Part shown: positions 1 through 64,000 of the stretch, piece after piece
Layout: every line of letters begins with the position of its first letter
How positions within the stretch are numbered: position 1 is the first letter of the stretch
Origin: Chamaesiphon sp.
Lineage (GTDB): Bacteria > Cyanobacteriota > Cyanobacteriia > Cyanobacteriales > Chamaesiphonaceae
Reading direction: 5' to 3'
DNA length: 64,000 nucleotides
Assembly: GCA_965246715.1 (NCBI GenBank)
Contig: CBDFFH010000029.1
Span: 1-64,000, forward strand
Program-made: the position numbers and the translations under genes
Notes under the pieces: generated by a model
Told to the model about the DNA's origin: nothing
The model's database searches: none
Seen by the model: only the letters and a program-made list of their open reading frames with translations

Positions 1-63
1 ACCGTGCGCCGGATCTTGGAAAAAGAAAATGTCATCGAGCAAATAGCTAGAAAATCAGCGTGA
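1..63 (+). CDS. rpsP: 30S ribosomal protein S16, 3' end (partial)
   Basis: Frame +1 reads TVRRILEKENVIEQIARKSA*, which resembles the cyanobacterial S16 C-terminus; it lies directly upstream of the KH-domain gene (conserved rpsP-khpA order). Confidence 0.8.
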   Translation, partial: TVRRILEKENVIEQIARKSA

Positions 64-509
64 TGGTTGATGCCGAAAGATCCAACTTGCCTGATTACGA
101 ACGATTAGTCAAATTTTTATTTCAACCGTTCTTGACTGCAACCGAAGCACTCGGTGTCGATTGTGAATACACGCTCGATCGCCATCGGGTGTGGATTCGG
201 GTGGCTGTTGCCAGCACCGACCAAGGTAGTGCCTTCGGTCGTGGGGGCAGAAATATCCAAGCAATTCGCCTGGTGCTCCAATCTGCTGCCACACTCGGCG
301 GTCAATCGATTCATTTAGATGTCTACGGTAGCAATTCCGGTCAGCGGGAGCGCGACGGCGATCGCGAAGCCTCAGATGACGATCGATCCAGCACCAGGAG
401 ATCGCCACCTGCGCCCAAACCCACTCGCAAACCGTCCAATGGTGAAGAGCGGTCTGCTGCGAGTGGTGGAGATAATCCCAGTCTGCCGCCACCACGTCCT
501 CGGCGCTAA
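63..509 (+). CDS. khpA: KH-domain RNA-binding protein (KhpA/YlqC family) with a low-complexity C-terminal tail
   Basis: DQGSAFGRGGRNIQAIR KH GxxG motif; follows rpsP with a TGATG overlap. Confidence 0.85.
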   Translation: MVDAERSNLPDYERLVKFLFQPFLTATEALGVDCEYTLDRHRVWIRVAVASTDQGSAFGRGGRNIQAIRLVLQSAATLGGQSIHLDVYGSNSGQRERDGDREASDDDRSSTRRSPPAPKPTRKPSNGEERSAASGGDNPSLPPPRPRR

Positions 510-522
510 TTAGCTACAAGCT

Positions 523-1767
523 TTAGCCCATCATCACCTGTTGAGTTGCCATCAATGCTGCTAAACCGATCGCCCCGCGCTGCGAAACGCGATCGTTGGA
601 CATCCCCAACCAAATGCGATCGGTACCCCGCTGATGGCGGTAAAAACGTGGCGAAGTATTGATATAGACACTGGCACTATTGACCCCAGCAACGAATTGT
701 TGAGTTTCGAGATAAGAATCCGTCACGATACAATCGGCATGTCCGCTACTAAACCTGTCGATCGTCGCCACCGCTTCATCGACACTTTCGACTAGTCTGA
801 ACGCAATAACTTTCCGTAAATACGGATGCTGCCATTCCCCATCTTGGGCGAGCCGCAAATATTCCCCATAATTAGATATCAACTCGCGATCGCCTCGCAG
901 TTGAAAGCCTTTGTCCTTGAGATTTTTCCATAATAACGTCAGCGAAGCGGGTTGCCGATCGACATGAATCAACACCTTCTCGATCGCATTGACCGCATCT
1001 GGCTCGCCGACATGACTATCGCAGATCGCATGGCGGACGAGATCTAAATCCCCATTCGCCCCCCAATATAAATAACAATTGCCGATCGCCGCAGGCAACA
1101 ACGATACTGTCGCTTGCTGAGCTACTTGGTGAATTGAAGTCGGTCTACCATAGGCGATGGCTAAATTAACCTGCTTGGTCTGCGTCAATAGGCCGTATAA
1201 CAGACTTGGATTGGGATCGACGAGCTGGACTGCATCTGGTGGCAGATCGATCCGTTCTAAGCCCGATCGGAGGGCACTGGCAATCGCCAGATTGCTATGT
1301 CGAGCTTCAGCCCCACCCCGCAACAGCAGACTATTTCCAGTTTTAATACACATCCCCGCCATGAGTGTTGCCAACTCTGGCAGCGCTTCATACAAAAAAG
1401 CGATCGTGCCTAATGGTTTGACTTGACTGTAACTATGGCGATCGCTAGTCTGCGAACCGAGATCGCTACTCCCATACATCGATGATAATTGGCCCAGCCG
1501 AGCTAACAGATCGATATAGCGTTGGAGACGCTCGGGTGTGAGCTTCAACCAATCGAGGAGCAAATCGGAGATTTCTAATTCCCTACTTGCTTCCAAGTCG
1601 AGGGTATTAGCTTCGAGAATATCTTGGAAAGCCGCTCTCAGAGATGTTACCATCGATTCGATCGCGCGTTCGCGCTGCTTGCTGCTACTAAGAGCGAGAT
1701 GTCGTCCAGCTCCAACAGACTGGTTTAAGACGCTAGCTAAGCTGGGGGTGTCACTCGCATTTTCCAT
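523..1767 (-). CDS. proA: Glutamate-5-semialdehyde dehydrogenase-like protein (ProA paralog)
   Basis: ILEANTLDLE, LDWLKLTPERL, KTGNSLLLRGGAEARHSN and HADCIVT motifs; the catalytic Cys appears replaced. Confidence 0.8.
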   Translation of the reverse strand: MENASDTPSLASVLNQSVGAGRHLALSSSKQRERAIESMVTSLRAAFQDILEANTLDLEASRELEISDLLLDWLKLTPERLQRYIDLLARLGQLSSMYGSSDLGSQTSDRHSYSQVKPLGTIAFLYEALPELATLMAGMCIKTGNSLLLRGGAEARHSNLAIASALRSGLERIDLPPDAVQLVDPNPSLLYGLLTQTKQVNLAIAYGRPTSIHQVAQQATVSLLPAAIGNCYLYWGANGDLDLVRHAICDSHVGEPDAVNAIEKVLIHVDRQPASLTLLWKNLKDKGFQLRGDRELISNYGEYLRLAQDGEWQHPYLRKVIAFRLVESVDEAVATIDRFSSGHADCIVTDSYLETQQFVAGVNSASVYINTSPRFYRHQRGTDRIWLGMSNDRVSQRGAIGLAALMATQQVMMG

Positions 1768-1777
1768 AGAGAGGTGC

Positions 1778-2218
1778 TTAACCTTGGCTAAATAACCAAA
1801 ACATGATGACGATAAGTAAAAAAATAGCTATCGCCATTGATGATACAAGATTAAGGAGCGGACTAGCAGCGATCGCGTGATAACACAGCCGCAAGATTAC
1901 TATCGAGAGGGCAATCAACCCCAAACTTTGCAGCCATGTCAACCGTTCGCGAGGCTGCCACAATGCCCACATGGTACTGCCAGGGAACGAACGCAGGCTC
2001 TGCCACCGCGTACCATTCCAGGCATATCTACGCTTGTAAGGATAGCTGACAGCTAATTCCTCGATCGTCAAGCCATCTGCTTGGACGACAAAAATGCGGC
2101 GACAACGTTCGCAGCCAAAGGCTTCAGTTAGGACGATCTGCTGAAGTTTGCCCTTGAGATGGCACGGACACGGATATTCTCGGTCTAAGTAAATCTTCTG
2201 GTGGGATTGAGTAGGCAC
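1778..2218 (-). CDS. Hypothetical membrane protein with an N-terminal Cys-rich (Zn-finger-like) motif
   Basis: YPCPCH...FGCERC plus two C-terminal hydrophobic helices; GTG start. Confidence 0.7.
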   Translation of the reverse strand: MPTQSHQKIYLDREYPCPCHLKGKLQQIVLTEAFGCERCRRIFVVQADGLTIEELAVSYPYKRRYAWNGTRWQSLRSFPGSTMWALWQPRERLTWLQSLGLIALSIVILRLCYHAIAASPLLNLVSSMAIAIFLLIVIMFWLFSQG

Positions 2219-2369
2219 GAGTGGTATGGCAATCTAGCACGATCGTTGGCATAAGCACAGGATCTGCCAACACGAAGCGGTTGCTTTCGCAACAGCCTCG
2301 CCGCTGGCGATACAAAACGAGAATCGGCACTAATCCCAAGCAAAAACTTAGGTTATTCTCATATCGTAC

Positions 2370-2397
2370 AAAAAAGTCTCCTAATTTTTAGGAGACT
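2370..2397 (-). terminator. Intrinsic terminator downstream of tRNA-Gly
   Basis: AGTCTCCTAA-ttt-TTAGGAGACT hairpin with a U-tract on the minus strand. Confidence 0.7.
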
Positions 2398-2432
2398 CTT
2401 CATTAACTCTTTTAGCATGAATCGTACTTTTA

Positions 2433-2504
2433 AGCGGGAGACGCGATTCGAACGCGCGACATCAACCTTGGCAAGGTTGCGCTCTACCACTGAGCTACAC
2501 CCGC
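2433..2504 (-). tRNA. tRNA-Gly(GCC)
   Basis: Reverse complement GCGGGTGTAGCTCAGTGGTAGAGCGCAACCTTGCCAAGGTTGATGTCGCGCGTTCGAATCGCGTCTCCCGCT forms a cloverleaf with anticodon GCC. Confidence 0.97.
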
Positions 2505-2532
2505 AGTTAATTGGTTTTTAACCACGAATCTT

Positions 2533-2561
2533 ATTATTGCAGAGATACTGTGGGTTGTCAA
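2533..2561 (-). promoter_or_regulatory. Sigma70-type promoter for tRNA-Gly
   Basis: TTGACA-17 nt-AATAAT on the minus strand, just upstream of the tRNA. Confidence 0.65.
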
Positions 2562-2699
2562 TACCCAGATATAGAATTTCTAGCTCGCACTCGATCGAGT
2601 CATGTCCGCCGATGTGAAAGCCGATCTGGATCGCCCCAAAAATAGCACCGATAATAGTTGTAGAGAGAGATTGGTTTTATTTGGCTCCATAAAGCAACG

Positions 2700-4544
2700 A
2701 TGAAGAGAAAGCACAAACTGGACTGGCAGGGATTGAGATTAGTTGCAAAAACGCTCCGCCAGTCGGTATCGGTATTTCGTTATAGTGGCAAGGCTTTAAA
2801 TCTGGTATGGACTACCAGCCACGCTTTGACGATCTCGCTAGCAGTATTGACGATCGGGAGTGGATTGTTGCCTGGGGCGATTGCCTATATCGGCAAATTA
2901 ATCGTCGATAGTGTGGTGTTGGCGGCGCGGAGCGGCTTGGAGATCGACAAACAATTGGCGTTGGAATATGTCGGACTAGAAGCGATCGCGATCGTCATGT
3001 TAACCGCTTGCCAGAAAGGGTTAATGGTGTGTCAATCGCTATTGCGAGTATTGCTGGCACAACGGGTAAACGAATCGATTCTCGAAAAAGCCCTAACTTT
3101 AGATCTAGCGCATTTTGAAGACTCAGAATTTTATGACAAGATGAGTCAGGCGCGATCGCAAGCCTCCAGCCGACCGTTATCACTAATTAATCGGACGTTT
3201 GGCTTGTGTCAATCAGCACTTACTTTAGTTACCTTTAGCGGGTTATTATTCCGATTTTCGGGTTGGGCGGTAGTGGTATTAGTAGTAGCAGCAATGCCCT
3301 CATTCATTGCCGAAACTCGATTTTCCGACCATGCCTTTCGCCTATTTCGCTGGCGATCGCCAGAAACTCGGCAACAACATTATTTAGAAACACTATTAGC
3401 TCGAGAAGATTACGCCAAAGAAGTCCAACTCTATCAACTCGGAGCGATGTTGTTAGAGCGTTACCGCAATATCTTTTTGCAACTCTATGAAGAAGATCGC
3501 AAGCTCACGATTAAGAAAGGCTGGTGGGGGTATTTGCTGGGATTGTTGAGTACGGTGGCTTTTTATGCGGCCTATGTATGGATGGTATTTGAGGCGATTG
3601 CGGGGAGAATTTCATTAGGTGAGTTGACGATGTATTTAGTCGTCTTCCGGCAGGGACAATCAACTTTTTCAGGGGCATTGACAGCGATCGGGGGAATGTA
3701 TGAGGATAATCTCTATCTTGCCAATCTTTATGAATTTCTGGAACAACCGATCCCACAATCTCAGGGGAAAATCACTCAAGGAATCGTCCCCAATGGGATT
3801 TGGCTCGAACATGTTTCATTTAGTTATCCTGGTAGCGATCGACCAGTTTTAAAAGATATTTCCTTACATTTACCACTCGGTGAAAAACTCGCGATCGTCG
3901 GTGAAAATGGTTCCGGAAAAACTACCCTTATTAAACTATTAACCAGACTGTATACACCCACTAGCGGTCGCATCTTTCTCGATGGCGTAGATTTAACCGA
4001 TTGGGATATCGATGTCTTAAGACGCAGAATCGGCGTGATTTTTCAGAACTTCGTTCAGTATCAATTTACCGTCGGTGAGAATGTTGGTGTCGGCGATGTG
4101 GCACATCTAGACGACCGCCAGGAATGGGAAACCGCCGCCGATAAAGGGATGGCAACACCCTTTATCGATTTGTTGCCTCAAGGTTTCGATACGCAGCTCG
4201 GTAAATGGTTTAAAGGCGGACAAGAACTATCGGGCGGACAATGGCAAAAGATCGCTTTATCGCGGGCTTTCATGCGATCGGATGCCGATATTCTGATCCT
4301 CGACGAGCCAACTGCGGCGATGGATGCCGAAGCGGAGATGAAAATCTTCGATCGGTTTCATGCGCTCACTCAAGATCGGATGGTAGTGCTGATCTCGCAT
4401 CGGTTTTCTACTGTGAGAATGGCCGATAAAATCGTCGTGATGGCAAATGGTGAAATTATCGAGCAAGGTAGCCACGAACAGTTATTAAATGCTGGCGGAC
4501 GCTATGCTCGTCTATTCAAGCTGCAAGCATCTGGTTATCAATAA
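2700..4544 (+). CDS. ABC transporter, fused permease/ATP-binding protein
   Basis: N-terminal TM domain; Walker A GENGSGKT, signature LSGGQWQ, Walker B ILILDEPT. Confidence 0.93.
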   Translation: MKRKHKLDWQGLRLVAKTLRQSVSVFRYSGKALNLVWTTSHALTISLAVLTIGSGLLPGAIAYIGKLIVDSVVLAARSGLEIDKQLALEYVGLEAIAIVMLTACQKGLMVCQSLLRVLLAQRVNESILEKALTLDLAHFEDSEFYDKMSQARSQASSRPLSLINRTFGLCQSALTLVTFSGLLFRFSGWAVVVLVVAAMPSFIAETRFSDHAFRLFRWRSPETRQQHYLETLLAREDYAKEVQLYQLGAMLLERYRNIFLQLYEEDRKLTIKKGWWGYLLGLLSTVAFYAAYVWMVFEAIAGRISLGELTMYLVVFRQGQSTFSGALTAIGGMYEDNLYLANLYEFLEQPIPQSQGKITQGIVPNGIWLEHVSFSYPGSDRPVLKDISLHLPLGEKLAIVGENGSGKTTLIKLLTRLYTPTSGRIFLDGVDLTDWDIDVLRRRIGVIFQNFVQYQFTVGENVGVGDVAHLDDRQEWETAADKGMATPFIDLLPQGFDTQLGKWFKGGQELSGGQWQKIALSRAFMRSDADILILDEPTAAMDAEAEMKIFDRFHALTQDRMVVLISHRFSTVRMADKIVVMANGEIIEQGSHEQLLNAGGRYARLFKLQASGYQ

Positions 4545-4569
4545 TGTCATATCTTGCACTAGTTTAAAT

Positions 4570-4615
4570 TAACGTGAGTCTCCAATGGGGCGCACCCCAT
4601 TGGAGACTCACGTTA
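4570..4615. repeat. Perfect 21-bp inverted repeat between convergent genes (likely bidirectional terminator; MITE-like ends)
   Basis: TAACGTGAGTCTCCAATGGGG-cgca-CCCCATTGGAGACTCACGTTA; overlaps the lysA stop codon. Confidence 0.85.
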
Positions 4616-5998
4616 CCGTACTAATCTTTCTGGTAATCGATCGAATCGCAATAGATCGTCATAACTTTCGCGTTGGATGATGATATTTGCTTCGCCGTTA
4701 TTAACTAATACCGCAGCCGGACGAGTAATGCGATTGTAGTTGGAAGACATGCTGTAGTTGTAAGCACCAGTAGCGGGGACAATCAAGATATCGCCAGGTG
4801 CAGTAGGGGCGATTTGGGCATCTTTAATTAAGATATCGCCCGATTCGCAGTGTTTTCCAGCGATGGTGACGGTTTCTGTCATTGGGGCAGACATTTTATT
4901 TGCCACCATCGCGCGATATTGGGACTGATAAGTAATCGGGCGGGGATTGTCGGACATCCCACCATCGATGCTGATGTAGGTGCGAATTCCTGGTACCGTT
5001 TTATTGCCGCCGATGGTGTAGGCGGTGACGCAGCTACTCCCGATCAGCGATCTGCCTGGCTCGGATAGCACGCGGGGATAGGCGACTCCATGTTCGTCAC
5101 AGGCGGTTTTGAGTGCTATGGCGACGTTTTTAACCCATTCGTCGATGCTTTGTGGATCGTCGGCTTCAGTATATTTAATCCCTAAACCACCACCGACATT
5201 GATTTCACTAATAGATAAGCCGTGGCTGAGGGCGAGTTTATAACATTCCACCATTACGCCTGCTAAATCTTTGTGCGGTTGTTGCTCGAAGATTTGGGAG
5301 CCGATGTGGGCGTGAACGCCGATACAAGTAATATCAGCCTGTTTGCTCAGCCAAGTGAAGACTTCATCGAGTTGATTGGGATCGAAACCAAATTTACTAT
5401 CTAAGTGTCCAGTGCGAATGTATTCATGGGTGTGGCACTCGATGCCTGGAGTGAGCCGAATCATCACCGAGACATTTTTACCTGCTTTACTCGCAAGTTC
5501 GGCAATATGTTCGAGTTCTAGCCAGTTGTCAGCAATGATTTTACAGTCTTTGGCAATTGCTAGATCCAATTCAGCAACAGATTTATTATTACCGTGAAAA
5601 TAGATATTTTCGGCACTTATTCCGGCTTTGAGTGCGGTGAGAATTTCGCCGCCAGATACCACATCGATCCCGAGTCCTTCGCTACCAGCGATCGCACATA
5701 CAGCCAGACAGCTCCACGCTTTGGACGCATATATTACTAGCGATTTCCCTGGATAATGTGTTTGCCACCCATCCCGATATTGTCGACAAGCAGTGCGCAC
5801 TGAGGCTTCGTCTAAGATATATAGCGGCGAACCAAACTGTCGGACTAATTCTGTAACATCACAACCACCGACTTCTAAGCAATCCTGGTCGTTAACTGTT
5901 GCTGTAAGCGGAAGAATGTGTTGATTTGGCGATGCGTCAGGAGTATGCGCGGGTAAGTACTGGCGGCTGGTGGGATGTGCGGCGGATGTCGATACCAT
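4613..5998 (-). CDS. lysA: Diaminopimelate decarboxylase
   Basis: YASKA PLP-lysine motif, HAHIGSQI, EPGRS, GKHCESGD, GAYNYSMSSNYN. Confidence 0.97.
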   Translation of the reverse strand: MVSTSAAHPTSRQYLPAHTPDASPNQHILPLTATVNDQDCLEVGGCDVTELVRQFGSPLYILDEASVRTACRQYRDGWQTHYPGKSLVIYASKAWSCLAVCAIAGSEGLGIDVVSGGEILTALKAGISAENIYFHGNNKSVAELDLAIAKDCKIIADNWLELEHIAELASKAGKNVSVMIRLTPGIECHTHEYIRTGHLDSKFGFDPNQLDEVFTWLSKQADITCIGVHAHIGSQIFEQQPHKDLAGVMVECYKLALSHGLSISEINVGGGLGIKYTEADDPQSIDEWVKNVAIALKTACDEHGVAYPRVLSEPGRSLIGSSCVTAYTIGGNKTVPGIRTYISIDGGMSDNPRPITYQSQYRAMVANKMSAPMTETVTIAGKHCESGDILIKDAQIAPTAPGDILIVPATGAYNYSMSSNYNRITRPAAVLVNNGEANIIIQRESYDDLLRFDRLPERLVR

Positions 5999-6197
5999 TG
6001 GATTGTGTCGGCTAGAATCTGAAACTATTCAATAATCATAACCTTTCAAATGTTGCGACGCGAAAAGCAGATCTGGTACTCGTACATTATCACTCGATCG
6101 AGGTGAGAACTATATTTGGGATCTTGGTGGGCGATCGACGATCGCTAACTAAAAATGTTTATGTTACACTCCAGCCGATTAGATATCTTTAGCTCGA

Positions 6198-8234
6198 CTA
6201 AAATCGTAGCTGGTTGGCAAAATAGTCCAACCATGACTGACTCAACTCTTGCAATTGTTGTCGTTCCCTTGTCCCAAGTCCCTGGGGGTCAAACCGATAG
6301 CAATGGTGCAGATCGAGAATCTGTTTTAGGGTCGAGTACTGGTACTCTGGGAGGTGGGGTTTGATGCGTAACAACCATTGCTGGAAAGACTCGCCAGATA
6401 AGCGATGCAAATTTAAGTTTTGTAATGCTCGATCGATCTCATAAAACTCTGAGTCTAGACCCGATCGAACGATCTGGACAGACTGTTGGGGAGCAATTGC
6501 CACCTGCGAAGATTCCGCACGGCGGACGCTACGCGAACGCGGCAATCGCCACCGGCGACCGAACCGCCAGAGCAAGAACAATCCCCCCAGGGCGATTGTC
6601 CATACCAGGATGGTTGTTCTGCCTGCAACTAGCTGTCCCAATCCTCTTGAGGCTAGAAAACTCAAGTACGACCACAGATCCGAGATCGTCTGGAACGGAG
6701 AAGCCATTGCCTCTTCCTGTGCCGCCCAATCCGGCGGTGTTGTGTCAAAAGATTGCCAATTCCCGTTAGTGTAAGCCATCACCCAAGCATGGGCATGTCG
6801 GCTCCGCACGACAAACTGCTGCTCTAACGGACTCCATTCACGGACAGAATAACCCACAACATATCGCGCTGGAATGCCTGCACCCCGCAGCAGTAAGGTG
6901 GTTGCTGTTGCAAAATACTCACAGTGCCCCGTCCGTTGTTCGAGCAGAAAGGCGGAAAGAGGTGTTGAATAGTTGCCCGATCCAGCCAGTTTGAGTGAAT
7001 AGCGGAAATTTTGGGTAAAGAAGTTCGATAGGCGATCGAGTACTCGATCGGCGGAAAGCTCCTGCACCTCTAGATTCTGAAGTGTCTTAGCGATCGCTGG
7101 TTGCTCTGATGCTGGGATTTGTAAATCTGCTGCGGTGGGTGGGGTGTCGATCGATTGTTGGGAGTTGAAGTGTGCTTGATAGGTGAGGGAATTCTCCTGT
7201 CCCCGCACCTTAACCGTACCATACTGATTCTGCATCATCTCCTCGACGTTCAGCCGATCGATTGCCGTTGTACCGTGGGGTAATCTCAAAATTGCTTTCC
7301 CACGATTGAGTTGGGATGAAATGGCGATCGAAGTCGATCTAGTCTGGCTTGCTCCCAACTGCCAGGTGCTGCCATCCGATCGGGGTAGCACGGTCGTAAA
7401 CTTTGACTTCAGTGCCAACCAGGATGCAGATTGATATTTGTTGTAGGTTGCTTCTCGCAGCAGTAACGGAAACTGTTGGCGATCGCCCACCACCCGCAAG
7501 ATAATTTCATTGGATTGCTTTAAATCGCTAATACTGCCAAGTTGCGTCTGCTTTTGGTAAGGATCGATGGATTCTCCAGTAAACCCACTTAACAACGGAG
7601 CCACCTGCTCTTCTAATTTCGCCTGAAGTTGATGGAGTTGAAGCTGTCCGCCAAACCCGATCGTTCCTGCCAGTACGAGCAAGCACAACCAGATCGCTGG
7701 ATTAGCCTGTCGCGGGCGCAATGTCCACAGCAACCATGCCACCAGAGCTACTGTGGTGCCGTAAAATACCAAACCATAGCGATTGGAGGCACTGGCTGCG
7801 ATGAGGCAAATCGCAAAGTAGAGATAGTAGATGTTCGGGGTTGCTTGTTTGTTCGCGATCGCCTTGGTGGCGCGCTTCGCGATCGGTCGAGATCGGCTGG
7901 AATCGGTCAACAACAGCGGTAACAGCGTCGAAAACCGATCGACATAGATTTGCCCGATGACTAGGGGCAAGCACAGGAACGGCAGCCATTGCAGCAGACT
8001 ATAGATGAACAGCGATCGATAGGCAATGAGCAGAAATACACTTGAACCAAGCACGAGGATGCCCCAGAGCTTGCCAATATCCTTGAGTTGGTGTAAAGAT
8101 AAATCCCACTGCGATCGGACAAACCGCCGTCCCTCCAATGCCAAGAGGACGATCGCCGCAAACCCCCACAAGCCTGTCTGAAATCCCCAAAAGCAAATTG
8201 CGAGGCTACATAAACTGGAAATTGAGGTGTTCAT
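6198..8234 (-). CDS. Membrane transglutaminase-like domain protein
   Basis: Multiple TM helices; GHCEYFA...HAHAWV...FDTTP Cys-His-Asp triad. Start set at ATG 8234 (ATGA overlap with the upstream stop). Confidence 0.9.
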   Translation of the reverse strand: MNTSISSLCSLAICFWGFQTGLWGFAAIVLLALEGRRFVRSQWDLSLHQLKDIGKLWGILVLGSSVFLLIAYRSLFIYSLLQWLPFLCLPLVIGQIYVDRFSTLLPLLLTDSSRSRPIAKRATKAIANKQATPNIYYLYFAICLIAASASNRYGLVFYGTTVALVAWLLWTLRPRQANPAIWLCLLVLAGTIGFGGQLQLHQLQAKLEEQVAPLLSGFTGESIDPYQKQTQLGSISDLKQSNEIILRVVGDRQQFPLLLREATYNKYQSASWLALKSKFTTVLPRSDGSTWQLGASQTRSTSIAISSQLNRGKAILRLPHGTTAIDRLNVEEMMQNQYGTVKVRGQENSLTYQAHFNSQQSIDTPPTAADLQIPASEQPAIAKTLQNLEVQELSADRVLDRLSNFFTQNFRYSLKLAGSGNYSTPLSAFLLEQRTGHCEYFATATTLLLRGAGIPARYVVGYSVREWSPLEQQFVVRSRHAHAWVMAYTNGNWQSFDTTPPDWAAQEEAMASPFQTISDLWSYLSFLASRGLGQLVAGRTTILVWTIALGGLFLLWRFGRRWRLPRSRSVRRAESSQVAIAPQQSVQIVRSGLDSEFYEIDRALQNLNLHRLSGESFQQWLLRIKPHLPEYQYSTLKQILDLHHCYRFDPQGLGTRERQQLQELSQSWLDYFANQLRF

Positions 8235-9571
8235 AACTGCATCAACCCTTCCTGAATTTGTCCTAGCTTGAGAATCTGAATCTGGCTCACATCCTGAGTC
8301 AGTTCCATCGACAAACTGCGTTCGCAAAGCGTCGCCTCTGGCGAATCACCCTGAATTACCAGTACAAGGGTTGGAATACCTAAACTTTGAAGGTATTGCA
8401 CCAAGGTTTTGCGCTCCTCATCCCAGTCTAAGAGGATGCAAATACAGCCACTCAACAGGGCGCAGCGGGATTGAATTACAGGCAAAAAGGAGGCAAAGGA
8501 TTTATCCTGACAGGGCACAACCGAGGCCAATAGTTCTAGCATCCGTTCCGTTTGTCCGAGTCCCCGCCCCGCCGTGAAGCAATAGGATTCCAATCCAACG
8601 AACATCATATCCAACAACGATTCCTGAGTCTGGATCTCACAGGCTAAAGAGCTAGCGATCGCTACCGCTTCTTCTAAGATTTCGCTCTGTGCGTCTGATT
8701 GAAAGGTATCCAGAATCAAAGCATGACGGACAAAGAATTCCTCCTGCTCTTCTTTAACCATCGGTTTGCCGACTTTTGCCCAACTCTTCCAATGAATTTT
8801 GCGGATCGGATCTCCCGATCGATATTCTCGCAGCGCACGGAATTCTTCGGCATCCCCCACCGAGGTAGCTACAGCAACTCCCCCAGATTGGTGGCGACGT
8901 GCGCCCGGAAGCTGAATCGGCGGCAAATGATAGCGTTTGGGCAAAATTAAGACTGCTTGCGGTAAAGCAAGCGCAAGACAAGCATTGAATAATCCCAGGG
9001 GATCTGGAGCGGTAACGCCGATGCCGCGAAATTGGAGTAATCCCCGCTGCAACGGGATGATTTCTCCCATTACTTCTGTTTCGCTCTGGGGCAGGAGGGT
9101 GGGAAGATCGAGGCTAGGCACGATCGCCCTGCGGCGGCGATCCATAATCCGCCGCCATTGTTGCCATTGGATCTGCCAAGGAGTTCGCCAGTTGAGAACG
9201 CTAAATTCTCGTAGATTTGGAAAAGGTTCGACTAGAGATTCATAGAACTTCAGTCCCCTCTGTCGTCGTGGAGACTGATTTTGAAAGATAATCCGATACC
9301 GCAACGGCATTCCAACTGTGCCAAAACGCGGGAGGATGCGCCTTGCATTCACGCGATAACGCTGGAAACGGCTGGCAGCGATCGCGATCCCCAACAAGGC
9401 ACCGAGCAAACAAAATACCTGGTAGGATAGACTTTGATTTGTATCCGCACCAACGATCGCCGCAAACAGGCAGCAGACCAGTACCCCCATTCCGCTGGGG
9501 GTAAATCGGCGGGTCAGCCACCTTTGCAGACTATAACTACCTCGCACAATCCGATAAATAACAGGATTCAT
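8231..9571 (-). CDS. DUF58 domain protein
   Basis: EFRALREYRSGDPIRKIHWKSWAK motif; located between MoxR and the transglutaminase. Confidence 0.9.
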   Translation of the reverse strand: MNPVIYRIVRGSYSLQRWLTRRFTPSGMGVLVCCLFAAIVGADTNQSLSYQVFCLLGALLGIAIAASRFQRYRVNARRILPRFGTVGMPLRYRIIFQNQSPRRQRGLKFYESLVEPFPNLREFSVLNWRTPWQIQWQQWRRIMDRRRRAIVPSLDLPTLLPQSETEVMGEIIPLQRGLLQFRGIGVTAPDPLGLFNACLALALPQAVLILPKRYHLPPIQLPGARRHQSGGVAVATSVGDAEEFRALREYRSGDPIRKIHWKSWAKVGKPMVKEEQEEFFVRHALILDTFQSDAQSEILEEAVAIASSLACEIQTQESLLDMMFVGLESYCFTAGRGLGQTERMLELLASVVPCQDKSFASFLPVIQSRCALLSGCICILLDWDEERKTLVQYLQSLGIPTLVLVIQGDSPEATLCERSLSMELTQDVSQIQILKLGQIQEGLMQL

Positions 9572-9574
9572 ACA

Positions 9575-10531
9575 CTAAGCGGGCATTGGCGTGGCACGTA
9601 AAATTTCTGCAACTACAGTTGCTGCCGTCCGGCCAGAAAATCGAGCCTGCGGTTCCATCACGAGTCGGTGGGCGAGTACAGCAACGGCAATTTCCTGGAT
9701 ATGGTCGGGCAAGACGAATTCATAGCCATCAAACAGAGCCAATGCCTGAGCGACTTTCACCAAGGCGATCGATCCCCGTGGACTGGCTCCCAACTGTACC
9801 CCCTCAGCCCGTCGCGTTGCATCGATGAGATTCACCACATAGCGTTTCACTTCTGGACTGACCCGAATCTGCTGCACCTGTTGCCTCAAGGTCATAATAT
9901 CTTCTACCGCAAGACAGGGGCGCAGTTGCTCGATCGACCGCCGATCGAGATGATGGGAAACGATCTCGATTTCCGCCTCTGGGGAGAGATAGCCCAAACT
10001 CAACTGCACCGCAAACCGATCCATTTGGGCTTCAGGTAGGGGGTAGGTGCCTCTAGAATCTACCGGATTTTGCGTCGCAATCACAAAAAATGGATCGTGC
10101 AGTTCCTTAACGTTGCCATCAATGCTCACTTGAGATTCGGCCATCGCCTCTAGGAGAGCAGATTGGGTACGGGGCGAGGCGCGATTAATTTCATCAGCCA
10201 GTACGATATTGGCGAAAATTGGCCCTTGATGGAAATGAAATGTACGCTCGATCGGATCTAGGATCGAAACCCCAAGTATATCGGATGGTAATAGATCTGG
10301 CGTAAATTGGATGCGCTTAAAGGAGACATCAACAGAACAAGCTAGGGCTTTGGCTAGGGTGGTTTTACCCGTACCGGGATAGTCTTCTAGAAGTACATGC
10401 CCCCCGCTAGCAAAAGCCGCAAGCAGCCGCCGAATGGCATTGGATTGACCCTTAACAGCCTGTTCGATGTTGTGGTGCAGACGTTGGTAAATCTCTTGCC
10501 CAGCTATGCGCTGGTGCTTTGTAACAGACAA
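9575..10531 (-). CDS. MoxR-family AAA+ ATPase
   Basis: HVLLEDYPGTGKT, RIQFTPDLLPSD, DEINRASPRTQSALLEAM, LPEAQMDRF. Confidence 0.95.
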   Translation of the reverse strand: MSVTKHQRIAGQEIYQRLHHNIEQAVKGQSNAIRRLLAAFASGGHVLLEDYPGTGKTTLAKALACSVDVSFKRIQFTPDLLPSDILGVSILDPIERTFHFHQGPIFANIVLADEINRASPRTQSALLEAMAESQVSIDGNVKELHDPFFVIATQNPVDSRGTYPLPEAQMDRFAVQLSLGYLSPEAEIEIVSHHLDRRSIEQLRPCLAVEDIMTLRQQVQQIRVSPEVKRYVVNLIDATRRAEGVQLGASPRGSIALVKVAQALALFDGYEFVLPDHIQEIAVAVLAHRLVMEPQARFSGRTAATVVAEILRATPMPA

Positions 10532-10923
10532 ATCCAGAACCAGACCTCGAGTACTCTTCTTCAGGGTACCCAGAAAATCACAATTAGTTCTGGCTGAGCC
10601 AATCGCATTCGATCGCTAGTCTCAAATGTCGATCTCGATCTTAATGAACCGATCGACGAGGATGAATAGCTTTGTCACGCTCGAAATCTGGAGATCGATA
10701 ATAATTAATGGATGGAGGATCTTTGCTCATCCGCTGTTTCGCGGATATTATCCGAACATTTTTCCAATTTTGGTGTTTAGGCAGAATCATTTCAGTCTAA
10801 ACACTCTAGAAACTAGTCGATCGGATTTGAAATCAGCTGGATATTTCCAGCAGTACTAGCCATAACTACGTATCTGTGTAATAATGGGAGTTTTGGGTTA
10901 AGTATTAAGCACAAGGAAACTGT

Positions 10924-11532
10924 ATGTCCCGATATCGCGGACCGAGACTGAGAATTACACGTCGTTTGGGAGCCTTACCGGGGTTAACTCGGAAAGAACC
11001 ACGTCGTGCATATCCACCAGGTCAACACGGTCAAAACCGGAAAAAGCGTTCTGAATACGCAATCCGTCTCGAAGAAAAGCAAAAGCTGCGGATGAACTAT
11101 GGTGTAAACGAGAAGCAAATGCTCCGCTATGTGCGCAAAGCAAGACGTGCTACTGGTTCCACTGGATTAGTTCTATTACAGTTACTCGAAATGCGGTTGG
11201 ATAACACCGTATTCCGGCTGGCAATGGCTCCCACCATTCCTGGCGCGCGCCAACTAGTCAACCACGGTCACGTCACCGTCAACGGACGTACTGTGGATAT
11301 CGCTAGTTATCAATGTCGCCCTGGCGATGTCATCGGCGTTCGCAATCGCGAAGCATCCCGCAAGTTGGTAGAAGCCAATCTCCAATATCCTGGTTTGTCA
11401 AACACCCCCAACCATTTGGAATTCGACAAAGCCAATCTAACTGGTAAAGTTACTGGCACGATCGACCGCGAATGGATCGCGCTCCAAGTCAACGAGTTGC
11501 TGGTGGTCGAGTACTACTCTCGCCAAGCGTAA
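10924..11532 (+). CDS. rpsD: 30S ribosomal protein S4
   Basis: [10 protein letters not shown]...LEMRLDN...ARQLVNHGH...LVVEYYSR. Confidence 0.99.
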
Positions 11533-11539
11533 AGATTTG

Positions 11540-11568
11540 GATTTTGGATGGCGGCTGCATCCAAAATC
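11540..11568. terminator. Hairpin after rpsD, built from GATTTTG heptamers
   Basis: GATTTTGGATG-gcggctg-CATCCAAAATC between convergent rpsD and moaA. Confidence 0.55.
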
Positions 11569-11612
11569 TATTCTCTTTGGCAATTATTTTTTAGTTATTT
11601 ACACGATCGATG

Positions 11613-12602
11613 CTATCCACCAATCTGGGACATGGTGCGATGGTAAACTCCAGTATCACTCCCAGATTCCCGACCTTTGTAATTAATTTCTGGCTTGAGT
11701 TCGAGCAAAGCACGCACCTGCGATCGCAACTCCCGAGTACTAACTCCAGTGCGTAAGGCAGTTTTGAGATCGAGTTGTCCGGTTTCGTTGAGCAAACACG
11801 GACGCAACCACCCATCCGCCGATAACCTCATCCGATTACATTTGTCGCAAAAGCATTCGGACATCTGACTGATAAAGCCGATCGTCCCTTTAGCACCAGG
11901 AATTGCAAATACTTCAGCGGGGCCATTTCCCTGCACCTGGCTTTCACTCAAACCCCACTTCTCGCGGATTTGGTGGCGGATCGACTCAGATGAAATCCAC
12001 CCCCGATCGCTAAATAATTCATCATTCCCGATCGGCATAAACTCGATAAAGCGCACATGCCACTGCCGATCGATACTCAAAGCAGCTAAATCTAGTACCT
12101 CAGCATCGTTGATGCCAGGAATCACCACAACATTCAATTTCAGCGGCTCGAATCCCACGCGATCGGCGGCTAAAATGCCATCCCAGACTTGTTGCCAGCG
12201 GGAGCGACCTCCATTGCCGACAATGCGATCGAAGGTGGCTGCATCGAGCGAATCAAGGCTGACATTCACCCGTCTGAGTCCAGCGGTATATAGGTCTTGT
12301 GCCATGTCTGCGAGGAGAAAGGCATTAGTGGTCAGGGAAAGATCTTGAGTTGCGGGTAGACTGGCAATCGATCTGACGATATCGACCAGTCCATGACGTA
12401 ATAGCGGCTCGCCACCAGTGAGGCGAAAGCAGTTGAATCCAACCGGAATAAAGACTTCGCGAATCAGGGTCAACAGCTCATCATTGGTTAGCAACTGCTG
12501 GCGATGCAAATACTCCAGCTCCGTCCCTTCCGGCATACAGTACTGACAGCGGAAGTTACAGCGATCGATGAGACTAATTCGTAAGTAGTTTACCTGATTC
12601 AT
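11613..12602 (-). CDS. moaA: GTP 3',8-cyclase
   Basis: CNFRCQYC radical SAM motif, [10 protein letters not shown]-terminal MSQIGG. Confidence 0.97.
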
Positions 12603-12751
12603 ATCTTCATTGTGACCGATCTATCCGCTAATTTCTATCTACCGCCGATCGATTCACTTGACACTCAACAGGTCGATCGAATCGACAAGCCAGTCAACAT
12701 CGCCCAGATTGTACTGTGGGCAAACAGCAAAAATCGACTCTCAGGTGAGTT

Positions 12752-13240
12752 CTAACTTTGTAGCAACGTCCAAAAATAGCCATCTGGGGTAACAAATGAA
12801 AAACTTTTCTCCCCAAACTCATTACTAACTATCTCTGTAATATTTTGAGCCTGACTCGATCGCAGGCGCTCGCCATACACATCTAATCCATCCACAAGAT
12901 AGGTATACAAACACATTCCCAGACAACCTGGTCGTGCGCGTTCGAACTGGGAATTTAGCTTGAGAGCATCGGGAAATCTGATAATATAAAGTCGGCCAGA
13001 ACGTGCCGCAGTGAAGTCAGTTGTAGACGATCGCGGATCGTCAAAAGCAGTCACAAAAAACTTTTCACCTGGTTGGAGATCGAAAATCTCTCGACCTGCT
13101 AACGATGATTCATAGCTAGTTTCCACGTCATCGCACACGCGTAATAATCCTAAAACTTCCTCATAAAATTTGAGAGTTTCTTTACTATCATCCTGAATTA
13201 CTATTCCCATGTGCGTAAATTGACTGGTCTTAAAAGCTGA
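12752..13240 (-). pseudogene. Probable C-terminal fragment of a VOC/glyoxalase-family protein
   Basis: FTHMGIVIQDD..LKFYEEVLGL and NEFGEKSFSFVTPDGYFWTL VOC motifs; the upstream part of the ORF looks non-homologous and abuts ruvB. Confidence 0.55.
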
Positions 13241-13408
13241 ATAATTGGTGGGCGACTGCGGCTGATAATTCACCCACTCGATCGATCCGATAGCCAAATT
13301 GTTGCCAATATTGAATCGCCGCGATTGGCTCCCGCACCCCAATACATACCTCGTAAATGCCGCCAATTGTAGTCCGTTGCTGCATCATAACATCACTCGA
13401 TCGCCAGG

Positions 13409-14548
13409 CTACTCACCTAAGAAGGATAACTGTTCGCTGCTATCATTGGCTGGCTTTAGTCCCAAATGTTTGCGGGCGGCAGCAGTCACTACGCGTCCGC
13501 GTGGAGTGCGTTGGAGATAGCCGATTTGGAGTAAATAAGGCTCGTATACTTCTTCGATCGTATGACTATCTTCACCTGTCGATGCGGCCAAAGCTTCGAC
13601 TCCAACTGGCCCACCGTTAAACTGTTCGACCATTGTTGTGAGTAACAATCGATCCGTCCAATCCAATCCGAGCGGGTCTACATTATAAATCTCCATCGCC
13701 GCACTCGCGATCGTCCCATCGATTTCGGTATGTCCTTTGACTTGGGCATAGTCGCGCACCCGTTTTAATAGCCGATTGGCAATCCGGGGCGTACCCCGCG
13801 AGCGTCTGGCAATTTCTGCGGCACCGTCAGCAGTTATCGAAGCTTGGAGGATTACCGCCGTACGTTGGACGATGAGAGTCAGCTCGTCCACCTCATAAAA
13901 TCGTAGCTTCTGAATCAGGCCAAAACGATCGCGGAGTGGGGATGTGAGCGAACCGACTTTGGTGGTCGCACCGACTAAGGTAAATTTCGGTAGCGGAATA
14001 CTCCGAATCTTCGCTGTCGAGCCTTTGCCCACAGTAATATCGAGTCGATAATCTTCCATCGCTGGATAGAGAATTTCCTCAGTCATCCGGGGCAAGCGGT
14101 GGATCTCGTCAATAAATAAAATATCCCCTGGCTGCAATCCCATCAACAAGCCGACGATATCGCGGGGACGTTCGAGCGCGGGTGCGGCAGTGATTTTGCA
14201 ATTTACACCCATTTCGGTTGCCAAAATTAGTGACATGGTAGTTTTTCCCAGTCCTGGTGGCCCGTAAAGGAGTAAATGGTCGAGGGATTCTTTCCGGACT
14301 TTAGCGGCTTGGATGGCGATATCGAGCACGCCTTTGAGATCTTTTTGCCCGATATAATCGGCGAGACTACTAGGTCTGAGCGTTTCTTCCTGAAGACTTT
14401 CTTCGGTGTTGGTAATTTCTGCTTGTAAGATATCCGAATTGGCAGATGCTAATTGTGTTGGAAGGGAACGCGGCTTAGAAATCCCACTCTGCTGAGGTTC
14501 GAGTGGTTCGGCATCTGAAGCAGGTTTTTTGGAGGAAATAATTGCCAT
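13409..14548 (-). CDS. ruvB: Holliday junction branch migration helicase RuvB
   Basis: [50 protein letters not shown]. Confidence 0.98.
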
Positions 14549-15099
14549 GTCAAATAGTGAACGGGGAATAGCGAACGGTTGCTAGTGACTAGTGCATTAT
14601 TCGGGTGCAAACTGCTAATTTGCTCGCTTGGTGACGATCGGATATCGATCGTCAGGAGATCGACATCATACTAGCAAAGATAGTTGATTTTTGGCATGTT
14701 GTTAGGGAGTTACGATCGCGTCTAGTTCCACTATTTATTTGCAGATAGAACTTTGTAATTAACACACGATCGAGATTATCACTCGATCGACTACAAAATA
14801 TCTACTTTAATCGATATTTTTGACAACTCATCCAACAATAAAAACCCCGATCTCGATCGGTACTTTGACGTAAACATCTAGAGAGCTAATCGCCATAACC
14901 AGCAATGTGGCTGACGATGATACCGGAAGATGTCATGCTAATATAAATGAGATTTAGCGGTAATTGAGCTTCAAATCGCCGATATTTTATCATCTTAAAT
15001 ATATGATAGGTTTTTTTGCTAGATTCAGCAATATCCATATCTGTTTTTATGAAAATCTTGTATGCCAATGCGATCGAGTATTGAGGAAAAATATTAATA

Positions 15100-16224
15100 A
15101 TGAAACGATTAACATACTATGTTGTCTTTTGGCTATTCAGTCTAGGAGGTGTTGCTAACGCACAGCCTAATATTAAGAGTGAATCGATCGGCCAACAGCA
15201 ATCGAGTGCCACTTCATCTGTTACAAAAAAAATAACTGCCGATCGTATTCTAGCTCAAATCGCTCCATCAAAGCCCACTCTAGCCGATGCTCTGAGTCAA
15301 GCTCCCGCAGATCGCTCTGTAGAAAATCGGTCGATCGATATTAAAACCGATCGGCTAGAGACAGTCGATACAGATAATACAGCGCGACCCGAAATGCCAC
15401 CTGGGTTTGTAGTTAGACCCCAGGCTCTGAGTAGAACTCCCGAAGATCGCTCCTTAGAAAATCAGTTGATTGATATCAAAAACGATCGGCCAGAGACAGC
15501 CGATAAATATAATACCTATCAACCCGAAACGTCACCTGGGTTTTCAGTTTTTAATCCAGTCGGGTTTGGGGCTGACAACAACCTGTTATTTTTGTCTCTA
15601 AGCTATCAAAATCGGACGAGATTTACCCGCACGGCTGATGGTGAGGCAGGAATTGGTTTTGGGTTGGGCGATGCGACAAAGTCGATTGGCGTGGAGTTAT
15701 CCTATGGGATCGACAGCTTTGGGAGTAGTGCGGGGTTTGGGAGTGGTGGATTCAATGCCAAACTGCACAAACGATTGAATGACGATGCATCTGTGGCAGT
15801 TGGTTGGAACCAATTTGCTCGGCTCCAATTTCGTGGGGGCGCAAATGTGCCCTCTGATTATCCCCGAAATTCTTACTACGTAGTCGGTACGAATATTTTT
15901 CACACGCGCGAAGATATTAATGCTCCATTCAGTCGCGTGGCGATCTCTGGGGGCATCGGTAGCGGTGTGTTCTTGCGATTCGATCCCAAACTCAGTCCTG
16001 GGGATTCAAACAGAGGGGTGAATGTTTTTGGTTCGATCGGGGTGAGGATCGCCCGACCGATTAGTGCGATTATCGAATGGACGGGACAAGATGTTGGTGT
16101 TGGACTCTCGATCGCGCCGTTTAAAGATATTCCCTTAGTCATCACCCCAGCAATTCGGGATATCGCTGGCGCTGGCGATGGCGCGAGATTCATTTTAGGC
16201 TCGAGTATTGCGATTAACTTTTAA
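15100..16224 (+). CDS. Secreted/outer-membrane hypothetical protein (possible beta-barrel) with an internal 45-aa duplication
   Basis: Signal peptide; Gly/aromatic alternating C-terminal region ending in F; 135-bp tandem duplication. Confidence 0.7.
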   Translation: MKRLTYYVVFWLFSLGGVANAQPNIKSESIGQQQSSATSSVTKKITADRILAQIAPSKPTLADALSQAPADRSVENRSIDIKTDRLETVDTDNTARPEMPPGFVVRPQALSRTPEDRSLENQLIDIKNDRPETADKYNTYQPETSPGFSVFNPVGFGADNNLLFLSLSYQNRTRFTRTADGEAGIGFGLGDATKSIGVELSYGIDSFGSSAGFGSGGFNAKLHKRLNDDASVAVGWNQFARLQFRGGANVPSDYPRNSYYVVGTNIFHTREDINAPFSRVAISGGIGSGVFLRFDPKLSPGDSNRGVNVFGSIGVRIARPISAIIEWTGQDVGVGLSIAPFKDIPLVITPAIRDIAGAGDGARFILGSSIAINF

Positions 16225-16331
16225 AGAAGTTGCTGAGTATTGCCAAATAATGATGTATCATTTAAGGCATTTGTAGTTTTGGCGCTCGACGATAATCTGG
16301 CGATCGACCATCAATTAAAATTGGAATCCTC

Positions 16332-16883
16332 ATGTTGAAAATCTCTCAGTATCTCCAAACAATTCTCTACTTTAGTGCGATCGCATCGGCTACTGTAAAT
16401 AGCTTGACACTATCTGCTAGTGCTAGCGATCGTCAATTTTCTACGCCGTCGCTCCCACAAGTACAGCTCCTGGCTGGCACTAATGTTAGCAATAGCGGTG
16501 GTAGCAATGTCAGTAATACCACTGGTTCCAATGTTAGTAATACAACTGGCTCCAATGTCAGCAATACTTCTGGCACTAATGCTAGTAATGCTACTGGTAG
16601 CGATCCCGATAAACGAACTGGCCGTTATGATGTAGATACCAGTTCTCGCGCTGACAAAATCTTGTCGAGATATAGCAATGCTTTGAGCGATTACGATCGC
16701 GCAGCGACAGTTTTAGCTACTGCAGAATCAAATCCTGGCAGTAGCAACCGCAGCGAATTGATGAATGCAAAAACTGCCGCAGCGACAGAATTAGCTAAGG
16801 TCAGAGCCGAGGCTAAGAACTTTGTGGAAACTGTCAAACCTAATTCGGGTAATTCTGCCAAAGCTTTTAACCCCAGTTGGTAG
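16332..16883 (+). CDS. Secreted hypothetical protein with 5 octapeptide repeats
   Basis: Signal-peptide-like N-terminus; G(S/T)N(V/A)SNxx repeated 5 times. Confidence 0.7.
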   Translation: MLKISQYLQTILYFSAIASATVNSLTLSASASDRQFSTPSLPQVQLLAGTNVSNSGGSNVSNTTGSNVSNTTGSNVSNTSGTNASNATGSDPDKRTGRYDVDTSSRADKILSRYSNALSDYDRAATVLATAESNPGSSNRSELMNAKTAAATELAKVRAEAKNFVETVKPNSGNSAKAFNPSW

Positions 16884-16932
16884 ATTCAGATCTTGCACCA
16901 GTTTAAAAATACTATTACTAATCGTAGATCCA

Positions 16933-17030
16933 GGGTACCCACAAGGGGCACCCCTACCGGTTAATTGTGTAAGGGTGCCCCTGTCTTGACTGAAACCCTT
17001 GTAGAGACGAACCAATCGGGTCGTCTCTAT
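16933..17030. repeat. REP-like cluster (GTAG-foot palindromes)
   Basis: GGGTACCCACAAGGGGCACCCCTAC at 16933-16957, a partial inverted copy at 16969-16982, and GTAGAGACGA..TCGTCTCTAT at 17001-17030. Confidence 0.8.
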
Positions 17031-17326
17031 ATTTGTCTGTACTGGTGTGGTAGTTGCGCTAAACGATCTGGAGATCTACCTCCCAGACTGAATTTTTTGT
17101 TATGCCTAAACTCTCGATCGACGGATATCGTTCGGTCGGTGGTCGCTTAGCGCAACGATAATCGCAGGATCGATCGGGTAAAATGTGCCGTGCGGGAGCG
17201 GAAATTGTTAAGATAGACAACAGTGATGAAACTGCGATCGCCTCTCGCGTGTGGAAGACCGTTAATTCGATCGACTCACTGGGCGCGCTCGATAGTCAAC
17301 TACAAATTGTCCTTAATCGGATTTAA

Positions 17327-18361
17327 ATGATGGCAGCCGCAGTACTTATTCAAAATCTGTGCAAGAGCTATGGTGATGTCCCAGCGGTTAAAGACGTATC
17401 TTTTCAGGTCGAGCCTGGAGAAATTTTTGGGTTGTTGGGACCTAATGGCGCAGGTAAAACAACTACCATTCGCTGCCTCTGTACTCTTGCTAAGCCCGAT
17501 TCGGGTACGATCGAAATCGGTGGTATTTCGGTGCTCGATTATCCGCGCGAAGCCAGGAAACGCCTCGGCTATGTCGCGCAGGAAGTCGCGCTCGACAAAA
17601 TTCTGACTGGTCGCGAACTGCTCGAACTTCAAGCCGCACTCTACCATATTCCGAAAGTAGCGGCGCGCCAACGCATCGAAGTATTGCTAGAAATCCTCGA
17701 TTTACACAGTTACGCTGACAAAAAGACTGGCACCTATTCGGGGGGATTGAAACGTCGGCTCGACCTCGCAGCGGGGCTACTCCATCAACCGGAAGTATTG
17801 ATCCTCGACGAACCAACGGTAGGGTTAGATATCGAGAGTCGAGTAGTGGTGTGGGATTTCTTACGCCAACTAAGAGCCAGTGGCACGACGATCCTGATTA
17901 CTAGTCATTATCTCGAAGAAGTAGACGCTCTAGCCGATCGGGTGGGCATTATCGATGGTGGTTTGGTAATTGCGGAAGGCACGCCCTCTGCGTTGAAAGA
18001 TTGCTTGGGTGGCGATCGAATTACGCTGCGGATTCGCGAATTTACGCCGTTATCAGAAGCCGAAAAAGCCAAGCATTTATTAGGTAGTATCCCTTTCGTT
18101 CGGGAGGTAACGATCAATGCCAATCAGGCGAACTCACTGAATTTGGTGGTTACCGCCGATAATGCCAATAATAATGATGTACTGACGACAATCCAACGAG
18201 CGTTGCAAGCTGCGGAATTACCGATCTTCGGGATCGCCCAATCCCGTCCGAGTTTGGATGATGTTTATTTAGCAGCGACAGGCAAAACCCTCCTCGATGC
18301 CGAACTAGCTGCTGCTAGCAGTCGCGATCTCAAAGCCGAGAAAAAACAAAGTATGCGATAG
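17327..18361 (+). CDS. ABC-2 type transporter ATP-binding protein (DrrA-like)
   Basis: GPNGAGKTT, YSGGLKRRLDLA, LILDEPT, PSLDDVYL. Confidence 0.93.
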   Translation: MMAAAVLIQNLCKSYGDVPAVKDVSFQVEPGEIFGLLGPNGAGKTTTIRCLCTLAKPDSGTIEIGGISVLDYPREARKRLGYVAQEVALDKILTGRELLELQAALYHIPKVAARQRIEVLLEILDLHSYADKKTGTYSGGLKRRLDLAAGLLHQPEVLILDEPTVGLDIESRVVVWDFLRQLRASGTTILITSHYLEEVDALADRVGIIDGGLVIAEGTPSALKDCLGGDRITLRIREFTPLSEAEKAKHLLGSIPFVREVTINANQANSLNLVVTADNANNNDVLTTIQRALQAAELPIFGIAQSRPSLDDVYLAATGKTLLDAELAAASSRDLKAEKKQSMR

Positions 18362-18375
18362 GAACGGGGGATTTG

Positions 18376-18657
18376 ATGCAGGCGCGATTTAGTCGCAAAT
18401 TAGGTTTGTTACTGATTATCGTTTCCTGCGGGATGTGGGCGGCGGTTTTAGTCGTCCCATTCTTGCCCTGGGCCAGTAGCGTACCACCGAGCACCGCAAT
18501 CGCCCAAAAAGCGCTATTAACCACTAGTCTACTCATCGCTAGCGAAGTAATCTTCTGGCTGGGCATATTATTATTAGGTAAGGAACTTGCCAGTCGCTAT
18601 CGGCAAAAATTGAATCCTTACTATTGGTGGAAAAAAGTTACTCAAAAAAGATTCTAA
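18376..18657 (+). CDS. Small two-TM membrane protein (transporter-suffix-like)
   Basis: Two hydrophobic helices and SEVIFWLGILLLGKE; located between the ABC ATPase and permease genes. Confidence 0.7.
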   Translation: MQARFSRKLGLLLIIVSCGMWAAVLVVPFLPWASSVPPSTAIAQKALLTTSLLIASEVIFWLGILLLGKELASRYRQKLNPYYWWKKVTQKRF

Positions 18658-18805
18658 GCAACTCACGATCTCCAAGCTATTTTCAGGCGCTGGCTCGATG
18701 TTGTTAAAGAACTAAAATAATCGAGATTTCTCAGACAACGGCGAAGAAATAGAATAATCGACAACTCATAAATTCATCACTCTATAAATTTAGCACTAGC
18801 CTATC

Positions 18806-19696
18806 ATGAGCGGCACTATCAACACCTCCGAACTTATCAACTCGCGATCGCGCGATCTCGATCCATCAAGCGACCCGTCACAATCGGATCTGGCGGATTT
18901 TATTCAAGAAACCTTAGCTCTAACTAAACGGCTGTTTATTCAACTCCAGCGTCGCCCATCGACATTAGTTGCCGGAATAATTCAACCATTGATGTGGTTG
19001 GTATTATTTGGCGCATTATTTCAGAATGCGCCGCAAGGGATGATGGGGAGTGACTTAAATTATGGGCAGTTCTTGGGTGCGGGCATCATCGTATTTACGG
19101 CATTTGTCGGTGCGTTAAATGCTGGATTGCCAGTAATGTTCGATCGCGAGTTTGGCTTTCTCAATCGCTTGCTCGTCGCTCCGCTCGCGTCTAGATATTC
19201 GATCGTCGCTGCTTCGGCGATTTATATCGTCGCACTGAGTCTGGTACAGACAGCCGCAATTATCGGACTGAGTGCCTTGATGGGTGCGGGTTTGCCGAGT
19301 GTGCTGGGACTGGCAATTATCGGATCGATCGTTCTCTGTTTAGTCTTGGGTGTCACTGCATTGAGCTTAGGCTTTACCTTTGCGTTACCCGGACATATCG
19401 AATTGATTGCGGTAATTTTCGTCATCAACCTGCCCTTATTATTTGCTAGTACTGCTTTAGCCCCATTATCATTTATGCCCGAATGGTTGCAGGTTGTCGC
19501 TTGTCTCAATCCACTTACATATGCGATCGAGCCGATTCGCCATCTGTACACGCATCCACAGTGGAGTGCGATCGATACTGTATTGCAAGCGCCGTGGGGA
19601 GCTGTGTCTTTTGGCACCTCGCTGTTAGTCCTAGTGGGGTTTGCTGGATTTACCCTAATCGCAATTCAACCCCTGTTAAAACGGAAATTAGCCTAG
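18806..19696 (+). CDS. ABC-2 type transporter permease
   Basis: QPLMWLVLFG, DREFGFLNRLLVAP, NPLTYAIE. Confidence 0.92.
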   Translation: MSGTINTSELINSRSRDLDPSSDPSQSDLADFIQETLALTKRLFIQLQRRPSTLVAGIIQPLMWLVLFGALFQNAPQGMMGSDLNYGQFLGAGIIVFTAFVGALNAGLPVMFDREFGFLNRLLVAPLASRYSIVAASAIYIVALSLVQTAAIIGLSALMGAGLPSVLGLAIIGSIVLCLVLGVTALSLGFTFALPGHIELIAVIFVINLPLLFASTALAPLSFMPEWLQVVACLNPLTYAIEPIRHLYTHPQWSAIDTVLQAPWGAVSFGTSLLVLVGFAGFTLIAIQPLLKRKLA

Positions 19697-19860
19697 TCAT
19701 AGGAACTATTTGAATATTTCGGACATCGTGACTTTTATCACCTACCCAAACAATTTACCGCTTCGTTAAAATGAATAGATAGTCACTCTCTCATCGCGAG
19801 CTTGGCGATCGAAATAGCGGCAGTGGCAATCTTATCTTATTTCCTCTCCCGTAAATAATT

Positions 19861-20190
19861 ATGAAACTTTTCCTCACTTCGACAACGATCCTATTTGGCT
19901 TAACAGTTGCACTCGTACCCACGATCGCATCGGCTCAATATAGTAGTGGTGGCTTCGGTAATAGTGGCGACAACCGCGATCCCTTTAATAGAGCTTCAGC
20001 AGGCGACACCTCTGGACTGATGCAGTTGCTCAACCAAGCGCAATTAAACGGACGGAGCAATCCTAATGCTATCAACGAACAGCAAGAGCAGCTAAATTCG
20101 GCAACTGCTGATTTTCGCGCTCGTCAAATGCAAGCCCTCAAAGATCGCAACAAGAAAAACGTTCCAGCAACTGCTGTTAAATCGAAGTAG
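19861..20190 (+). CDS. Secreted hypothetical protein
   Basis: Signal peptide ending in ASA; clean ORF. Confidence 0.7.
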   Translation: MKLFLTSTTILFGLTVALVPTIASAQYSSGGFGNSGDNRDPFNRASAGDTSGLMQLLNQAQLNGRSNPNAINEQQEQLNSATADFRARQMQALKDRNKKNVPATAVKSK

Positions 20191-20304
20191 TAGTTGAATT
20201 GAATCGGCAAGCGATATCTGCCAAATACTTAAAGATCGTCCGGAATTATTGGCATCGTCAGCGTATTAAATTGTAAGTATGACTCATTTCAATTAAAACG
20301 CCCG

Positions 20305-20697
20305 ATGAAACAATTTCACTTAGCTGCTACCATGATTTTTAGCCTAGCGACACCATTATTAATCCAGGCAATCTCGCCGACAATGGCGGTAGCTCAAGCC
20401 AATAGTCCGAATGGTGTCTTTGCCGATCGAGAATGGACTGTGACTGTCTATTATGAAAATAATAGTTACCACTATCGCGGCTTCAATCGGCTGACAAATA
20501 GCTCGATCGAATTATCCGGTGCTACTTCATCTAGCGATCGTCAACGAAAATACTATATTTGGAATAATGGTGGCACTCGCTATCGCGTGAGTTGGAATCG
20601 GCAAGATCCAGATTTTATCCGCATTCAAGTCAAGACTCCAAATGGGAAAGAGGTGTTAAATCGTTTATTAGCGCGCTCTGGTGAAGGCGGGATGTGA
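20305..20697 (+). CDS. Secreted hypothetical protein
   Basis: Signal peptide; YYIWNNGGTRYRVSW..DPDFIR motif. Confidence 0.75.
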   Translation: MKQFHLAATMIFSLATPLLIQAISPTMAVAQANSPNGVFADREWTVTVYYENNSYHYRGFNRLTNSSIELSGATSSSDRQRKYYIWNNGGTRYRVSWNRQDPDFIRIQVKTPNGKEVLNRLLARSGEGGM

Positions 20698-20729
20698 GTT
20701 ATCAGTAATGCGATCGCTGATAACTCACA
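20693..20729 (+). terminator. Hairpin at the gene end
   Basis: TGTGAGTTATCAG...CTGATAACTCACA, 13-bp stem. Confidence 0.5.
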
Positions 20730-20852
20730 GCTGGCACTAGTATATATACTCGCGATCGCATTGCGCTAGGGTACCGATAAAGAGCACTGGTGGATTATGG
20801 CAGCACCAGTAGATCCAGGGTACCCACAAGGGGCACCCCTACAGATTAATTG

Positions 20853-21005
20853 TGTGGCAGGATGGTTTCGTACAAGAAAAGAAAAATCTCTTAGTTCACT
20901 TCAGTGAACTTTCGCTGTTAGCCCGAAATTCATTTCAGGGCGGTTGAAGACTAAGCCCCAAGGTTTGTGCATTTTTCTTTTCTTGTATGAAACCACCCTG
21001 CTACA
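20853..21005. mobile_element. MITE-like element, 153 bp, ~35-bp TIRs, 9-bp direct repeat GATTAATTG
   Basis: Left TIR TGTGGCAGGATGGTTTCGTACAAGAAAAGAAAAAT; right ATTTTTCTTTTCTTGTATGAAACCACCCTGCTACA; flanks 20844-20852 and 21006-21014 are identical. Confidence 0.8.
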
Positions 21006-21028
21006 GATTAATTGTGTAGGGTTGCCCC

Positions 21029-21077
21029 TATCTTGACGTTTTTTTATTCGGGCGGAACTCCCGAATAAAAACGCCGC
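21029..21077 (+). mobile_element. 49-nt hairpin mini-element inserted at a CT core within a REP
   Basis: Comparison with intact REP copies shows GCCC-CT-[ATCTTGA..hairpin..CCG-CT]-TGTGGGTACCC. Confidence 0.7.
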
Positions 21078-21362
21078 TTGTGGGTACCCTTGAATCTCCG
21101 CTTCTACTAGTCATTATGTAGTGTTTATTTAGCTTTAAAATCTAACGTTTAGTAACCAAAATAGTGTAGACAAAAAAACTCGCGATCGTTAGACAGATCG
21201 TGCCCAGTAAGATTCCACCTGGCAGAAAAGTTACGACTCGGAAACCGCGTAATAAAAACAGTAAAATGCTCAGTCCGAGCGCGATACTAAAAATATAGGC
21301 AAACTTCTGAGTTAACGGCATATAATAACAATCTCACTGTAAAAATTCGAGTTAGCCTGTTA

Positions 21363-22967
21363 ATGAGTCTCGACGACCGCCAAAATCTCACATCTGTTCG
21401 ATCGCTCAGACGCATCCTCTTGAGCGTACTGACTATTTTTGTCCTGATCAAACTTATTTTCTCATTGATTGCCACGATCGATCGACCTCAGATTCAAGGC
21501 AAATTTGAGTTATACCAAACTAATCTCGTCCTCGATGCATCGGAGTGGAAACCGACGGCAGATGCGGCGGCGTTGGATGAATTAAAAACGGCGATCGTCG
21601 GTACAGATGTGCTCGAATCGGCAAGTAAGCAATATCAAACCGCGCGAGAAACCGATCTAAAAACGATCGCGAAACTCGACAGCGATTTATCCGAGTTGGA
21701 GACAACAGCAGTCGCAGGCAAAATCGATAAATCGGTGAAGTTGCAAATAAAATCGATCGAACAAACGATCGCTGCGGCAAAATTAGAAGTCGCCAAAATC
21801 GATCTTCGGCTGGGTATTTTTCAAGCAGCTCAAAACCATCCAGACGCGGCAATTGAGACTTGGCAAACAGTCCGATCCAATGCCCAACAATCTCAGCCTA
21901 AAAATGTTGCAGCATCACTAATTGCAATTTGGCAAAAATCTGCGGAAATTAATGCCAATACCTTACCGCAAATCGAAGCGGAAATTAATACCAACTTTGA
22001 TGGCTGGTTTCGCGATGGCGTTCGGCATCAATTGTATGCAAACTTAGGCGACTCCCAGGAATTAGCGCAACTCGATCTCACTGCACAATCCCGTGCCAAA
22101 AATGCTTTAATCAAATTAGCTGCCAATACGGTTCCGCGCGTAATCTTAGGTTTGATTGGAGTCGGCTTAATCATCTTTTATACAGTTAGATTTACCATCC
22201 AGATCGTTCAAAAACAGCCAGATCGATCGGTTGCAGATATATTGTTAGCCAAGCTAGATACGCCCTGGATATCTCCTTGGGATTGGGAGATCGTCTGGCA
22301 AGTATTTATGCTGGGATTCTTTTTTGTCGGTCAGTTTTTACTACCGTTCGGATTTAGCACATTCATCAATCCAGCACAGCTTACCATTCAAGGGCAGGGA
22401 TTTTATGTATTTAGTAGCTATGTTTTGATGGCTGGTTTGTGCTTGGGCGTGTTGTATCTATCGATTAAAAATTATTTACCATTACCGCCAGATTGGTTTA
22501 AATTTAACTGGCAATCGAATTGGCCGTTATGGGGCATTGGTGGTTATTTAGTCGCCACCCCGATCGTAATTGTCGTATCTGTATTAAACGAGCGAATTTG
22601 GCAAGGTGAAGGTGGCAGTAACCCGATCTTACAAATCGTCCTCGAAGGCAAAGATCCGATCGCGTTATTGCTGTTTTTCATGACTGCGGCAGTGGCAGCG
22701 CCACTATTTGAAGAATTCTTATTTCGGGGATTTCTGTTACCTTCCCTGACTCGCTATGTCCCTGTCTGGGCTGCGATCGGGTTGAGTGGGTTATTGTTTG
22801 GTGTCGCGCATCTGAGCTTGTCGGAAATTATTCCGCTCACAACGCTCGGGATCGTGCTGGGGGTAGTTTACACGCGTACCCGCAATCTCCTCGCCTCGAT
22901 GCTATTGCATAGCTTATGGAATAGCAGCACGTTGGTTAGTTTATATATTTTGGGAAGTAGTAATTAA
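21363..22967 (+). CDS. CPBP (Abi/CAAX) family intramembrane metalloprotease
   Basis: APLFEEFLFRG, FGVAH, HSLWN motifs. Confidence 0.92.
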   Translation: MSLDDRQNLTSVRSLRRILLSVLTIFVLIKLIFSLIATIDRPQIQGKFELYQTNLVLDASEWKPTADAAALDELKTAIVGTDVLESASKQYQTARETDLKTIAKLDSDLSELETTAVAGKIDKSVKLQIKSIEQTIAAAKLEVAKIDLRLGIFQAAQNHPDAAIETWQTVRSNAQQSQPKNVAASLIAIWQKSAEINANTLPQIEAEINTNFDGWFRDGVRHQLYANLGDSQELAQLDLTAQSRAKNALIKLAANTVPRVILGLIGVGLIIFYTVRFTIQIVQKQPDRSVADILLAKLDTPWISPWDWEIVWQVFMLGFFFVGQFLLPFGFSTFINPAQLTIQGQGFYVFSSYVLMAGLCLGVLYLSIKNYLPLPPDWFKFNWQSNWPLWGIGGYLVATPIVIVVSVLNERIWQGEGGSNPILQIVLEGKDPIALLLFFMTAAVAAPLFEEFLFRGFLLPSLTRYVPVWAAIGLSGLLFGVAHLSLSEIIPLTTLGIVLGVVYTRTRNLLASMLLHSLWNSSTLVSLYILGSSN

Positions 22968-22984
22968 TCTGAATTAGCAATAGT

Positions 22985-23515
22985 TTATTTAACCTGAAGC
23001 TTGTATTTCGTCCAGACTTGAGCCTTAGTATCGATCTTTTTGGGGAAGCGCCAGCGGATATAGTCATAAGCTGATGCAGGTGCTTCCTTATTGTCGATTT
23101 TCGGCTTGGCAACAAATGTTTTGCCACCATCGACACTAAATAATAACTCAGCACCATCGATGCCAGTAGCAGAGTTCTTGAGATAGTTAGTCCCACGCGG
23201 AATCGGTTGTTTTAACATCAGATTCTTGAGCGGACAATGGCTGTTATTTTTGGCAATAACGGTGTATTGAATGATATCTCCTGGTTTGACCGCTGCTTTA
23301 CCCACGATCGGTTGGAATACGACTTTTTTATCTTTTACTACTTTCTTGTCAGCTTTGAGGGTGAGGATCACGCGCTGGTTTACGGGCGATTTATCTACGC
23401 AAGGAGGTCGTCGGGATTTCGATTTAGCTTGCAATGGAAGTTGCAGGGTTATCAACCAAAAGATCGCTGCGATCGGAACAACGGCACTGAAACTAGCGAA
23501 TAAGGATTTGTACAC
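22985..23515 (-). CDS. DUF11 (conserved repeat) domain secreted protein
   Basis: VKPGDIIQYTVIAKN...QPIPRGTNY...FSVDGGKTF...YDYIRW. Confidence 0.8.
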   Translation of the reverse strand: MYKSLFASFSAVVPIAAIFWLITLQLPLQAKSKSRRPPCVDKSPVNQRVILTLKADKKVVKDKKVVFQPIVGKAAVKPGDIIQYTVIAKNNSHCPLKNLMLKQPIPRGTNYLKNSATGIDGAELLFSVDGGKTFVAKPKIDNKEAPASAYDYIRWRFPKKIDTKAQVWTKYKLQVK

Positions 23516-23681
23516 GATCGGATCTGATTTAGCAATATGTCTAAAGTAATATAATCGACCAGACGCGCGATCGAGCGATAAAGTTGCCAGATCTCCGGAC
23601 TTTGACTGCGACTATAGATGCAAGTGAGATTTTTAATTGTAGGCTTCCTGACGATCGGTTGCAGCAATCGCGATCGAACCC

Positions 23682-23777
23682 CAATACTTCTCGGTTAAAA
23701 ACTGCTAGCGACTGAAGTCGCCGCTAATGATACAAAGTCCGCCTAAGCGGACTAATTAGATTAACCGAGAAGTATTG
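23682..23777. mobile_element. MITE, 96 bp, perfect 17-bp TIRs, 10-bp TSD
   Basis: CAATACTTCTCGGTTAA / TTAACCGAGAAGTATTG; GATCGAACCC duplicated at 23672-23681 and 23778-23787. Confidence 0.9.
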
Positions 23778-23868
23778 GATCGAACCCGATCTCCTAGATA
23801 CACCCAACGAAGCTACAATACTCTATGACAGACTGCACCACCGATTTAACTCGATTCACATACAGACA

Positions 23869-25053
23869 ATGACTCTAGACTGGATTAGCCCCGCCGAACG
23901 CCTCCAATCGCTGCCTCAATACGTCTTCGCTCGGTTGGACGAACTCAAAGCCAATGCCCGCAGTCAGGGGATCGATCTGATCGACTTGGGCATGGGCAAT
24001 CCAGATGGGGCAGCGCCAGCACCAGTCATTGCCGCAGCCAAAGCCGCACTCGATGAAGCCACCAATCATGGTTATCCCCCTTTTGAAGGGACGGCGAATT
24101 TTCGTAAATCGATCGCCGATTGGTATTTTCGGCGCTATGGTGTCACCCTCAACCCCAATAGCGAAGCCCTCCCCCTGCTCGGTTCCAAGGAAGGCTTGGC
24201 ACATCTGGCGCTCGCCTATATCAATCCCGGCGATACCGTATTAGTCCCCAGCCCATCATATCCCGTGCATTTTCGGGGGCCAGCGATCGCTGGTGCAGAT
24301 ATTTATAACATCATCCTCAAGCCGGAAAATGATTGGGCGATCGATCTCAGCACTATTCCCGTAGATGTCGCCCGCAAAGCCAAAATTCTATTTTTCAATT
24401 ATCCTAGCAATCCTACTGGCGCGACGGTGCCGCGATCGTTCTTCGAGGATGTCGTCGCCTTTGCTCGCGAATATCAGATCCTGCTAGTTCACGATCTCTG
24501 CTACGCCGAACTCGCCTTCGATGGCTATCAGCCCACCAGCCTGTTAGAAATCCCTGGCGCTAAAGAAATCGGCGTTGAGTTCCACACGCTGTCCAAAACT
24601 TATAATATGGCGGGCTGGCGCGTCGGTTTTGTCGTCGGCAACAGTCAAATCATCCAAGGACTGCGCACGCTCAAAACCAATCTCGACTACGGAATTTTTG
24701 CCGCGCTGCAAACTGCCGCGCAGACGGCACTCGAACTGCCAGATGAGTATGTCACCCAGGTTCAAAATCGCTATCGCGAACGCCGCGACTTTATGATTTC
24801 GGGGCTGGCTGAACTAGGCTGGGAGATTAAACCCACCAAGGCAACGATGTATCTGTGGATTCCCTGCGCTGTGGGGTGGAATTCGACTGATTTTGCCCTG
24901 ATGGTATTGCAAAAAACTGGGGTGGTGTTTACGCCAGGTAATGCCTTTGGGATCGGTGGCGAAGGTTATGTCAGAATCAGTCTCATCGCCGATCTCGACA
25001 GGTTGGGAGAGGCAATCGATCGACTCAAAGCTGCTGGGATCCGGTACCAATAA
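23869..25053 (+). CDS. Class I PLP-dependent aminotransferase (aspartate/LL-DAP aminotransferase-like)
   Basis: NYPSNPTG, HDLCY, TLSKTYNMAGWRVG. Confidence 0.92.
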   Translation: MTLDWISPAERLQSLPQYVFARLDELKANARSQGIDLIDLGMGNPDGAAPAPVIAAAKAALDEATNHGYPPFEGTANFRKSIADWYFRRYGVTLNPNSEALPLLGSKEGLAHLALAYINPGDTVLVPSPSYPVHFRGPAIAGADIYNIILKPENDWAIDLSTIPVDVARKAKILFFNYPSNPTGATVPRSFFEDVVAFAREYQILLVHDLCYAELAFDGYQPTSLLEIPGAKEIGVEFHTLSKTYNMAGWRVGFVVGNSQIIQGLRTLKTNLDYGIFAALQTAAQTALELPDEYVTQVQNRYRERRDFMISGLAELGWEIKPTKATMYLWIPCAVGWNSTDFALMVLQKTGVVFTPGNAFGIGGEGYVRISLIADLDRLGEAIDRLKAAGIRYQ

Positions 25054-25222
25054 CTACTAGTGGCTAGTTGCTAGGCGAACGTACTTCAAGTAAATTATTT
25101 CGATAGATTTAGATAAAGCAATTGGGAGACTAAAAACTGCAAAAATTCGGTATCGAAATTAGTAGATTGCCTACTAATTAATAGTAGATAGTTGGTTGCT
25201 CTAATTTGGAGAGAGGAAAACG

Positions 25223-25921
25223 ATGACAGACAACGCACGCGAGAGCGAGCTAGAACAGAATTTGCGAGCGGCAGCACTAAACCAGCGGATGAGTGCGACA
25301 AACGAACTGGCAACTTATCCAGCAACTGTGGCGCTACCGATCTTCAAAAGATTGTTAGCAGAAAAAGATGTCGGCTTGCGGCGGCTCGCGGTGATGGGTT
25401 TGGGCAAGCATCGCAGTGATGAATCGTTTGAGGCGCTAAAGACGATCCTGAGTAATAATGGCGATCCGATTATCTTAGCCGATGCCGCTGATGCGATCTT
25501 TGACTTTGGCGATCGTGCGATACCGATCCTCCAACAATTATTCGATCGATCGCCGCAACCATCCCAATGGCAGATTCGCCAAACGATCGTGGCTTTATTT
25601 TTAGATACGGAGCATTATGATGCCATATTAGCTGTTGCTAGCGCCGCTTTAACTGACGAAAATGTGATAATTCAAGAACTGGGTGTGAGAGTATTTAAGC
25701 AGATGCTGCAATCGCCCTGCAAAGAATTGGCATTGGAACTGCTGCTAAAATTTGCCGCAGATCCTAACTGGCAATTGCGTTGGAGTGCGGCGAGATCTCT
25801 GCATGGTTGCGCGGAACTGCAAGCTAGGGAATCGATTGCGCGACTCCAGCAAGATGAAGATTTTCGAGTTATTGCTGCGGCATTAGAAGGCGTAGGTGTA
25901 CGAGAACGTGAGGTTGAATGA
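25223..25921 (+). CDS. HEAT-repeat protein (NblB/phycobilin lyase-like)
   Basis: Repeated HEAT-like helices (DVGLRRLAVMGLG, DPNWQLRWSAARSL, DEDFRVIAAALE). Confidence 0.8.
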   Translation: MTDNARESELEQNLRAAALNQRMSATNELATYPATVALPIFKRLLAEKDVGLRRLAVMGLGKHRSDESFEALKTILSNNGDPIILADAADAIFDFGDRAIPILQQLFDRSPQPSQWQIRQTIVALFLDTEHYDAILAVASAALTDENVIIQELGVRVFKQMLQSPCKELALELLLKFAADPNWQLRWSAARSLHGCAELQARESIARLQQDEDFRVIAAALEGVGVREREVE

Positions 25922-25970
25922 TTGGCTTTTGAGGATCCTAGGATTGGTATCCATCCCAATTTATTGATTA

Positions 25971-26252
25971 CTATTGCTTCTTACGACCGTAAAGAAAGTA
26001 GCCTCCAAATATAAACACAGTACATCGTGGCAACCAGTTTCCCAGAACTTCCCGATCGTCAAAATAGGTGTTTGGTGTTGTCTCCTGTGCGTGCTGCTGC
26101 CGATCGATCTCTTTAGGGGACATGCTCAGTGCCGATTGGGGACTGAGGCAAAGAGTTGACGTATAAAGAATCGCTGTAACTGTGAGTAGCGGAAATAATT
26201 GTTTTCCTGACATCTGACTTGTCCTCAAATTGAAACTACGGTTTATCTCCAC
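25971..26252 (-). CDS. Small hypothetical membrane protein
   Basis: Signal-like N-terminus and a C-terminal hydrophobic segment followed by basic residues; start uncertain. Confidence 0.45.
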   Translation of the reverse strand: MEINRSFNLRTSQMSGKQLFPLLTVTAILYTSTLCLSPQSALSMSPKEIDRQQHAQETTPNTYFDDREVLGNWLPRCTVFIFGGYFLYGRKKQ

Positions 26253-26300
26253 ATATATGTATTCTTGCGAGCCTGCATCCGATCCGGATGAAACCTAATA

Positions 26301-26900
26301 TCATAGGCGTTCGAGGATCGAACCGATCGTGAACGCCGAGATAGCGGATAGAGCACTTCCTATGCCTAAAAACATTACCAGCATCAAAGCAAGTAGACCG
26401 TAGTTATTTGTTTTCAACTTCCTTAGTGCTGGAAAGAACTTACTAAAAATATAAAATCCATCCAGCGGGGGAATCGGCAGACAGTTAAATAAAAATAAAT
26501 TAAAGTTGACAATTGCTGCCATAAAGAAAAAATCTCGACTTAAGAATTGCGAATACATAGAAAGTTTTAGTGCTATGACACATATAAATCCTAAAACGAG
26601 ATTCAAAAGAGGCCCCGCTGCTGAAACTAGAAAATCTCCCCATTGGCGCGACCTAAATTTACTTGGATTGACAGGCATAGCACCCCAAGCTATCCCAAAT
26701 AGGCAGAGAACAACCAGTGATTCTGCTCCCATGTGTACCAATGGGTTCAGAGTTATGTGTCCAGATCTACTCGGTGTATTGTCACCTTGGCTCAAGGCGA
26801 CTACCCCATGAGCCAACTCATGCAGACAAATAGAGAAAATCAGAATCACAATTAGTCTAAAGTAACTAAGTGGATTTTCTGTCAACATTTGAATCATCAC
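26301..26900 (-). CDS. Site-2 protease (peptidase M50)
   Basis: HELAH, SAAGPLLN, NCLPIPPLDG. Confidence 0.92.
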   Translation of the reverse strand: MMIQMLTENPLSYFRLIVILIFSICLHELAHGVVALSQGDNTPSRSGHITLNPLVHMGAESLVVLCLFGIAWGAMPVNPSKFRSRQWGDFLVSAAGPLLNLVLGFICVIALKLSMYSQFLSRDFFFMAAIVNFNLFLFNCLPIPPLDGFYIFSKFFPALRKLKTNNYGLLALMLVMFLGIGSALSAISAFTIGSILERL

Positions 26901-27260
26901 AAGCTTTAAATCCCAGATAGAATAGATTAGGCTGCTACATTACCAAACACAGCAACAGTAATATTTACAACACCTCTTAATATCTATCCGGAAACTAATT
27001 AATCTACTAGTCAATCATTCCAATAACGATCGCCACCATAGCCTTAAACGTAGAAATAATTGCTGTGGAGCGCTTTTGGGCAATTTTGCTTCGCTTGGGC
27101 GGTGATTGGCTATTGGGTCGATAAATGGGTACGTGAGATCGTATTTGTCCGCTTCTTTAGCAACATTTTCCTCCCCACCAAACCAAACCTCTCACCTCGA
27201 TCGGTTTCGATCGTCGAGAATGTAGCGATAAGATAAGAGAATGTTGCATGAGGTGCTGTC

Positions 27261-28715
27261 ATGTCTCAAATTCCGAGTGGCGTAGAAGTAGAAAGACATC
27301 GAGCCGCAATGACGCGGGTGGAACTATCGCGTCCGATCCGGCTGGCGCTCGAGTCTGGTATTATCACGACAGAGACGACAATTTTTGACTATGGCTGCGG
27401 ACTCGGCGGCGATGTGAGGCGATTGCAGGCAGCGGGCTACAATTGTGATGGTTGGGACCCATATTATTTTCCGGATATCGAGCGGCGATCGGCGGATATA
27501 ATTAATTTAAGCTACATCATTAATGTCATCGAAGATCCGGCAGAACGCGATCGAGCATTAATCCAAGCCTGGGAATTAACAGGACGAGTACTAATTGTCG
27601 CCGCACAGATTTTAGTTAATGAGTTGCGGGGAATGTTGGCTTATGGCGATGGGATTTTAACCAAGCGGAATACCTTCCAAAAATATTATCAGCAAGCCGA
27701 ATTAAAAGAATATATCGATCGGATTTTAACAGTCGATGCACTGCCAATCGGGTTGGGTATTTTTTTAGTCTTTCGCGATGAATGCCAAGCAGAAAGTTTT
27801 CGCGCCGAGCGGCTCTATTCGCGACTAATAACGCCGAGAGTTAGAGTTGAAAGCAAGCGATTTGAAGACTATCAATCACAACTCGCACCGCTGATGGAAT
27901 TTGTCAGTCAGCGCGGGCGCATTCCGATTAAAGGAGAACTAATCGAAGCAGCAGAATTAAAGCGAGAATTTAGAACGATCGAGCGCGCATTTCAGATTAT
28001 TTTAACCGCTACCGATGAAGCAGATTGGGATGCGATCGCTTATCGGCGATCGTTAGATTTACAAGTTTATCTCGCGCTGGCTCAATTCGGACAAGGACGC
28101 AGCATCAGGAAACTATCTCCAGCAATGAGATCGGATATTAAAGCCTTTTTTGGCAGTTATGATGAAGCTTGTGAAGTTGCCGACAGGTTGCTATTCAAAA
28201 TCGGGCAACCAGGCGTAATTAAGCAAGCATGTCAACAGAGTAAGATTGGTAAACTATTACCTGCGGCTCTCTACGTTCACATCTCGGCGTTAAATGAACT
28301 CGATCCCAAACTCCGGCTCTATGAAGGTTGTGCCAGTCGGAATATCGGGGGTACTGAAGATGCCAACATTATCAAATTTCATACCGATAAACCTTGTATC
28401 TCTTATCTCTATTACCCAGACTTCGATGCGATCGCACATCCGGCTTTACAATGGTCGATGTTAATCGATCTCCGCGATTTGAGCGTCAAATTTCGCGATT
28501 ATTCGCAACAGGAAAATTTACCGATCCTGCATCGCAAAGAAACATTCCTCAGTGAGAGTCATCCACTCTATGCTAAATTTGCTAAATTAACCAAAGCTGA
28601 AGTTAAAGCTGGACTATTGAGCGAAACTAAAACGATCGGCAATCAACAAGGATGGGAACGCCGACTTGCAGAATGTGGCGTATCGATCGTCGATCATCGC
28701 ATTTCTAAACTTTAA
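27261..28715 (+). CDS. DNA phosphorothioation-associated putative methyltransferase
   Basis: RHRAAMTRVELSRP, FDYGCGLGGD, GWDPYY, YIINVIED, TFQKYYQQAEL, SYLYYPDFD, ILHRKETF match my recollection of this family. Confidence 0.85.
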   Translation: MSQIPSGVEVERHRAAMTRVELSRPIRLALESGIITTETTIFDYGCGLGGDVRRLQAAGYNCDGWDPYYFPDIERRSADIINLSYIINVIEDPAERDRALIQAWELTGRVLIVAAQILVNELRGMLAYGDGILTKRNTFQKYYQQAELKEYIDRILTVDALPIGLGIFLVFRDECQAESFRAERLYSRLITPRVRVESKRFEDYQSQLAPLMEFVSQRGRIPIKGELIEAAELKREFRTIERAFQIILTATDEADWDAIAYRRSLDLQVYLALAQFGQGRSIRKLSPAMRSDIKAFFGSYDEACEVADRLLFKIGQPGVIKQACQQSKIGKLLPAALYVHISALNELDPKLRLYEGCASRNIGGTEDANIIKFHTDKPCISYLYYPDFDAIAHPALQWSMLIDLRDLSVKFRDYSQQENLPILHRKETFLSESHPLYAKFAKLTKAEVKAGLLSETKTIGNQQGWERRLAECGVSIVDHRISKL

Positions 28716-28843
28716 CAATCTAGCGATCTGTCCAAATTTAGGTGAATATTCCGAAAATTACCGCTTAATAACTGTTAGATTACATGGCATTAATGGGTAT
28801 ATTTATCATACGATCCATCTCTTTAAGTCTTTAAGCAAACAAT

Positions 28844-29062
28844 ATGAGCTTTGAATTAGTTGAGTCGAGTGTCTTGAAGATTTGTAAGATTTGTATTCAT
28901 GAATTAGTTGGCCTAGCGGATCACTACTTCCTGAGCGAATTTAATAATATTGACAACCAAATCGCAGAGGTTTTGAGCGATAACTTAAGAAAAACAAAAA
29001 TTGAAAGAGCTAATCGTGAGCGTATCGAGTTCTGGAAATCCAGAGGAGTTGACGCTAAATAA
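28844..29062 (+). CDS. Small AT-rich hypothetical ORF or gene remnant
   Basis: 72-aa ORF in low-GC DNA with no recognisable motif. Confidence 0.3.
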   Translation: MSFELVESSVLKICKICIHELVGLADHYFLSEFNNIDNQIAEVLSDNLRKTKIERANRERIEFWKSRGVDAK

Positions 29063-29132
29063 CTTTTACGAGCTTGTCTGATATTTAAGATGCTTACAGT
29101 TTTAACCTGCACACATTACTAACAGCTATTAC

Positions 29133-30641
29133 TTACTTTTCTGCTGGCAATATTTTCTCGATCGCTTGTTTGACAAACATCTGCAAAAACTCATCCTTCC
29201 GATTTAATTGAAATTGTTGCTGCACTACTTCTGCCATTCCCCCATCGCCCCAGGTGCGATTTTGCCGAAAGTATTCGATAAAACTGCGACCCGCAATTCG
29301 TGTTAGATATGCAGCCGTAATCCCTTGAATTCCTTTGCCAAGTGCGTAGGTAGTGACATTAACAGTTAACACCGCAGATAAGACTTGAATCGCGCCTTTA
29401 ACGATGCCCAAACTCGTCAGCGTTTTACCCAAGGAAAGTGCCAATTCTTGCGCCGTATCCTTATTTAGCTCGCAGCCGTAGATCTTCCCGATTTCGATAA
29501 TCATTTGGGTATTAATTGCCGCTGTCGCCAGAAAATCGACGACGGGTAACGGGGTTGCGACAACCACACCCGCCCCGATCCATTGATAGCGATTTACTAC
29601 CCGATCGGCTTGACGGCGACGTTGTTCTTCGATCAGCTCCCGCGCTTCTGCCCCTAGACGGTGCGATTGGAGCAAAATGTTGTCTGCTACCAAATCCTCT
29701 CCTTCAGCGCGGAGAACGGCAGCTAGACGGCGAATTAGAGGTAAAATATCGGGATCGGGAGTAAATATTTCGCCCGATTCTAATCTGACTGGTTGCGGGT
29801 TAGCCGCGATCGCGATGACATCTTGGGCTTCGATCTGTTGCCGAACGCGGCGTTGGAGCTGGGCGACAATTGCATCTCGATCGACTGGTGGATATAAATC
29901 GGTTTTGTTGAAAATTAACAGCGATCGTTTGCCGATTTCTGCCAATCCCATCAGGGGAATATATTCAGATTCGCGTAAGTCATTATCGACGACAAATAGT
30001 AGCAGATCCGCCGCCGTAGCTAGATCTCTAGCGATCGCTTCGCGGTGCGTTCCGGCGATGCCAGCTTCGAGGATTCCTGGTGTATCCGTCAGTAAAATTT
30101 GTCGCTCCAAGCCTTTTAATTCGAGCGTGTATGTCTCCCCGCGTGTCGTCGTCCCCATCGGCGCGCCCACTTCGCCGACGATCCGCCCGATAATGGCATT
30201 AATTAGCGAGGTTTTGCCAGCCGAACCCGTACCGAACACGACGACACGAATCTGTCCCCGCGCCAGATTTTCGGCGATTTCGCGTGACTTATCGATTAAG
30301 GCTTGACGGGTGACTTCATCTTGAATTTGTTGGAGCTGTAACTCGATCGCGCGGAGATTGGCGGTAGCTGCGGCGGTTTTTTCAACGGGGACTTTTGGTA
30401 ATTCCGGCTTTTTAACTGGCGTTTTGCGCCACCAGCCTTGGAAGATTCCAACATAATAGATCCCGATGGCAATCGCGATGCCAATTAGCAGCAAAATCCC
30501 CAGCAACAGCGGCGTTGCCAACCACGGAGTCGTCCAACTCACTTGGACGTAGAGCGCATACAGCGAATTAATCAACCAGAGCGACAAAATCGCAGTCGTA
30601 ATGCCAATAATCGCGATCGACCAAGAACGGGGTAGGCGCAT
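29133..30641 (-). CDS. GTP-binding protein with DUF697/YcjF domain
   Basis: GTGSAGKTS, DTPGI, NKTD; C-terminal TPLPVVDF region. Confidence 0.88.
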   Translation of the reverse strand: MRLPRSWSIAIIGITTAILSLWLINSLYALYVQVSWTTPWLATPLLLGILLLIGIAIAIGIYYVGIFQGWWRKTPVKKPELPKVPVEKTAAATANLRAIELQLQQIQDEVTRQALIDKSREIAENLARGQIRVVVFGTGSAGKTSLINAIIGRIVGEVGAPMGTTTRGETYTLELKGLERQILLTDTPGILEAGIAGTHREAIARDLATAADLLLFVVDNDLRESEYIPLMGLAEIGKRSLLIFNKTDLYPPVDRDAIVAQLQRRVRQQIEAQDVIAIAANPQPVRLESGEIFTPDPDILPLIRRLAAVLRAEGEDLVADNILLQSHRLGAEARELIEEQRRRQADRVVNRYQWIGAGVVVATPLPVVDFLATAAINTQMIIEIGKIYGCELNKDTAQELALSLGKTLTSLGIVKGAIQVLSAVLTVNVTTYALGKGIQGITAAYLTRIAGRSFIEYFRQNRTWGDGGMAEVVQQQFQLNRKDEFLQMFVKQAIEKILPAEK

Positions 30642-30795
30642 ATTTTAAGTTAATAGCGGTCTGTCTATTATCGTAGTTGAAATTACCGCTACCTCGATCG
30701 GCTGAGATTAAAATAGCTCGGCCACAACCAGTGGCAAGTGGAATTCGATCGAACCTTGCTAAAATAGGAGATGCTCTACACAGCCGAATTTTCCC

Positions 30796-31401
30796 ATGCT
30801 AGAAAACCGCGACTATACTTTGATTATCGACAAAAGTGGTAGCATGTCAACTAAAGACAAGCCGGGTGGTTCTAGTCGGTGGCAAATCATGCAGGAGTCC
30901 GCATTGGCTCTAGCACATAAATGTGAAGAACTCGATCCAGATGGAATAACTTTTTATCTCTTCTCTGGTAAATTCAAACGTTACGATAATGTCACAGCAG
31001 CTAAAGTTACAACTATTTTCCAGGAGAACGATCCATCTGGAAGAACGGATTTAGCAAGCGTGTTGAAAGATGCTATTGATAACTATTCTCAACGGAAATC
31101 TAGTGGACAATCTGCTACTAATGGCGAGATGATTTTGGTTGTCACCGATGGCGAACCTGACGATCGCAAAGCAGTAGTAAAGGTAATTATCGATGCGACT
31201 CAGAAACTCGATCGTGATGAAGAGTTAGCGATTTCATTCATTCAAGTCGGTGCCGATGCCACGGCAACTGCGTTTCTAAAAATTCTCGATGACGATCTTG
31301 GCAAAGCTGGGGCAAAGTTTGATATCGTCGATACGATTACGATGGATGATATGGAAGATCTCACACTCAAGGAAGTGTTACTGAGTGCGATTAACGACTA
31401 A
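30796..31401 (+). CDS. vWA domain protein
   Basis: IIDKSGSM MIDAS motif, GRTDL, VVTDGEP. Confidence 0.9.
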   Translation: MLENRDYTLIIDKSGSMSTKDKPGGSSRWQIMQESALALAHKCEELDPDGITFYLFSGKFKRYDNVTAAKVTTIFQENDPSGRTDLASVLKDAIDNYSQRKSSGQSATNGEMILVVTDGEPDDRKAVVKVIIDATQKLDRDEELAISFIQVGADATATAFLKILDDDLGKAGAKFDIVDTITMDDMEDLTLKEVLLSAIND

Positions 31402-31566
31402 GTTTTAAAGGAGAGCGCCACTCGACAGACTCAGCCATTCGTTCGATCTCAAACTAAGTTCGAGCGTCATCTTTATCCAATTGTAAATTTAACTCGATTG
31501 TCTCAGCCACAGACTTACGACAGCCAGCATTACCAGACAATAATATCGTCCCAGAAATAAAACTTC

Positions 31567-31601
31567 CAGATCCCCGACTTCTTTGAGAAGTCGGGGATCT
31601 G
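31567..31601. repeat. Palindromic repeat / bidirectional terminator
   Basis: CAGATCCCCGACTTCT-ttg-AGAAGTCGGGGATCTG between convergent genes. Confidence 0.75.
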
Positions 31602-31634
31602 ACCCACTAGCTAGACACCACTGGTAGATAGAAT

Positions 31635-34244
31635 CTACTTCAAATAAACGATCGTCACACCACCGCCACCATCTTTTTCACCAGCCAATTCAAATCGACT
31701 GACTTGAGGATGAGTTTTTAAAAACTCATGTACCCCTTCTCGCAACTTCCCAGTTCCTTTGCCGTGAATTACCCACAGGATCCCGGATTGATAAGCTTTA
31801 CCGATCGCGGCTTCGATTGCACTCTCCGCATTTGCTACGCGTTGTCCGCGAATGTCGACGGTATTTGTCGATGTCCGAATCGCTACTACCGGAACGGTCG
31901 GAGTGACGGTAGATTTAGTAGTGTTATTTTGAGTTTTAGCTGCGGATTTTTTCTCGGGAATCGTGGCTTTCTCGCCAGTCAGCGACTCAATGTCTGCAAG
32001 AGAAACATTCATCTTCATGATGCCAAATTTGACATTGAGATTGCCATGTTCGTCAACGGCGCTCAAGACTTCAGCTTTTTGCCCGATTTTCGGAATGCGG
32101 ATGCGATCGCCAACTTTGGGATTGAAGCCTGGGGGCGGCTTGGGAGTCGATCGCGCGGACAATCGACGATTTGACACCGCATCCAGTTCTGAGGTAGCTT
32201 GTTGGGCCGCTTGGGCAGTTTGTGGGCCTTGTTGAAGTTGCCGAATTACTTGGGCGATTTCGCCTTTGGCTTCGGCAATTGCGGCTTGAATCGCGCGTTC
32301 TTGATTGGCTTTGAGTTCCTGTTCCCGCGCTTGTAATTCGGCGGCTTTTTGCGAAACTTCTAGATAAAATGCCTCTGCCTGTTTCAAGATTTTGGCAGCC
32401 TCATTCGCCTTAGTTTCTTGGCTGCGCCGCTGCGCTTCCAGTCCAGCGATTACTTCATTGACTTCCTGAGTCGCCCCCAAAACCACCTGCGATTTGGCAT
32501 TGTCGATCACTTCCGGATTCAACCCCAATCTCCCCGCGATCGACAGCGCATTCGATCGACCGGGAATGCCCCATAATAAGCGATAAGTCGGCGACAAACT
32601 CACGTCGTCAAACTCCACCGAAGCATTTTCAAACCGGGAATCCTGATATTTGAGCGCTTTCAATTCCCCATAGTGAGTAGTCGCAATCGTCAACATCGCG
32701 CGATCGGCTAAATACTGTAATAATGCGATCGCCAACGCACTCCCCTCCGCCGGATCGGTGCCTGCACCTACCTCGTCTAGGAGGACTAATGCGGCAGGGT
32801 AATTGTGCTTAGGGGATTGAGGGGATTGTAAGTGGGTATCGTCAACCTGGAGGGTACCCACAAGGGGCACCCCTACGGATTCATCTACTCCGACATTAAT
32901 CCCCTCCTGGGAGCGGTGCGCCACCGACGGGTTTCCCGTCGCACACGGCGCAACAAGACAGGGGGCAGGGGGTGGGTTCGTGTGCAAATTAGCACCATCA
33001 GCATTAATCGCCTCTAAAATCCGCCCAATCCGCCGAATATGCCCCGAAAAAGTTGACAGACTCTGCTGCAACGATTGCTCGTCCCCAATATCCGCCAAAA
33101 TCAAATCGAACCAGGGCACCTCAACTGGCTCCCGAGCGGGGATAAATAACCCCACCTTTGCCATCAAAGCGACGATCGCGAGTGTTTTGAGGGTGACCGT
33201 TTTACCGCCCGTATTTGGGCCGGTAATCGTGACTACACGCAGATCGGGACGGATCGACAGATCGATCGGAACTACTTCGGCACCTTGCTCGTGACGGTGT
33301 TTCCAGATCAGCAATGGGTGGCGGAGTTGGCGCATGGTGATATATTCACCAGCGGATCGATCGATCAGTCGGGGTGGATTGGCTTCCAACCATAGGCTAT
33401 ATCTAGCTCTAGCCGTCGCCAGATCGATCGTCGTTGCAACTGCCAGGAGATGTTCGAGATCCGCTTGGACTTCATTCACCTTATCCGTAAGCAGTTGCAG
33501 CACGATTTCGATTTCGCGTTGCTCTTGGCGTTGGAGTTGGCGAAATTGATTGCCCAGATTGATAATGTACTGTGGCTCGACATATAGCGTCGAGCCGCTG
33601 CCAGAAGTATCGTGGACTACTCCAGGAATCAAATCCTTATGCGAAGCTTTAACTGGGATAACGAAGCGATCGCCCCGTTGAGTAATTAATGGCTGATGGA
33701 TGGCATTGGATTGACGTTGGAGCAGATTGTTGAGAAATTGATAAATCCGATCGCGGAGTCCTTTAATTTTGACTCTAACTTCGGCTAATTTTTCACTCGA
33801 TCGATCTGTCACATCTCCACGATCGTCGATACAGTGATATATCTCCTGTTCTAGCTCGGGATAGGTGCGGACATCGGCAATTAATGACTGTAAAACGGGG
33901 ATATTTTCTGCACTATCGATCGTCCGCCGTAATTTTCGCATCCCTGCTAAAGTAGTCGCGATCTCGTGCAATTCTCGCCCAGACAGCATTCCATGTACCG
34001 AGGCGCGTTCGAGGGCATCGCCAAAATCTTCAATTCCATCGAACGACAACCCACCGATTAACTGGGTTTCTAACTGATAAATTTCTTTAGTCTGAGCGAG
34101 CAAATTGAGGCTGACACTAGGCTGCTGCGGAATGACTAAATGCCGTGCGGCGATCGCGCCTAACTTAGTCGCTGCAAATGTTGCCACCTGCTGGCACAAC
34201 CGCGACCACTCTAATAATTCTAATGTCTCTGCCTGGATCGCCAT
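31635..34244 (-). CDS. mutS2: Endonuclease MutS2 with an in-frame repeat-derived insertion
   Basis: TGPNTGGKT, IGDEQS..STFSGH, LLDEVGAGTDP, TTHY, and a C-terminal Smr domain (IHGKGTGKL). Confidence 0.97.
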   Translation of the reverse strand: MAIQAETLELLEWSRLCQQVATFAATKLGAIAARHLVIPQQPSVSLNLLAQTKEIYQLETQLIGGLSFDGIEDFGDALERASVHGMLSGRELHEIATTLAGMRKLRRTIDSAENIPVLQSLIADVRTYPELEQEIYHCIDDRGDVTDRSSEKLAEVRVKIKGLRDRIYQFLNNLLQRQSNAIHQPLITQRGDRFVIPVKASHKDLIPGVVHDTSGSGSTLYVEPQYIINLGNQFRQLQRQEQREIEIVLQLLTDKVNEVQADLEHLLAVATTIDLATARARYSLWLEANPPRLIDRSAGEYITMRQLRHPLLIWKHRHEQGAEVVPIDLSIRPDLRVVTITGPNTGGKTVTLKTLAIVALMAKVGLFIPAREPVEVPWFDLILADIGDEQSLQQSLSTFSGHIRRIGRILEAINADGANLHTNPPPAPCLVAPCATGNPSVAHRSQEGINVGVDESVGVPLVGTLQVDDTHLQSPQSPKHNYPAALVLLDEVGAGTDPAEGSALAIALLQYLADRAMLTIATTHYGELKALKYQDSRFENASVEFDDVSLSPTYRLLWGIPGRSNALSIAGRLGLNPEVIDNAKSQVVLGATQEVNEVIAGLEAQRRSQETKANEAAKILKQAEAFYLEVSQKAAELQAREQELKANQERAIQAAIAEAKGEIAQVIRQLQQGPQTAQAAQQATSELDAVSNRRLSARSTPKPPPGFNPKVGDRIRIPKIGQKAEVLSAVDEHGNLNVKFGIMKMNVSLADIESLTGEKATIPEKKSAAKTQNNTTKSTVTPTVPVVAIRTSTNTVDIRGQRVANAESAIEAAIGKAYQSGILWVIHGKGTGKLREGVHEFLKTHPQVSRFELAGEKDGGGGVTIVYLK
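32852..32978 (-). repeat. REP copy plus a CCCACCCCCTGCCCCCTCCCAGGAGGGG-type repeat carrying a 48-nt insert, inside mutS2
   Basis: 32852-32876 is identical to the intergenic REP copies; 32913-32960 is a hairpin insert. Confidence 0.85.
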
Positions 34245-34325
34245 TCTACACTCAATTTTGCACTTTCAATCATTATATGCTTTCGGTATTGGGTCATGGG
34301 TATCGGTCATTAGGGATACGAGTTC

Positions 34326-34886
34326 TTAGCCATTTGGATCGACCGCAGGCAGACGTTTGCGTCTGACTCTGACTGGACGTTGTTTCGGTGGTGTCTGGGC
34401 ATCCTCACCCCGTGCTGCGGCGGATTTATCGATATTGCCAGCTTTAACCCAGCCTTGAAGATTATCTGTTTCCGATCGAATCAACACCCATTGTTTGTCA
34501 GGACTGGTTTTAATAATTGCCACCTTCGCATTAAATGCCACTCCCCCAAGCTTTTCGGCACCAGGATCGGGAGCTTTCTTGAGCGATAATCCATCTTTCC
34601 AAACTACTTTGGCATCATAAGCTTCTGGTGGGAGCTTTTCAATAACATTTGGATCTTTAACAACTGGCGACTGGTTGGGTTTGACAGCGGCAACAGTTTT
34701 GGGCTTAACTGCGGCAATCGGTGATTTGTATCCTGGACGCTCTTCGGCAAATACTGGCTTTGGCGGATGAGTATTCATCTGGGTAACGAAGAAATAATAA
34801 CCCGCTCCACCCGCGATCGCACCCAATCCAACCAATCCCATGAGGACACCAATAAATAATTGTAGAGACTTTAATGCGGCATTCAT
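34326..34886 (-). CDS. Membrane-anchored SH3-domain protein
   Basis: N-terminal TM helix; GLSLKKAP...WVLIR...GWVKAGN. Confidence 0.8.
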   Translation of the reverse strand: MNAALKSLQLFIGVLMGLVGLGAIAGGAGYYFFVTQMNTHPPKPVFAEERPGYKSPIAAVKPKTVAAVKPNQSPVVKDPNVIEKLPPEAYDAKVVWKDGLSLKKAPDPGAEKLGGVAFNAKVAIIKTSPDKQWVLIRSETDNLQGWVKAGNIDKSAAARGEDAQTPPKQRPVRVRRKRLPAVDPNG

Positions 34887-35022
34887 AGATTAGGGAATAG
34901 GGGATAGGGGTTAGTGAACCTGATGGCGGCAAAAGAACCGGTAAAGATGCTCGGAGCGGCAGCGCTCACCTAACAAAATTAAGCCTAGCAATCGGTTGTA
35001 AATATAAGCGTAGATTTATCGA

Positions 35023-36519
35023 TTAACCTCTACCGACACCACCTTGTCTGGATGCTAGTCGGGCTTTGCCAGAGTTTGCCCAATCTTGAAGAAATTGAAT
35101 TTGGGCTTGGGCGGTGACGGCAAGCGGGATCATTTGACTTGCTGATTCTAGAATATCATCAGTAGTGAAATCGCGGTTTTGACTGAAGCCGATATGCATT
35201 GCTTCGATCAGAGTTTGCTCGATTTCAGCACCAGAAAAGTCCGGTGTTTCATATGCCAATCGATCGATATCATAATTTCCAAGATTATGGGGACGCAATT
35301 TAGTCAGATGGACGTTAAAAATTGCCCGCCGTTCTGCTCGCGTTGGTAATCCCACAAAAAAGATCTCGTCGAATCGACCTTTGCGTAACATTTCGGCGGG
35401 GAGCGAATCGATATTATTTGCTGTCGCAACGACAAACACGGGTGAAGTTTTTTCCGTCAGCCAGGTGATAAATGTCCCAAATACGCGACTGGATGTGCCT
35501 GCATCACCTTTCCCATCGACCCCAGCAAAAGCTTTATCGATTTCATCGATCCACAATACGCAGGGCGACAGCGCTTCGGCGAGTTGAATCATTTGTCTGG
35601 TTCGCGACTCCGATTCGCCTACCAATCCGCCAAATAGTCGTCCGACATCCAACCGCAACAGCGGTAAATACCAGTGATGCGAAATCGCCTTAGCAGTGAG
35701 CGATTTACCAGTCCCTTGAATTCCGACCAGGAGCAGCCCTCTCGGGTACGGGAGACCATATTGCCGCGCTCGATCGGAAAAAGACCCCCCACGGCGCAGT
35801 AACCAGTCTTTGAGATTATCTAAACCGCCGATATCGGTGATTTGTTCTTTGGCGGGATAGAAGTCGAGAATTTGGGTTTGACGGATGGTTTGGCGTTTTT
35901 CTTCAAGGACTAATTCGACATCTTCGGGACGAATTTCGCCATGAGTTGCGAGCGCGCGTGCTAATACCCGCCGAATGCGATCGAGTGATAAACCCTGACA
36001 AGCACGCACCAAGTCGTCTAAATTTTGGTTACTGAGATGATTGCCCGTAGCATTAATCAACCGCTCGATTTCGACTTTGATTTCGCTAGCGGTAGGGAGC
36101 GGAAATTCCAACACTACGATCGATTCGCTCAGATCGCTAGGAATGATAATCTGGGGCGAGAGGATGATGATATTTTTGGGTTCGGACTTGAGTTTGCGCG
36201 AGAGATTGCGAAGTTTTCTCGCCACGGAAATATCTTCCAGAAACCGATGGAAATCCCGCAGGATAAAAATTCCAGATACATCGGGACTGAGTTTATCAAT
36301 AAATTCTAAGGCTTGCAGCGGGTTGCGCCTTCCATAGCCGTTATCGTTGGGATTGCCCTGATAACCATCGACAAAATCCCAAATATAGATGGGGCGATTC
36401 CCTTGCTGCTTGGCAACACGTTCGATCGCATTTTCCACCCGCTCTTCTTCGGTGGTGGGAATGTAGATCAGGGGATATCGCGCCCGCAGGAGTAGTTCAA
36501 ATTCGGTACTAAAAGCCAT
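35023..36519 (-). CDS. ycf46: Ycf46-family AAA ATPase
   Basis: LLRARYPLIY, IGGLDNLKDWL, GIQGTGKS, LRKGRFDEIFFV. Confidence 0.9.
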   Translation of the reverse strand: MAFSTEFELLLRARYPLIYIPTTEEERVENAIERVAKQQGNRPIYIWDFVDGYQGNPNDNGYGRRNPLQALEFIDKLSPDVSGIFILRDFHRFLEDISVARKLRNLSRKLKSEPKNIIILSPQIIIPSDLSESIVVLEFPLPTASEIKVEIERLINATGNHLSNQNLDDLVRACQGLSLDRIRRVLARALATHGEIRPEDVELVLEEKRQTIRQTQILDFYPAKEQITDIGGLDNLKDWLLRRGGSFSDRARQYGLPYPRGLLLVGIQGTGKSLTAKAISHHWYLPLLRLDVGRLFGGLVGESESRTRQMIQLAEALSPCVLWIDEIDKAFAGVDGKGDAGTSSRVFGTFITWLTEKTSPVFVVATANNIDSLPAEMLRKGRFDEIFFVGLPTRAERRAIFNVHLTKLRPHNLGNYDIDRLAYETPDFSGAEIEQTLIEAMHIGFSQNRDFTTDDILESASQMIPLAVTAQAQIQFLQDWANSGKARLASRQGGVGRG

Positions 36520-36606
36520 ATCTTAGATTATGACCTGCGGACTGGCAAATTACTAGTCGAAATGCTGGTAGTTGAAACCGCAGTTACAGAACCTAAGTTG
36601 CTACTT

Positions 36607-36842
36607 AACCTCAGTTCGGGATAAGAAAAATTGATTTGCTCCGTTCTAGCACTGCCCTGAACTGGAAGTGTCTCGTTCCGAGAGGCTTCGCCAACGGGCT
36701 AATAGCTCAAGTTCTCTGAAGAGAACTACCAAATTTCTTAGTTCGTTAAAACGAACTTTTGCTATGAGCAACTAATGTATTTGATGGCGGTGCAGAAACG
36801 AAGCTAGCAATCATCGGGTAATCCTTATCCCGAACTCACGTT
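36607..36842. mobile_element. MITE, 236 bp, 19-bp TIRs, 4-bp TSD ACTT
   Basis: AACCTCAGTTCGGGATAAG / CTTATCCCGAACTCACGTT; ACTT at 36603-36606 and 36843-36846. Confidence 0.82.
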
Positions 36843-36854
36843 ACTTAGAAATGC

Positions 36855-36960
36855 CTACGATTGAAATCGTGGCTAATGATGCAAAGTCCGCCTTCGCGGA
36901 CTGGTTTATTAGCCACGAAGGCGGGCTGTTGCCACGAGCGGCAACAGCCGGACTTTGCAA
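36855..36960. repeat. Palindromic repeat (AAAGTCCGCC..GCGGACT family) with a nested 27-nt hairpin
   Basis: Matches the cargo of the 23682 MITE; extra GCTGTTGCCACGAGCGGCAACAGCCGG. Confidence 0.65.
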
Positions 36961-37040
36961 CCTGATGAGTAGTTTCTAACCACTTTGGTTATAGGTTAGC
37001 AACTTAGCTTACTTATCGGAAATTTATTTGTCTCGATCGA

Positions 37041-37760
37041 TTACGTAGGTTTAGTAAACACTAAAATATGCTGTTGTGGTAAATTGTCTTGAGTTTTTAC
37101 CCACTTTAACCCAACTGCTGCCATTTCCTTTTTTACCTGTTTTTGGGTCATTTTATGCAAACCTTTAATCGGGATGAATGGGTTTTCACCGCGATATTCT
37201 ACTAATACGATCCTGCCGCCTGGTTTTAAAGCTGTGACGATGTTGGTCATCATCTCGCGTGGATGATTAAACTCATGGTAGGCATCTACCATCAGCGCGA
37301 CATCGACGGTATTTGCCGGTAAATTAGGACTGGTTTCTGTACCGAGCACTGGCTCGACATTACTAATTTTTTTATCCTTCTTTAAAAAGCTAAGCATGTC
37401 AATCATTTCTGGTTGAATATCTACTGCTAGGACTCGTCCTTTCGGTACCAACCGCGCCATCCGAAAGCTAAAATATCCCGTTCCCGCACCAATATCCGCA
37501 ACGATGTCAGTCGGTTTGAGGTTGAGTGACTGAATTACTACCGTTGGTTTCTCTTCGACATCGCGCGTCGATCTCTCCAACCACATCGCTTCGGTATGCC
37601 CCATCACCTTGGCGATCTCTCGACCCATGTAGAATTTGCCAATCCCATCGGGACTCGCATTAGCAATCTGTGCGGTGAAACCGGGTGTAGAAATCCAGCA
37701 GACGATCGAACACGCACAAATTACCAGCCAGCGATTGAAGTGATTTAGCATAGATACCAA
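37041..37760 (-). CDS. Class I SAM-dependent methyltransferase
   Basis: VADIGAGTGYF, AVDIQ, VDAYHEF, LKPGG. Confidence 0.9.
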   Translation of the reverse strand: MVSMLNHFNRWLVICACSIVCWISTPGFTAQIANASPDGIGKFYMGREIAKVMGHTEAMWLERSTRDVEEKPTVVIQSLNLKPTDIVADIGAGTGYFSFRMARLVPKGRVLAVDIQPEMIDMLSFLKKDKKISNVEPVLGTETSPNLPANTVDVALMVDAYHEFNHPREMMTNIVTALKPGGRIVLVEYRGENPFIPIKGLHKMTQKQVKKEMAAVGLKWVKTQDNLPQQHILVFTKPT

Positions 37761-37833
37761 AGGATGAATCCTGTTTATTTAAGCCTAACGCCTGAGGATG
37801 AATTAGGGCGCTAGAAAAAGATCGCTACGACAG

Positions 37834-37862
37834 TTGACAAGTAAAAGATAACAGTGCATAAT
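37834..37862 (+). promoter_or_regulatory. Sigma70-type promoter for tRNA-Asp
   Basis: TTGACA-17 nt-CATAAT, ending 18 nt before the tRNA. Confidence 0.7.
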
Positions 37863-37880
37863 GAGATCTGTTGAATAAAT

Positions 37881-37954
37881 GGGACTGTAGCTCAGTTGGT
37901 TAGAGCGCGCGCCTGTCACGCGCGAGGTCGCGGGTTCGAGCCCCGTCAGTCCCG
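37881..37954 (+). tRNA. tRNA-Asp(GTC)
   Basis: GGGACTGTAGCTCAGTTGGTTAGAGCGCGCGCCTGTCACGCGCGAGGTCGCGGGTTCGAGCCCCGTCAGTCCCG cloverleaf. Confidence 0.97.
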
Positions 37955-37973
37955 TCCGAGTTAGTTGATATAT

Positions 37974-38609
37974 TTACCTGCCTACCTGTTGGGATAGAAT
38001 TTCTATCGCTTGAGGTAGGATTTGGTGTTCTTGGACTTGTACTCTGGCATGAAGGGTGTCAGCAGTATCGGCAGGTAAAACTGGTACGGCTGCTTGCACC
38101 AGGATCGGGCCGCGATCGACTTCTAAACTGACTAAATGTACCGTACAGCCAGTAATTTTGACACCAGCTTCGAGCGCTTGCTCGATCGCCCGAATCCCTG
38201 GAAAACTGGGCAACAGACTGGGGTGAATGTTGATAACACGATCGGGATAAGCATCGATCAGAACTTGGGTAATCACCCGCATCCACCCAGCCATCACCAC
38301 GCACTCGACTCGATACGCTTGGAATGTTTGCACGATCGCCAGATCGAGTTCTTCGCGACTAGTATAGGCTTGATGTTCGAGTAAGACGGTGGGAATGCCT
38401 CTACTTTGTGCGCGATCGATCGCTTTAATCCCTGGCTTATTATGAATGAGCACAGCAATTTTTGCGTTGAGCCGATTTCGATCGATCGCTTGGGCAACAG
38501 CTTCAAAGTTGCTACCACTACCCGATGCCATGATGCCGAGGATGAGTGGCGGATTAGCTGCGAGTGTGGGTGTGGGGAAAGGAGAGATGAGGCTGGCTGA
38601 ATCGGTCAT
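37974..38609 (-). CDS. purN: Phosphoribosylglycinamide formyltransferase
   Basis: ASGSGSNF, MAGWMR, NIHPSLLPSFPG, GCTVH, VDRGPI. Confidence 0.97.
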   Translation of the reverse strand: MTDSASLISPFPTPTLAANPPLILGIMASGSGSNFEAVAQAIDRNRLNAKIAVLIHNKPGIKAIDRAQSRGIPTVLLEHQAYTSREELDLAIVQTFQAYRVECVVMAGWMRVITQVLIDAYPDRVINIHPSLLPSFPGIRAIEQALEAGVKITGCTVHLVSLEVDRGPILVQAAVPVLPADTADTLHARVQVQEHQILPQAIEILSQQVGR

Positions 38610-38611
38610 TC

Positions 38612-38643
38612 GATTTTGGATTTTGGATTTTGGATTTTGGATT
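38612..38643. repeat. STRR-type heptamer tandem (GATTTTG)4+
   Basis: Directly visible; inverted copies near 38910-38926. Confidence 0.85.
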
Positions 38644-38930
38644 GTCCCTATCGATATAAGGGTAGGGACTCGAAACGTTGTTACTGTCGATCGGCGGGAA
38701 GTCAGTGTCGAAGAGATCTGAATCTAGTCGATCGATCCTCTAACATAGTGTGTATGGGTTCAGTTTATCAATCGATAGCTGTTATCGATCGCGCCGATCT
38801 TCAACTAGCAACTCGCACATCGAAGCAGAAATTCAGACGCTTTATTTTGCAGCTATTTTTAGAGCGAGTCGTTTCGTTCCTGGCTCTATCTCTCCATCTA
38901 CCAAGCTTTAATCCAAAATCCAAAATTCAT

Positions 38931-40826
38931 ATGACTTCCGATGCTGGCGCTACGTCCATCCGCGAACGCTATCAACAGACGATCTCCGAAATTGTCGATC
39001 GCATCCTTACGGGGAAACAGGCGATCTCTAAAGAGTATATTTCGCAAGTTCTGCTCGAACAGATCGAGTTAGGGACGAGCGAGATTTTTGAGGGGTGTTT
39101 GAGCGAGCAGATCCAGCGGGTTACTGCTGCTATCGCCAGCGAAACCAGTGAAGTCAGGCAAGCCAAAATCGGGCATCAGCTCAAGGCGATGCAGTGGATT
39201 CAGGCGGCGCTGGTAGGATGGCAAGACGAACGCCAAGCTGTAGCCGTTGTCACCCAGACGCTCGATCGCATCGTCACTGCAAATCCTGACGAACGCCTGA
39301 ATATTCTCCTCCAAGCACTAGATCCCAATCAAGAGCGACGGCTATCAAATGCCCAGATTAAACTAATTATCCAATCGTTGCGGACATCAGCAAACAGCAA
39401 TTTACAGCCATCAGATTTCGAGCAACTCGCACAATTGGCTGGCGGACTCGATCGCGGCTTAACTGCCCTCCCAGCTTTAGAACCACATTTAGTCAGTTGG
39501 ATTTATGAAAACGGTCAACAAATCGGGTTTGGTGGGGTGACGGAGAATGGCCCCTGGACGCTGTGGGCGAGACAAATAGATCGACCGCTAATTAAGTCAT
39601 TATTTCAAACGATCGGTCGCCAACAGTCGATTTCCGATCTTGCAGCCGCAATCGGCAGTGGGGATGAAGGGGAATGGGCAGAATTGGCGATCGTGATGCA
39701 AAGTATCCAAATCGCGTTAGTGGCTTGGTTCGATCGGCAGATGTACGATCGCGTCTGGGGCGAACGGATGTCGTTTAGCTCTTTGATTACGTTTGCCGCG
39801 ATTTGGAGTGAATTGGCAAATGGGGTTGGACGAGCGACGGGGATAAGTAGCAGCCATCGGGAAGCGATTGCGAAAGCTTGTTTTCAAGTAACGCTGCAAA
39901 TCCTTCGGACTGCGGCGCAACGACCGAATTTCCCACTTTACGGCGGGATTTTTGCATCATTTTCTGGGGAAACGCTGCGCGATACTCTATCCTATTTCGA
40001 TCTCCCCCTCAAGCAGGTAGCGGGGACGCAAGAAAAAGGACGACTGTTGACTATTTTGGGTTATTCACAACAAGCTCTCGGGCAGATCGATCGCGCAATT
40101 GTTCTCCACCAAGAAGCCTTAGAAATTGCCAATCGCGCCGGAGATCGTCCGTGCGAAATTGCCAATCTCAACCATCTGAGTCGGATTGCGATCGGCCAAA
40201 AAGATTATCCACAGGCAATTAGTTACAGCCAACGCGCGCTCATTTCCGCCAGACAGACGGGCGATAAGTTAGGTGAGGCTAACGCCTTAATTAATGTCGG
40301 TTATGCCGAAGTTCTCGCCGCATATTCGATCGATCGATTGGATGAGGAGATCTACGAGCAAAATATCGGTTATCTCGATCGGGGTTTAAAACTTGCCGAA
40401 ACCCTCGAAGATAAACAAAGTTTAGCCCTGTGCTATCACAGTCTCGGACTCGCACATCTGACGCTCCAGCAACCCGAAAAAGCGATCGAATATCTCCAGC
40501 AAGGTACCAAAGCCGCCCAAGCTGTCGGCGATTTGTACTTACAGGGATTGAATCTCACGTATTTAGCCGAAGCACATCATACTATTAATAAAAACGAAAC
40601 TGCTGTTTTTTATAGCTGTCTGGCCATGTATCAATTACATCAGATCGGTGCGAGAGAATGGCGACAAGCTGCTAGTTTGGCAACGGTATTACAAGGACAA
40701 TTAGGCAAAGAAAAGTTTGCCGAATTATTAACTAAGTATCGCCCAAATTTATTACCGGCGATCGGGGTTGATGGTTATGATTATTTACCTAAATTAATCG
40801 CCAAGTATTTAGATGGGGGCGAGTAA
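38931..40826 (+). CDS. TPR-repeat protein
   Basis: C-terminal TPRs (GDRPCEIANLNHLS, GDKLGEANAL); start moved to ATG 38931 because the upstream extension is repeat-derived. Confidence 0.88.
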   Translation: MTSDAGATSIRERYQQTISEIVDRILTGKQAISKEYISQVLLEQIELGTSEIFEGCLSEQIQRVTAAIASETSEVRQAKIGHQLKAMQWIQAALVGWQDERQAVAVVTQTLDRIVTANPDERLNILLQALDPNQERRLSNAQIKLIIQSLRTSANSNLQPSDFEQLAQLAGGLDRGLTALPALEPHLVSWIYENGQQIGFGGVTENGPWTLWARQIDRPLIKSLFQTIGRQQSISDLAAAIGSGDEGEWAELAIVMQSIQIALVAWFDRQMYDRVWGERMSFSSLITFAAIWSELANGVGRATGISSSHREAIAKACFQVTLQILRTAAQRPNFPLYGGIFASFSGETLRDTLSYFDLPLKQVAGTQEKGRLLTILGYSQQALGQIDRAIVLHQEALEIANRAGDRPCEIANLNHLSRIAIGQKDYPQAISYSQRALISARQTGDKLGEANALINVGYAEVLAAYSIDRLDEEIYEQNIGYLDRGLKLAETLEDKQSLALCYHSLGLAHLTLQQPEKAIEYLQQGTKAAQAVGDLYLQGLNLTYLAEAHHTINKNETAVFYSCLAMYQLHQIGAREWRQAASLATVLQGQLGKEKFAELLTKYRPNLLPAIGVDGYDYLPKLIAKYLDGGE

Positions 40827-40911
40827 GGTATCGCCAGACTCATGACTTCTTGCACTCAAGTATACTGCGACTCGATCGGTTGCCAATGAGAGCCAAAACG
40901 CTTTACTCCCT

Positions 40912-41125
40912 AACTTCAGTTTGAGGTAAGCAGAATTAATTTGCTTCGCTCGAGCACCGCCCTGAACTATAAGTTCGGGCTAACAGCGAAAGTTCGTTGA
41001 AACGAACTGACCAATTGCTTAGTTCGTTTCAACGAACTTCTGCTTTTAGCCCCAAATTCATTTGAGGGCGGCGATCGAGCGAAGCAAGAAGTCATCGCTC
41101 GGAAATCCTTATCCCAAAAGTATTG
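40912..41125. mobile_element. Degenerate/chimeric MITE related to the 36607 element
   Basis: Shared interior (GCCCTGAAC..GGGCTAA..AGTTCGTTGAAACGAACT..); internal inverted repeat 40941-41087; no TSD found. Confidence 0.7.
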
Positions 41126-41197
41126 GGAATTAAATCCGATTGCCACATAAAGACGGTCAGGTGTAGTATTATACTTAATCTCAAGGTTATTTTTCAG

Positions 41198-42334
41198 ATG
41201 CACGATGATACTGTCAAACTATTAGCGTCGATCGAGTCCACCGTTCCAGGTTTGATATATAGAACTGAAGGTAATTACGCACTCAACCCATTAGTTTGGG
41301 ATGTAGGTACTCAAGGTGAATTTAGTATTAGTCGTTTACTTGAGTCTACAGGTAATCTCGTCCCGATCGAGTTAGATGATTTCTTGGGTTGGCAAGAGTA
41401 CTTAGAGGACTTTGAACATTGGCATGAATTTTTAGAACAGAATCCAGATTATTTAACTCAGGAAGAGCCAAGTAGCTATTGGATGTCTATCGCAGAACGT
41501 CCCTATTTCATCCAGTTTCAAGCAGAGGAGTATGAGGCATTTCTGTCTGAGTCAGTTGTCATGGCGCAACGATATCGTTCTTTACTTGATATTTTGAAAG
41601 CTTATACTACCTATTTGCAGGTTTATAGAGTCGTCAAATACGATGATACTATTCCATGTCGCGATGAAGCTGAAATTCGTGAATTTTATCTTGATAATGA
41701 TTTTAGTGATGATGAGATTGCTGAACATGAAGCTCAGATCGACGAGGCAAATCTTCAAACAGAAGACTATAGTAACGATCGCCGCTCATCAAAGTGCGTA
41801 TTTGAATCATTCAAAATTTTGGTAGGAAAAGTTAGTGACGATTGCTGGATTGGTATTAGTCCGATTCTAGTGAATGTCTCTCATTATTTGGAGTTTATGA
41901 ATCTTAGATCGCCAGAAAAGTTTGTCTCTCAGTGCATCTCTCGACAAGATACAGAGGCACTCAAATCTGAACTCGAACCAATTCTAGATACGCTGACGTT
42001 TATTCAGCGGAATTTTTATGACAGTTATGAAAAAGACAAAATGTACATTTGCGAGTTTGCTCGAACAAAAGAAGCTGCGATAAACATCCTGTTACATCGA
42101 TCGAGATTCCTCAAAACTGGGGAGTTTGATAGTTTTGGAACAAAAGGAGAAGGAGATGATGATTACGATCGAGAGGATAAATTTGATGAGATCGATCGAT
42201 TATTGAAATCCAACTTCAAAAACTTACGTATTCATGTTGCTGGAACAATGTCTATGTTTGACATTTACGCGATCGGTCAAGCTGAAAGTGGTGATTGGTT
42301 GGGTGCTTCTACAACTGCGATTTGGACGGGTTGA
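41198..42334 (+). CDS. Acidic hypothetical protein with NuiA-like (nuclease A inhibitor) domain(s)
   Basis: C-terminal IYAIGQAESGDWLGASTTAIWT and internal ILVGKVSDDCWIGIS motifs. Confidence 0.6.
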   Translation: MHDDTVKLLASIESTVPGLIYRTEGNYALNPLVWDVGTQGEFSISRLLESTGNLVPIELDDFLGWQEYLEDFEHWHEFLEQNPDYLTQEEPSSYWMSIAERPYFIQFQAEEYEAFLSESVVMAQRYRSLLDILKAYTTYLQVYRVVKYDDTIPCRDEAEIREFYLDNDFSDDEIAEHEAQIDEANLQTEDYSNDRRSSKCVFESFKILVGKVSDDCWIGISPILVNVSHYLEFMNLRSPEKFVSQCISRQDTEALKSELEPILDTLTFIQRNFYDSYEKDKMYICEFARTKEAAINILLHRSRFLKTGEFDSFGTKGEGDDDYDREDKFDEIDRLLKSNFKNLRIHVAGTMSMFDIYAIGQAESGDWLGASTTAIWTG

Positions 42335-42418
42335 GAGATTTTCGAGAACTATCGATTGGATTAAGATCGGTAAAGTTTAGAGTCAAGCTAGAGTTGTCAC
42401 AGTATGGGGAAAGCCACC

Positions 42419-43123
42419 ATGTTTGAACGCTACACAGAAAAATCTATCAAAGTAATTATGCTAGCTCAGGAAGAATCCCGCCGCCTGGGTCACAATTTTG
42501 TGGGTACCGAACAACTTTTGCTGGGGACGATTGGCGAAGGTACGGGGATCGGTGCGAAAGTTTTACAGTCGATGGGTGTGACTCTCCAAACTGCCAGAAT
42601 CGAAGTCGAGCGAATTATCGGACGTGGTGAGGGTTTTGTCGCCGTTGAAGTACCTTTTACGCCCAGAGCGAAAAACGTTCTAAATGTTGCTCTAGAAGAA
42701 TCTCGTCAACTCGGACATAATTATATCGGTACGGAGCACCTGCTCCTCGGTCTGATTCGCGAAGGTGAAGGTGTCGCCACCAGAGTCCTCGAACGACTGG
42801 ATATAGATCTACCCGACGTTCGGAATCAAATAATTCGGATGCTAGGCGAAAGTGAAGCATCTCGTCGAGCACAGATCGAGGCTGAGTCAGATAATTGGGG
42901 CGTAGTCGAGCCATTAGAAGATGATGATTTTGGGATCGAGCGGCGGAGATCGCGCCGACGGTATCGACTAGAGAGTCAAGATCCGCTAGAAACATCAGAA
43001 ACTAAACTAATGCTTCGATCGATTCTCCATCGCACGATCGCGATCGAACGGAGTGTTAATGAAATAAAAGCAGAGATTGTAGCTCTAAGCGATCGGGTTG
43101 CCAGGATCGAAGGTAAGTTATAA
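42419..43123 (+). CDS. Stand-alone Clp N-terminal domain protein
   Basis: The first ~143 aa closely match the adjacent ClpC N-domain; no AAA module; coiled-coil-like tail. Confidence 0.9.
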
Positions 43124-43537
43124 CCGCATGTCAGTATTGATTTTGGGCTATTTGCTGTAGTTATAAATCTCCCCTTTGACGAGTGATTTTAGCTATCGAT
43201 CGATAGTTTGTCGGACGATCGCTATGATTGTAACTACCCCTTTGGAGAGATCTTTTCAACCTTTTGCAACCGTTATACTTCAAGTCGATTCGAGCTTTTA
43301 GAACGGCAATCTGTACCAGTAATTTGGCGGCAATTCTGTAAAGACTTTTGACAGAATCTTGCTTGGCGAAGGTTAGAGTCTGGCTATTAACACGATCGAT
43401 TGATGAATAGGGCAAAAATAAGTAACAATTCCCGATCCCCATTCTGCCAAAACGATCGTTATTACCGAACCTTATATCTAAAATTACTGTGTTAAGATTT
43501 AGTGAACAGGACAAGCAGCAGGGGATGGAAAACAGCC

Positions 43538-46042
43538 ATGTTTGAACGCTTTACAGAAAAAGCCATTAAAGTGATCATGCTGGCCCAGGAAGAAGCACGT
43601 CGCCTGGGTCACAATTTCGTCGGTACCGAGCAAATCCTTCTCGGATTGATTGGTGAGGGTACTGGCGTAGCGGCTAAGGTTTTGAAGTCGATGGGAGTCA
43701 ATCTCAAAGATGCCAGAATCGAGGTCGAGAAAATTATCGGACGTGGTTCGGGCTTCGTAGCCGTTGAAATCCCCTTCACCCCGAGAGCAAAACGCGTTCT
43801 AGAGTTATCACTAGAAGAAGCCCGCCAACTCGGACATAATTATATCGGTACGGAACACTTACTACTCGGACTGATCCGCGAAGGCGAAGGTGTCGCTGCC
43901 AGAGTACTCGAAAATCTCGGTGTGGACTTAACTAAAGTTCGGACTCAAGTGATTCGGATGCTGGGCGAAACTTCAGAATCCAGCACGGCTACTGCAGGTG
44001 GCGCAAGATCTGGCAGTAATAAGACTCCTACGCTGGATGAGTTTGGTTCCAATCTGACTCAAATGGCGCATGATGGCAAGTTAGATCCAGTTGTGGGTCG
44101 AGCTAAAGAAATCGAACGGGTCATCCAAATCCTCGGACGACGGACGAAAAATAATCCCGTCTTAATCGGCGAACCAGGTGTCGGTAAAACCGCGATCGCG
44201 GAAGGTTTGGCGCAACGCATTGCCAATCAGGACATCCCCGATATCCTCGAAGACAAGCGCGTCGTTACCCTTGACATCGGGTTACTCGTCGCTGGTACTA
44301 AATACCGTGGTGAATTCGAGGAACGCCTCAAAAAAATCATGGATGAAATCCGCCAAGCGGGTAATGTCATCCTCGTGATAGATGAAGTCCACACCTTAAT
44401 CGGTGCTGGTGCTGCTGAAGGCGCGATCGATGCTGCGAATATTCTCAAACCTGCGCTAGCACGGGGCGAACTCCAGTGTATCGGCGCGACGACGCTAGAT
44501 GAATACCGCAAACATATCGAGCGGGATGCAGCTCTAGAACGTCGCTTCCAACCAGTAATGGTCGGCGAACCCAGCGTTGAAGAAACCATCGAAATCTTAC
44601 ACGGTTTGCGGGAACGCTACGAACAGCACCACAAACTGAAGATCACCGATAACGCCCTCGTAGCTGCGGCGACCCTAGCAGATCGTTATATCTCCGATCG
44701 CTTCTTACCAGATAAAGCGATCGATCTGATGGATGAAGCTGGTTCGCGCGTCCGCTTACTCAATTCCCAACTTCCCGCCGCTGCGAAAGAATTGGATAAA
44801 GAATTGCGGAAAGTGCTTAAAGAGAAAGACGAAGCCGTCCGCTCTCAAGATTTCGATAAAGCCGGAACTCTCAAAGACCGCGAACTCGAAATCAAATCCG
44901 AAATCAAAGCGATCGCGCAAACCAAGAAAGCTAGCGATGAAACTAGCGATCGTGTGATGCCCGAAGTAACAGAAGAGGAAATCGCGCATATCGTCGCATC
45001 TTGGACTGGCGTACCCGTCAGCAAGCTGACCGAATCCGAATCCGTCAAACTGCTAAACATGGAAGAAACCCTCCATCAGCGGTTGATCGGTCAAGAAGAA
45101 GCTGTCAAAGCAGTTTCTCGCGCCATCCGTCGCGCTCGCGTCGGTTTGAAAAATCCCAACCGTCCGATCGCCAGTTTCATCTTCTCCGGCCCGACTGGAG
45201 TTGGTAAAACCGAATTGACTAAAGCTCTGGCAACTTACTTCTTCGGTTCCGAAGAAGCGATGATCCGCTTGGATATGTCCGAGTACATGGAACGCCACAC
45301 CGTATCGAAACTGATCGGTTCGCCGCCAGGCTACGTCGGCTACAGCGAAGGCGGTCAACTAACCGAAGCAGTTCGTCGGAAGCCTTACACCGTCGTCTTA
45401 TTCGATGAAATCGAGAAAGCGCACCCTGACATCTTTAATATGCTCTTGCAGATTTTAGAAGATGGTCGCCTCACCGATGCCAAAGGCCGCACGGTAGACT
45501 TCAAGAATACGATGATCATCTTGACCTCAAATATTGGGTCGAAGGTAATCGAGAAAGGTGGCGGTGGTTTGGGGTTCGAGTTCTCGGACAACAAAACCGA
45601 AGCAACTTATAACCGCATCCGCAGCTTGGTCAACGAAGAACTCAAAAACTACTTCCGTCCAGAGTTCCTCAACCGTCTCGATGAAATCATCGTCTTCCAA
45701 CAGCTCACCAAGCCGGAAATCTTGGAGATTGCCGACATTATGCTCAAGGATCTGTTCGGTCGTCTGACCGAGCGCGGCATCACGCTCGAAGTGACCGACC
45801 GCTTCAAAGATCGCTTGATCGATGAGGGCTACAATCCTGCCTACGGTGCTCGTCCATTACGTCGTGCGATTATGCGACTACTTGAAGACATCCTCGCTGA
45901 GGAAATGCTCTCTGGTCGCTTAAAAGATGGTGACACATCGATCGTCGATATGGGTGAAGATGGTAAAGCAATCTTGACTCCCAAACAACAAGATAAATTA
46001 CCCGTCGCCGCACCCGACTTACTAGCACCAGTCGGTGAATAG
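43538..46042 (+). CDS. clpC: ATP-dependent Clp protease ATP-binding subunit ClpC
   Basis: [12 protein letters not shown]-domain; GEPGVGKT and GPTGVGKT Walker A motifs. Confidence 0.98.
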
Positions 46043-46060
46043 TAAGTTAGAGCGGTAGAT

Positions 46061-46093
46061 AAAAAAAGGCGTACTATTCAGTACGCCTTTTTT
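46061..46093 (+). terminator. Intrinsic terminator of clpC
   Basis: AAAAAAGGCGTACT-attc-AGTACGCCTTTTTT. Confidence 0.85.
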
Positions 46094-46166
46094 AGTAGCG
46101 ATCGATACTGGTTCGTCTCTGGGTATATGCCGATAGCTAGCGAAGAGGTTTCAGACAAATACTTTA

Positions 46167-46292
46167 GGCGTTGCTGAATTGCAGTATGCTGAAATCGCCC
46201 TCACAATTTAGGGTAGGGGCAATTCATGAATTGCCCCTACCCTAAATCTAAGATTGCCATGATGGTAAATCATCCCTACCTTCAGCAACGCC
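46167..46292. mobile_element. MITE, 126 bp, 12-bp TIRs, 8-bp TSD, carrying a 42-bp REP palindrome
   Basis: GGCGTTGCTGAA / TTCAGCAACGCC; ATACTTTA at 46159-46166 and 46293-46300; perfect palindrome at 46206-46247. Confidence 0.9.
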
Positions 46293-46315
46293 ATACTTTA
46301 TATATAAAAATAATT

Positions 46316-46726
46316 ATGACTGAATTCTCGGCTGGATGGCTAAAAGGTGTCGATGAGTTCAATCGTCAAGATTATTATGCCTGTCACGATACGCTCGAAG
46401 CATTGTGGATGGATGCAGCAATTTCAGACAAAAATTTTTATCAAGGTGTATTGCAAATTGCGGTCGGTTGCTATCATCTCCACAACCACAATTTGAAAGG
46501 CGCAATTATTTTACTCGGCGAAGGTGTCGGTCGGTTGTCTTACTACCAACCAGTTTATGAGGGGATAGATGTCAGTAGTGCGATCCGAGATAGTCACAAT
46601 CTGCTGCAAACTCTACAATCGATCGATCCCGACAAAGTAATCGATTTTGTTGCCAGCTTACAAACAGATCGCAAGCTTTTACCAATTATTCACTGGGTGC
46701 AGCAATCTCCCCAGCAAATTACTTAA
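46316..46726 (+). CDS. DUF309 domain protein
   Basis: FNRQDYYACHDTLEALW...FYQGVLQIAVG; start placed after the MITE. Confidence 0.88.
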   Translation: MTEFSAGWLKGVDEFNRQDYYACHDTLEALWMDAAISDKNFYQGVLQIAVGCYHLHNHNLKGAIILLGEGVGRLSYYQPVYEGIDVSSAIRDSHNLLQTLQSIDPDKVIDFVASLQTDRKLLPIIHWVQQSPQQIT

Positions 46727-46753
46727 ATAATAGCCGTAAGTTAATTCTAGCGA

Positions 46754-47005
46754 CTAAGAATTATGCTCGGTTTTACTATCGATTGCTTCGCTAGATTCGA
46801 GCTTGCTCGGAGTTTTAACTGCTGTTTCGATCGCGTCTACTTCTTTCTTAAATTCTGACTGAAAATCATTCGAGGCTTCTTGGAAACCCTTAATTGCCTT
46901 GCCCAGACTCTTGCCAATTTCTGGTAATTTCTTAGGGCCAAATACTAATAATACGACCACTGCGATCGCGATCGTTTCTGGTAAACCGATGCCAAAAAAA
47001 TTCAC
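46754..47005 (-). CDS. tatA: Twin-arginine translocase TatA/E subunit
   Basis: FGIGLPE..VLLVFGPKKLPEIGKSLGKAIKGF; GTG start. Confidence 0.93.
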   Translation of the reverse strand: MNFFGIGLPETIAIAVVVLLVFGPKKLPEIGKSLGKAIKGFQEASNDFQSEFKKEVDAIETAVKTPSKLESSEAIDSKTEHNS

Positions 47006-47185
47006 TATCTTGTTCCTCTCAATTATGCTGACAGTATTCGCGTCAGACTCCAACAATTCGCTTTGCTCAGACGATAGCCAGCGATCTGGAATGGGGTAGA
47101 ACTGGTTTCCTGCGCGTAGCACCAAAAGAAACTTTAGCACGATCGCCACAATTTTCCCTGCCCCAATGTCCAGTCACAAGCGAAT

Positions 47186-47389
47186 CTATTGTCCGCCGCC
47201 ACTCCAGTCCACAGAAAAACTATCGAGAACGAGAGAGTTATTGTAGATTTGGAGAATGATCAGTAAAAAGACCGCAAATAATAGCATAAATACGCCCATG
47301 ACAGGGGTCGTACCCCAGCCAGGGACGACCTTACCATATTCAGCATTGAGGGGTCTGAGAATATCTCCTAATTTAGTGCGCTGTGCCAT
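47186..47389 (-). CDS. psbH: Photosystem II phosphoprotein PsbH
   Basis: [29 protein letters not shown]. Confidence 0.98.
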
Positions 47390-47609
47390 GCTTCACCGAT
47401 GATGTTATGTGAATAGTAATATCTGGGATGGAAATATTCCACACCCTCAGTCTACCAAAGAAAATTCTAGTTTTAGCCAACCGATCCCAAGAGAATTTCC
47501 CAGGGGGATCCTCAGACACCGATTAGCGCTACAAAATGAGAATTTTGGTAAATTTTTGTAAAACTTAGTAATATTATAAGAGAAGCAATACACCAAAATT
47601 AGAATAATC

Positions 47610-47741
47610 ATGGATTCTGCAACAGTTCTTAGTGTTACCTTGGCTGCGCTGGTAATTCTCACTACCGCCTACGGTTTATATATGTCATTTGGCTCCGCAT
47701 CCAAGCAATTGGCCGATCCTTTTGACGACCATGAAGATTAA
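47610..47741 (+). CDS. psbN: Photosystem II assembly protein PsbN (missed by the ORF track)
   Basis: MDSATVLSVTLAALVILTTAYGLYMSFGSASKQLADPFDDHED*, 43 aa, divergent from psbH. Confidence 0.96.
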   Translation: MDSATVLSVTLAALVILTTAYGLYMSFGSASKQLADPFDDHED

Positions 47742-47873
47742 TACCTCACCGCTTACGAGCTAGACTTTGATTTGGCTCTACAGCAGCCGATTGGGAAGAA
47801 TAATCTCCTCACGCGGCACCCTGACGAACTAGTAGGGGTAAGCACGCGGATTACCCCAGTTGGCTCAGCCAAT

Positions 47874-48755
47874 TTATACTACTACAGCAGTTTTCAACAG
47901 CGGAAAGCCCAATTCTTCGCGTTGAGCCAGATAGAGCTGCGCTACTTGTCTGGCTAAACCACGCACCTTAGTGATATAGCGCGTCCGTTCGGTGACCGAA
48001 ATTACGCCGCGCGCATCCAACATATTAAAAGTGTGCGAGCACTTGAGTACATAGTCCAAACTCGGCATCACCAATTTTCTGGCAATGAGTTGTTCGGCTT
48101 CTTGTTGATAGAGATCGAATAGAGTAAACAATAATTCGGGATTGGATGCCTCAAAGTTATAGGTGGACTGCTCGATTTCTGACTGAAGATAGATATCCGC
48201 ATAGGTGATACTATCGTTCCACTGAATCTTCGCGATCGAGTCTACACCCTGAAGATACATACACAACCGTTCCAAGCCATAGGTAATCTCGATCGATACC
48301 GGACGACAATCGATCCCCCCACATTGCTGGAAGTAAGTAAACTGAGTAACTTCCATCCCATCGAGCCAGACTTCCCAGCCGACACCCCACGCACCCATCG
48401 CTGCGTCTTCCCAGTTATCCTCCACAAACCGAATATCATGGTCTTCTGGCTTAATTCCCAGCGAACGGAGCGAGTCGAGATACACGTCCTGAATGTTGTC
48501 TGGGGAAGGCTTGATTAAGACCTGATATTGATAATAATGTTGATAGCGGTTGGGATTTTGACCGTAGCGACCGTCCCCAGGTCGACGACAGGGTTCGATA
48601 TAGGCCACCGACCAGGGTTCTGGGCCGATCGATCGCAAGAAGGTATGATGGCTCTTGGTCGCAGCACCCTTTTCGGTATCGTATGGTTGCGCGATGATAC
48701 AGCCTTGTGCGCTCCAAAACTCGTTTAGAGTAGCAACGACGGATTGAAAATTCAT
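47874..48755 (-). CDS. glyQ: Glycine--tRNA ligase alpha subunit
   Basis: [46 protein letters not shown]. Confidence 0.98.
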
Positions 48756-48989
48756 CTAAGGATTAAATATAGTATTGATATTGTGTCACTCGAACCATCC
48801 ATGAAGCAACAGGTTTTGGAGTAGTGGTGTAATAAAAAAGATTTTACATAGGGGCACCCTGCTCGACTAAGTACCATTCGTCCGTTCTAAAACTTCGCCG
48901 AAAACCCGTAGATACTCACAATCGATGCGCGCTCGTCAGGTTCCGACAAGATTTATGCAATTTCGCAACCAAATCAACTCTAAAAAATC

Positions 48990-49017
48990 AAAAGCCCACA
49001 TAATTATGTGGGCTTTT
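48990..49017 (-). terminator. Palindromic terminator downstream of the DUF1232 gene
   Basis: AAAAGCCCACATAATTATGTGGGCTTTT. Confidence 0.7.
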
Positions 49018-49049
49018 ACTTGATTTATAATACGAGCTGCATTCGATCG

Positions 49050-49340
49050 TTATTGAATTGGTTGAACATCAATAACTGTGTCGGTTGCATCCGGAGTAAA
49101 TTTGGTAGATCTCTTACTTTTAGATTGAAGTTTGGTTTTAGCAACTTGTGCGACTTCAGCAACCAATAAAGAAATAATCAAACTATCATCAAGCAATCCC
49201 ACAAAAGGTATAAAATCAGGAGCTAAATCGATCGGGCTAACTAGATAAGCAAGCGAAGCAGCTACAACCCACCACCGATATTTAGGATTTTGCAAGAGAC
49301 CACGATACCAGTTGAGTAGGGATTGGATGTTGAAGTTCAT
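49050..49340 (-). CDS. YkvA/DUF1232 family protein
   Basis: YLVSPIDLAPDFIPFVGLLDD. Confidence 0.9.
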   Translation of the reverse strand: MNFNIQSLLNWYRGLLQNPKYRWWVVAASLAYLVSPIDLAPDFIPFVGLLDDSLIISLLVAEVAQVAKTKLQSKSKRSTKFTPDATDTVIDVQPIQ

Positions 49341-49490
49341 CGGGTGATTCCTGGGTTGGTTTTGTCGATATCTCTATCATCGCAAATTCCTGAAGATTGT
49401 ACAGATACGGTAAACCCACTAACTATTATGGTTGTTACTACTGAAGGTGGGAATTTTGGATTGATGTTTAGACCCACACATAACCGTCTA

Positions 49491-50645
49491 TTAAAACATG
49501 TCTGCTGGATCGGCAGCCCGCAGCTTTCTGACGGCAATAGCACCTGAGATCGTACACATAATCATAGTCAAAAGTAACACGGTAACGCCACGAGCAACGG
49601 TCATTAATAGTGGCAGATTGGTCGCATTGCGCGTCATGGCATAAAGACCGACAGCAGCTAACATTCCCGGAAAGAAGCCGACGATCGATAGAATTAAAGC
49701 TTCTTGAAAAACGACAGTTAATAGATAAAAATCTGTGTAACCCATCGCTTTGAGCGTGGCATATTCAGATAAATGATCGGCAACATCGGTATAGAGAATC
49801 TGATAAACGATCACGATCCCGACGATAAATCCCATCACCGTCCCGAGCGTAAAGATAAACCCGATCGAGGTACCAGTTTGCCAGTAACTTTTTTCGAAGT
49901 CAATAAATTCTTCTTTAGAAAATATTTTGACATCTTTCGGGTAATATGCCTGCATTGCGGAGATCGTGGCTTTGACATCAGTACCGGGTTTGAGCTTAAC
50001 GACACCAACGTCGATCAGTCCGGTATCGCGTTTGAATAGCCGCACAAAATTGGTATCGCTGGTCATGATATTACCATCTGCACCGAAAGACGCACCGAGC
50101 GAAAATAGACCACCAATATCGATTTTACGTCCCCCTACTTCGGTGCGAACTCGTTGACCAGATGCAAATAATTTACCGATCGGGCCGAATTGGGTGCGAG
50201 ATTTGTCATCAAACAAAAAAGTATCTGGCAATTGCATCTTGTCAAGATTTTCGGCTACTCCTGGTAATTGGAATAATTGCTTATCGGCTGGGTTGAAACC
50301 AATTACCATGATTTGGCGAGTATTTTTTTCGACTGGATTTTTCCAGATTTCAAACCCTAGATAAATCGGAGTGACTGACTCTACGCCATTAAATGCTAGA
50401 GCTTGATAGAGTCGTCGTCGAGGGAATGATTTCATTGAAATCAACGCGGTAGATTGGGGGCCGATTAAGAAGACATCGCCGTTGACATTAGTATGGAATT
50501 TGACGGCGCTATCGAATAGGGCATCCCGAAAGCCCAACTGCATAAACATCAAGATATCGGCAAAGCTAATCCCCGCGATCGCTACCAGCAGTCGAATCTT
50601 TTCATGACTGAGTTGTAACCAAGCTAGGGGAATCTTTTTGAACAT
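49491..50645 (-). CDS. devC: DevC-family ABC exporter permease
   Basis: IPLAWLQL, ADILMFMQLGF, YQILYTDV..HLSEYATLKAMGY, ADPADMF. Confidence 0.92.
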   Translation of the reverse strand: MFKKIPLAWLQLSHEKIRLLVAIAGISFADILMFMQLGFRDALFDSAVKFHTNVNGDVFLIGPQSTALISMKSFPRRRLYQALAFNGVESVTPIYLGFEIWKNPVEKNTRQIMVIGFNPADKQLFQLPGVAENLDKMQLPDTFLFDDKSRTQFGPIGKLFASGQRVRTEVGGRKIDIGGLFSLGASFGADGNIMTSDTNFVRLFKRDTGLIDVGVVKLKPGTDVKATISAMQAYYPKDVKIFSKEEFIDFEKSYWQTGTSIGFIFTLGTVMGFIVGIVIVYQILYTDVADHLSEYATLKAMGYTDFYLLTVVFQEALILSIVGFFPGMLAAVGLYAMTRNATNLPLLMTVARGVTVLLLTMIMCTISGAIAVRKLRAADPADMF

Positions 50646-50678
50646 TTTAGTTATTATTTATCATTCATTAACTGGTTA

Positions 50679-50770
50679 TATAGCAGTTCTCATCCTAGTG
50701 AAGGGCATTATTAGGGATTTTAGTGACTCGTGGCTAATGAATGTACCTCATTCGATTTGGAACCGTTATA
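50679..50770. mobile_element. Degenerate MITE-like element between devB and devC
   Basis: Imperfect ~30-bp TIRs: TATAGCAGTTCTCATCCTAGTGAAGGGCAT versus the reverse complement TATAACGGTTCCAAATCGAATGAGGTACAT; TA ends. Confidence 0.45.
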
Positions 50771-50791
50771 TTAAAGAATCGGGTGAGTGCT

Positions 50792-52234
50792 TTACTGAGT
50801 AGTAATCTTGACTGCAACTTTAGAATTGGTCAGACTTTTGATAATTTGGCTGTCAGTGGGATCGATCGCGATTTTGACTTCGACAGTCCGAGAATCGGTA
50901 TCCGCTGCTGGGTCGGTGCTGAGAACATCTTTCTTGCCGATTTGAAGACCGATCGAGCTGACAGTACCGCGTACTTTTTGGCCGAACGCCCCAGACTCGC
51001 TGGAAACGATCGCAGTTTGACCGACACGAACTTTCGCAATATCGCTCTCATAAATCTCAGCAACAGCAACCATTTGACTGGTTTGTCCCATTTCGACGAT
51101 CCCCGTACCATTCGCGGGGACTTCCCCCGCCCGCGTGCGGATTTTGAGGATCTCGCCAGCAACAGGAGCGCGGACATATGCTTGGGCTAATTCGGCTTGA
51201 GCCTGACGAGTGGCAGCTTGGGCGCGAGCGAGTTCGGCGCGGGCACCTTGGACATCGACCGTGCGTACTTCCGAAATCTTACTGAGGGTGGCTTTAGCTG
51301 CGGCGATTTGTTGGGCGGTGGTTGCGAGGGTTTTATCGTAGTTGGCTTTGGCTTCGGCGAGCTGTTGGACGGTGGTGGTTTCGAGGTTATTTTTCGTCGC
51401 CTGATTTTCGATAATCTGCTGATTGAGCGTAGCGATCGTTTGGTTGTATTTCGACTTAGCTTCAGCTAACTGTTGGCGGGCGGTTTCGACTTCTAAGCGT
51501 TTGGCATCGACTTTGGTAGCTTCGATCGCACTCTCAGCCGCCAGCTGTTGGTAGCGTTTGTAGTCTACTTCGGCATTCCGCAGTTGTGACTCGATCCGGC
51601 TGACTGTCGCAGCTTGAGTCGGTTTTTCGCCCGAAAGTTGAGCTTGAAGGGCTTGGATCTTCCCAGATTGGGCGGCAGGCTGCCATTTGAGTTGGGCGGT
51701 CAATCTAGCTTTGGTCGCGACATAAGTTGCTCCCTCCCCTCTAAGTTGGCTTTCGAGGCGGGAAATTTCAGCTTTTTGGGCGGCAATTTCGCCCTGCTTG
51801 GCTCCAGCTTTAATTTTGTCAAGATTGGCAGCCGCGACTTTGACATCTTCTTGCGCTTTGCTGACCCCTGCTTCTAGCCGTTGCCGATTATCGAGAATGG
51901 CGATCGGCTGTCCAGCTTTGACTTGCGCACCTTCTTTGACTAAGATCCGCTCGATCGTCGATGAACCCATCTGCGAGCTGGGGGCAGATACTTTGATGAC
52001 TTCGCCTAGCGGTTCCAATCGTCCCAGTGCCGTAACTGCCTTCGTATTTTCGGCTTTGGGTGTAACAGATTTGTTCTGCTCGGCTGCTGCTGGTAACTTT
52101 TGGGCAAATATACCCGAAAAATGCAATCCTGCGGGTAGGAGCAGAATTGCCACAGCTGAAGCACTAATTAGAATCCACTTGCCGGAAGGTGGGAGCTGCT
52201 TAACTCGATCGGCCACAAAATTATCTTCTGTCAT
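50792..52234 (-). CDS. devB: DevB-family membrane fusion protein
   Basis: VTALGRLEP, long coiled coil, VAEIYESDI, DPAADTDSRTVEVKI. Confidence 0.92.
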   Translation of the reverse strand: MTEDNFVADRVKQLPPSGKWILISASAVAILLLPAGLHFSGIFAQKLPAAAEQNKSVTPKAENTKAVTALGRLEPLGEVIKVSAPSSQMGSSTIERILVKEGAQVKAGQPIAILDNRQRLEAGVSKAQEDVKVAAANLDKIKAGAKQGEIAAQKAEISRLESQLRGEGATYVATKARLTAQLKWQPAAQSGKIQALQAQLSGEKPTQAATVSRIESQLRNAEVDYKRYQQLAAESAIEATKVDAKRLEVETARQQLAEAKSKYNQTIATLNQQIIENQATKNNLETTTVQQLAEAKANYDKTLATTAQQIAAAKATLSKISEVRTVDVQGARAELARAQAATRQAQAELAQAYVRAPVAGEILKIRTRAGEVPANGTGIVEMGQTSQMVAVAEIYESDIAKVRVGQTAIVSSESGAFGQKVRGTVSSIGLQIGKKDVLSTDPAADTDSRTVEVKIAIDPTDSQIIKSLTNSKVAVKITTQ

Positions 52235-52272
52235 TTTTTTGCGTTCTCGCTACTTGCCAGGGGAATATATTT

Positions 52273-52391
52273 ACCTACCCGTTGGTTAGTTTAGCCTAAA
52301 AATAAATTATATGTCAATTAAGTTACAATCCCTGAGGGCCATGCCATAATAGACTTAGAGATCGTAATATATACTTACCGTTTAGTTAAAT
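52273..52391. promoter_or_regulatory. Candidate TetR operators and devB promoter
   Basis: ACCTACCCGTTGGTTAGTT (52273) and ACTTACCGTTTAGTTAAAT (52373); TTGACA-18-TAAACT on the minus strand. Confidence 0.45.
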
Positions 52392-52416
52392 AAATTCTTG
52401 CCTCTCACTATATATA

Positions 52417-53061
52417 ATGCCCGTAATCAATAAACAAAAGGCTACTAAAGCGACATCTTTGACCCGTAATCCCGAAACAACGAAGAATCAAATTCTGGAT
52501 GCAGCGGAAGCAGAATTTGCAGTATCGGGATTGAGCGCAGCACGAACGGAAGCGATCGCCGCTCAAACCGGGGTCACTAAGGCGATGATCTACTATTACT
52601 TTCAAAGTAAAGAAGAATTATATCGATCGGTATTGGAGCGATGTTTTACCCAAGCCTTGGGGATGATGGAGCAACTGCAACTCGACTGCTTACCGCCAGA
52701 TGCAGCACTAGTCAGACTGCTCGAACAAGTACTCTGTTGTATGTCGGAAAATCCGCGCATCGGCGGTATTCTCTCCTTGGAAGCGATTCAAAATAAAGGG
52801 AAGTATTACCCCAAACAGATGGGAGATCTCCTCTACGGTACGATTATCAGAATTTTGGAACAGGGTATGGCAATCGGCGTATTCCGCCAACTCGATCCTC
52901 GACATACCGCTGTCAATATTGTCGGTACTTGCGCTTTTTACTTCAACGCTCAAGAAAATCTCAAATATCTGTGGCCGGGTAAACGGACATTAGGCAAAGA
53001 GCAACTCCATCAACATGCCCAAGAGTCGATCGATCTGATTATGGCAGGGGTTAGAAGTTAG
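52417..53061 (+). CDS. TetR/AcrR family transcriptional regulator
   Basis: ILDAAEAEFAVSG..IAAQTGVTKAMIYYYFQSKEELY HTH; divergent from devB. Confidence 0.95.
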   Translation: MPVINKQKATKATSLTRNPETTKNQILDAAEAEFAVSGLSAARTEAIAAQTGVTKAMIYYYFQSKEELYRSVLERCFTQALGMMEQLQLDCLPPDAALVRLLEQVLCCMSENPRIGGILSLEAIQNKGKYYPKQMGDLLYGTIIRILEQGMAIGVFRQLDPRHTAVNIVGTCAFYFNAQENLKYLWPGKRTLGKEQLHQHAQESIDLIMAGVRS

Positions 53062-53085
53062 CGAATACTCACCGCGATAATCCGT

Positions 53086-53130
53086 GGGTACCCACAAGGG
53101 GCACCCCTACAGGTTAATTGTGTGGGGGTA
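53086..53130. repeat. REP-like copy
   Basis: GGGTACCCACAAGGGGCACCCCTAC followed by AGGTTAATTGT and GTGGGGG. Confidence 0.85.
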
Positions 53131-53224
53131 CACTCAGATCTATGCTTTTACTAATGGTGTTGTACTGGTGCAAGATTTGAGAATAGGAAATAATAATGCA
53201 AATAACAAATAACTAGTAACTCTG

Positions 53225-53680
53225 ATGAGTGTATTTTTTGACTTTGAAGCTGATTTTGTTGAGTCGTTGCGGTGCATTCCGATGGCGGTGCGGCTGAAGT
53301 TGGATACCTGTGGTGTCAAGGTAAAACTGGCAGAATGGAGCCACTTTACGAAACAAGAATGCGATCGATTGGTCGAGTTGCCATGTACCGAAACCGCCGA
53401 AATTGCTGCCTACCGAGATTATCTCGATCGAATAATTTTGGCGCAGACAGGGCACAAACCAACCTTGCTCGCGATCGATCCCGCACCACCTTGGGCAGAA
53501 GATCGGCAGATTCCCCCCAGCATTTTAGCTAAAGCAAGTGAGGATGGGGTGGAAATAACCTTAGCGCAATGGCAGAGTCTGACACCACTGCAAAGATTTG
53601 CTTTAATTAAGTTAACTCGATCGGCACATGAAAATCATAATTTTCTGCCTGCGATGAAAGAGTTTGGTTTACTAGTCTAA
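53225..53680 (+). CDS. narM: Nitrate reductase associated protein (NarM-like)
   Basis: FDFEADFVESLRCIPMAVRLKLD...WQSLTPLQRFALIKLTR..HENHNF. Confidence 0.85.
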   Translation: MSVFFDFEADFVESLRCIPMAVRLKLDTCGVKVKLAEWSHFTKQECDRLVELPCTETAEIAAYRDYLDRIILAQTGHKPTLLAIDPAPPWAEDRQIPPSILAKASEDGVEITLAQWQSLTPLQRFALIKLTRSAHENHNFLPAMKEFGLLV

Positions 53681-53718
53681 TTGGTTGAATATTTCATCAC
53701 ATAAGATAGGATGACAGG

Positions 53719-54477
53719 ATGTTAAAATTTGGGTCGCGATCGCCAGAACTCGTCAATATCGATAGTAGTAACCTCGACGATAATGTCGTCGTCTCTGTCA
53801 GAGATCTCAACCACTACTTCGGCAAAGGCAATCTCAAAAAACAAGTACTATTTGACATTAACCTCGAAATCGGTAAAGGTGAAATCGTACTGATGACTGG
53901 GCCATCGGGTTCTGGTAAAACTACCCTCCTGACGCTATCAGGCGGATTGAGATCGCCCCAGGAGGGCAGTATGGAAGTACTGGGAGTCCAAATGGTCGGT
54001 GCGAGCAAGCGTCAAATTATCGAAGTGCGGCGCAACATCGGCTATATCTTCCAAGCTCACAACCTGCTCAAATCGCTTACCGCCCAGCAAAACGTCCAAA
54101 TGGCGGGACAACTCCACCCTCAGATGAGCAGTCGCGAAGTCAAAGAACGGGCGACAGAGATGCTCGATGCCGTCGGATTGAGCGATCGCAAGTCTTACTA
54201 CCCCGAAAACCTCTCCGGCGGGCAAAAACAGCGCGTTGCGATCGCACGGGCGCTGATGAGCCATCCCAAGCTAGTTCTAGCTGACGAACCTACCGCCGCG
54301 TTAGACGGCAAATCGGGACGGGAGATCGTGGAGATCATGCAGAAATTGGCGAAAGAGCAGGGTACGACTATTCTGATGGTGACTCACGATAACCGGATCT
54401 TGGATGTCGCCGATCGGATCGTACATCTCGAAGATGGTTGTTTGGCGAAAAATGATGTCCTGACTGTCAGCGAATAG
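53719..54477 (+). CDS. devA: DevA-family ABC ATP-binding protein
   Basis: LNHYFGKG, GPSGSGKTT, IGYIFQAHNL, LSGGQKQR, VTHDNRI. Confidence 0.92.
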   Translation: MLKFGSRSPELVNIDSSNLDDNVVVSVRDLNHYFGKGNLKKQVLFDINLEIGKGEIVLMTGPSGSGKTTLLTLSGGLRSPQEGSMEVLGVQMVGASKRQIIEVRRNIGYIFQAHNLLKSLTAQQNVQMAGQLHPQMSSREVKERATEMLDAVGLSDRKSYYPENLSGGQKQRVAIARALMSHPKLVLADEPTAALDGKSGREIVEIMQKLAKEQGTTILMVTHDNRILDVADRIVHLEDGCLAKNDVLTVSE

Positions 54478-54699
54478 CGATCGAGTAATGAGTATTTTTA
54501 GGGGTTTTGACGATCGATAGTTGGTGAATAGCGATACATTCATGGTACGGTAAGTACGCCAAAACACTCGCTCTGAACTACTGTAATTAAAGTTACCGTC
54601 GATCCCAATAAACTGAGTTATGATAGAGAATGTGACAAAAGTTGTTGTAAAACTCTTCGCCACAACAAAAATAAACTATTTTTTTGGCTTTGTGTTCAC

Positions 54700-54888
54700 A
54701 TGAGTATTTCTACACCTACGCCTACCAACGATCCCTCGATTTGGACTAGCCTCAAGCAAGCGATCGCTACTAGTTCTGGGTTTCAACACTGGGCAACCCA
54801 GTTATCTGCATTAGAACAATCCAATCTCGATCTCGACGAGCGCGTGCAACGCTATCTCCGCGAAACGCTAGAGACTTTGGCATATTAA
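54700..54888 (+). CDS. Small conserved cyanobacterial hypothetical protein
   Basis: WTSLKQAIATSSGF...YLRETLETLAY; followed by a hairpin at ~54897-54957. Confidence 0.75.
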   Translation: MSISTPTPTNDPSIWTSLKQAIATSSGFQHWATQLSALEQSNLDLDERVQRYLRETLETLAY

Positions 54889-55170
54889 ACGATCCTCCTA
54901 AATAGTAGAAATATTGCCTCCTCACTGTATATTTGTGAGGGGATATTTCTATTAGGGTTCTATTTACTAATCAAACTAGCGGAATGTGGGTATAGATAGT
55001 ATTACAATTGTCGATACTTGTCGATCGATCTTGCTGACAAGCAGCTTTGTTCAAAAGAGATCGCTAACTTCCATCCAGTCGATCTTGCCAGGAAGAGATC
55101 TATGAAATCGCCTATCGAACACTGCAATCTGAATGATACAAATCTGATTTTATTCCCGTAGACGTAAGCA

Positions 55171-55866
55171 ATGAGTATAGAATTAATCCAAACTATGCAA
55201 TGGACTCAACTCTGCTGGGAAGTTAGCTTTAAGAGCATTATAGATCTTGAGAATATCCTTCCCAAAATTGGGTATACTTACCCAATTAAAATCGATGAAA
55301 ATGAGGATTTTGCAAAGGAAGGAAAAACATTTTTATTGTGGCAGCCACCGCATTCAGAGCTAAATGGCTGGTACGACAAGAGACCTTCTGAGATACTCAA
55401 AAGCTACGTTTTGGATGGATTGATTAAAAACAAAAGAGCCAATGGATTGGAATTCGATTTTGAGGTAAACGATAGAATTAGGTTAATCGATCTTTGCAGT
55501 GTCGTTAACTTAGACAAGGAATCACCTTTGTCTTATAGCCGAAGCCAAAATGGAATTACTGCAATTCACTTGTCAAATGCCTATCACATTTTGAAGGCTA
55601 AAGTCGGAGATTATTGGTATTTACATTGTCGTGACAGCAATACATTGCTAGATATAATATTTTCATATATTGGGGATAGAATATGTATTCATTATTGTGC
55701 TACTTTACATGCCTACGCATGGAATAGCACAAAAGTAACTAAGTATTCCTTGAATGAGATCGAACAGCGTGAAATTATTACGCTGATTGAAAAAGCAACG
55801 GAAATATTTGAAGTAAACGAACACACATTACAAGAAAACCAGGTTTATGGAGCAGAGTACTGGTGA
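55171..55866 (+). CDS. Hypothetical protein, low GC
   Basis: 231-aa ORF with no recognisable motif. Confidence 0.65.
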   Translation: MSIELIQTMQWTQLCWEVSFKSIIDLENILPKIGYTYPIKIDENEDFAKEGKTFLLWQPPHSELNGWYDKRPSEILKSYVLDGLIKNKRANGLEFDFEVNDRIRLIDLCSVVNLDKESPLSYSRSQNGITAIHLSNAYHILKAKVGDYWYLHCRDSNTLLDIIFSYIGDRICIHYCATLHAYAWNSTKVTKYSLNEIEQREIITLIEKATEIFEVNEHTLQENQVYGAEYW

Positions 55867-55929
55867 TTTAACTATATAACAACATAACAACTAACAAACG
55901 AGTATGAGTGACTGGTATCGATATTCCGC

Positions 55930-56020
55930 ATAACTATTACCTTGTAGCGCATAAGTATTCAAGATATCCGCCTCGCTCGCCGCTGTCGTCAATACGACGA
56001 TCGGAATTCGCCGCATTTTG
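55930..56020 (-). pseudogene. Response-regulator receiver fragment (Rcp1-like)
   Basis: RRIPIVVLTTAASEADILNTYALQGNSY resembles receiver beta4-alpha4-beta5; the rest of the domain is missing. Confidence 0.55.
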
Positions 56021-56187
56021 ATAATTCCCCTGTTGTAGCAGAAAATCGAGCGCCTCGATGCCATTAGCAAGCACAATGACGCGACACTCGATCGCAATAG
56101 AACCCAGCACTTCCATGATGAGATTATTAGCGCGATCGAGATCGGCTTCGATTAATAAAATCGGTCTTTCTGAATTCGGTTCGCTCG

Positions 56188-57441
56188 TTATTGCAAGATC
56201 GTTTTGGAAACCATCCGAGTCTGCTTCTTATCGGCTTCTGAGAGATCGTCGCCGCCTTGGAGGATCGTCGCGTTGGCTTGCAGCACGGTAGCAGCGTTGG
56301 TATCGCCCATTTGCAGCGCGGTTTTGGCCGCAGTTTGGAGCAAGGTGGCTGCGCCCGTACGATCGCCTTGTTGGAGTCTTTGTTCGGCGAGTTGAGTTTG
56401 GCGATATTTAGCCAAGGCGAGCGTATGTTGTTGGACGTTGGGATCGATCGCGGGTTGGTGGTTGCGGATGACGTTGACGTTGACATCTACAGGTGGCGTG
56501 AGCAGATTAGTCTTGCTGCGAGCGGGATCGTCATAGCGAACTTGCAAAGTCGCGATCGGTTGTTCGCCTTCAGCGAGTTGCCCGATATAAGTATTGACGA
56601 GGATTACCCGCGAGAGATCCTTCATCAAGTCGCCCAAGCGGACGATATGGAGATGACCATCATCTTCGACGGCTAATTCGATCGTATCCGGAGCCACCTG
56701 AGCGACGGGTTTGAGTTCGGCGAGGCGGACTTTGGGTTTGAGTTCGATTTGCAGATATGCATTTGTCAAACCTACTGACTGCATCCGATTAAACAACCTA
56801 CCAAATTCAGTAACTGCTTGAGCTGCTTCCGCGATATATGCGAGCGTACCTGCGGCGGTATCGGCGATTTTTTCGAGCGTATTTTGATTCCAATGTTCGC
56901 CAAATCCCAAGGTATTTAGCGTAATGTTGCTCTCAGTGGCAAATTTAGCTAGCGCGATACAGCGATCGTTATCGCCATGTTCGTTTTCACCATCAGTCAG
57001 GATAAAGGCGTGAGAAACGCGATCTTGTTTGCCCTCGATCAGTTGCGTCATGCCTAATTTGATGCCAGCATCGATCGCGGTACCGCCAGCAGCTTGCAGT
57101 TTGTCGATTTTATTAAATATTTCGGTCGGATCGGTAACTTGTTGACTGGCGACGATGACTTCCGCCTGATGATCGAAAGCAACTACCGACAACCGATCTT
57201 CTGGTTTTAAGCTCTTGATTAATTCCTTCGCCGCTTGCTTGACAGTATTGAGCGGCGTACCTTTCATCGAGCCACTGTGGTCGAGAATCAAACACAAATT
57301 CAGTGGTAATTGGCGATCTTCGGGTTCGGCGAGGGCGGATACCGCGATCGAAAGCTGACGTTGATTGTTACCTTGACCAACATCTACTTGGGGGTCGCTG
57401 ATTACGGGTTCTAGAGCAACTTGCATCGGATTTAACTCCAC
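56188..57441 (-). CDS. vWA domain protein (YfbK-like)
   Basis: LNLCLILDHSGSM, GGTAI, LTDGENEHG. Confidence 0.9.
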   Translation of the reverse strand: MELNPMQVALEPVISDPQVDVGQGNNQRQLSIAVSALAEPEDRQLPLNLCLILDHSGSMKGTPLNTVKQAAKELIKSLKPEDRLSVVAFDHQAEVIVASQQVTDPTEIFNKIDKLQAAGGTAIDAGIKLGMTQLIEGKQDRVSHAFILTDGENEHGDNDRCIALAKFATESNITLNTLGFGEHWNQNTLEKIADTAAGTLAYIAEAAQAVTEFGRLFNRMQSVGLTNAYLQIELKPKVRLAELKPVAQVAPDTIELAVEDDGHLHIVRLGDLMKDLSRVILVNTYIGQLAEGEQPIATLQVRYDDPARSKTNLLTPPVDVNVNVIRNHQPAIDPNVQQHTLALAKYRQTQLAEQRLQQGDRTGAATLLQTAAKTALQMGDTNAATVLQANATILQGGDDLSEADKKQTRMVSKTILQ

Positions 57442-57726
57442 ATCTGTCTTAATTTACTATCGTACCGCGATTGTCGAAAAACAACACGCACCAATTCTTC
57501 AATTTCCCAGCTCGATCGATCGGAACTTTAGCTCAATACTTAACATTAGAACTCTCACACAAATATTCGACTTGGGAGGGGTTAGGGATTAGGAATTGGA
57601 ATTAGCGCTGAAATTCCAAATCTTATCTTCCTACGCTCCATGCCTGCTTGCTAACCACACTTTATTGTCAACGATGTCAGAATATTTATAGATACTTTCC
57701 AACTGAAAAATACGGAGTCATTATCG

Positions 57727-58764
57727 ATGAGTACATACACGCAGGAGTTACAGACTACAGCCAAGGCTTTAGTCACGCAGGGAAAAGGCATTCTGGCAAT
57801 GGACGAAAGTAACAGCACTTGCCAGAAGCGATTTGAGAAGGTGGGTATCGCCCCGACAGTAACTAACCGTCGCGATTACCGCGAACTGATTTTAACTACG
57901 CCAAAATTAAGTAACTATATCAGCGGAGCGATCTTATTTGATGAAACGATCCATCAAACTAGCTCCACAGGCGAATCATTTGTCAGTATCATGCAAAAAT
58001 CGGGGATAATCCCTGGGATTAAAGTCGATGGCGGTACCAAGCCACTAGCCGGACATCCCTACGAACTCGTCACCGAGGGTTTAGATGGTTTGACCGATCG
58101 GGTACAAGAATATTACAAAATCGGCGCACGGTTTGCCAAATGGCGGGCCGTAATTACCATCGGGGCAGAGATCCCCTCTCAGGCTTGTATCGAAGCAAAT
58201 GCCCATGCCTTGGCGCGATATGCAGCGATCTGTCAGGAAAATGGGCTAGTCCCGATTGTCGAGCCGGAAGTCTTAATCGATGGCGAGCATACCCTCGCGC
58301 GCTGTCGGGAAGTGACAGCAGCCACGCTCAAAGAAGTTTTCAAACAACTGACTACTCAGGGTGTAGAATTCGATCGAATGCTGCTCAAACCCAGCATGGT
58401 CCTCGCGGGAGTGTCAGCCGAGTTGCAATCGCCAGTGAATGAGGTCGCGACAGCCACGATCGAGACTTTAATGGAGCAAGTGCCACCAACTGTCGCCGGA
58501 ATTGCGTTCTTGTCTGGCGGTCAAACGGACATCCAAGCCGCCGCTCACCTGAATGCGATGCACGTCATGTACCCGCAAACGCCTTGGCCTGTTACCTTCT
58601 CCTATGCGCGGGCGATTCAGCAAGCGGCATTAGAAAAATGGCGTGGTGAGAGTGCCAATGTCGCTGAGGCTCAACAGATTCTCGTACATCGGGCTGCTTG
58701 CAATAGTGCCGCTAGCACTGGTAGCTATACTCCTGAAATGGAGAAACAATTGGTATTAGTTTAG
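57727..58764 (+). CDS. Class I fructose-bisphosphate aldolase
   Basis: GKGILAMDES, GIKVD, FAKWR, VPIVEPE, LLKP, FLSGGQ, TFSYARA. Confidence 0.96.
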   Translation: MSTYTQELQTTAKALVTQGKGILAMDESNSTCQKRFEKVGIAPTVTNRRDYRELILTTPKLSNYISGAILFDETIHQTSSTGESFVSIMQKSGIIPGIKVDGGTKPLAGHPYELVTEGLDGLTDRVQEYYKIGARFAKWRAVITIGAEIPSQACIEANAHALARYAAICQENGLVPIVEPEVLIDGEHTLARCREVTAATLKEVFKQLTTQGVEFDRMLLKPSMVLAGVSAELQSPVNEVATATIETLMEQVPPTVAGIAFLSGGQTDIQAAAHLNAMHVMYPQTPWPVTFSYARAIQQAALEKWRGESANVAEAQQILVHRAACNSAASTGSYTPEMEKQLVLV

Positions 58765-59004
58765 GATCGCTGCCGCTTTACTGTTGGGGTGCTTATTATC
58801 GACTAGATGTTAAATCTCAAGGATCTCCTGAGGTGAGTCAACGTTTACAATCGCTAAGAGCGAACAAAAAGTTACAAGTGTCAGTCTTTTTGTGAATGAT
58901 GGAGTCTCGATCCGATCGACTTCGGAACCAGCAGAGATCGACCGAAGATCGCAGTACAATCATACTTAGCGATCGATGTCGATAGATAAATAATCAGTGG
59001 AGAT

Positions 59005-61860
59005 ATGTTCAAAATAAGAGATTTTTGGGTGATGTGGCGACGGTATCGATTTGGGATGTTGTTCTTTAGTGTCTGCTTGAGTGCGGTATTGACATCGCCA
59101 CTGACGGTGATGTCGCCGCAGCCAGCGGTTGCAGTTGCAGCAGAATCGATCGTCGGCAACAATGAGATTGCCAAGCAACCGCCAGCAAAACCCACCAAAA
59201 CCCCGACAGTACCTAAAAACAGTCCAGTTGCTCCACCGATTACCTTAACGGATAAAGTCAAAAAGACCGTTCTAGACAATGGGTTGACCATTTTAACCAA
59301 AGAAGTCCATAGCGCTCCGGTCGTCACAGTCCAAGTCTGGTATAAAATTGGTTCCCGGAATGAAGCTCCTGGGGTGAATGGCATCGCGCACCAACTAGAG
59401 CACATGTTATTTAAAGGCACCAAAGACCGTCCCGTACAGTTCGGACGGTTGTTTGCGGCGTTAGGTAGTAGTTTTAATGCCTTTACCAGCTACGATCAAA
59501 CCGCTTATTTTGGGACGGTTGAGAAAAATAAACTCACTAGTTTATTGACATTAGAAGCCGATCGGATGCAAAATGCGACGATCGATACTGAGAAACTCAC
59601 TGGCGAAAAGCGAGTTGTAATTTCGGAGTTACAAGGGTATGAAAATAATCCCAGCTATCGCCTCAATCGTGCCGTGCAACGTGCTGCGTTTCCAAATAGC
59701 CCCTACGGGTTGACTGTTGGTGGCACCAAAGCCGATGTCGAGAAATTTACCACCGAACAGGTGCGCTCTTATTACGATGCTTATTACGCGCCGAATAACG
59801 CTACCTTAGTCGTCGTGGGCGATTTCGATACAGCAACGCTGATGGCTAAAGTTAAAGAGACATTTGGCAAAGTACCGCGTCGTGATGTCAAAGTGGCGAA
59901 ACCCGCCACAACCGCAGTAATCCCACCCAAGCGCCGACTTACGCTCAAAGAACCGGGTACTACTAAAATCGCGATCGCGATTTATCCCTTACCCGAAGCG
60001 AACAATCCTGACGTACCCGCGATCGATGTGATGAATTATGTCCTCACCGAAGGCCGTAGCTCGCGGATGTATCAATCGATCGTCGAAACCGGACTCGCTA
60101 CGGGTCTCGATGGTGGTGCGGCAAATCTCGCGGCTGGCGGCTGGTATGAGATTACTGGGATCGTCGAACCGAGTAAATCGCTCCCGAAATTAGAAGCAGC
60201 GATCGATAAAGATATTAAACTCCTCCAAGCTAAAGGAGCAGCCCCTGCGGAAATCGCGCGTGCCAAAGCGCAACTCAAATCGAGTTATTTATTGAGCAAC
60301 CGCTCGATCGACAATCAAGCCAGACAATTAGGTAACGACCAGACCACCACAGGTGACTATCAATTTACCGATAAATATCTTGCTGGAGTCGAACGCGTCA
60401 CTGCGGCTGATGTCCAACGAGTAGCTAAGAAATATCTCCAAGATAATCTCAAAAGTATCGGTTATTTCGAGCCGACCACGATTACAGGTAAAGCAGCCCC
60501 TGCCGAGAATATTAAGCAAACCACTGAGAATTTAAGCCCAGGTGCCCCGCTAGATGCAGCGGAAATCGCTAAATATCTCCCCCCACTCGACCCCGACACC
60601 ACCAGTCAGCAGCAGATCTTGCCCCAAGAAGTGAAGCTGGCGAATGGGCTGCGGGTGTTTTTACTCCCCGATTCGAGTACGCCTACGATTACCTTGAGTG
60701 GGAGCATTCAAGCCGGAGCTGAATACGACACGATTCCCAAAGCTGGTGCAGCTAGCTTAACCGCTGCCAATCTGATGAGTGGGACTAAAACTAAATCCTC
60801 ACTCGATCTAGCTAAAACACTAGAAAGTCGCGGTGCGTCATTGGCATTTGGAGCCAGTCGTGAAGGGGTAAGTATCGGCGGTAGTTCCCTATCCAAGGAT
60901 TTACCGACACTGATGCAGACATTAGCTGATGTCCTCCAAAATGCAAACTTCCCCCAACAGAAATTTGAACTCAGTCGCCAACGCGCGCTAGTATCATTAA
61001 AACTCGAACTCGACAATCCCAATAGTTTGGCGCGGCGGAAATTTCAACAGACGATTTATCCTAAAGATCATCCGTTTACGATCTTCCCCACTTCCGAGAC
61101 TCTGAGCGGTTTGAGTGCGGCCGATCTGAAAACCTTTTACGCTGGGCACTATTTACCGAGTAATACCATCCTCGCGATCGTCGGTGACTTCAAAGTTGCT
61201 GAGGTCAAAGCCTTGCTCGAACAGAATTTGGGTAAATGGTCTACGACAGCTACCGCAGTCAAACTCGACTATCCTACCGCCCAACTACCCGCAAAACAGG
61301 TACTGGTAAATCCCCCACTCCCAGGTAAAACGCAATCGATTACGTTGATGGGGAATAAAGCGATCGATCGCAAAGATCCGCGCTACTATTCAGCCTTGGT
61401 TCTCAATCAGATCCTCGGTGGCGACACGCTCTCAAGCCGTCTCGGTACCGAAATCCGCGATCGTCAGGGGTTAACCTATGGTATCTATAGTAGTTTTGCC
61501 GCTGGCAAACGGCAGGGCACCTTTGTGATCTCGATGCAAACCGCACCAGATGATGCCCAGAAAGCGATTCAAAGTACTACTGCTTTATTGAAGGATCTGC
61601 AAACTAAAGGTGTCACCGCCGCAGAAGTTGCCAACTCTAAGCGCAGTATTGCCAGTAGCTACACTGTCGATCTCGCCTCCCCCGACGAAATCGCTGGCGC
61701 GACACTCGGCAATGCCGTCTACGGTTTAAATCCTAACGAAATTGTTGAATTTCCAAAGAAAATCAAAGCGGTAACGTTAGAGCAAGTCAACCAAGTCGCG
61801 AAGGAATTAATTTCACCCGATCGATTTGTCGTAATTACCGCAGGGCCACCTCAGAAATAA
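59005..61860 (+). CDS. M16 family (pitrilysin-like) zinc peptidase, exported
   Basis: HQLEH inverted zinc motif; four M16 domains; signal peptide (exact start uncertain). Confidence 0.93.
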   Translation: MFKIRDFWVMWRRYRFGMLFFSVCLSAVLTSPLTVMSPQPAVAVAAESIVGNNEIAKQPPAKPTKTPTVPKNSPVAPPITLTDKVKKTVLDNGLTILTKEVHSAPVVTVQVWYKIGSRNEAPGVNGIAHQLEHMLFKGTKDRPVQFGRLFAALGSSFNAFTSYDQTAYFGTVEKNKLTSLLTLEADRMQNATIDTEKLTGEKRVVISELQGYENNPSYRLNRAVQRAAFPNSPYGLTVGGTKADVEKFTTEQVRSYYDAYYAPNNATLVVVGDFDTATLMAKVKETFGKVPRRDVKVAKPATTAVIPPKRRLTLKEPGTTKIAIAIYPLPEANNPDVPAIDVMNYVLTEGRSSRMYQSIVETGLATGLDGGAANLAAGGWYEITGIVEPSKSLPKLEAAIDKDIKLLQAKGAAPAEIARAKAQLKSSYLLSNRSIDNQARQLGNDQTTTGDYQFTDKYLAGVERVTAADVQRVAKKYLQDNLKSIGYFEPTTITGKAAPAENIKQTTENLSPGAPLDAAEIAKYLPPLDPDTTSQQQILPQEVKLANGLRVFLLPDSSTPTITLSGSIQAGAEYDTIPKAGAASLTAANLMSGTKTKSSLDLAKTLESRGASLAFGASREGVSIGGSSLSKDLPTLMQTLADVLQNANFPQQKFELSRQRALVSLKLELDNPNSLARRKFQQTIYPKDHPFTIFPTSETLSGLSAADLKTFYAGHYLPSNTILAIVGDFKVAEVKALLEQNLGKWSTTATAVKLDYPTAQLPAKQVLVNPPLPGKTQSITLMGNKAIDRKDPRYYSALVLNQILGGDTLSSRLGTEIRDRQGLTYGIYSSFAAGKRQGTFVISMQTAPDDAQKAIQSTTALLKDLQTKGVTAAEVANSKRSIASSYTVDLASPDEIAGATLGNAVYGLNPNEIVEFPKKIKAVTLEQVNQVAKELISPDRFVVITAGPPQK

Positions 61861-61935
61861 TTGTTACAGCATAGGTGGTCAGTGCCCATTTTGCCAAACT
61901 CTTTGGGTTATGGTCGATCTGTTGGGGACGGTTCC

Positions 61936-61986
61936 GAAACGAAGGCAGGAGTCATTAATCGGTAATCCTTATCCCGAACTGACGTT
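61936..61986. mobile_element. Right-end remnant of the 36607 MITE family
   Basis: GAAACGAAG..GGTAATCCTTATCCCGAACTGACGTT matches 36795-36842. Confidence 0.7.
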
Positions 61987-61988
61987 AA

Positions 61989-62030
61989 AATACGAAAAAA
62001 GGCGCATATTAATGCGCCTTTTTTCGTATT
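61989..62030. terminator. Bidirectional intrinsic terminator
   Basis: AATACGAAAAAAGGCGCAT-atta-ATGCGCCTTTTTTCGTATT between convergent genes. Confidence 0.85.
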
Positions 62031-62105
62031 CCAAGAATTAATTCAGGAGAGATATTTTAGGAATAAATCAACTTCTCAAATACAATCTGAGAAATTTTTG
62101 AAACC

Positions 62106-63044
62106 TTACGTTTGCCATAAAGATCGATCGGCATTCGGCGGCACCATAATCCACAAACTATCGGGCACCACCCGAAAATTCATTGGCGTTTTCCCCAGGT
62201 AATCGCCGTCTACCTGAACGGGTAGCACCTTCCCCCGTTGGGCGCGAATTTCAATTTGTCGGGCTTGATAGTATTGGATGAGCGGATCGCGATTGTAGTG
62301 ACGGGCAAAAATCGAGATTAAGCGTCGCGGTGCAGAAAGCATCCCTTGTCCCTTAATCACACATACATCCAATAAGCCATCATCGATCGTCGCATGAGCG
62401 GTGAACTTAATCACGCCACCATAGAGTTGACTATTCCCGATGACGACCATCAAAATTCTGCCGCGCACCCGCTTACCATCGATTTTTAATTTCAGCCGCA
62501 CCCCACGAAATTCCCAGGCAACTTGGATCGCTTGCTTGATATAGGCAATCGCCCCCAATCGTTTCTTTTCATTGGCGTTCACCGTCGCTGTTACTGCCGC
62601 ATCGAAGCCGATCCCCGCCATCAGCAGAAAATAACGATTACCAGCACTCCCGACATCGATTTTAGTCAGATCGGACTTCGCAAGACTAGCTGCGGCTTTG
62701 AGCATGTCCATCGGTAAACCCATTTCTCGCGCCCAAATATTCACAGTGCCTAAAGGTAACGTGCCCAGTGCGGTATCGGTGCCGATTAAGCCATTCATCA
62801 CCTCGTTTACCGTCCCATCGCCCCCTGCCGCTATAACTGCGTTATAGGCATCTCTGGCGGCTTGCTGCGCCTTCCTGGTTGCATCTCCAGGTGCGGTAGT
62901 AGCAGCAATATCTACCACCCATCCACAATTGCGCCACAAATCTGCCACCCGATCGAGTGTAGCGGCTAAGTTGGGTGATTGTCCCGCTGCGGGATTGTAG
63001 ACGATCAGAACTCGAAAGTCGGGAGTTAAACTACTGAAGCGCAT
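62106..63044 (-). CDS. Diacylglycerol/lipid kinase family protein (YegS-like)
   Basis: YNPAAG, AGGDGTVNEV, LPLGTVN, AGIGFDA, QVDGD. Confidence 0.92.
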   Translation of the reverse strand: MRFSSLTPDFRVLIVYNPAAGQSPNLAATLDRVADLWRNCGWVVDIAATTAPGDATRKAQQAARDAYNAVIAAGGDGTVNEVMNGLIGTDTALGTLPLGTVNIWAREMGLPMDMLKAAASLAKSDLTKIDVGSAGNRYFLLMAGIGFDAAVTATVNANEKKRLGAIAYIKQAIQVAWEFRGVRLKLKIDGKRVRGRILMVVIGNSQLYGGVIKFTAHATIDDGLLDVCVIKGQGMLSAPRRLISIFARHYNRDPLIQYYQARQIEIRAQRGKVLPVQVDGDYLGKTPMNFRVVPDSLWIMVPPNADRSLWQT

Positions 63045-63163
63045 TTAGATTAAGGAATATCTTTTTTTGACCGTTGGAGGCGCAAGGAGTGCAGAGGTTA
63101 GATAATATAAACACTTGGATCTTCTAACCAGATTCTCGATAGATTTTATTTAGTGCTCGCGAT

Positions 63164-64000
63164 ATGTCTAATTTCCTCTTAGAAGTCGGTACCGAAGATT
63201 TGCCCGCAGGTTTTGTGAGCGATGCGATTCGCCAGTGGGAAACGATGATTCCGGCTAGTCTGGCGGCTGAAGCCTTAACTCACGATCGAGTACAGGTTTA
63301 TGCTACACCGCGCCGTCTGTCAGTTATTGTTACAAATCTACCCGATCGGCAGATCGATCGCGAAGAGGAAATCAAAGGCCCACCAGCCGCCGCCGCATAT
63401 AAAGATGGACAACCGACTCCCGCAGCATTGGGGTTTGCGCGCAAGCAAGGTGTAGATCCTGCCAGTCTAGAATTACGCATGACAGATAAAGGGGAATTTA
63501 TCTTCATTACCAAGTCTATTCCCGGTCGCGATACTAGAGAGATTTTAACCGAGTTGATTCCTCAGTGGATTTTTAAATTAGAAGGCAAACGCTTGATGCG
63601 GTGGGCGAATGGGGATTTAAAATTCCCCCGACCGATTCGCTGGTTGATTGCCCTGTGGAATGAGGCTATTTTACCGATCGAAATTACTAACGATGAGGAT
63701 ACAGTAAAAAGCGATCGCATTTCTCGCACCCATCGAGTTTTACATCCGGCACCAGTTTCCGTCGCTTCAGCCGCTGAGTATTTAAAAACCTTGGCATCTG
63801 GTTATGTAAATGTAGACCAAAATCAGCGCAAGAGTGATATCCAGCAGCAGATTCAGGCGGCGGCGGCTAAGATGGGCGGAGTCGCAGAAATTTATCCCGA
63901 TCTGCTGGATGAAGTTGTTAATTTAGTCGAATATCCGACCGCGATCGTTGGTAAATTCGATGACGAGTTTCTCAAGTTACCAGCAGAAGTAATTACGACT
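63164..64000 (+). CDS. glyS: Glycine--tRNA ligase beta subunit, 5' part (runs off the window)
   Basis: [53 protein letters not shown]. Confidence 0.96.

Follow-up and report, generated by a model that had tools for sequence, protein, structure and literature searches.

TnpA-REP (RAYT) proteins bind a DNA hairpin with the 4-nt 5' tag GTAG, with both tag and hairpin being needed, and, as far as these reports describe the enzyme, cut single-stranded DNA between C and T on either side irrespective of the flanks and carry out strand transfer (PMC3479197, PMC8266576). Insertions of the IS110 family are flanked by two CTs, of which, according to the published account, the IS contributes one and the target the other (PMC12288879); IS621-like members as well as ISPpu9 and ISPpu10 insert into REPs, with a CT at either junction. 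PATEs, non-autonomous derivatives of IS200/IS605, are gene-less and carry two different subterminal hairpins. Nostoc punctiforme and its relatives contain the small dispersed repeats SDR1-8, which are tiny and scattered, encode no genes and seem to be mobile; no enzyme that mobilises them is known. Elhai et al. are said to have found them in 2008 within heptamer arrays, other repeats and each other, where the elements presented here are also located. The citing papers, in their own summaries, describe SDRs as units of 21-27 nt, do not find SDR-like repeats outside the Nostocaceae and let SDR5 insert between bases 3 and 4 of HIP1 (GCGATCGC).

Here we describe a family of mobile hairpin elements of about 50 nt that is real and recently active. 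It comprises 87 gene-less copies in the 6.12-Mb, 55-contig genome of a Chamaesiphon (G000). The window, i.e. the 64,000-nt stretch analysed here (C29:1-64000), holds two complete copies, one within a REP and one within mutS2 (Table 1). We file the elements as an SDR-like kind that adds a CT target, a GTCT tag, a stem conserved in structure only, a host outside the Nostocaceae and a close genome pair. This placement, like the distinction between SDRs and the 47-51 nt of the elements, follows the descriptions of SDRs in citing papers and not the SDR1-8 consensus. Their CTGTCTTG...CGCT frame is also present in Nostocaceae, on four plasmids from Trichormus variabilis (2), Nostoc sp. C052 and Calothrix sp. 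PCC 7716.

The elements resemble REPs and REPINs, the partners of RAYTs, in their imperfect hairpin, their 4-5-nt unpaired 5' tag beginning with GT, their high copy number, the lack of genes and their mostly extragenic location. They are also bordered on both sides by CT, the dinucleotide that RAYT reportedly cuts in vitro, while cleavage of the elements is only predicted. However, their tag is GTCT(T) instead of GTAG, they are single hairpins instead of doublets, they flank no RAYT gene in the manner of a REPtron, they insert into the loops of GTAG REPs, and both filled and empty orthologous sites are seen. PATEs are likewise hairpin-bearing and gene-less, and insertion beside a short fixed word without duplication would fit a reading of the junction as CCSCT-element. 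PATEs are longer, though, whereas each element is one hairpin spanning its whole length. Furthermore, no strand bias was seen among 22 copies of a related genome, for which the origin is not mapped and which include some passengers of larger repeats. Unlike a DDE-type MITE, the elements have asymmetric ends, a flanking dinucleotide that is always CT, no terminal inverted repeats that reach the ends and no sequence-independent duplication.

The search pattern proposed by an earlier sequence-only reading of the window gave 63 matches genome-wide. Widened to CT[AG]TCTTG.{20,90}?[CT]CGCT, it gave 157, whereas three random Markov-1 genomes yielded 40, 42 and 49. When the interior was in addition required to fold as one flush DNA hairpin at <= -7 kcal/mol, 88 matches were left in the genome and 3, 4 and 2 in the random ones. 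One of the 88 (C54:20143) was an IS110 right end read backwards and was dropped. With 87 copies against 2-4 expected by chance, the two copies on which the family had initially been based understated it. An independent pattern, CTGTCTTG N10-26 GGRAACC N10-26 CGCT, matched 67 times in G000, and its backwards-read control matched 0 times there and at most once in any genome sampled. Two catalogues of flush stems built on simple pairing rules were too noisy (117 matches vs 90-101 random, and 393 vs 254-262), and a strict closing-pair rule was too tight (44 matches), so that the fold filter was preferred.

The general frame is CT-GTCTTG-[hairpin]-YCG-CT, and the CT on both sides, present in 87/87 copies, is required by the search pattern. 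Simple copies (68/87) measure 49-54 nt with both CTs, corresponding to a net insert of 47-52 nt, and the remaining 19/87 reach 77-125 nt owing to other small elements nested inside. Among 49 aligned distinct simple sequences, columns 1-8 (CTGTCTTG) and 51-54 (CGCT) are invariant except for an A in the window copy at 21 kb. The left spacer had accordingly been described as RTCTTGW; that frame is real, but its R reflects a private mutation of this copy, the position being G in the ortholog and in 67/68 distinct copies. Likewise, the right spacer CCG holds for both window copies and widens to YCG across the family. The stem is maintained through compensatory changes, its pairing being conserved and its sequence free: pair 10:49 is Watson-Crick in 48/49 distinct sequences (CG 26, AT 13, TA 8, GC 1), and pairs 11:48, 12:47, 13:46 and 22-24:36-38 each occur as 3-4 pair types. 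Mismatches on the tagged strand comprise 12 G.T and 29 A.C among 837 aligned positions that are non-independent and come from a noisy alignment.

The fold is best written as 5'-CT-GTCT(T)-hairpin-(G)-CT-3', with 4-5 unpaired nucleotides on the 5' side and 0-1 on the 3' side. The tag GTCT(T) is found in 67/68 distinct copies. At the base adjoining the closing G:C, A stands opposite T in 34, T opposite C in 25 and another combination in 9 of the 68 distinct-flank copies. The apex reads GGRAACC in 61/87 copies and the inverted GGTTYCC in 7/87. Altogether, an element offers about 6+3 conserved bases. A rarer second frame, CT-GCTTGGTG...ATCCG-CT, occurs in 10 copies that are mostly located inside first-frame elements and obey the same CT rule.

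Table 1. Small hairpin elements, REPs and the mutS2 reading frame in the window (positions of the 64,000-nt stretch).
Feature	Position	Strand	Remark or basis
Intact (empty) REP, GTAGGGGTGCCCCTTGTGGGTACCC	16933..16957	-	sequence
Truncated element of another subfamily, left end CTGTCTTGACTGAAAC, in REP loop	16981..16996	+	16 nt; right end and right REP half missing
Intact (empty) REP	20818..20842	-	sequence
Left half of split GTAG-tagged REP hairpin, GTAGGGTTGCCC	21016..21027	+	sequence
Complete small hairpin element	21028..21078	+	net 49 nt, or 51 nt if both CTs are counted; T-rich-stem subfamily
Right half of split REP, TGTGGGTACCC	21079..21089	+	sequence
mutS2 ORF, 869 aa, uninterrupted	31635..34244	-	element in hypervariable linker splitting the MutS_V ATPase domain
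Intact (empty) REP within mutS2 and in frame, 36 nt downstream of element	32852..32876	-	sequence
Complete small hairpin element in mutS2	32912..32961	-	net 48 nt (16 codons), or 50 nt if both CTs are counted
Intact (empty) REP	53086..53110	-	sequence

Both complete copies in the window are confirmed as sharing one framework. The copy at 21 kb reads CT-ATCTTGA-[CGTTTTTTTATTCGGGCGGAACTCCCGAATAAAAACG]-CCG-CT and is slightly decayed (CTATCTTG, apex GGGCGGAACTCCC). At the identical site, a related genome (G410) carries an ortholog with canonical CTGTCTTG and the better apex GGGGGGAACTCCC, which indicates that the window copy is old and decaying. No empty ortholog of this site was obtained, as it is filled in G410 and the remoter Chamaesiphon genomes align only from about window position 21140. 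The split REP has the intact form GTAGGGGTGCCC-CT-TGTGGGTACCC, the core of which is present in 50 genome copies; on the other strand of the window it occurs four times and not three times, as had been counted. The mutS2 copy reads CT-GTCTTGT-[TGCGCC...GGGAAACCC...GGCGCA]-CCG-CT. A third left junction noted earlier does exist but belongs to a mere 16-nt remnant without a right end. The same remnant is found in G410, where the full subfamily is also seen.

Comparison with G410, which is 92-96% identical in nucleotide sequence over the compared regions (~95%), makes it almost certain that the elements are mobile. The mutS2 site is empty in G410 and carries a single CT (...CCCACCCCCTGCCCC-CT-CCTGGGAGGGG...), while in G000 two CTs enclose the element. 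The insertion adds a net 48 nt, by which the protein changes from PAP/SWEG in G410 to PAP/CLVAPCATGNPSVAHR/SQEG in G000. This site is also empty in the remoter relative L018 and on metagenome contigs from two public runs of one study. The flanks of all 26 matches of the independent pattern in G410 (67 in G000) were aligned to G000, and 8 were cleanly alignable. Five of these loci hold the element in both genomes. A sixth does so too, but its G000 allele contains in addition another element (net 51 nt), inserted within the first at an internal CT. The other two, L129 and L130, are two copies of one repeat; their flanks are 100% identical, and G000 lacks the element. Hand alignment added two loci at which G410 has the element and G000 does not: L121, where the empty site is a single CT, and L140, which lies in a heptamer array where the genomes differ by repeat units too. 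Of the other G410 matches, 6 lacked orthologous flanks and the rest were ambiguous, their flanks being repeats themselves. Overall, the two genomes differ by at least 6 precise presences or absences (mutS2 and five more), and insertions arose in both after their split. The expectation that empty sites would be found in related genomes was thus borne out, in G410 and L018 for mutS2 and in G000 for the further sites.

The 87 copies occupy 68 distinct flanks, which share only the CT and a preference for C at -3 (48/68; 0.73 bit) and -2 (49/68; 0.89 bit). TGCCC immediately upstream, which had been regarded as part of the framework, is therefore not general. Within the genome, the REP loop GGGTGCCC-CT-TGTGGGTACCC is empty in 50 cases and filled in 11, a second hairpin loop, AAGTCYGC-CT-NCGCRGACT, is empty in 191 and filled in 19, and a GAGGT-CT-CCTC hairpin is empty in 5 and filled in 2. 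The loops of three GTAG REP families are used, as are heptamer arrays (AGCCACT, ATTCCCT) and internal CTs of other elements. The terminal YCGCT of the element resembles the target and also serves as one, which results in tandem copies. One subfamily alone occurs in at least five target types. Sites from which the element was removed in silico fold at a mean of -4.6 kcal/mol compared with -1.8 kcal/mol for random CT sites, and 56% of them have at least 4 spanning pairs compared with 39%. Many copies travel as passengers inside larger repeats. One of these is a 139-bp MITE, which carries the T-rich hairpin in eleven copies and also exists in shorter hairpin-free ones, and another is an 82-nt composite; the 82-nt and ACTCGC subfamilies always lie within one composite repeat. 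Independent insertion events are consequently fewer than 87.

In mutS2, the element entered an insertion-tolerant linker, and its net length of 48 nt preserves the reading frame. The stretch from IRRIxRIL to LLDEVGAGTDP comprises 17-87 residues in the 61/79 mutS2 relatives in which both anchor motifs were found, and often consists of translated heptamer repeats. Pfam matches MutS_V in two stretches around this linker. Since family members add 47-52 nt, the in-frame copy is what selection would let through.

Enzymes of the HUH Y1 type are known to recognise a DNA hairpin preceded by a short 5' tag and to cut at a dinucleotide. By analogy, our tentative and less than even preference is that a HUH (Y1, IS200/IS605-RAYT-like) nuclease-transposase acts in trans and moves the elements in the form of folded single strands. 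The element would fold into the 5'-GTCT(T) tag, the hairpin and the G, and the enzyme would read fold and tag rather than stem sequence, as a free stem sequence with conserved pairing points to recognition of the fold and not of the duplex sequence. Cleavage at the CT on each side would release exactly what the empty sites miss. The released element could then be rejoined at any exposed CT after C-rich bases, which would account for targets in the loops of hairpins, in arrays of repeats and where other copies end. The left CT would be that of the target and the right YCGCT that of the element, so that nothing would be duplicated. This proposal is weakened by the tag, which is GTCT(T) and not GTAG, and by the finding that no enzyme gene is linked to the elements or enriched in genomes that bear them. 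No guide-to-cleavage-site complementarity was found between tag and CT. Lagging-strand targeting of the IS608 type predicts that orientation switches along the chromosome; the 22 chromosomal copies of G410, some of them passengers and with the origin not mapped, are of mixed orientation without such a switch, which may speak against a HUH enzyme. The missing G.T excess on the tagged strand may also count against it, within the limits of noisy and non-independent positions.

A match to the frame is found in 19/401 sampled cyanobacterial genomes, among them 9/45 of one family (f6), and G000 is by far the richest. For three gene families, we compared 15 other bearing genomes with 27 hand-picked non-bearing genomes of the same families; G038, G272, G133 and G067 were left out of the bearing set as their single matches showed no hairpin by eye. 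Homologs of a RAYT-like protein of G000 (E<=1e-5) occur in 10/15 bearing and 21/27 non-bearing genomes and hence show no enrichment. Y1_Tnp (E<=1e-20), with 14/15 and 21/27, is nearly ubiquitous and does not discriminate. G000 itself encodes two IS200-like tnpA genes (C9:115734-116204 and C14:4535-4951) and two RAYT-like genes (C34:104082-104639 and C36:41018-41611), the latter both flanked by GTAG REPs and not by small elements. No gene flanked by elements was found in G000, and intervals between oppositely oriented copies hold ordinary genes and no transposase. A strict search of G000 for a long autonomous version with the same ends (10 matches) found none; its only real match was an element with an IS4-like DDE IS inserted in the apex. 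A loose search returned 1566 matches, which were noise.

Instead of a HUH enzyme, a site-specific recombinase might act on double-stranded or cruciform DNA with CT as a 2-bp crossover, either a serine-type enzyme like that of IS607 or one of a new class, and excise a circle that integrates at CT. We regard this as unlikely, but several observations fit it. CT once in empty sites and on both sides in filled ones is what a 2-bp crossover would give, an asymmetric dinucleotide would fix the orientation, and the second frame follows the same CT rule in its 10 copies. The absence of a replication-strand bias among the 22 G410 copies and of a one-strand wobble bias, the latter from a noisy alignment, would also agree with it. 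On the other hand, a stem that varies freely while its pairing is kept suggests that the fold and not the duplex sequence is recognised, and about 6+3 conserved bases are few for a protein to bind.

A fold maintained by covariation is equally compatible with RNA, and reverse transcriptases are common in cyanobacteria. The elements could therefore spread by an RNA copy, with the transcribed hairpin being reverse-transcribed and integrated and the conserved fold being that of the RNA. This is very improbable in view of the apex, which occurs in both orientations (61 vs 7 of 87), a signature of a DNA palindrome. In addition, no Rfam family matches 11 element-holding loci from six other genomes or window positions 16000-35000, G.T pairs are not enriched on the tagged strand (noisy, non-independent positions), and there is no poly-A, primer-binding site or similar mark.

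The sequence-only reading had taken the elements for minimal passengers of an RNA-guided IS110/IS1111-type recombinase, with their joined ends as donor, CT as core and a bridge or seek RNA supplied from elsewhere. Its description of non-autonomous mobile elements with conserved termini and a varying paired stem is upheld by empty orthologs and covariation; the IS110 driver is not supported and close to refuted, and we consider it highly improbable. What speaks for it is that CT lies on both sides of the small elements, as in IS110, with a single CT in empty sites. Moreover, as had been anticipated, the genome does hold CT-core IS110 elements that insert in REPs: G000 has 11 PF01548 matches, including two intact IS110 families, each with four copies, that occupy the CCC-CT-AC site of GTAG REPs. 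Both families have the left end CT-TGTATC(C/T)TAAAG and the right end ...TTGAC(TCT/ATT)CAAGACAGTAT-CT, and in both the 9-mer TCAAGACAG, which is the complement of the left end of the small element (CTGTCTTGA), lies 3 nt inside the right end. The TTGAC may also be read as a -35 box directed towards the joined left end. Their junction is ACAGTAT-CT-TGTATC, which we take to equal that of IS621. For ISPpu9, non-autonomous IS110 modules have been reported.

However, the junction of the IS110 elements in this genome differs from the YCG-CT-GTCTTG of the small elements, and none of their ends forms the CCG-CT-RTCTTG junction that the sequence-only reading had predicted, an outcome it had itself named as speaking against its proposal. 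The elements have 68 different flanks and no conserved ~11-14-nt target, whereas each IS110 family has one fixed target type. They are also too short for a guide RNA and encode no recombinase, and the non-coding ends of the IS110 elements matched no Rfam family. Furthermore, PF01548 (E<=1e-8) was found in only 3/15 other bearing genomes and in 6/27 non-bearing ones. It was absent from G306 (14 copies, 8 contigs), G162 (10 copies), G290 (9 copies) and G200 (1 contig), with the caveat that draft assemblies may lose IS copies; at E<=0.001, 4/5 genomes checked, including G306 and G200, still had no match above the cut-off. Finally, it is barely credible that the elements do not move themselves and spread only inside larger repeats (MITEs, REP doublets), through gene conversion or through replication template switching, as the eleven T-rich hairpins in one MITE with hairpin-free copies and the two subfamilies confined to one composite repeat might suggest, since this is contradicted by precise 47-51-nt differences between filled and empty orthologs at unrelated single-copy sites (mutS2; inside another element), by the identical flanks of L129 and L130 and by the one subfamily found in at least five target types.

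Given a HUH-type mover or a wholly new structure-reading enzyme that needs only CT in exposed DNA, a single hairpin of 47-51 nt with a 4-5-nt tag might be a complete transposition substrate and the smallest mobile DNA known. The two genomes would then be the first natural system to catch REP-like hairpins in the act of inserting, even in frame in an essential-type repair gene. We regard this far-reaching interpretation as possible but doubtful. The elements do reshape proteins, as illustrated by the 16 residues added within the ATPase domain of MutS2, the linker of which has been remodelled by repeats across cyanobacteria. Direct evidence from filled and empty sites is scarce for elements so small, and the question of what moves the smallest bacterial repeats such as REPs and SDRs has been open for decades. 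The at least 6 differences between the two genomes, the rule of a CT after C-rich bases, a minimal substrate and the negative result for IS110 make this question testable with oligonucleotides and four candidate proteins.

Two families of IS110 elements, A and B, were compared at eight loci, and share the junction ...ACAGTAT-CT-TGTATC.... The insertion site of both, CCC-CT-AC, is complementary to the GTAG tag that marks the REP hairpin repeats. A promoter would be assembled from the right-end TTGAC and the left-end TATCCT only in the joined circle. We also found TCAAGACAG, the complement of the left end of the small elements (gene-less hairpins of about 50 nt in the frame CT-GTCTTG-[hairpin]-YCG-CT), within the IS110 right end.

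The GGGAAACCC apex of one small element contains an IS4-like DDE insertion sequence that encodes a 457-aa transposase and has terminal inverted repeats ATTCGTGACAAG.... An 11-bp duplication of CGGGAAACCCG accompanies this insertion, and therefore the hairpin apex itself is a target of a classical insertion sequence. In 7 of the 87 small elements of the genome, the apex is exactly inverted (GGTTYCC for GGRAACC) on an unaltered stem, the hallmark of a DNA palindrome whose loop has been inverted. A second small-hairpin frame, CT-GCTTGGTG..hairpin..ATCCG-CT, occurs ten times genome-wide, each copy being about 50 nt long, bounded by CT as in the GTCTTG kind and mostly nested within it.

Coordinates of the features in the Chamaesiphon genome under study (C, contig; window, C29:1-64000; L, compared locus)
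Feature	Position	Locus
IS110 family A	C22:94047-95329; C43; C47; C15	L001-L008 (A and B together)
IS110 family B	C5; C15; C34; C14	L001-L008 (A and B together)
IS4-like insertion sequence	C9:142578-144122	L094 279-1823
Inverted apex (examples)	C12:6384; C36:55700; C47:69203	
Second-frame hairpins (examples)	C1:27544; C20:435; C29:114132	L015 (mutS2 of another Chamaesiphon)
MutS2 linker	window 32750-33100	L015-L093
RAYT-like genes, weak Y1_Tnp (two different genes)	C34:104082-104639; C36:41018-41611	L011, L014
Third RAYT-like copy	C21:185994-186584	
IS200-like tnpA	C9:115734-116204	
REP-bounded stretch, about 194 bp	window 20826-21019	

Across cyanobacteria, the MutS2 linker bounded by IRRIxRIL and LLDEVGAGTDP is a hot spot of repeat insertion. 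Its length varies between 17 and 87 residues, and it is often made of translated heptamer repeats, for example PNAQFPMP or SQIPNPK; the linker in the window additionally contains an in-frame, intact REP.

Each of two RAYT-like genes is flanked by its own GTAG-tagged REPs in inverted orientation; in a third copy the reading frame is interrupted by a stop codon. Small elements have inserted into the REP loops of at least two of the RAYT-flanking families.

A stretch of about 194 bp with REP halves at both edges is present in the window and missing in a relative of about 95% identity. Its internal unit, with the hairpins GTTCAC..GTGAAC and AGCCCGAAATTCATTTCAGGGC, is a multicopy repeat in Chamaesiphon genomes, and three copies of it flank an IS200-like tnpA. 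Together, the internal unit and this tnpA look like a REPtron/PATE-like system that has likewise been recently active.
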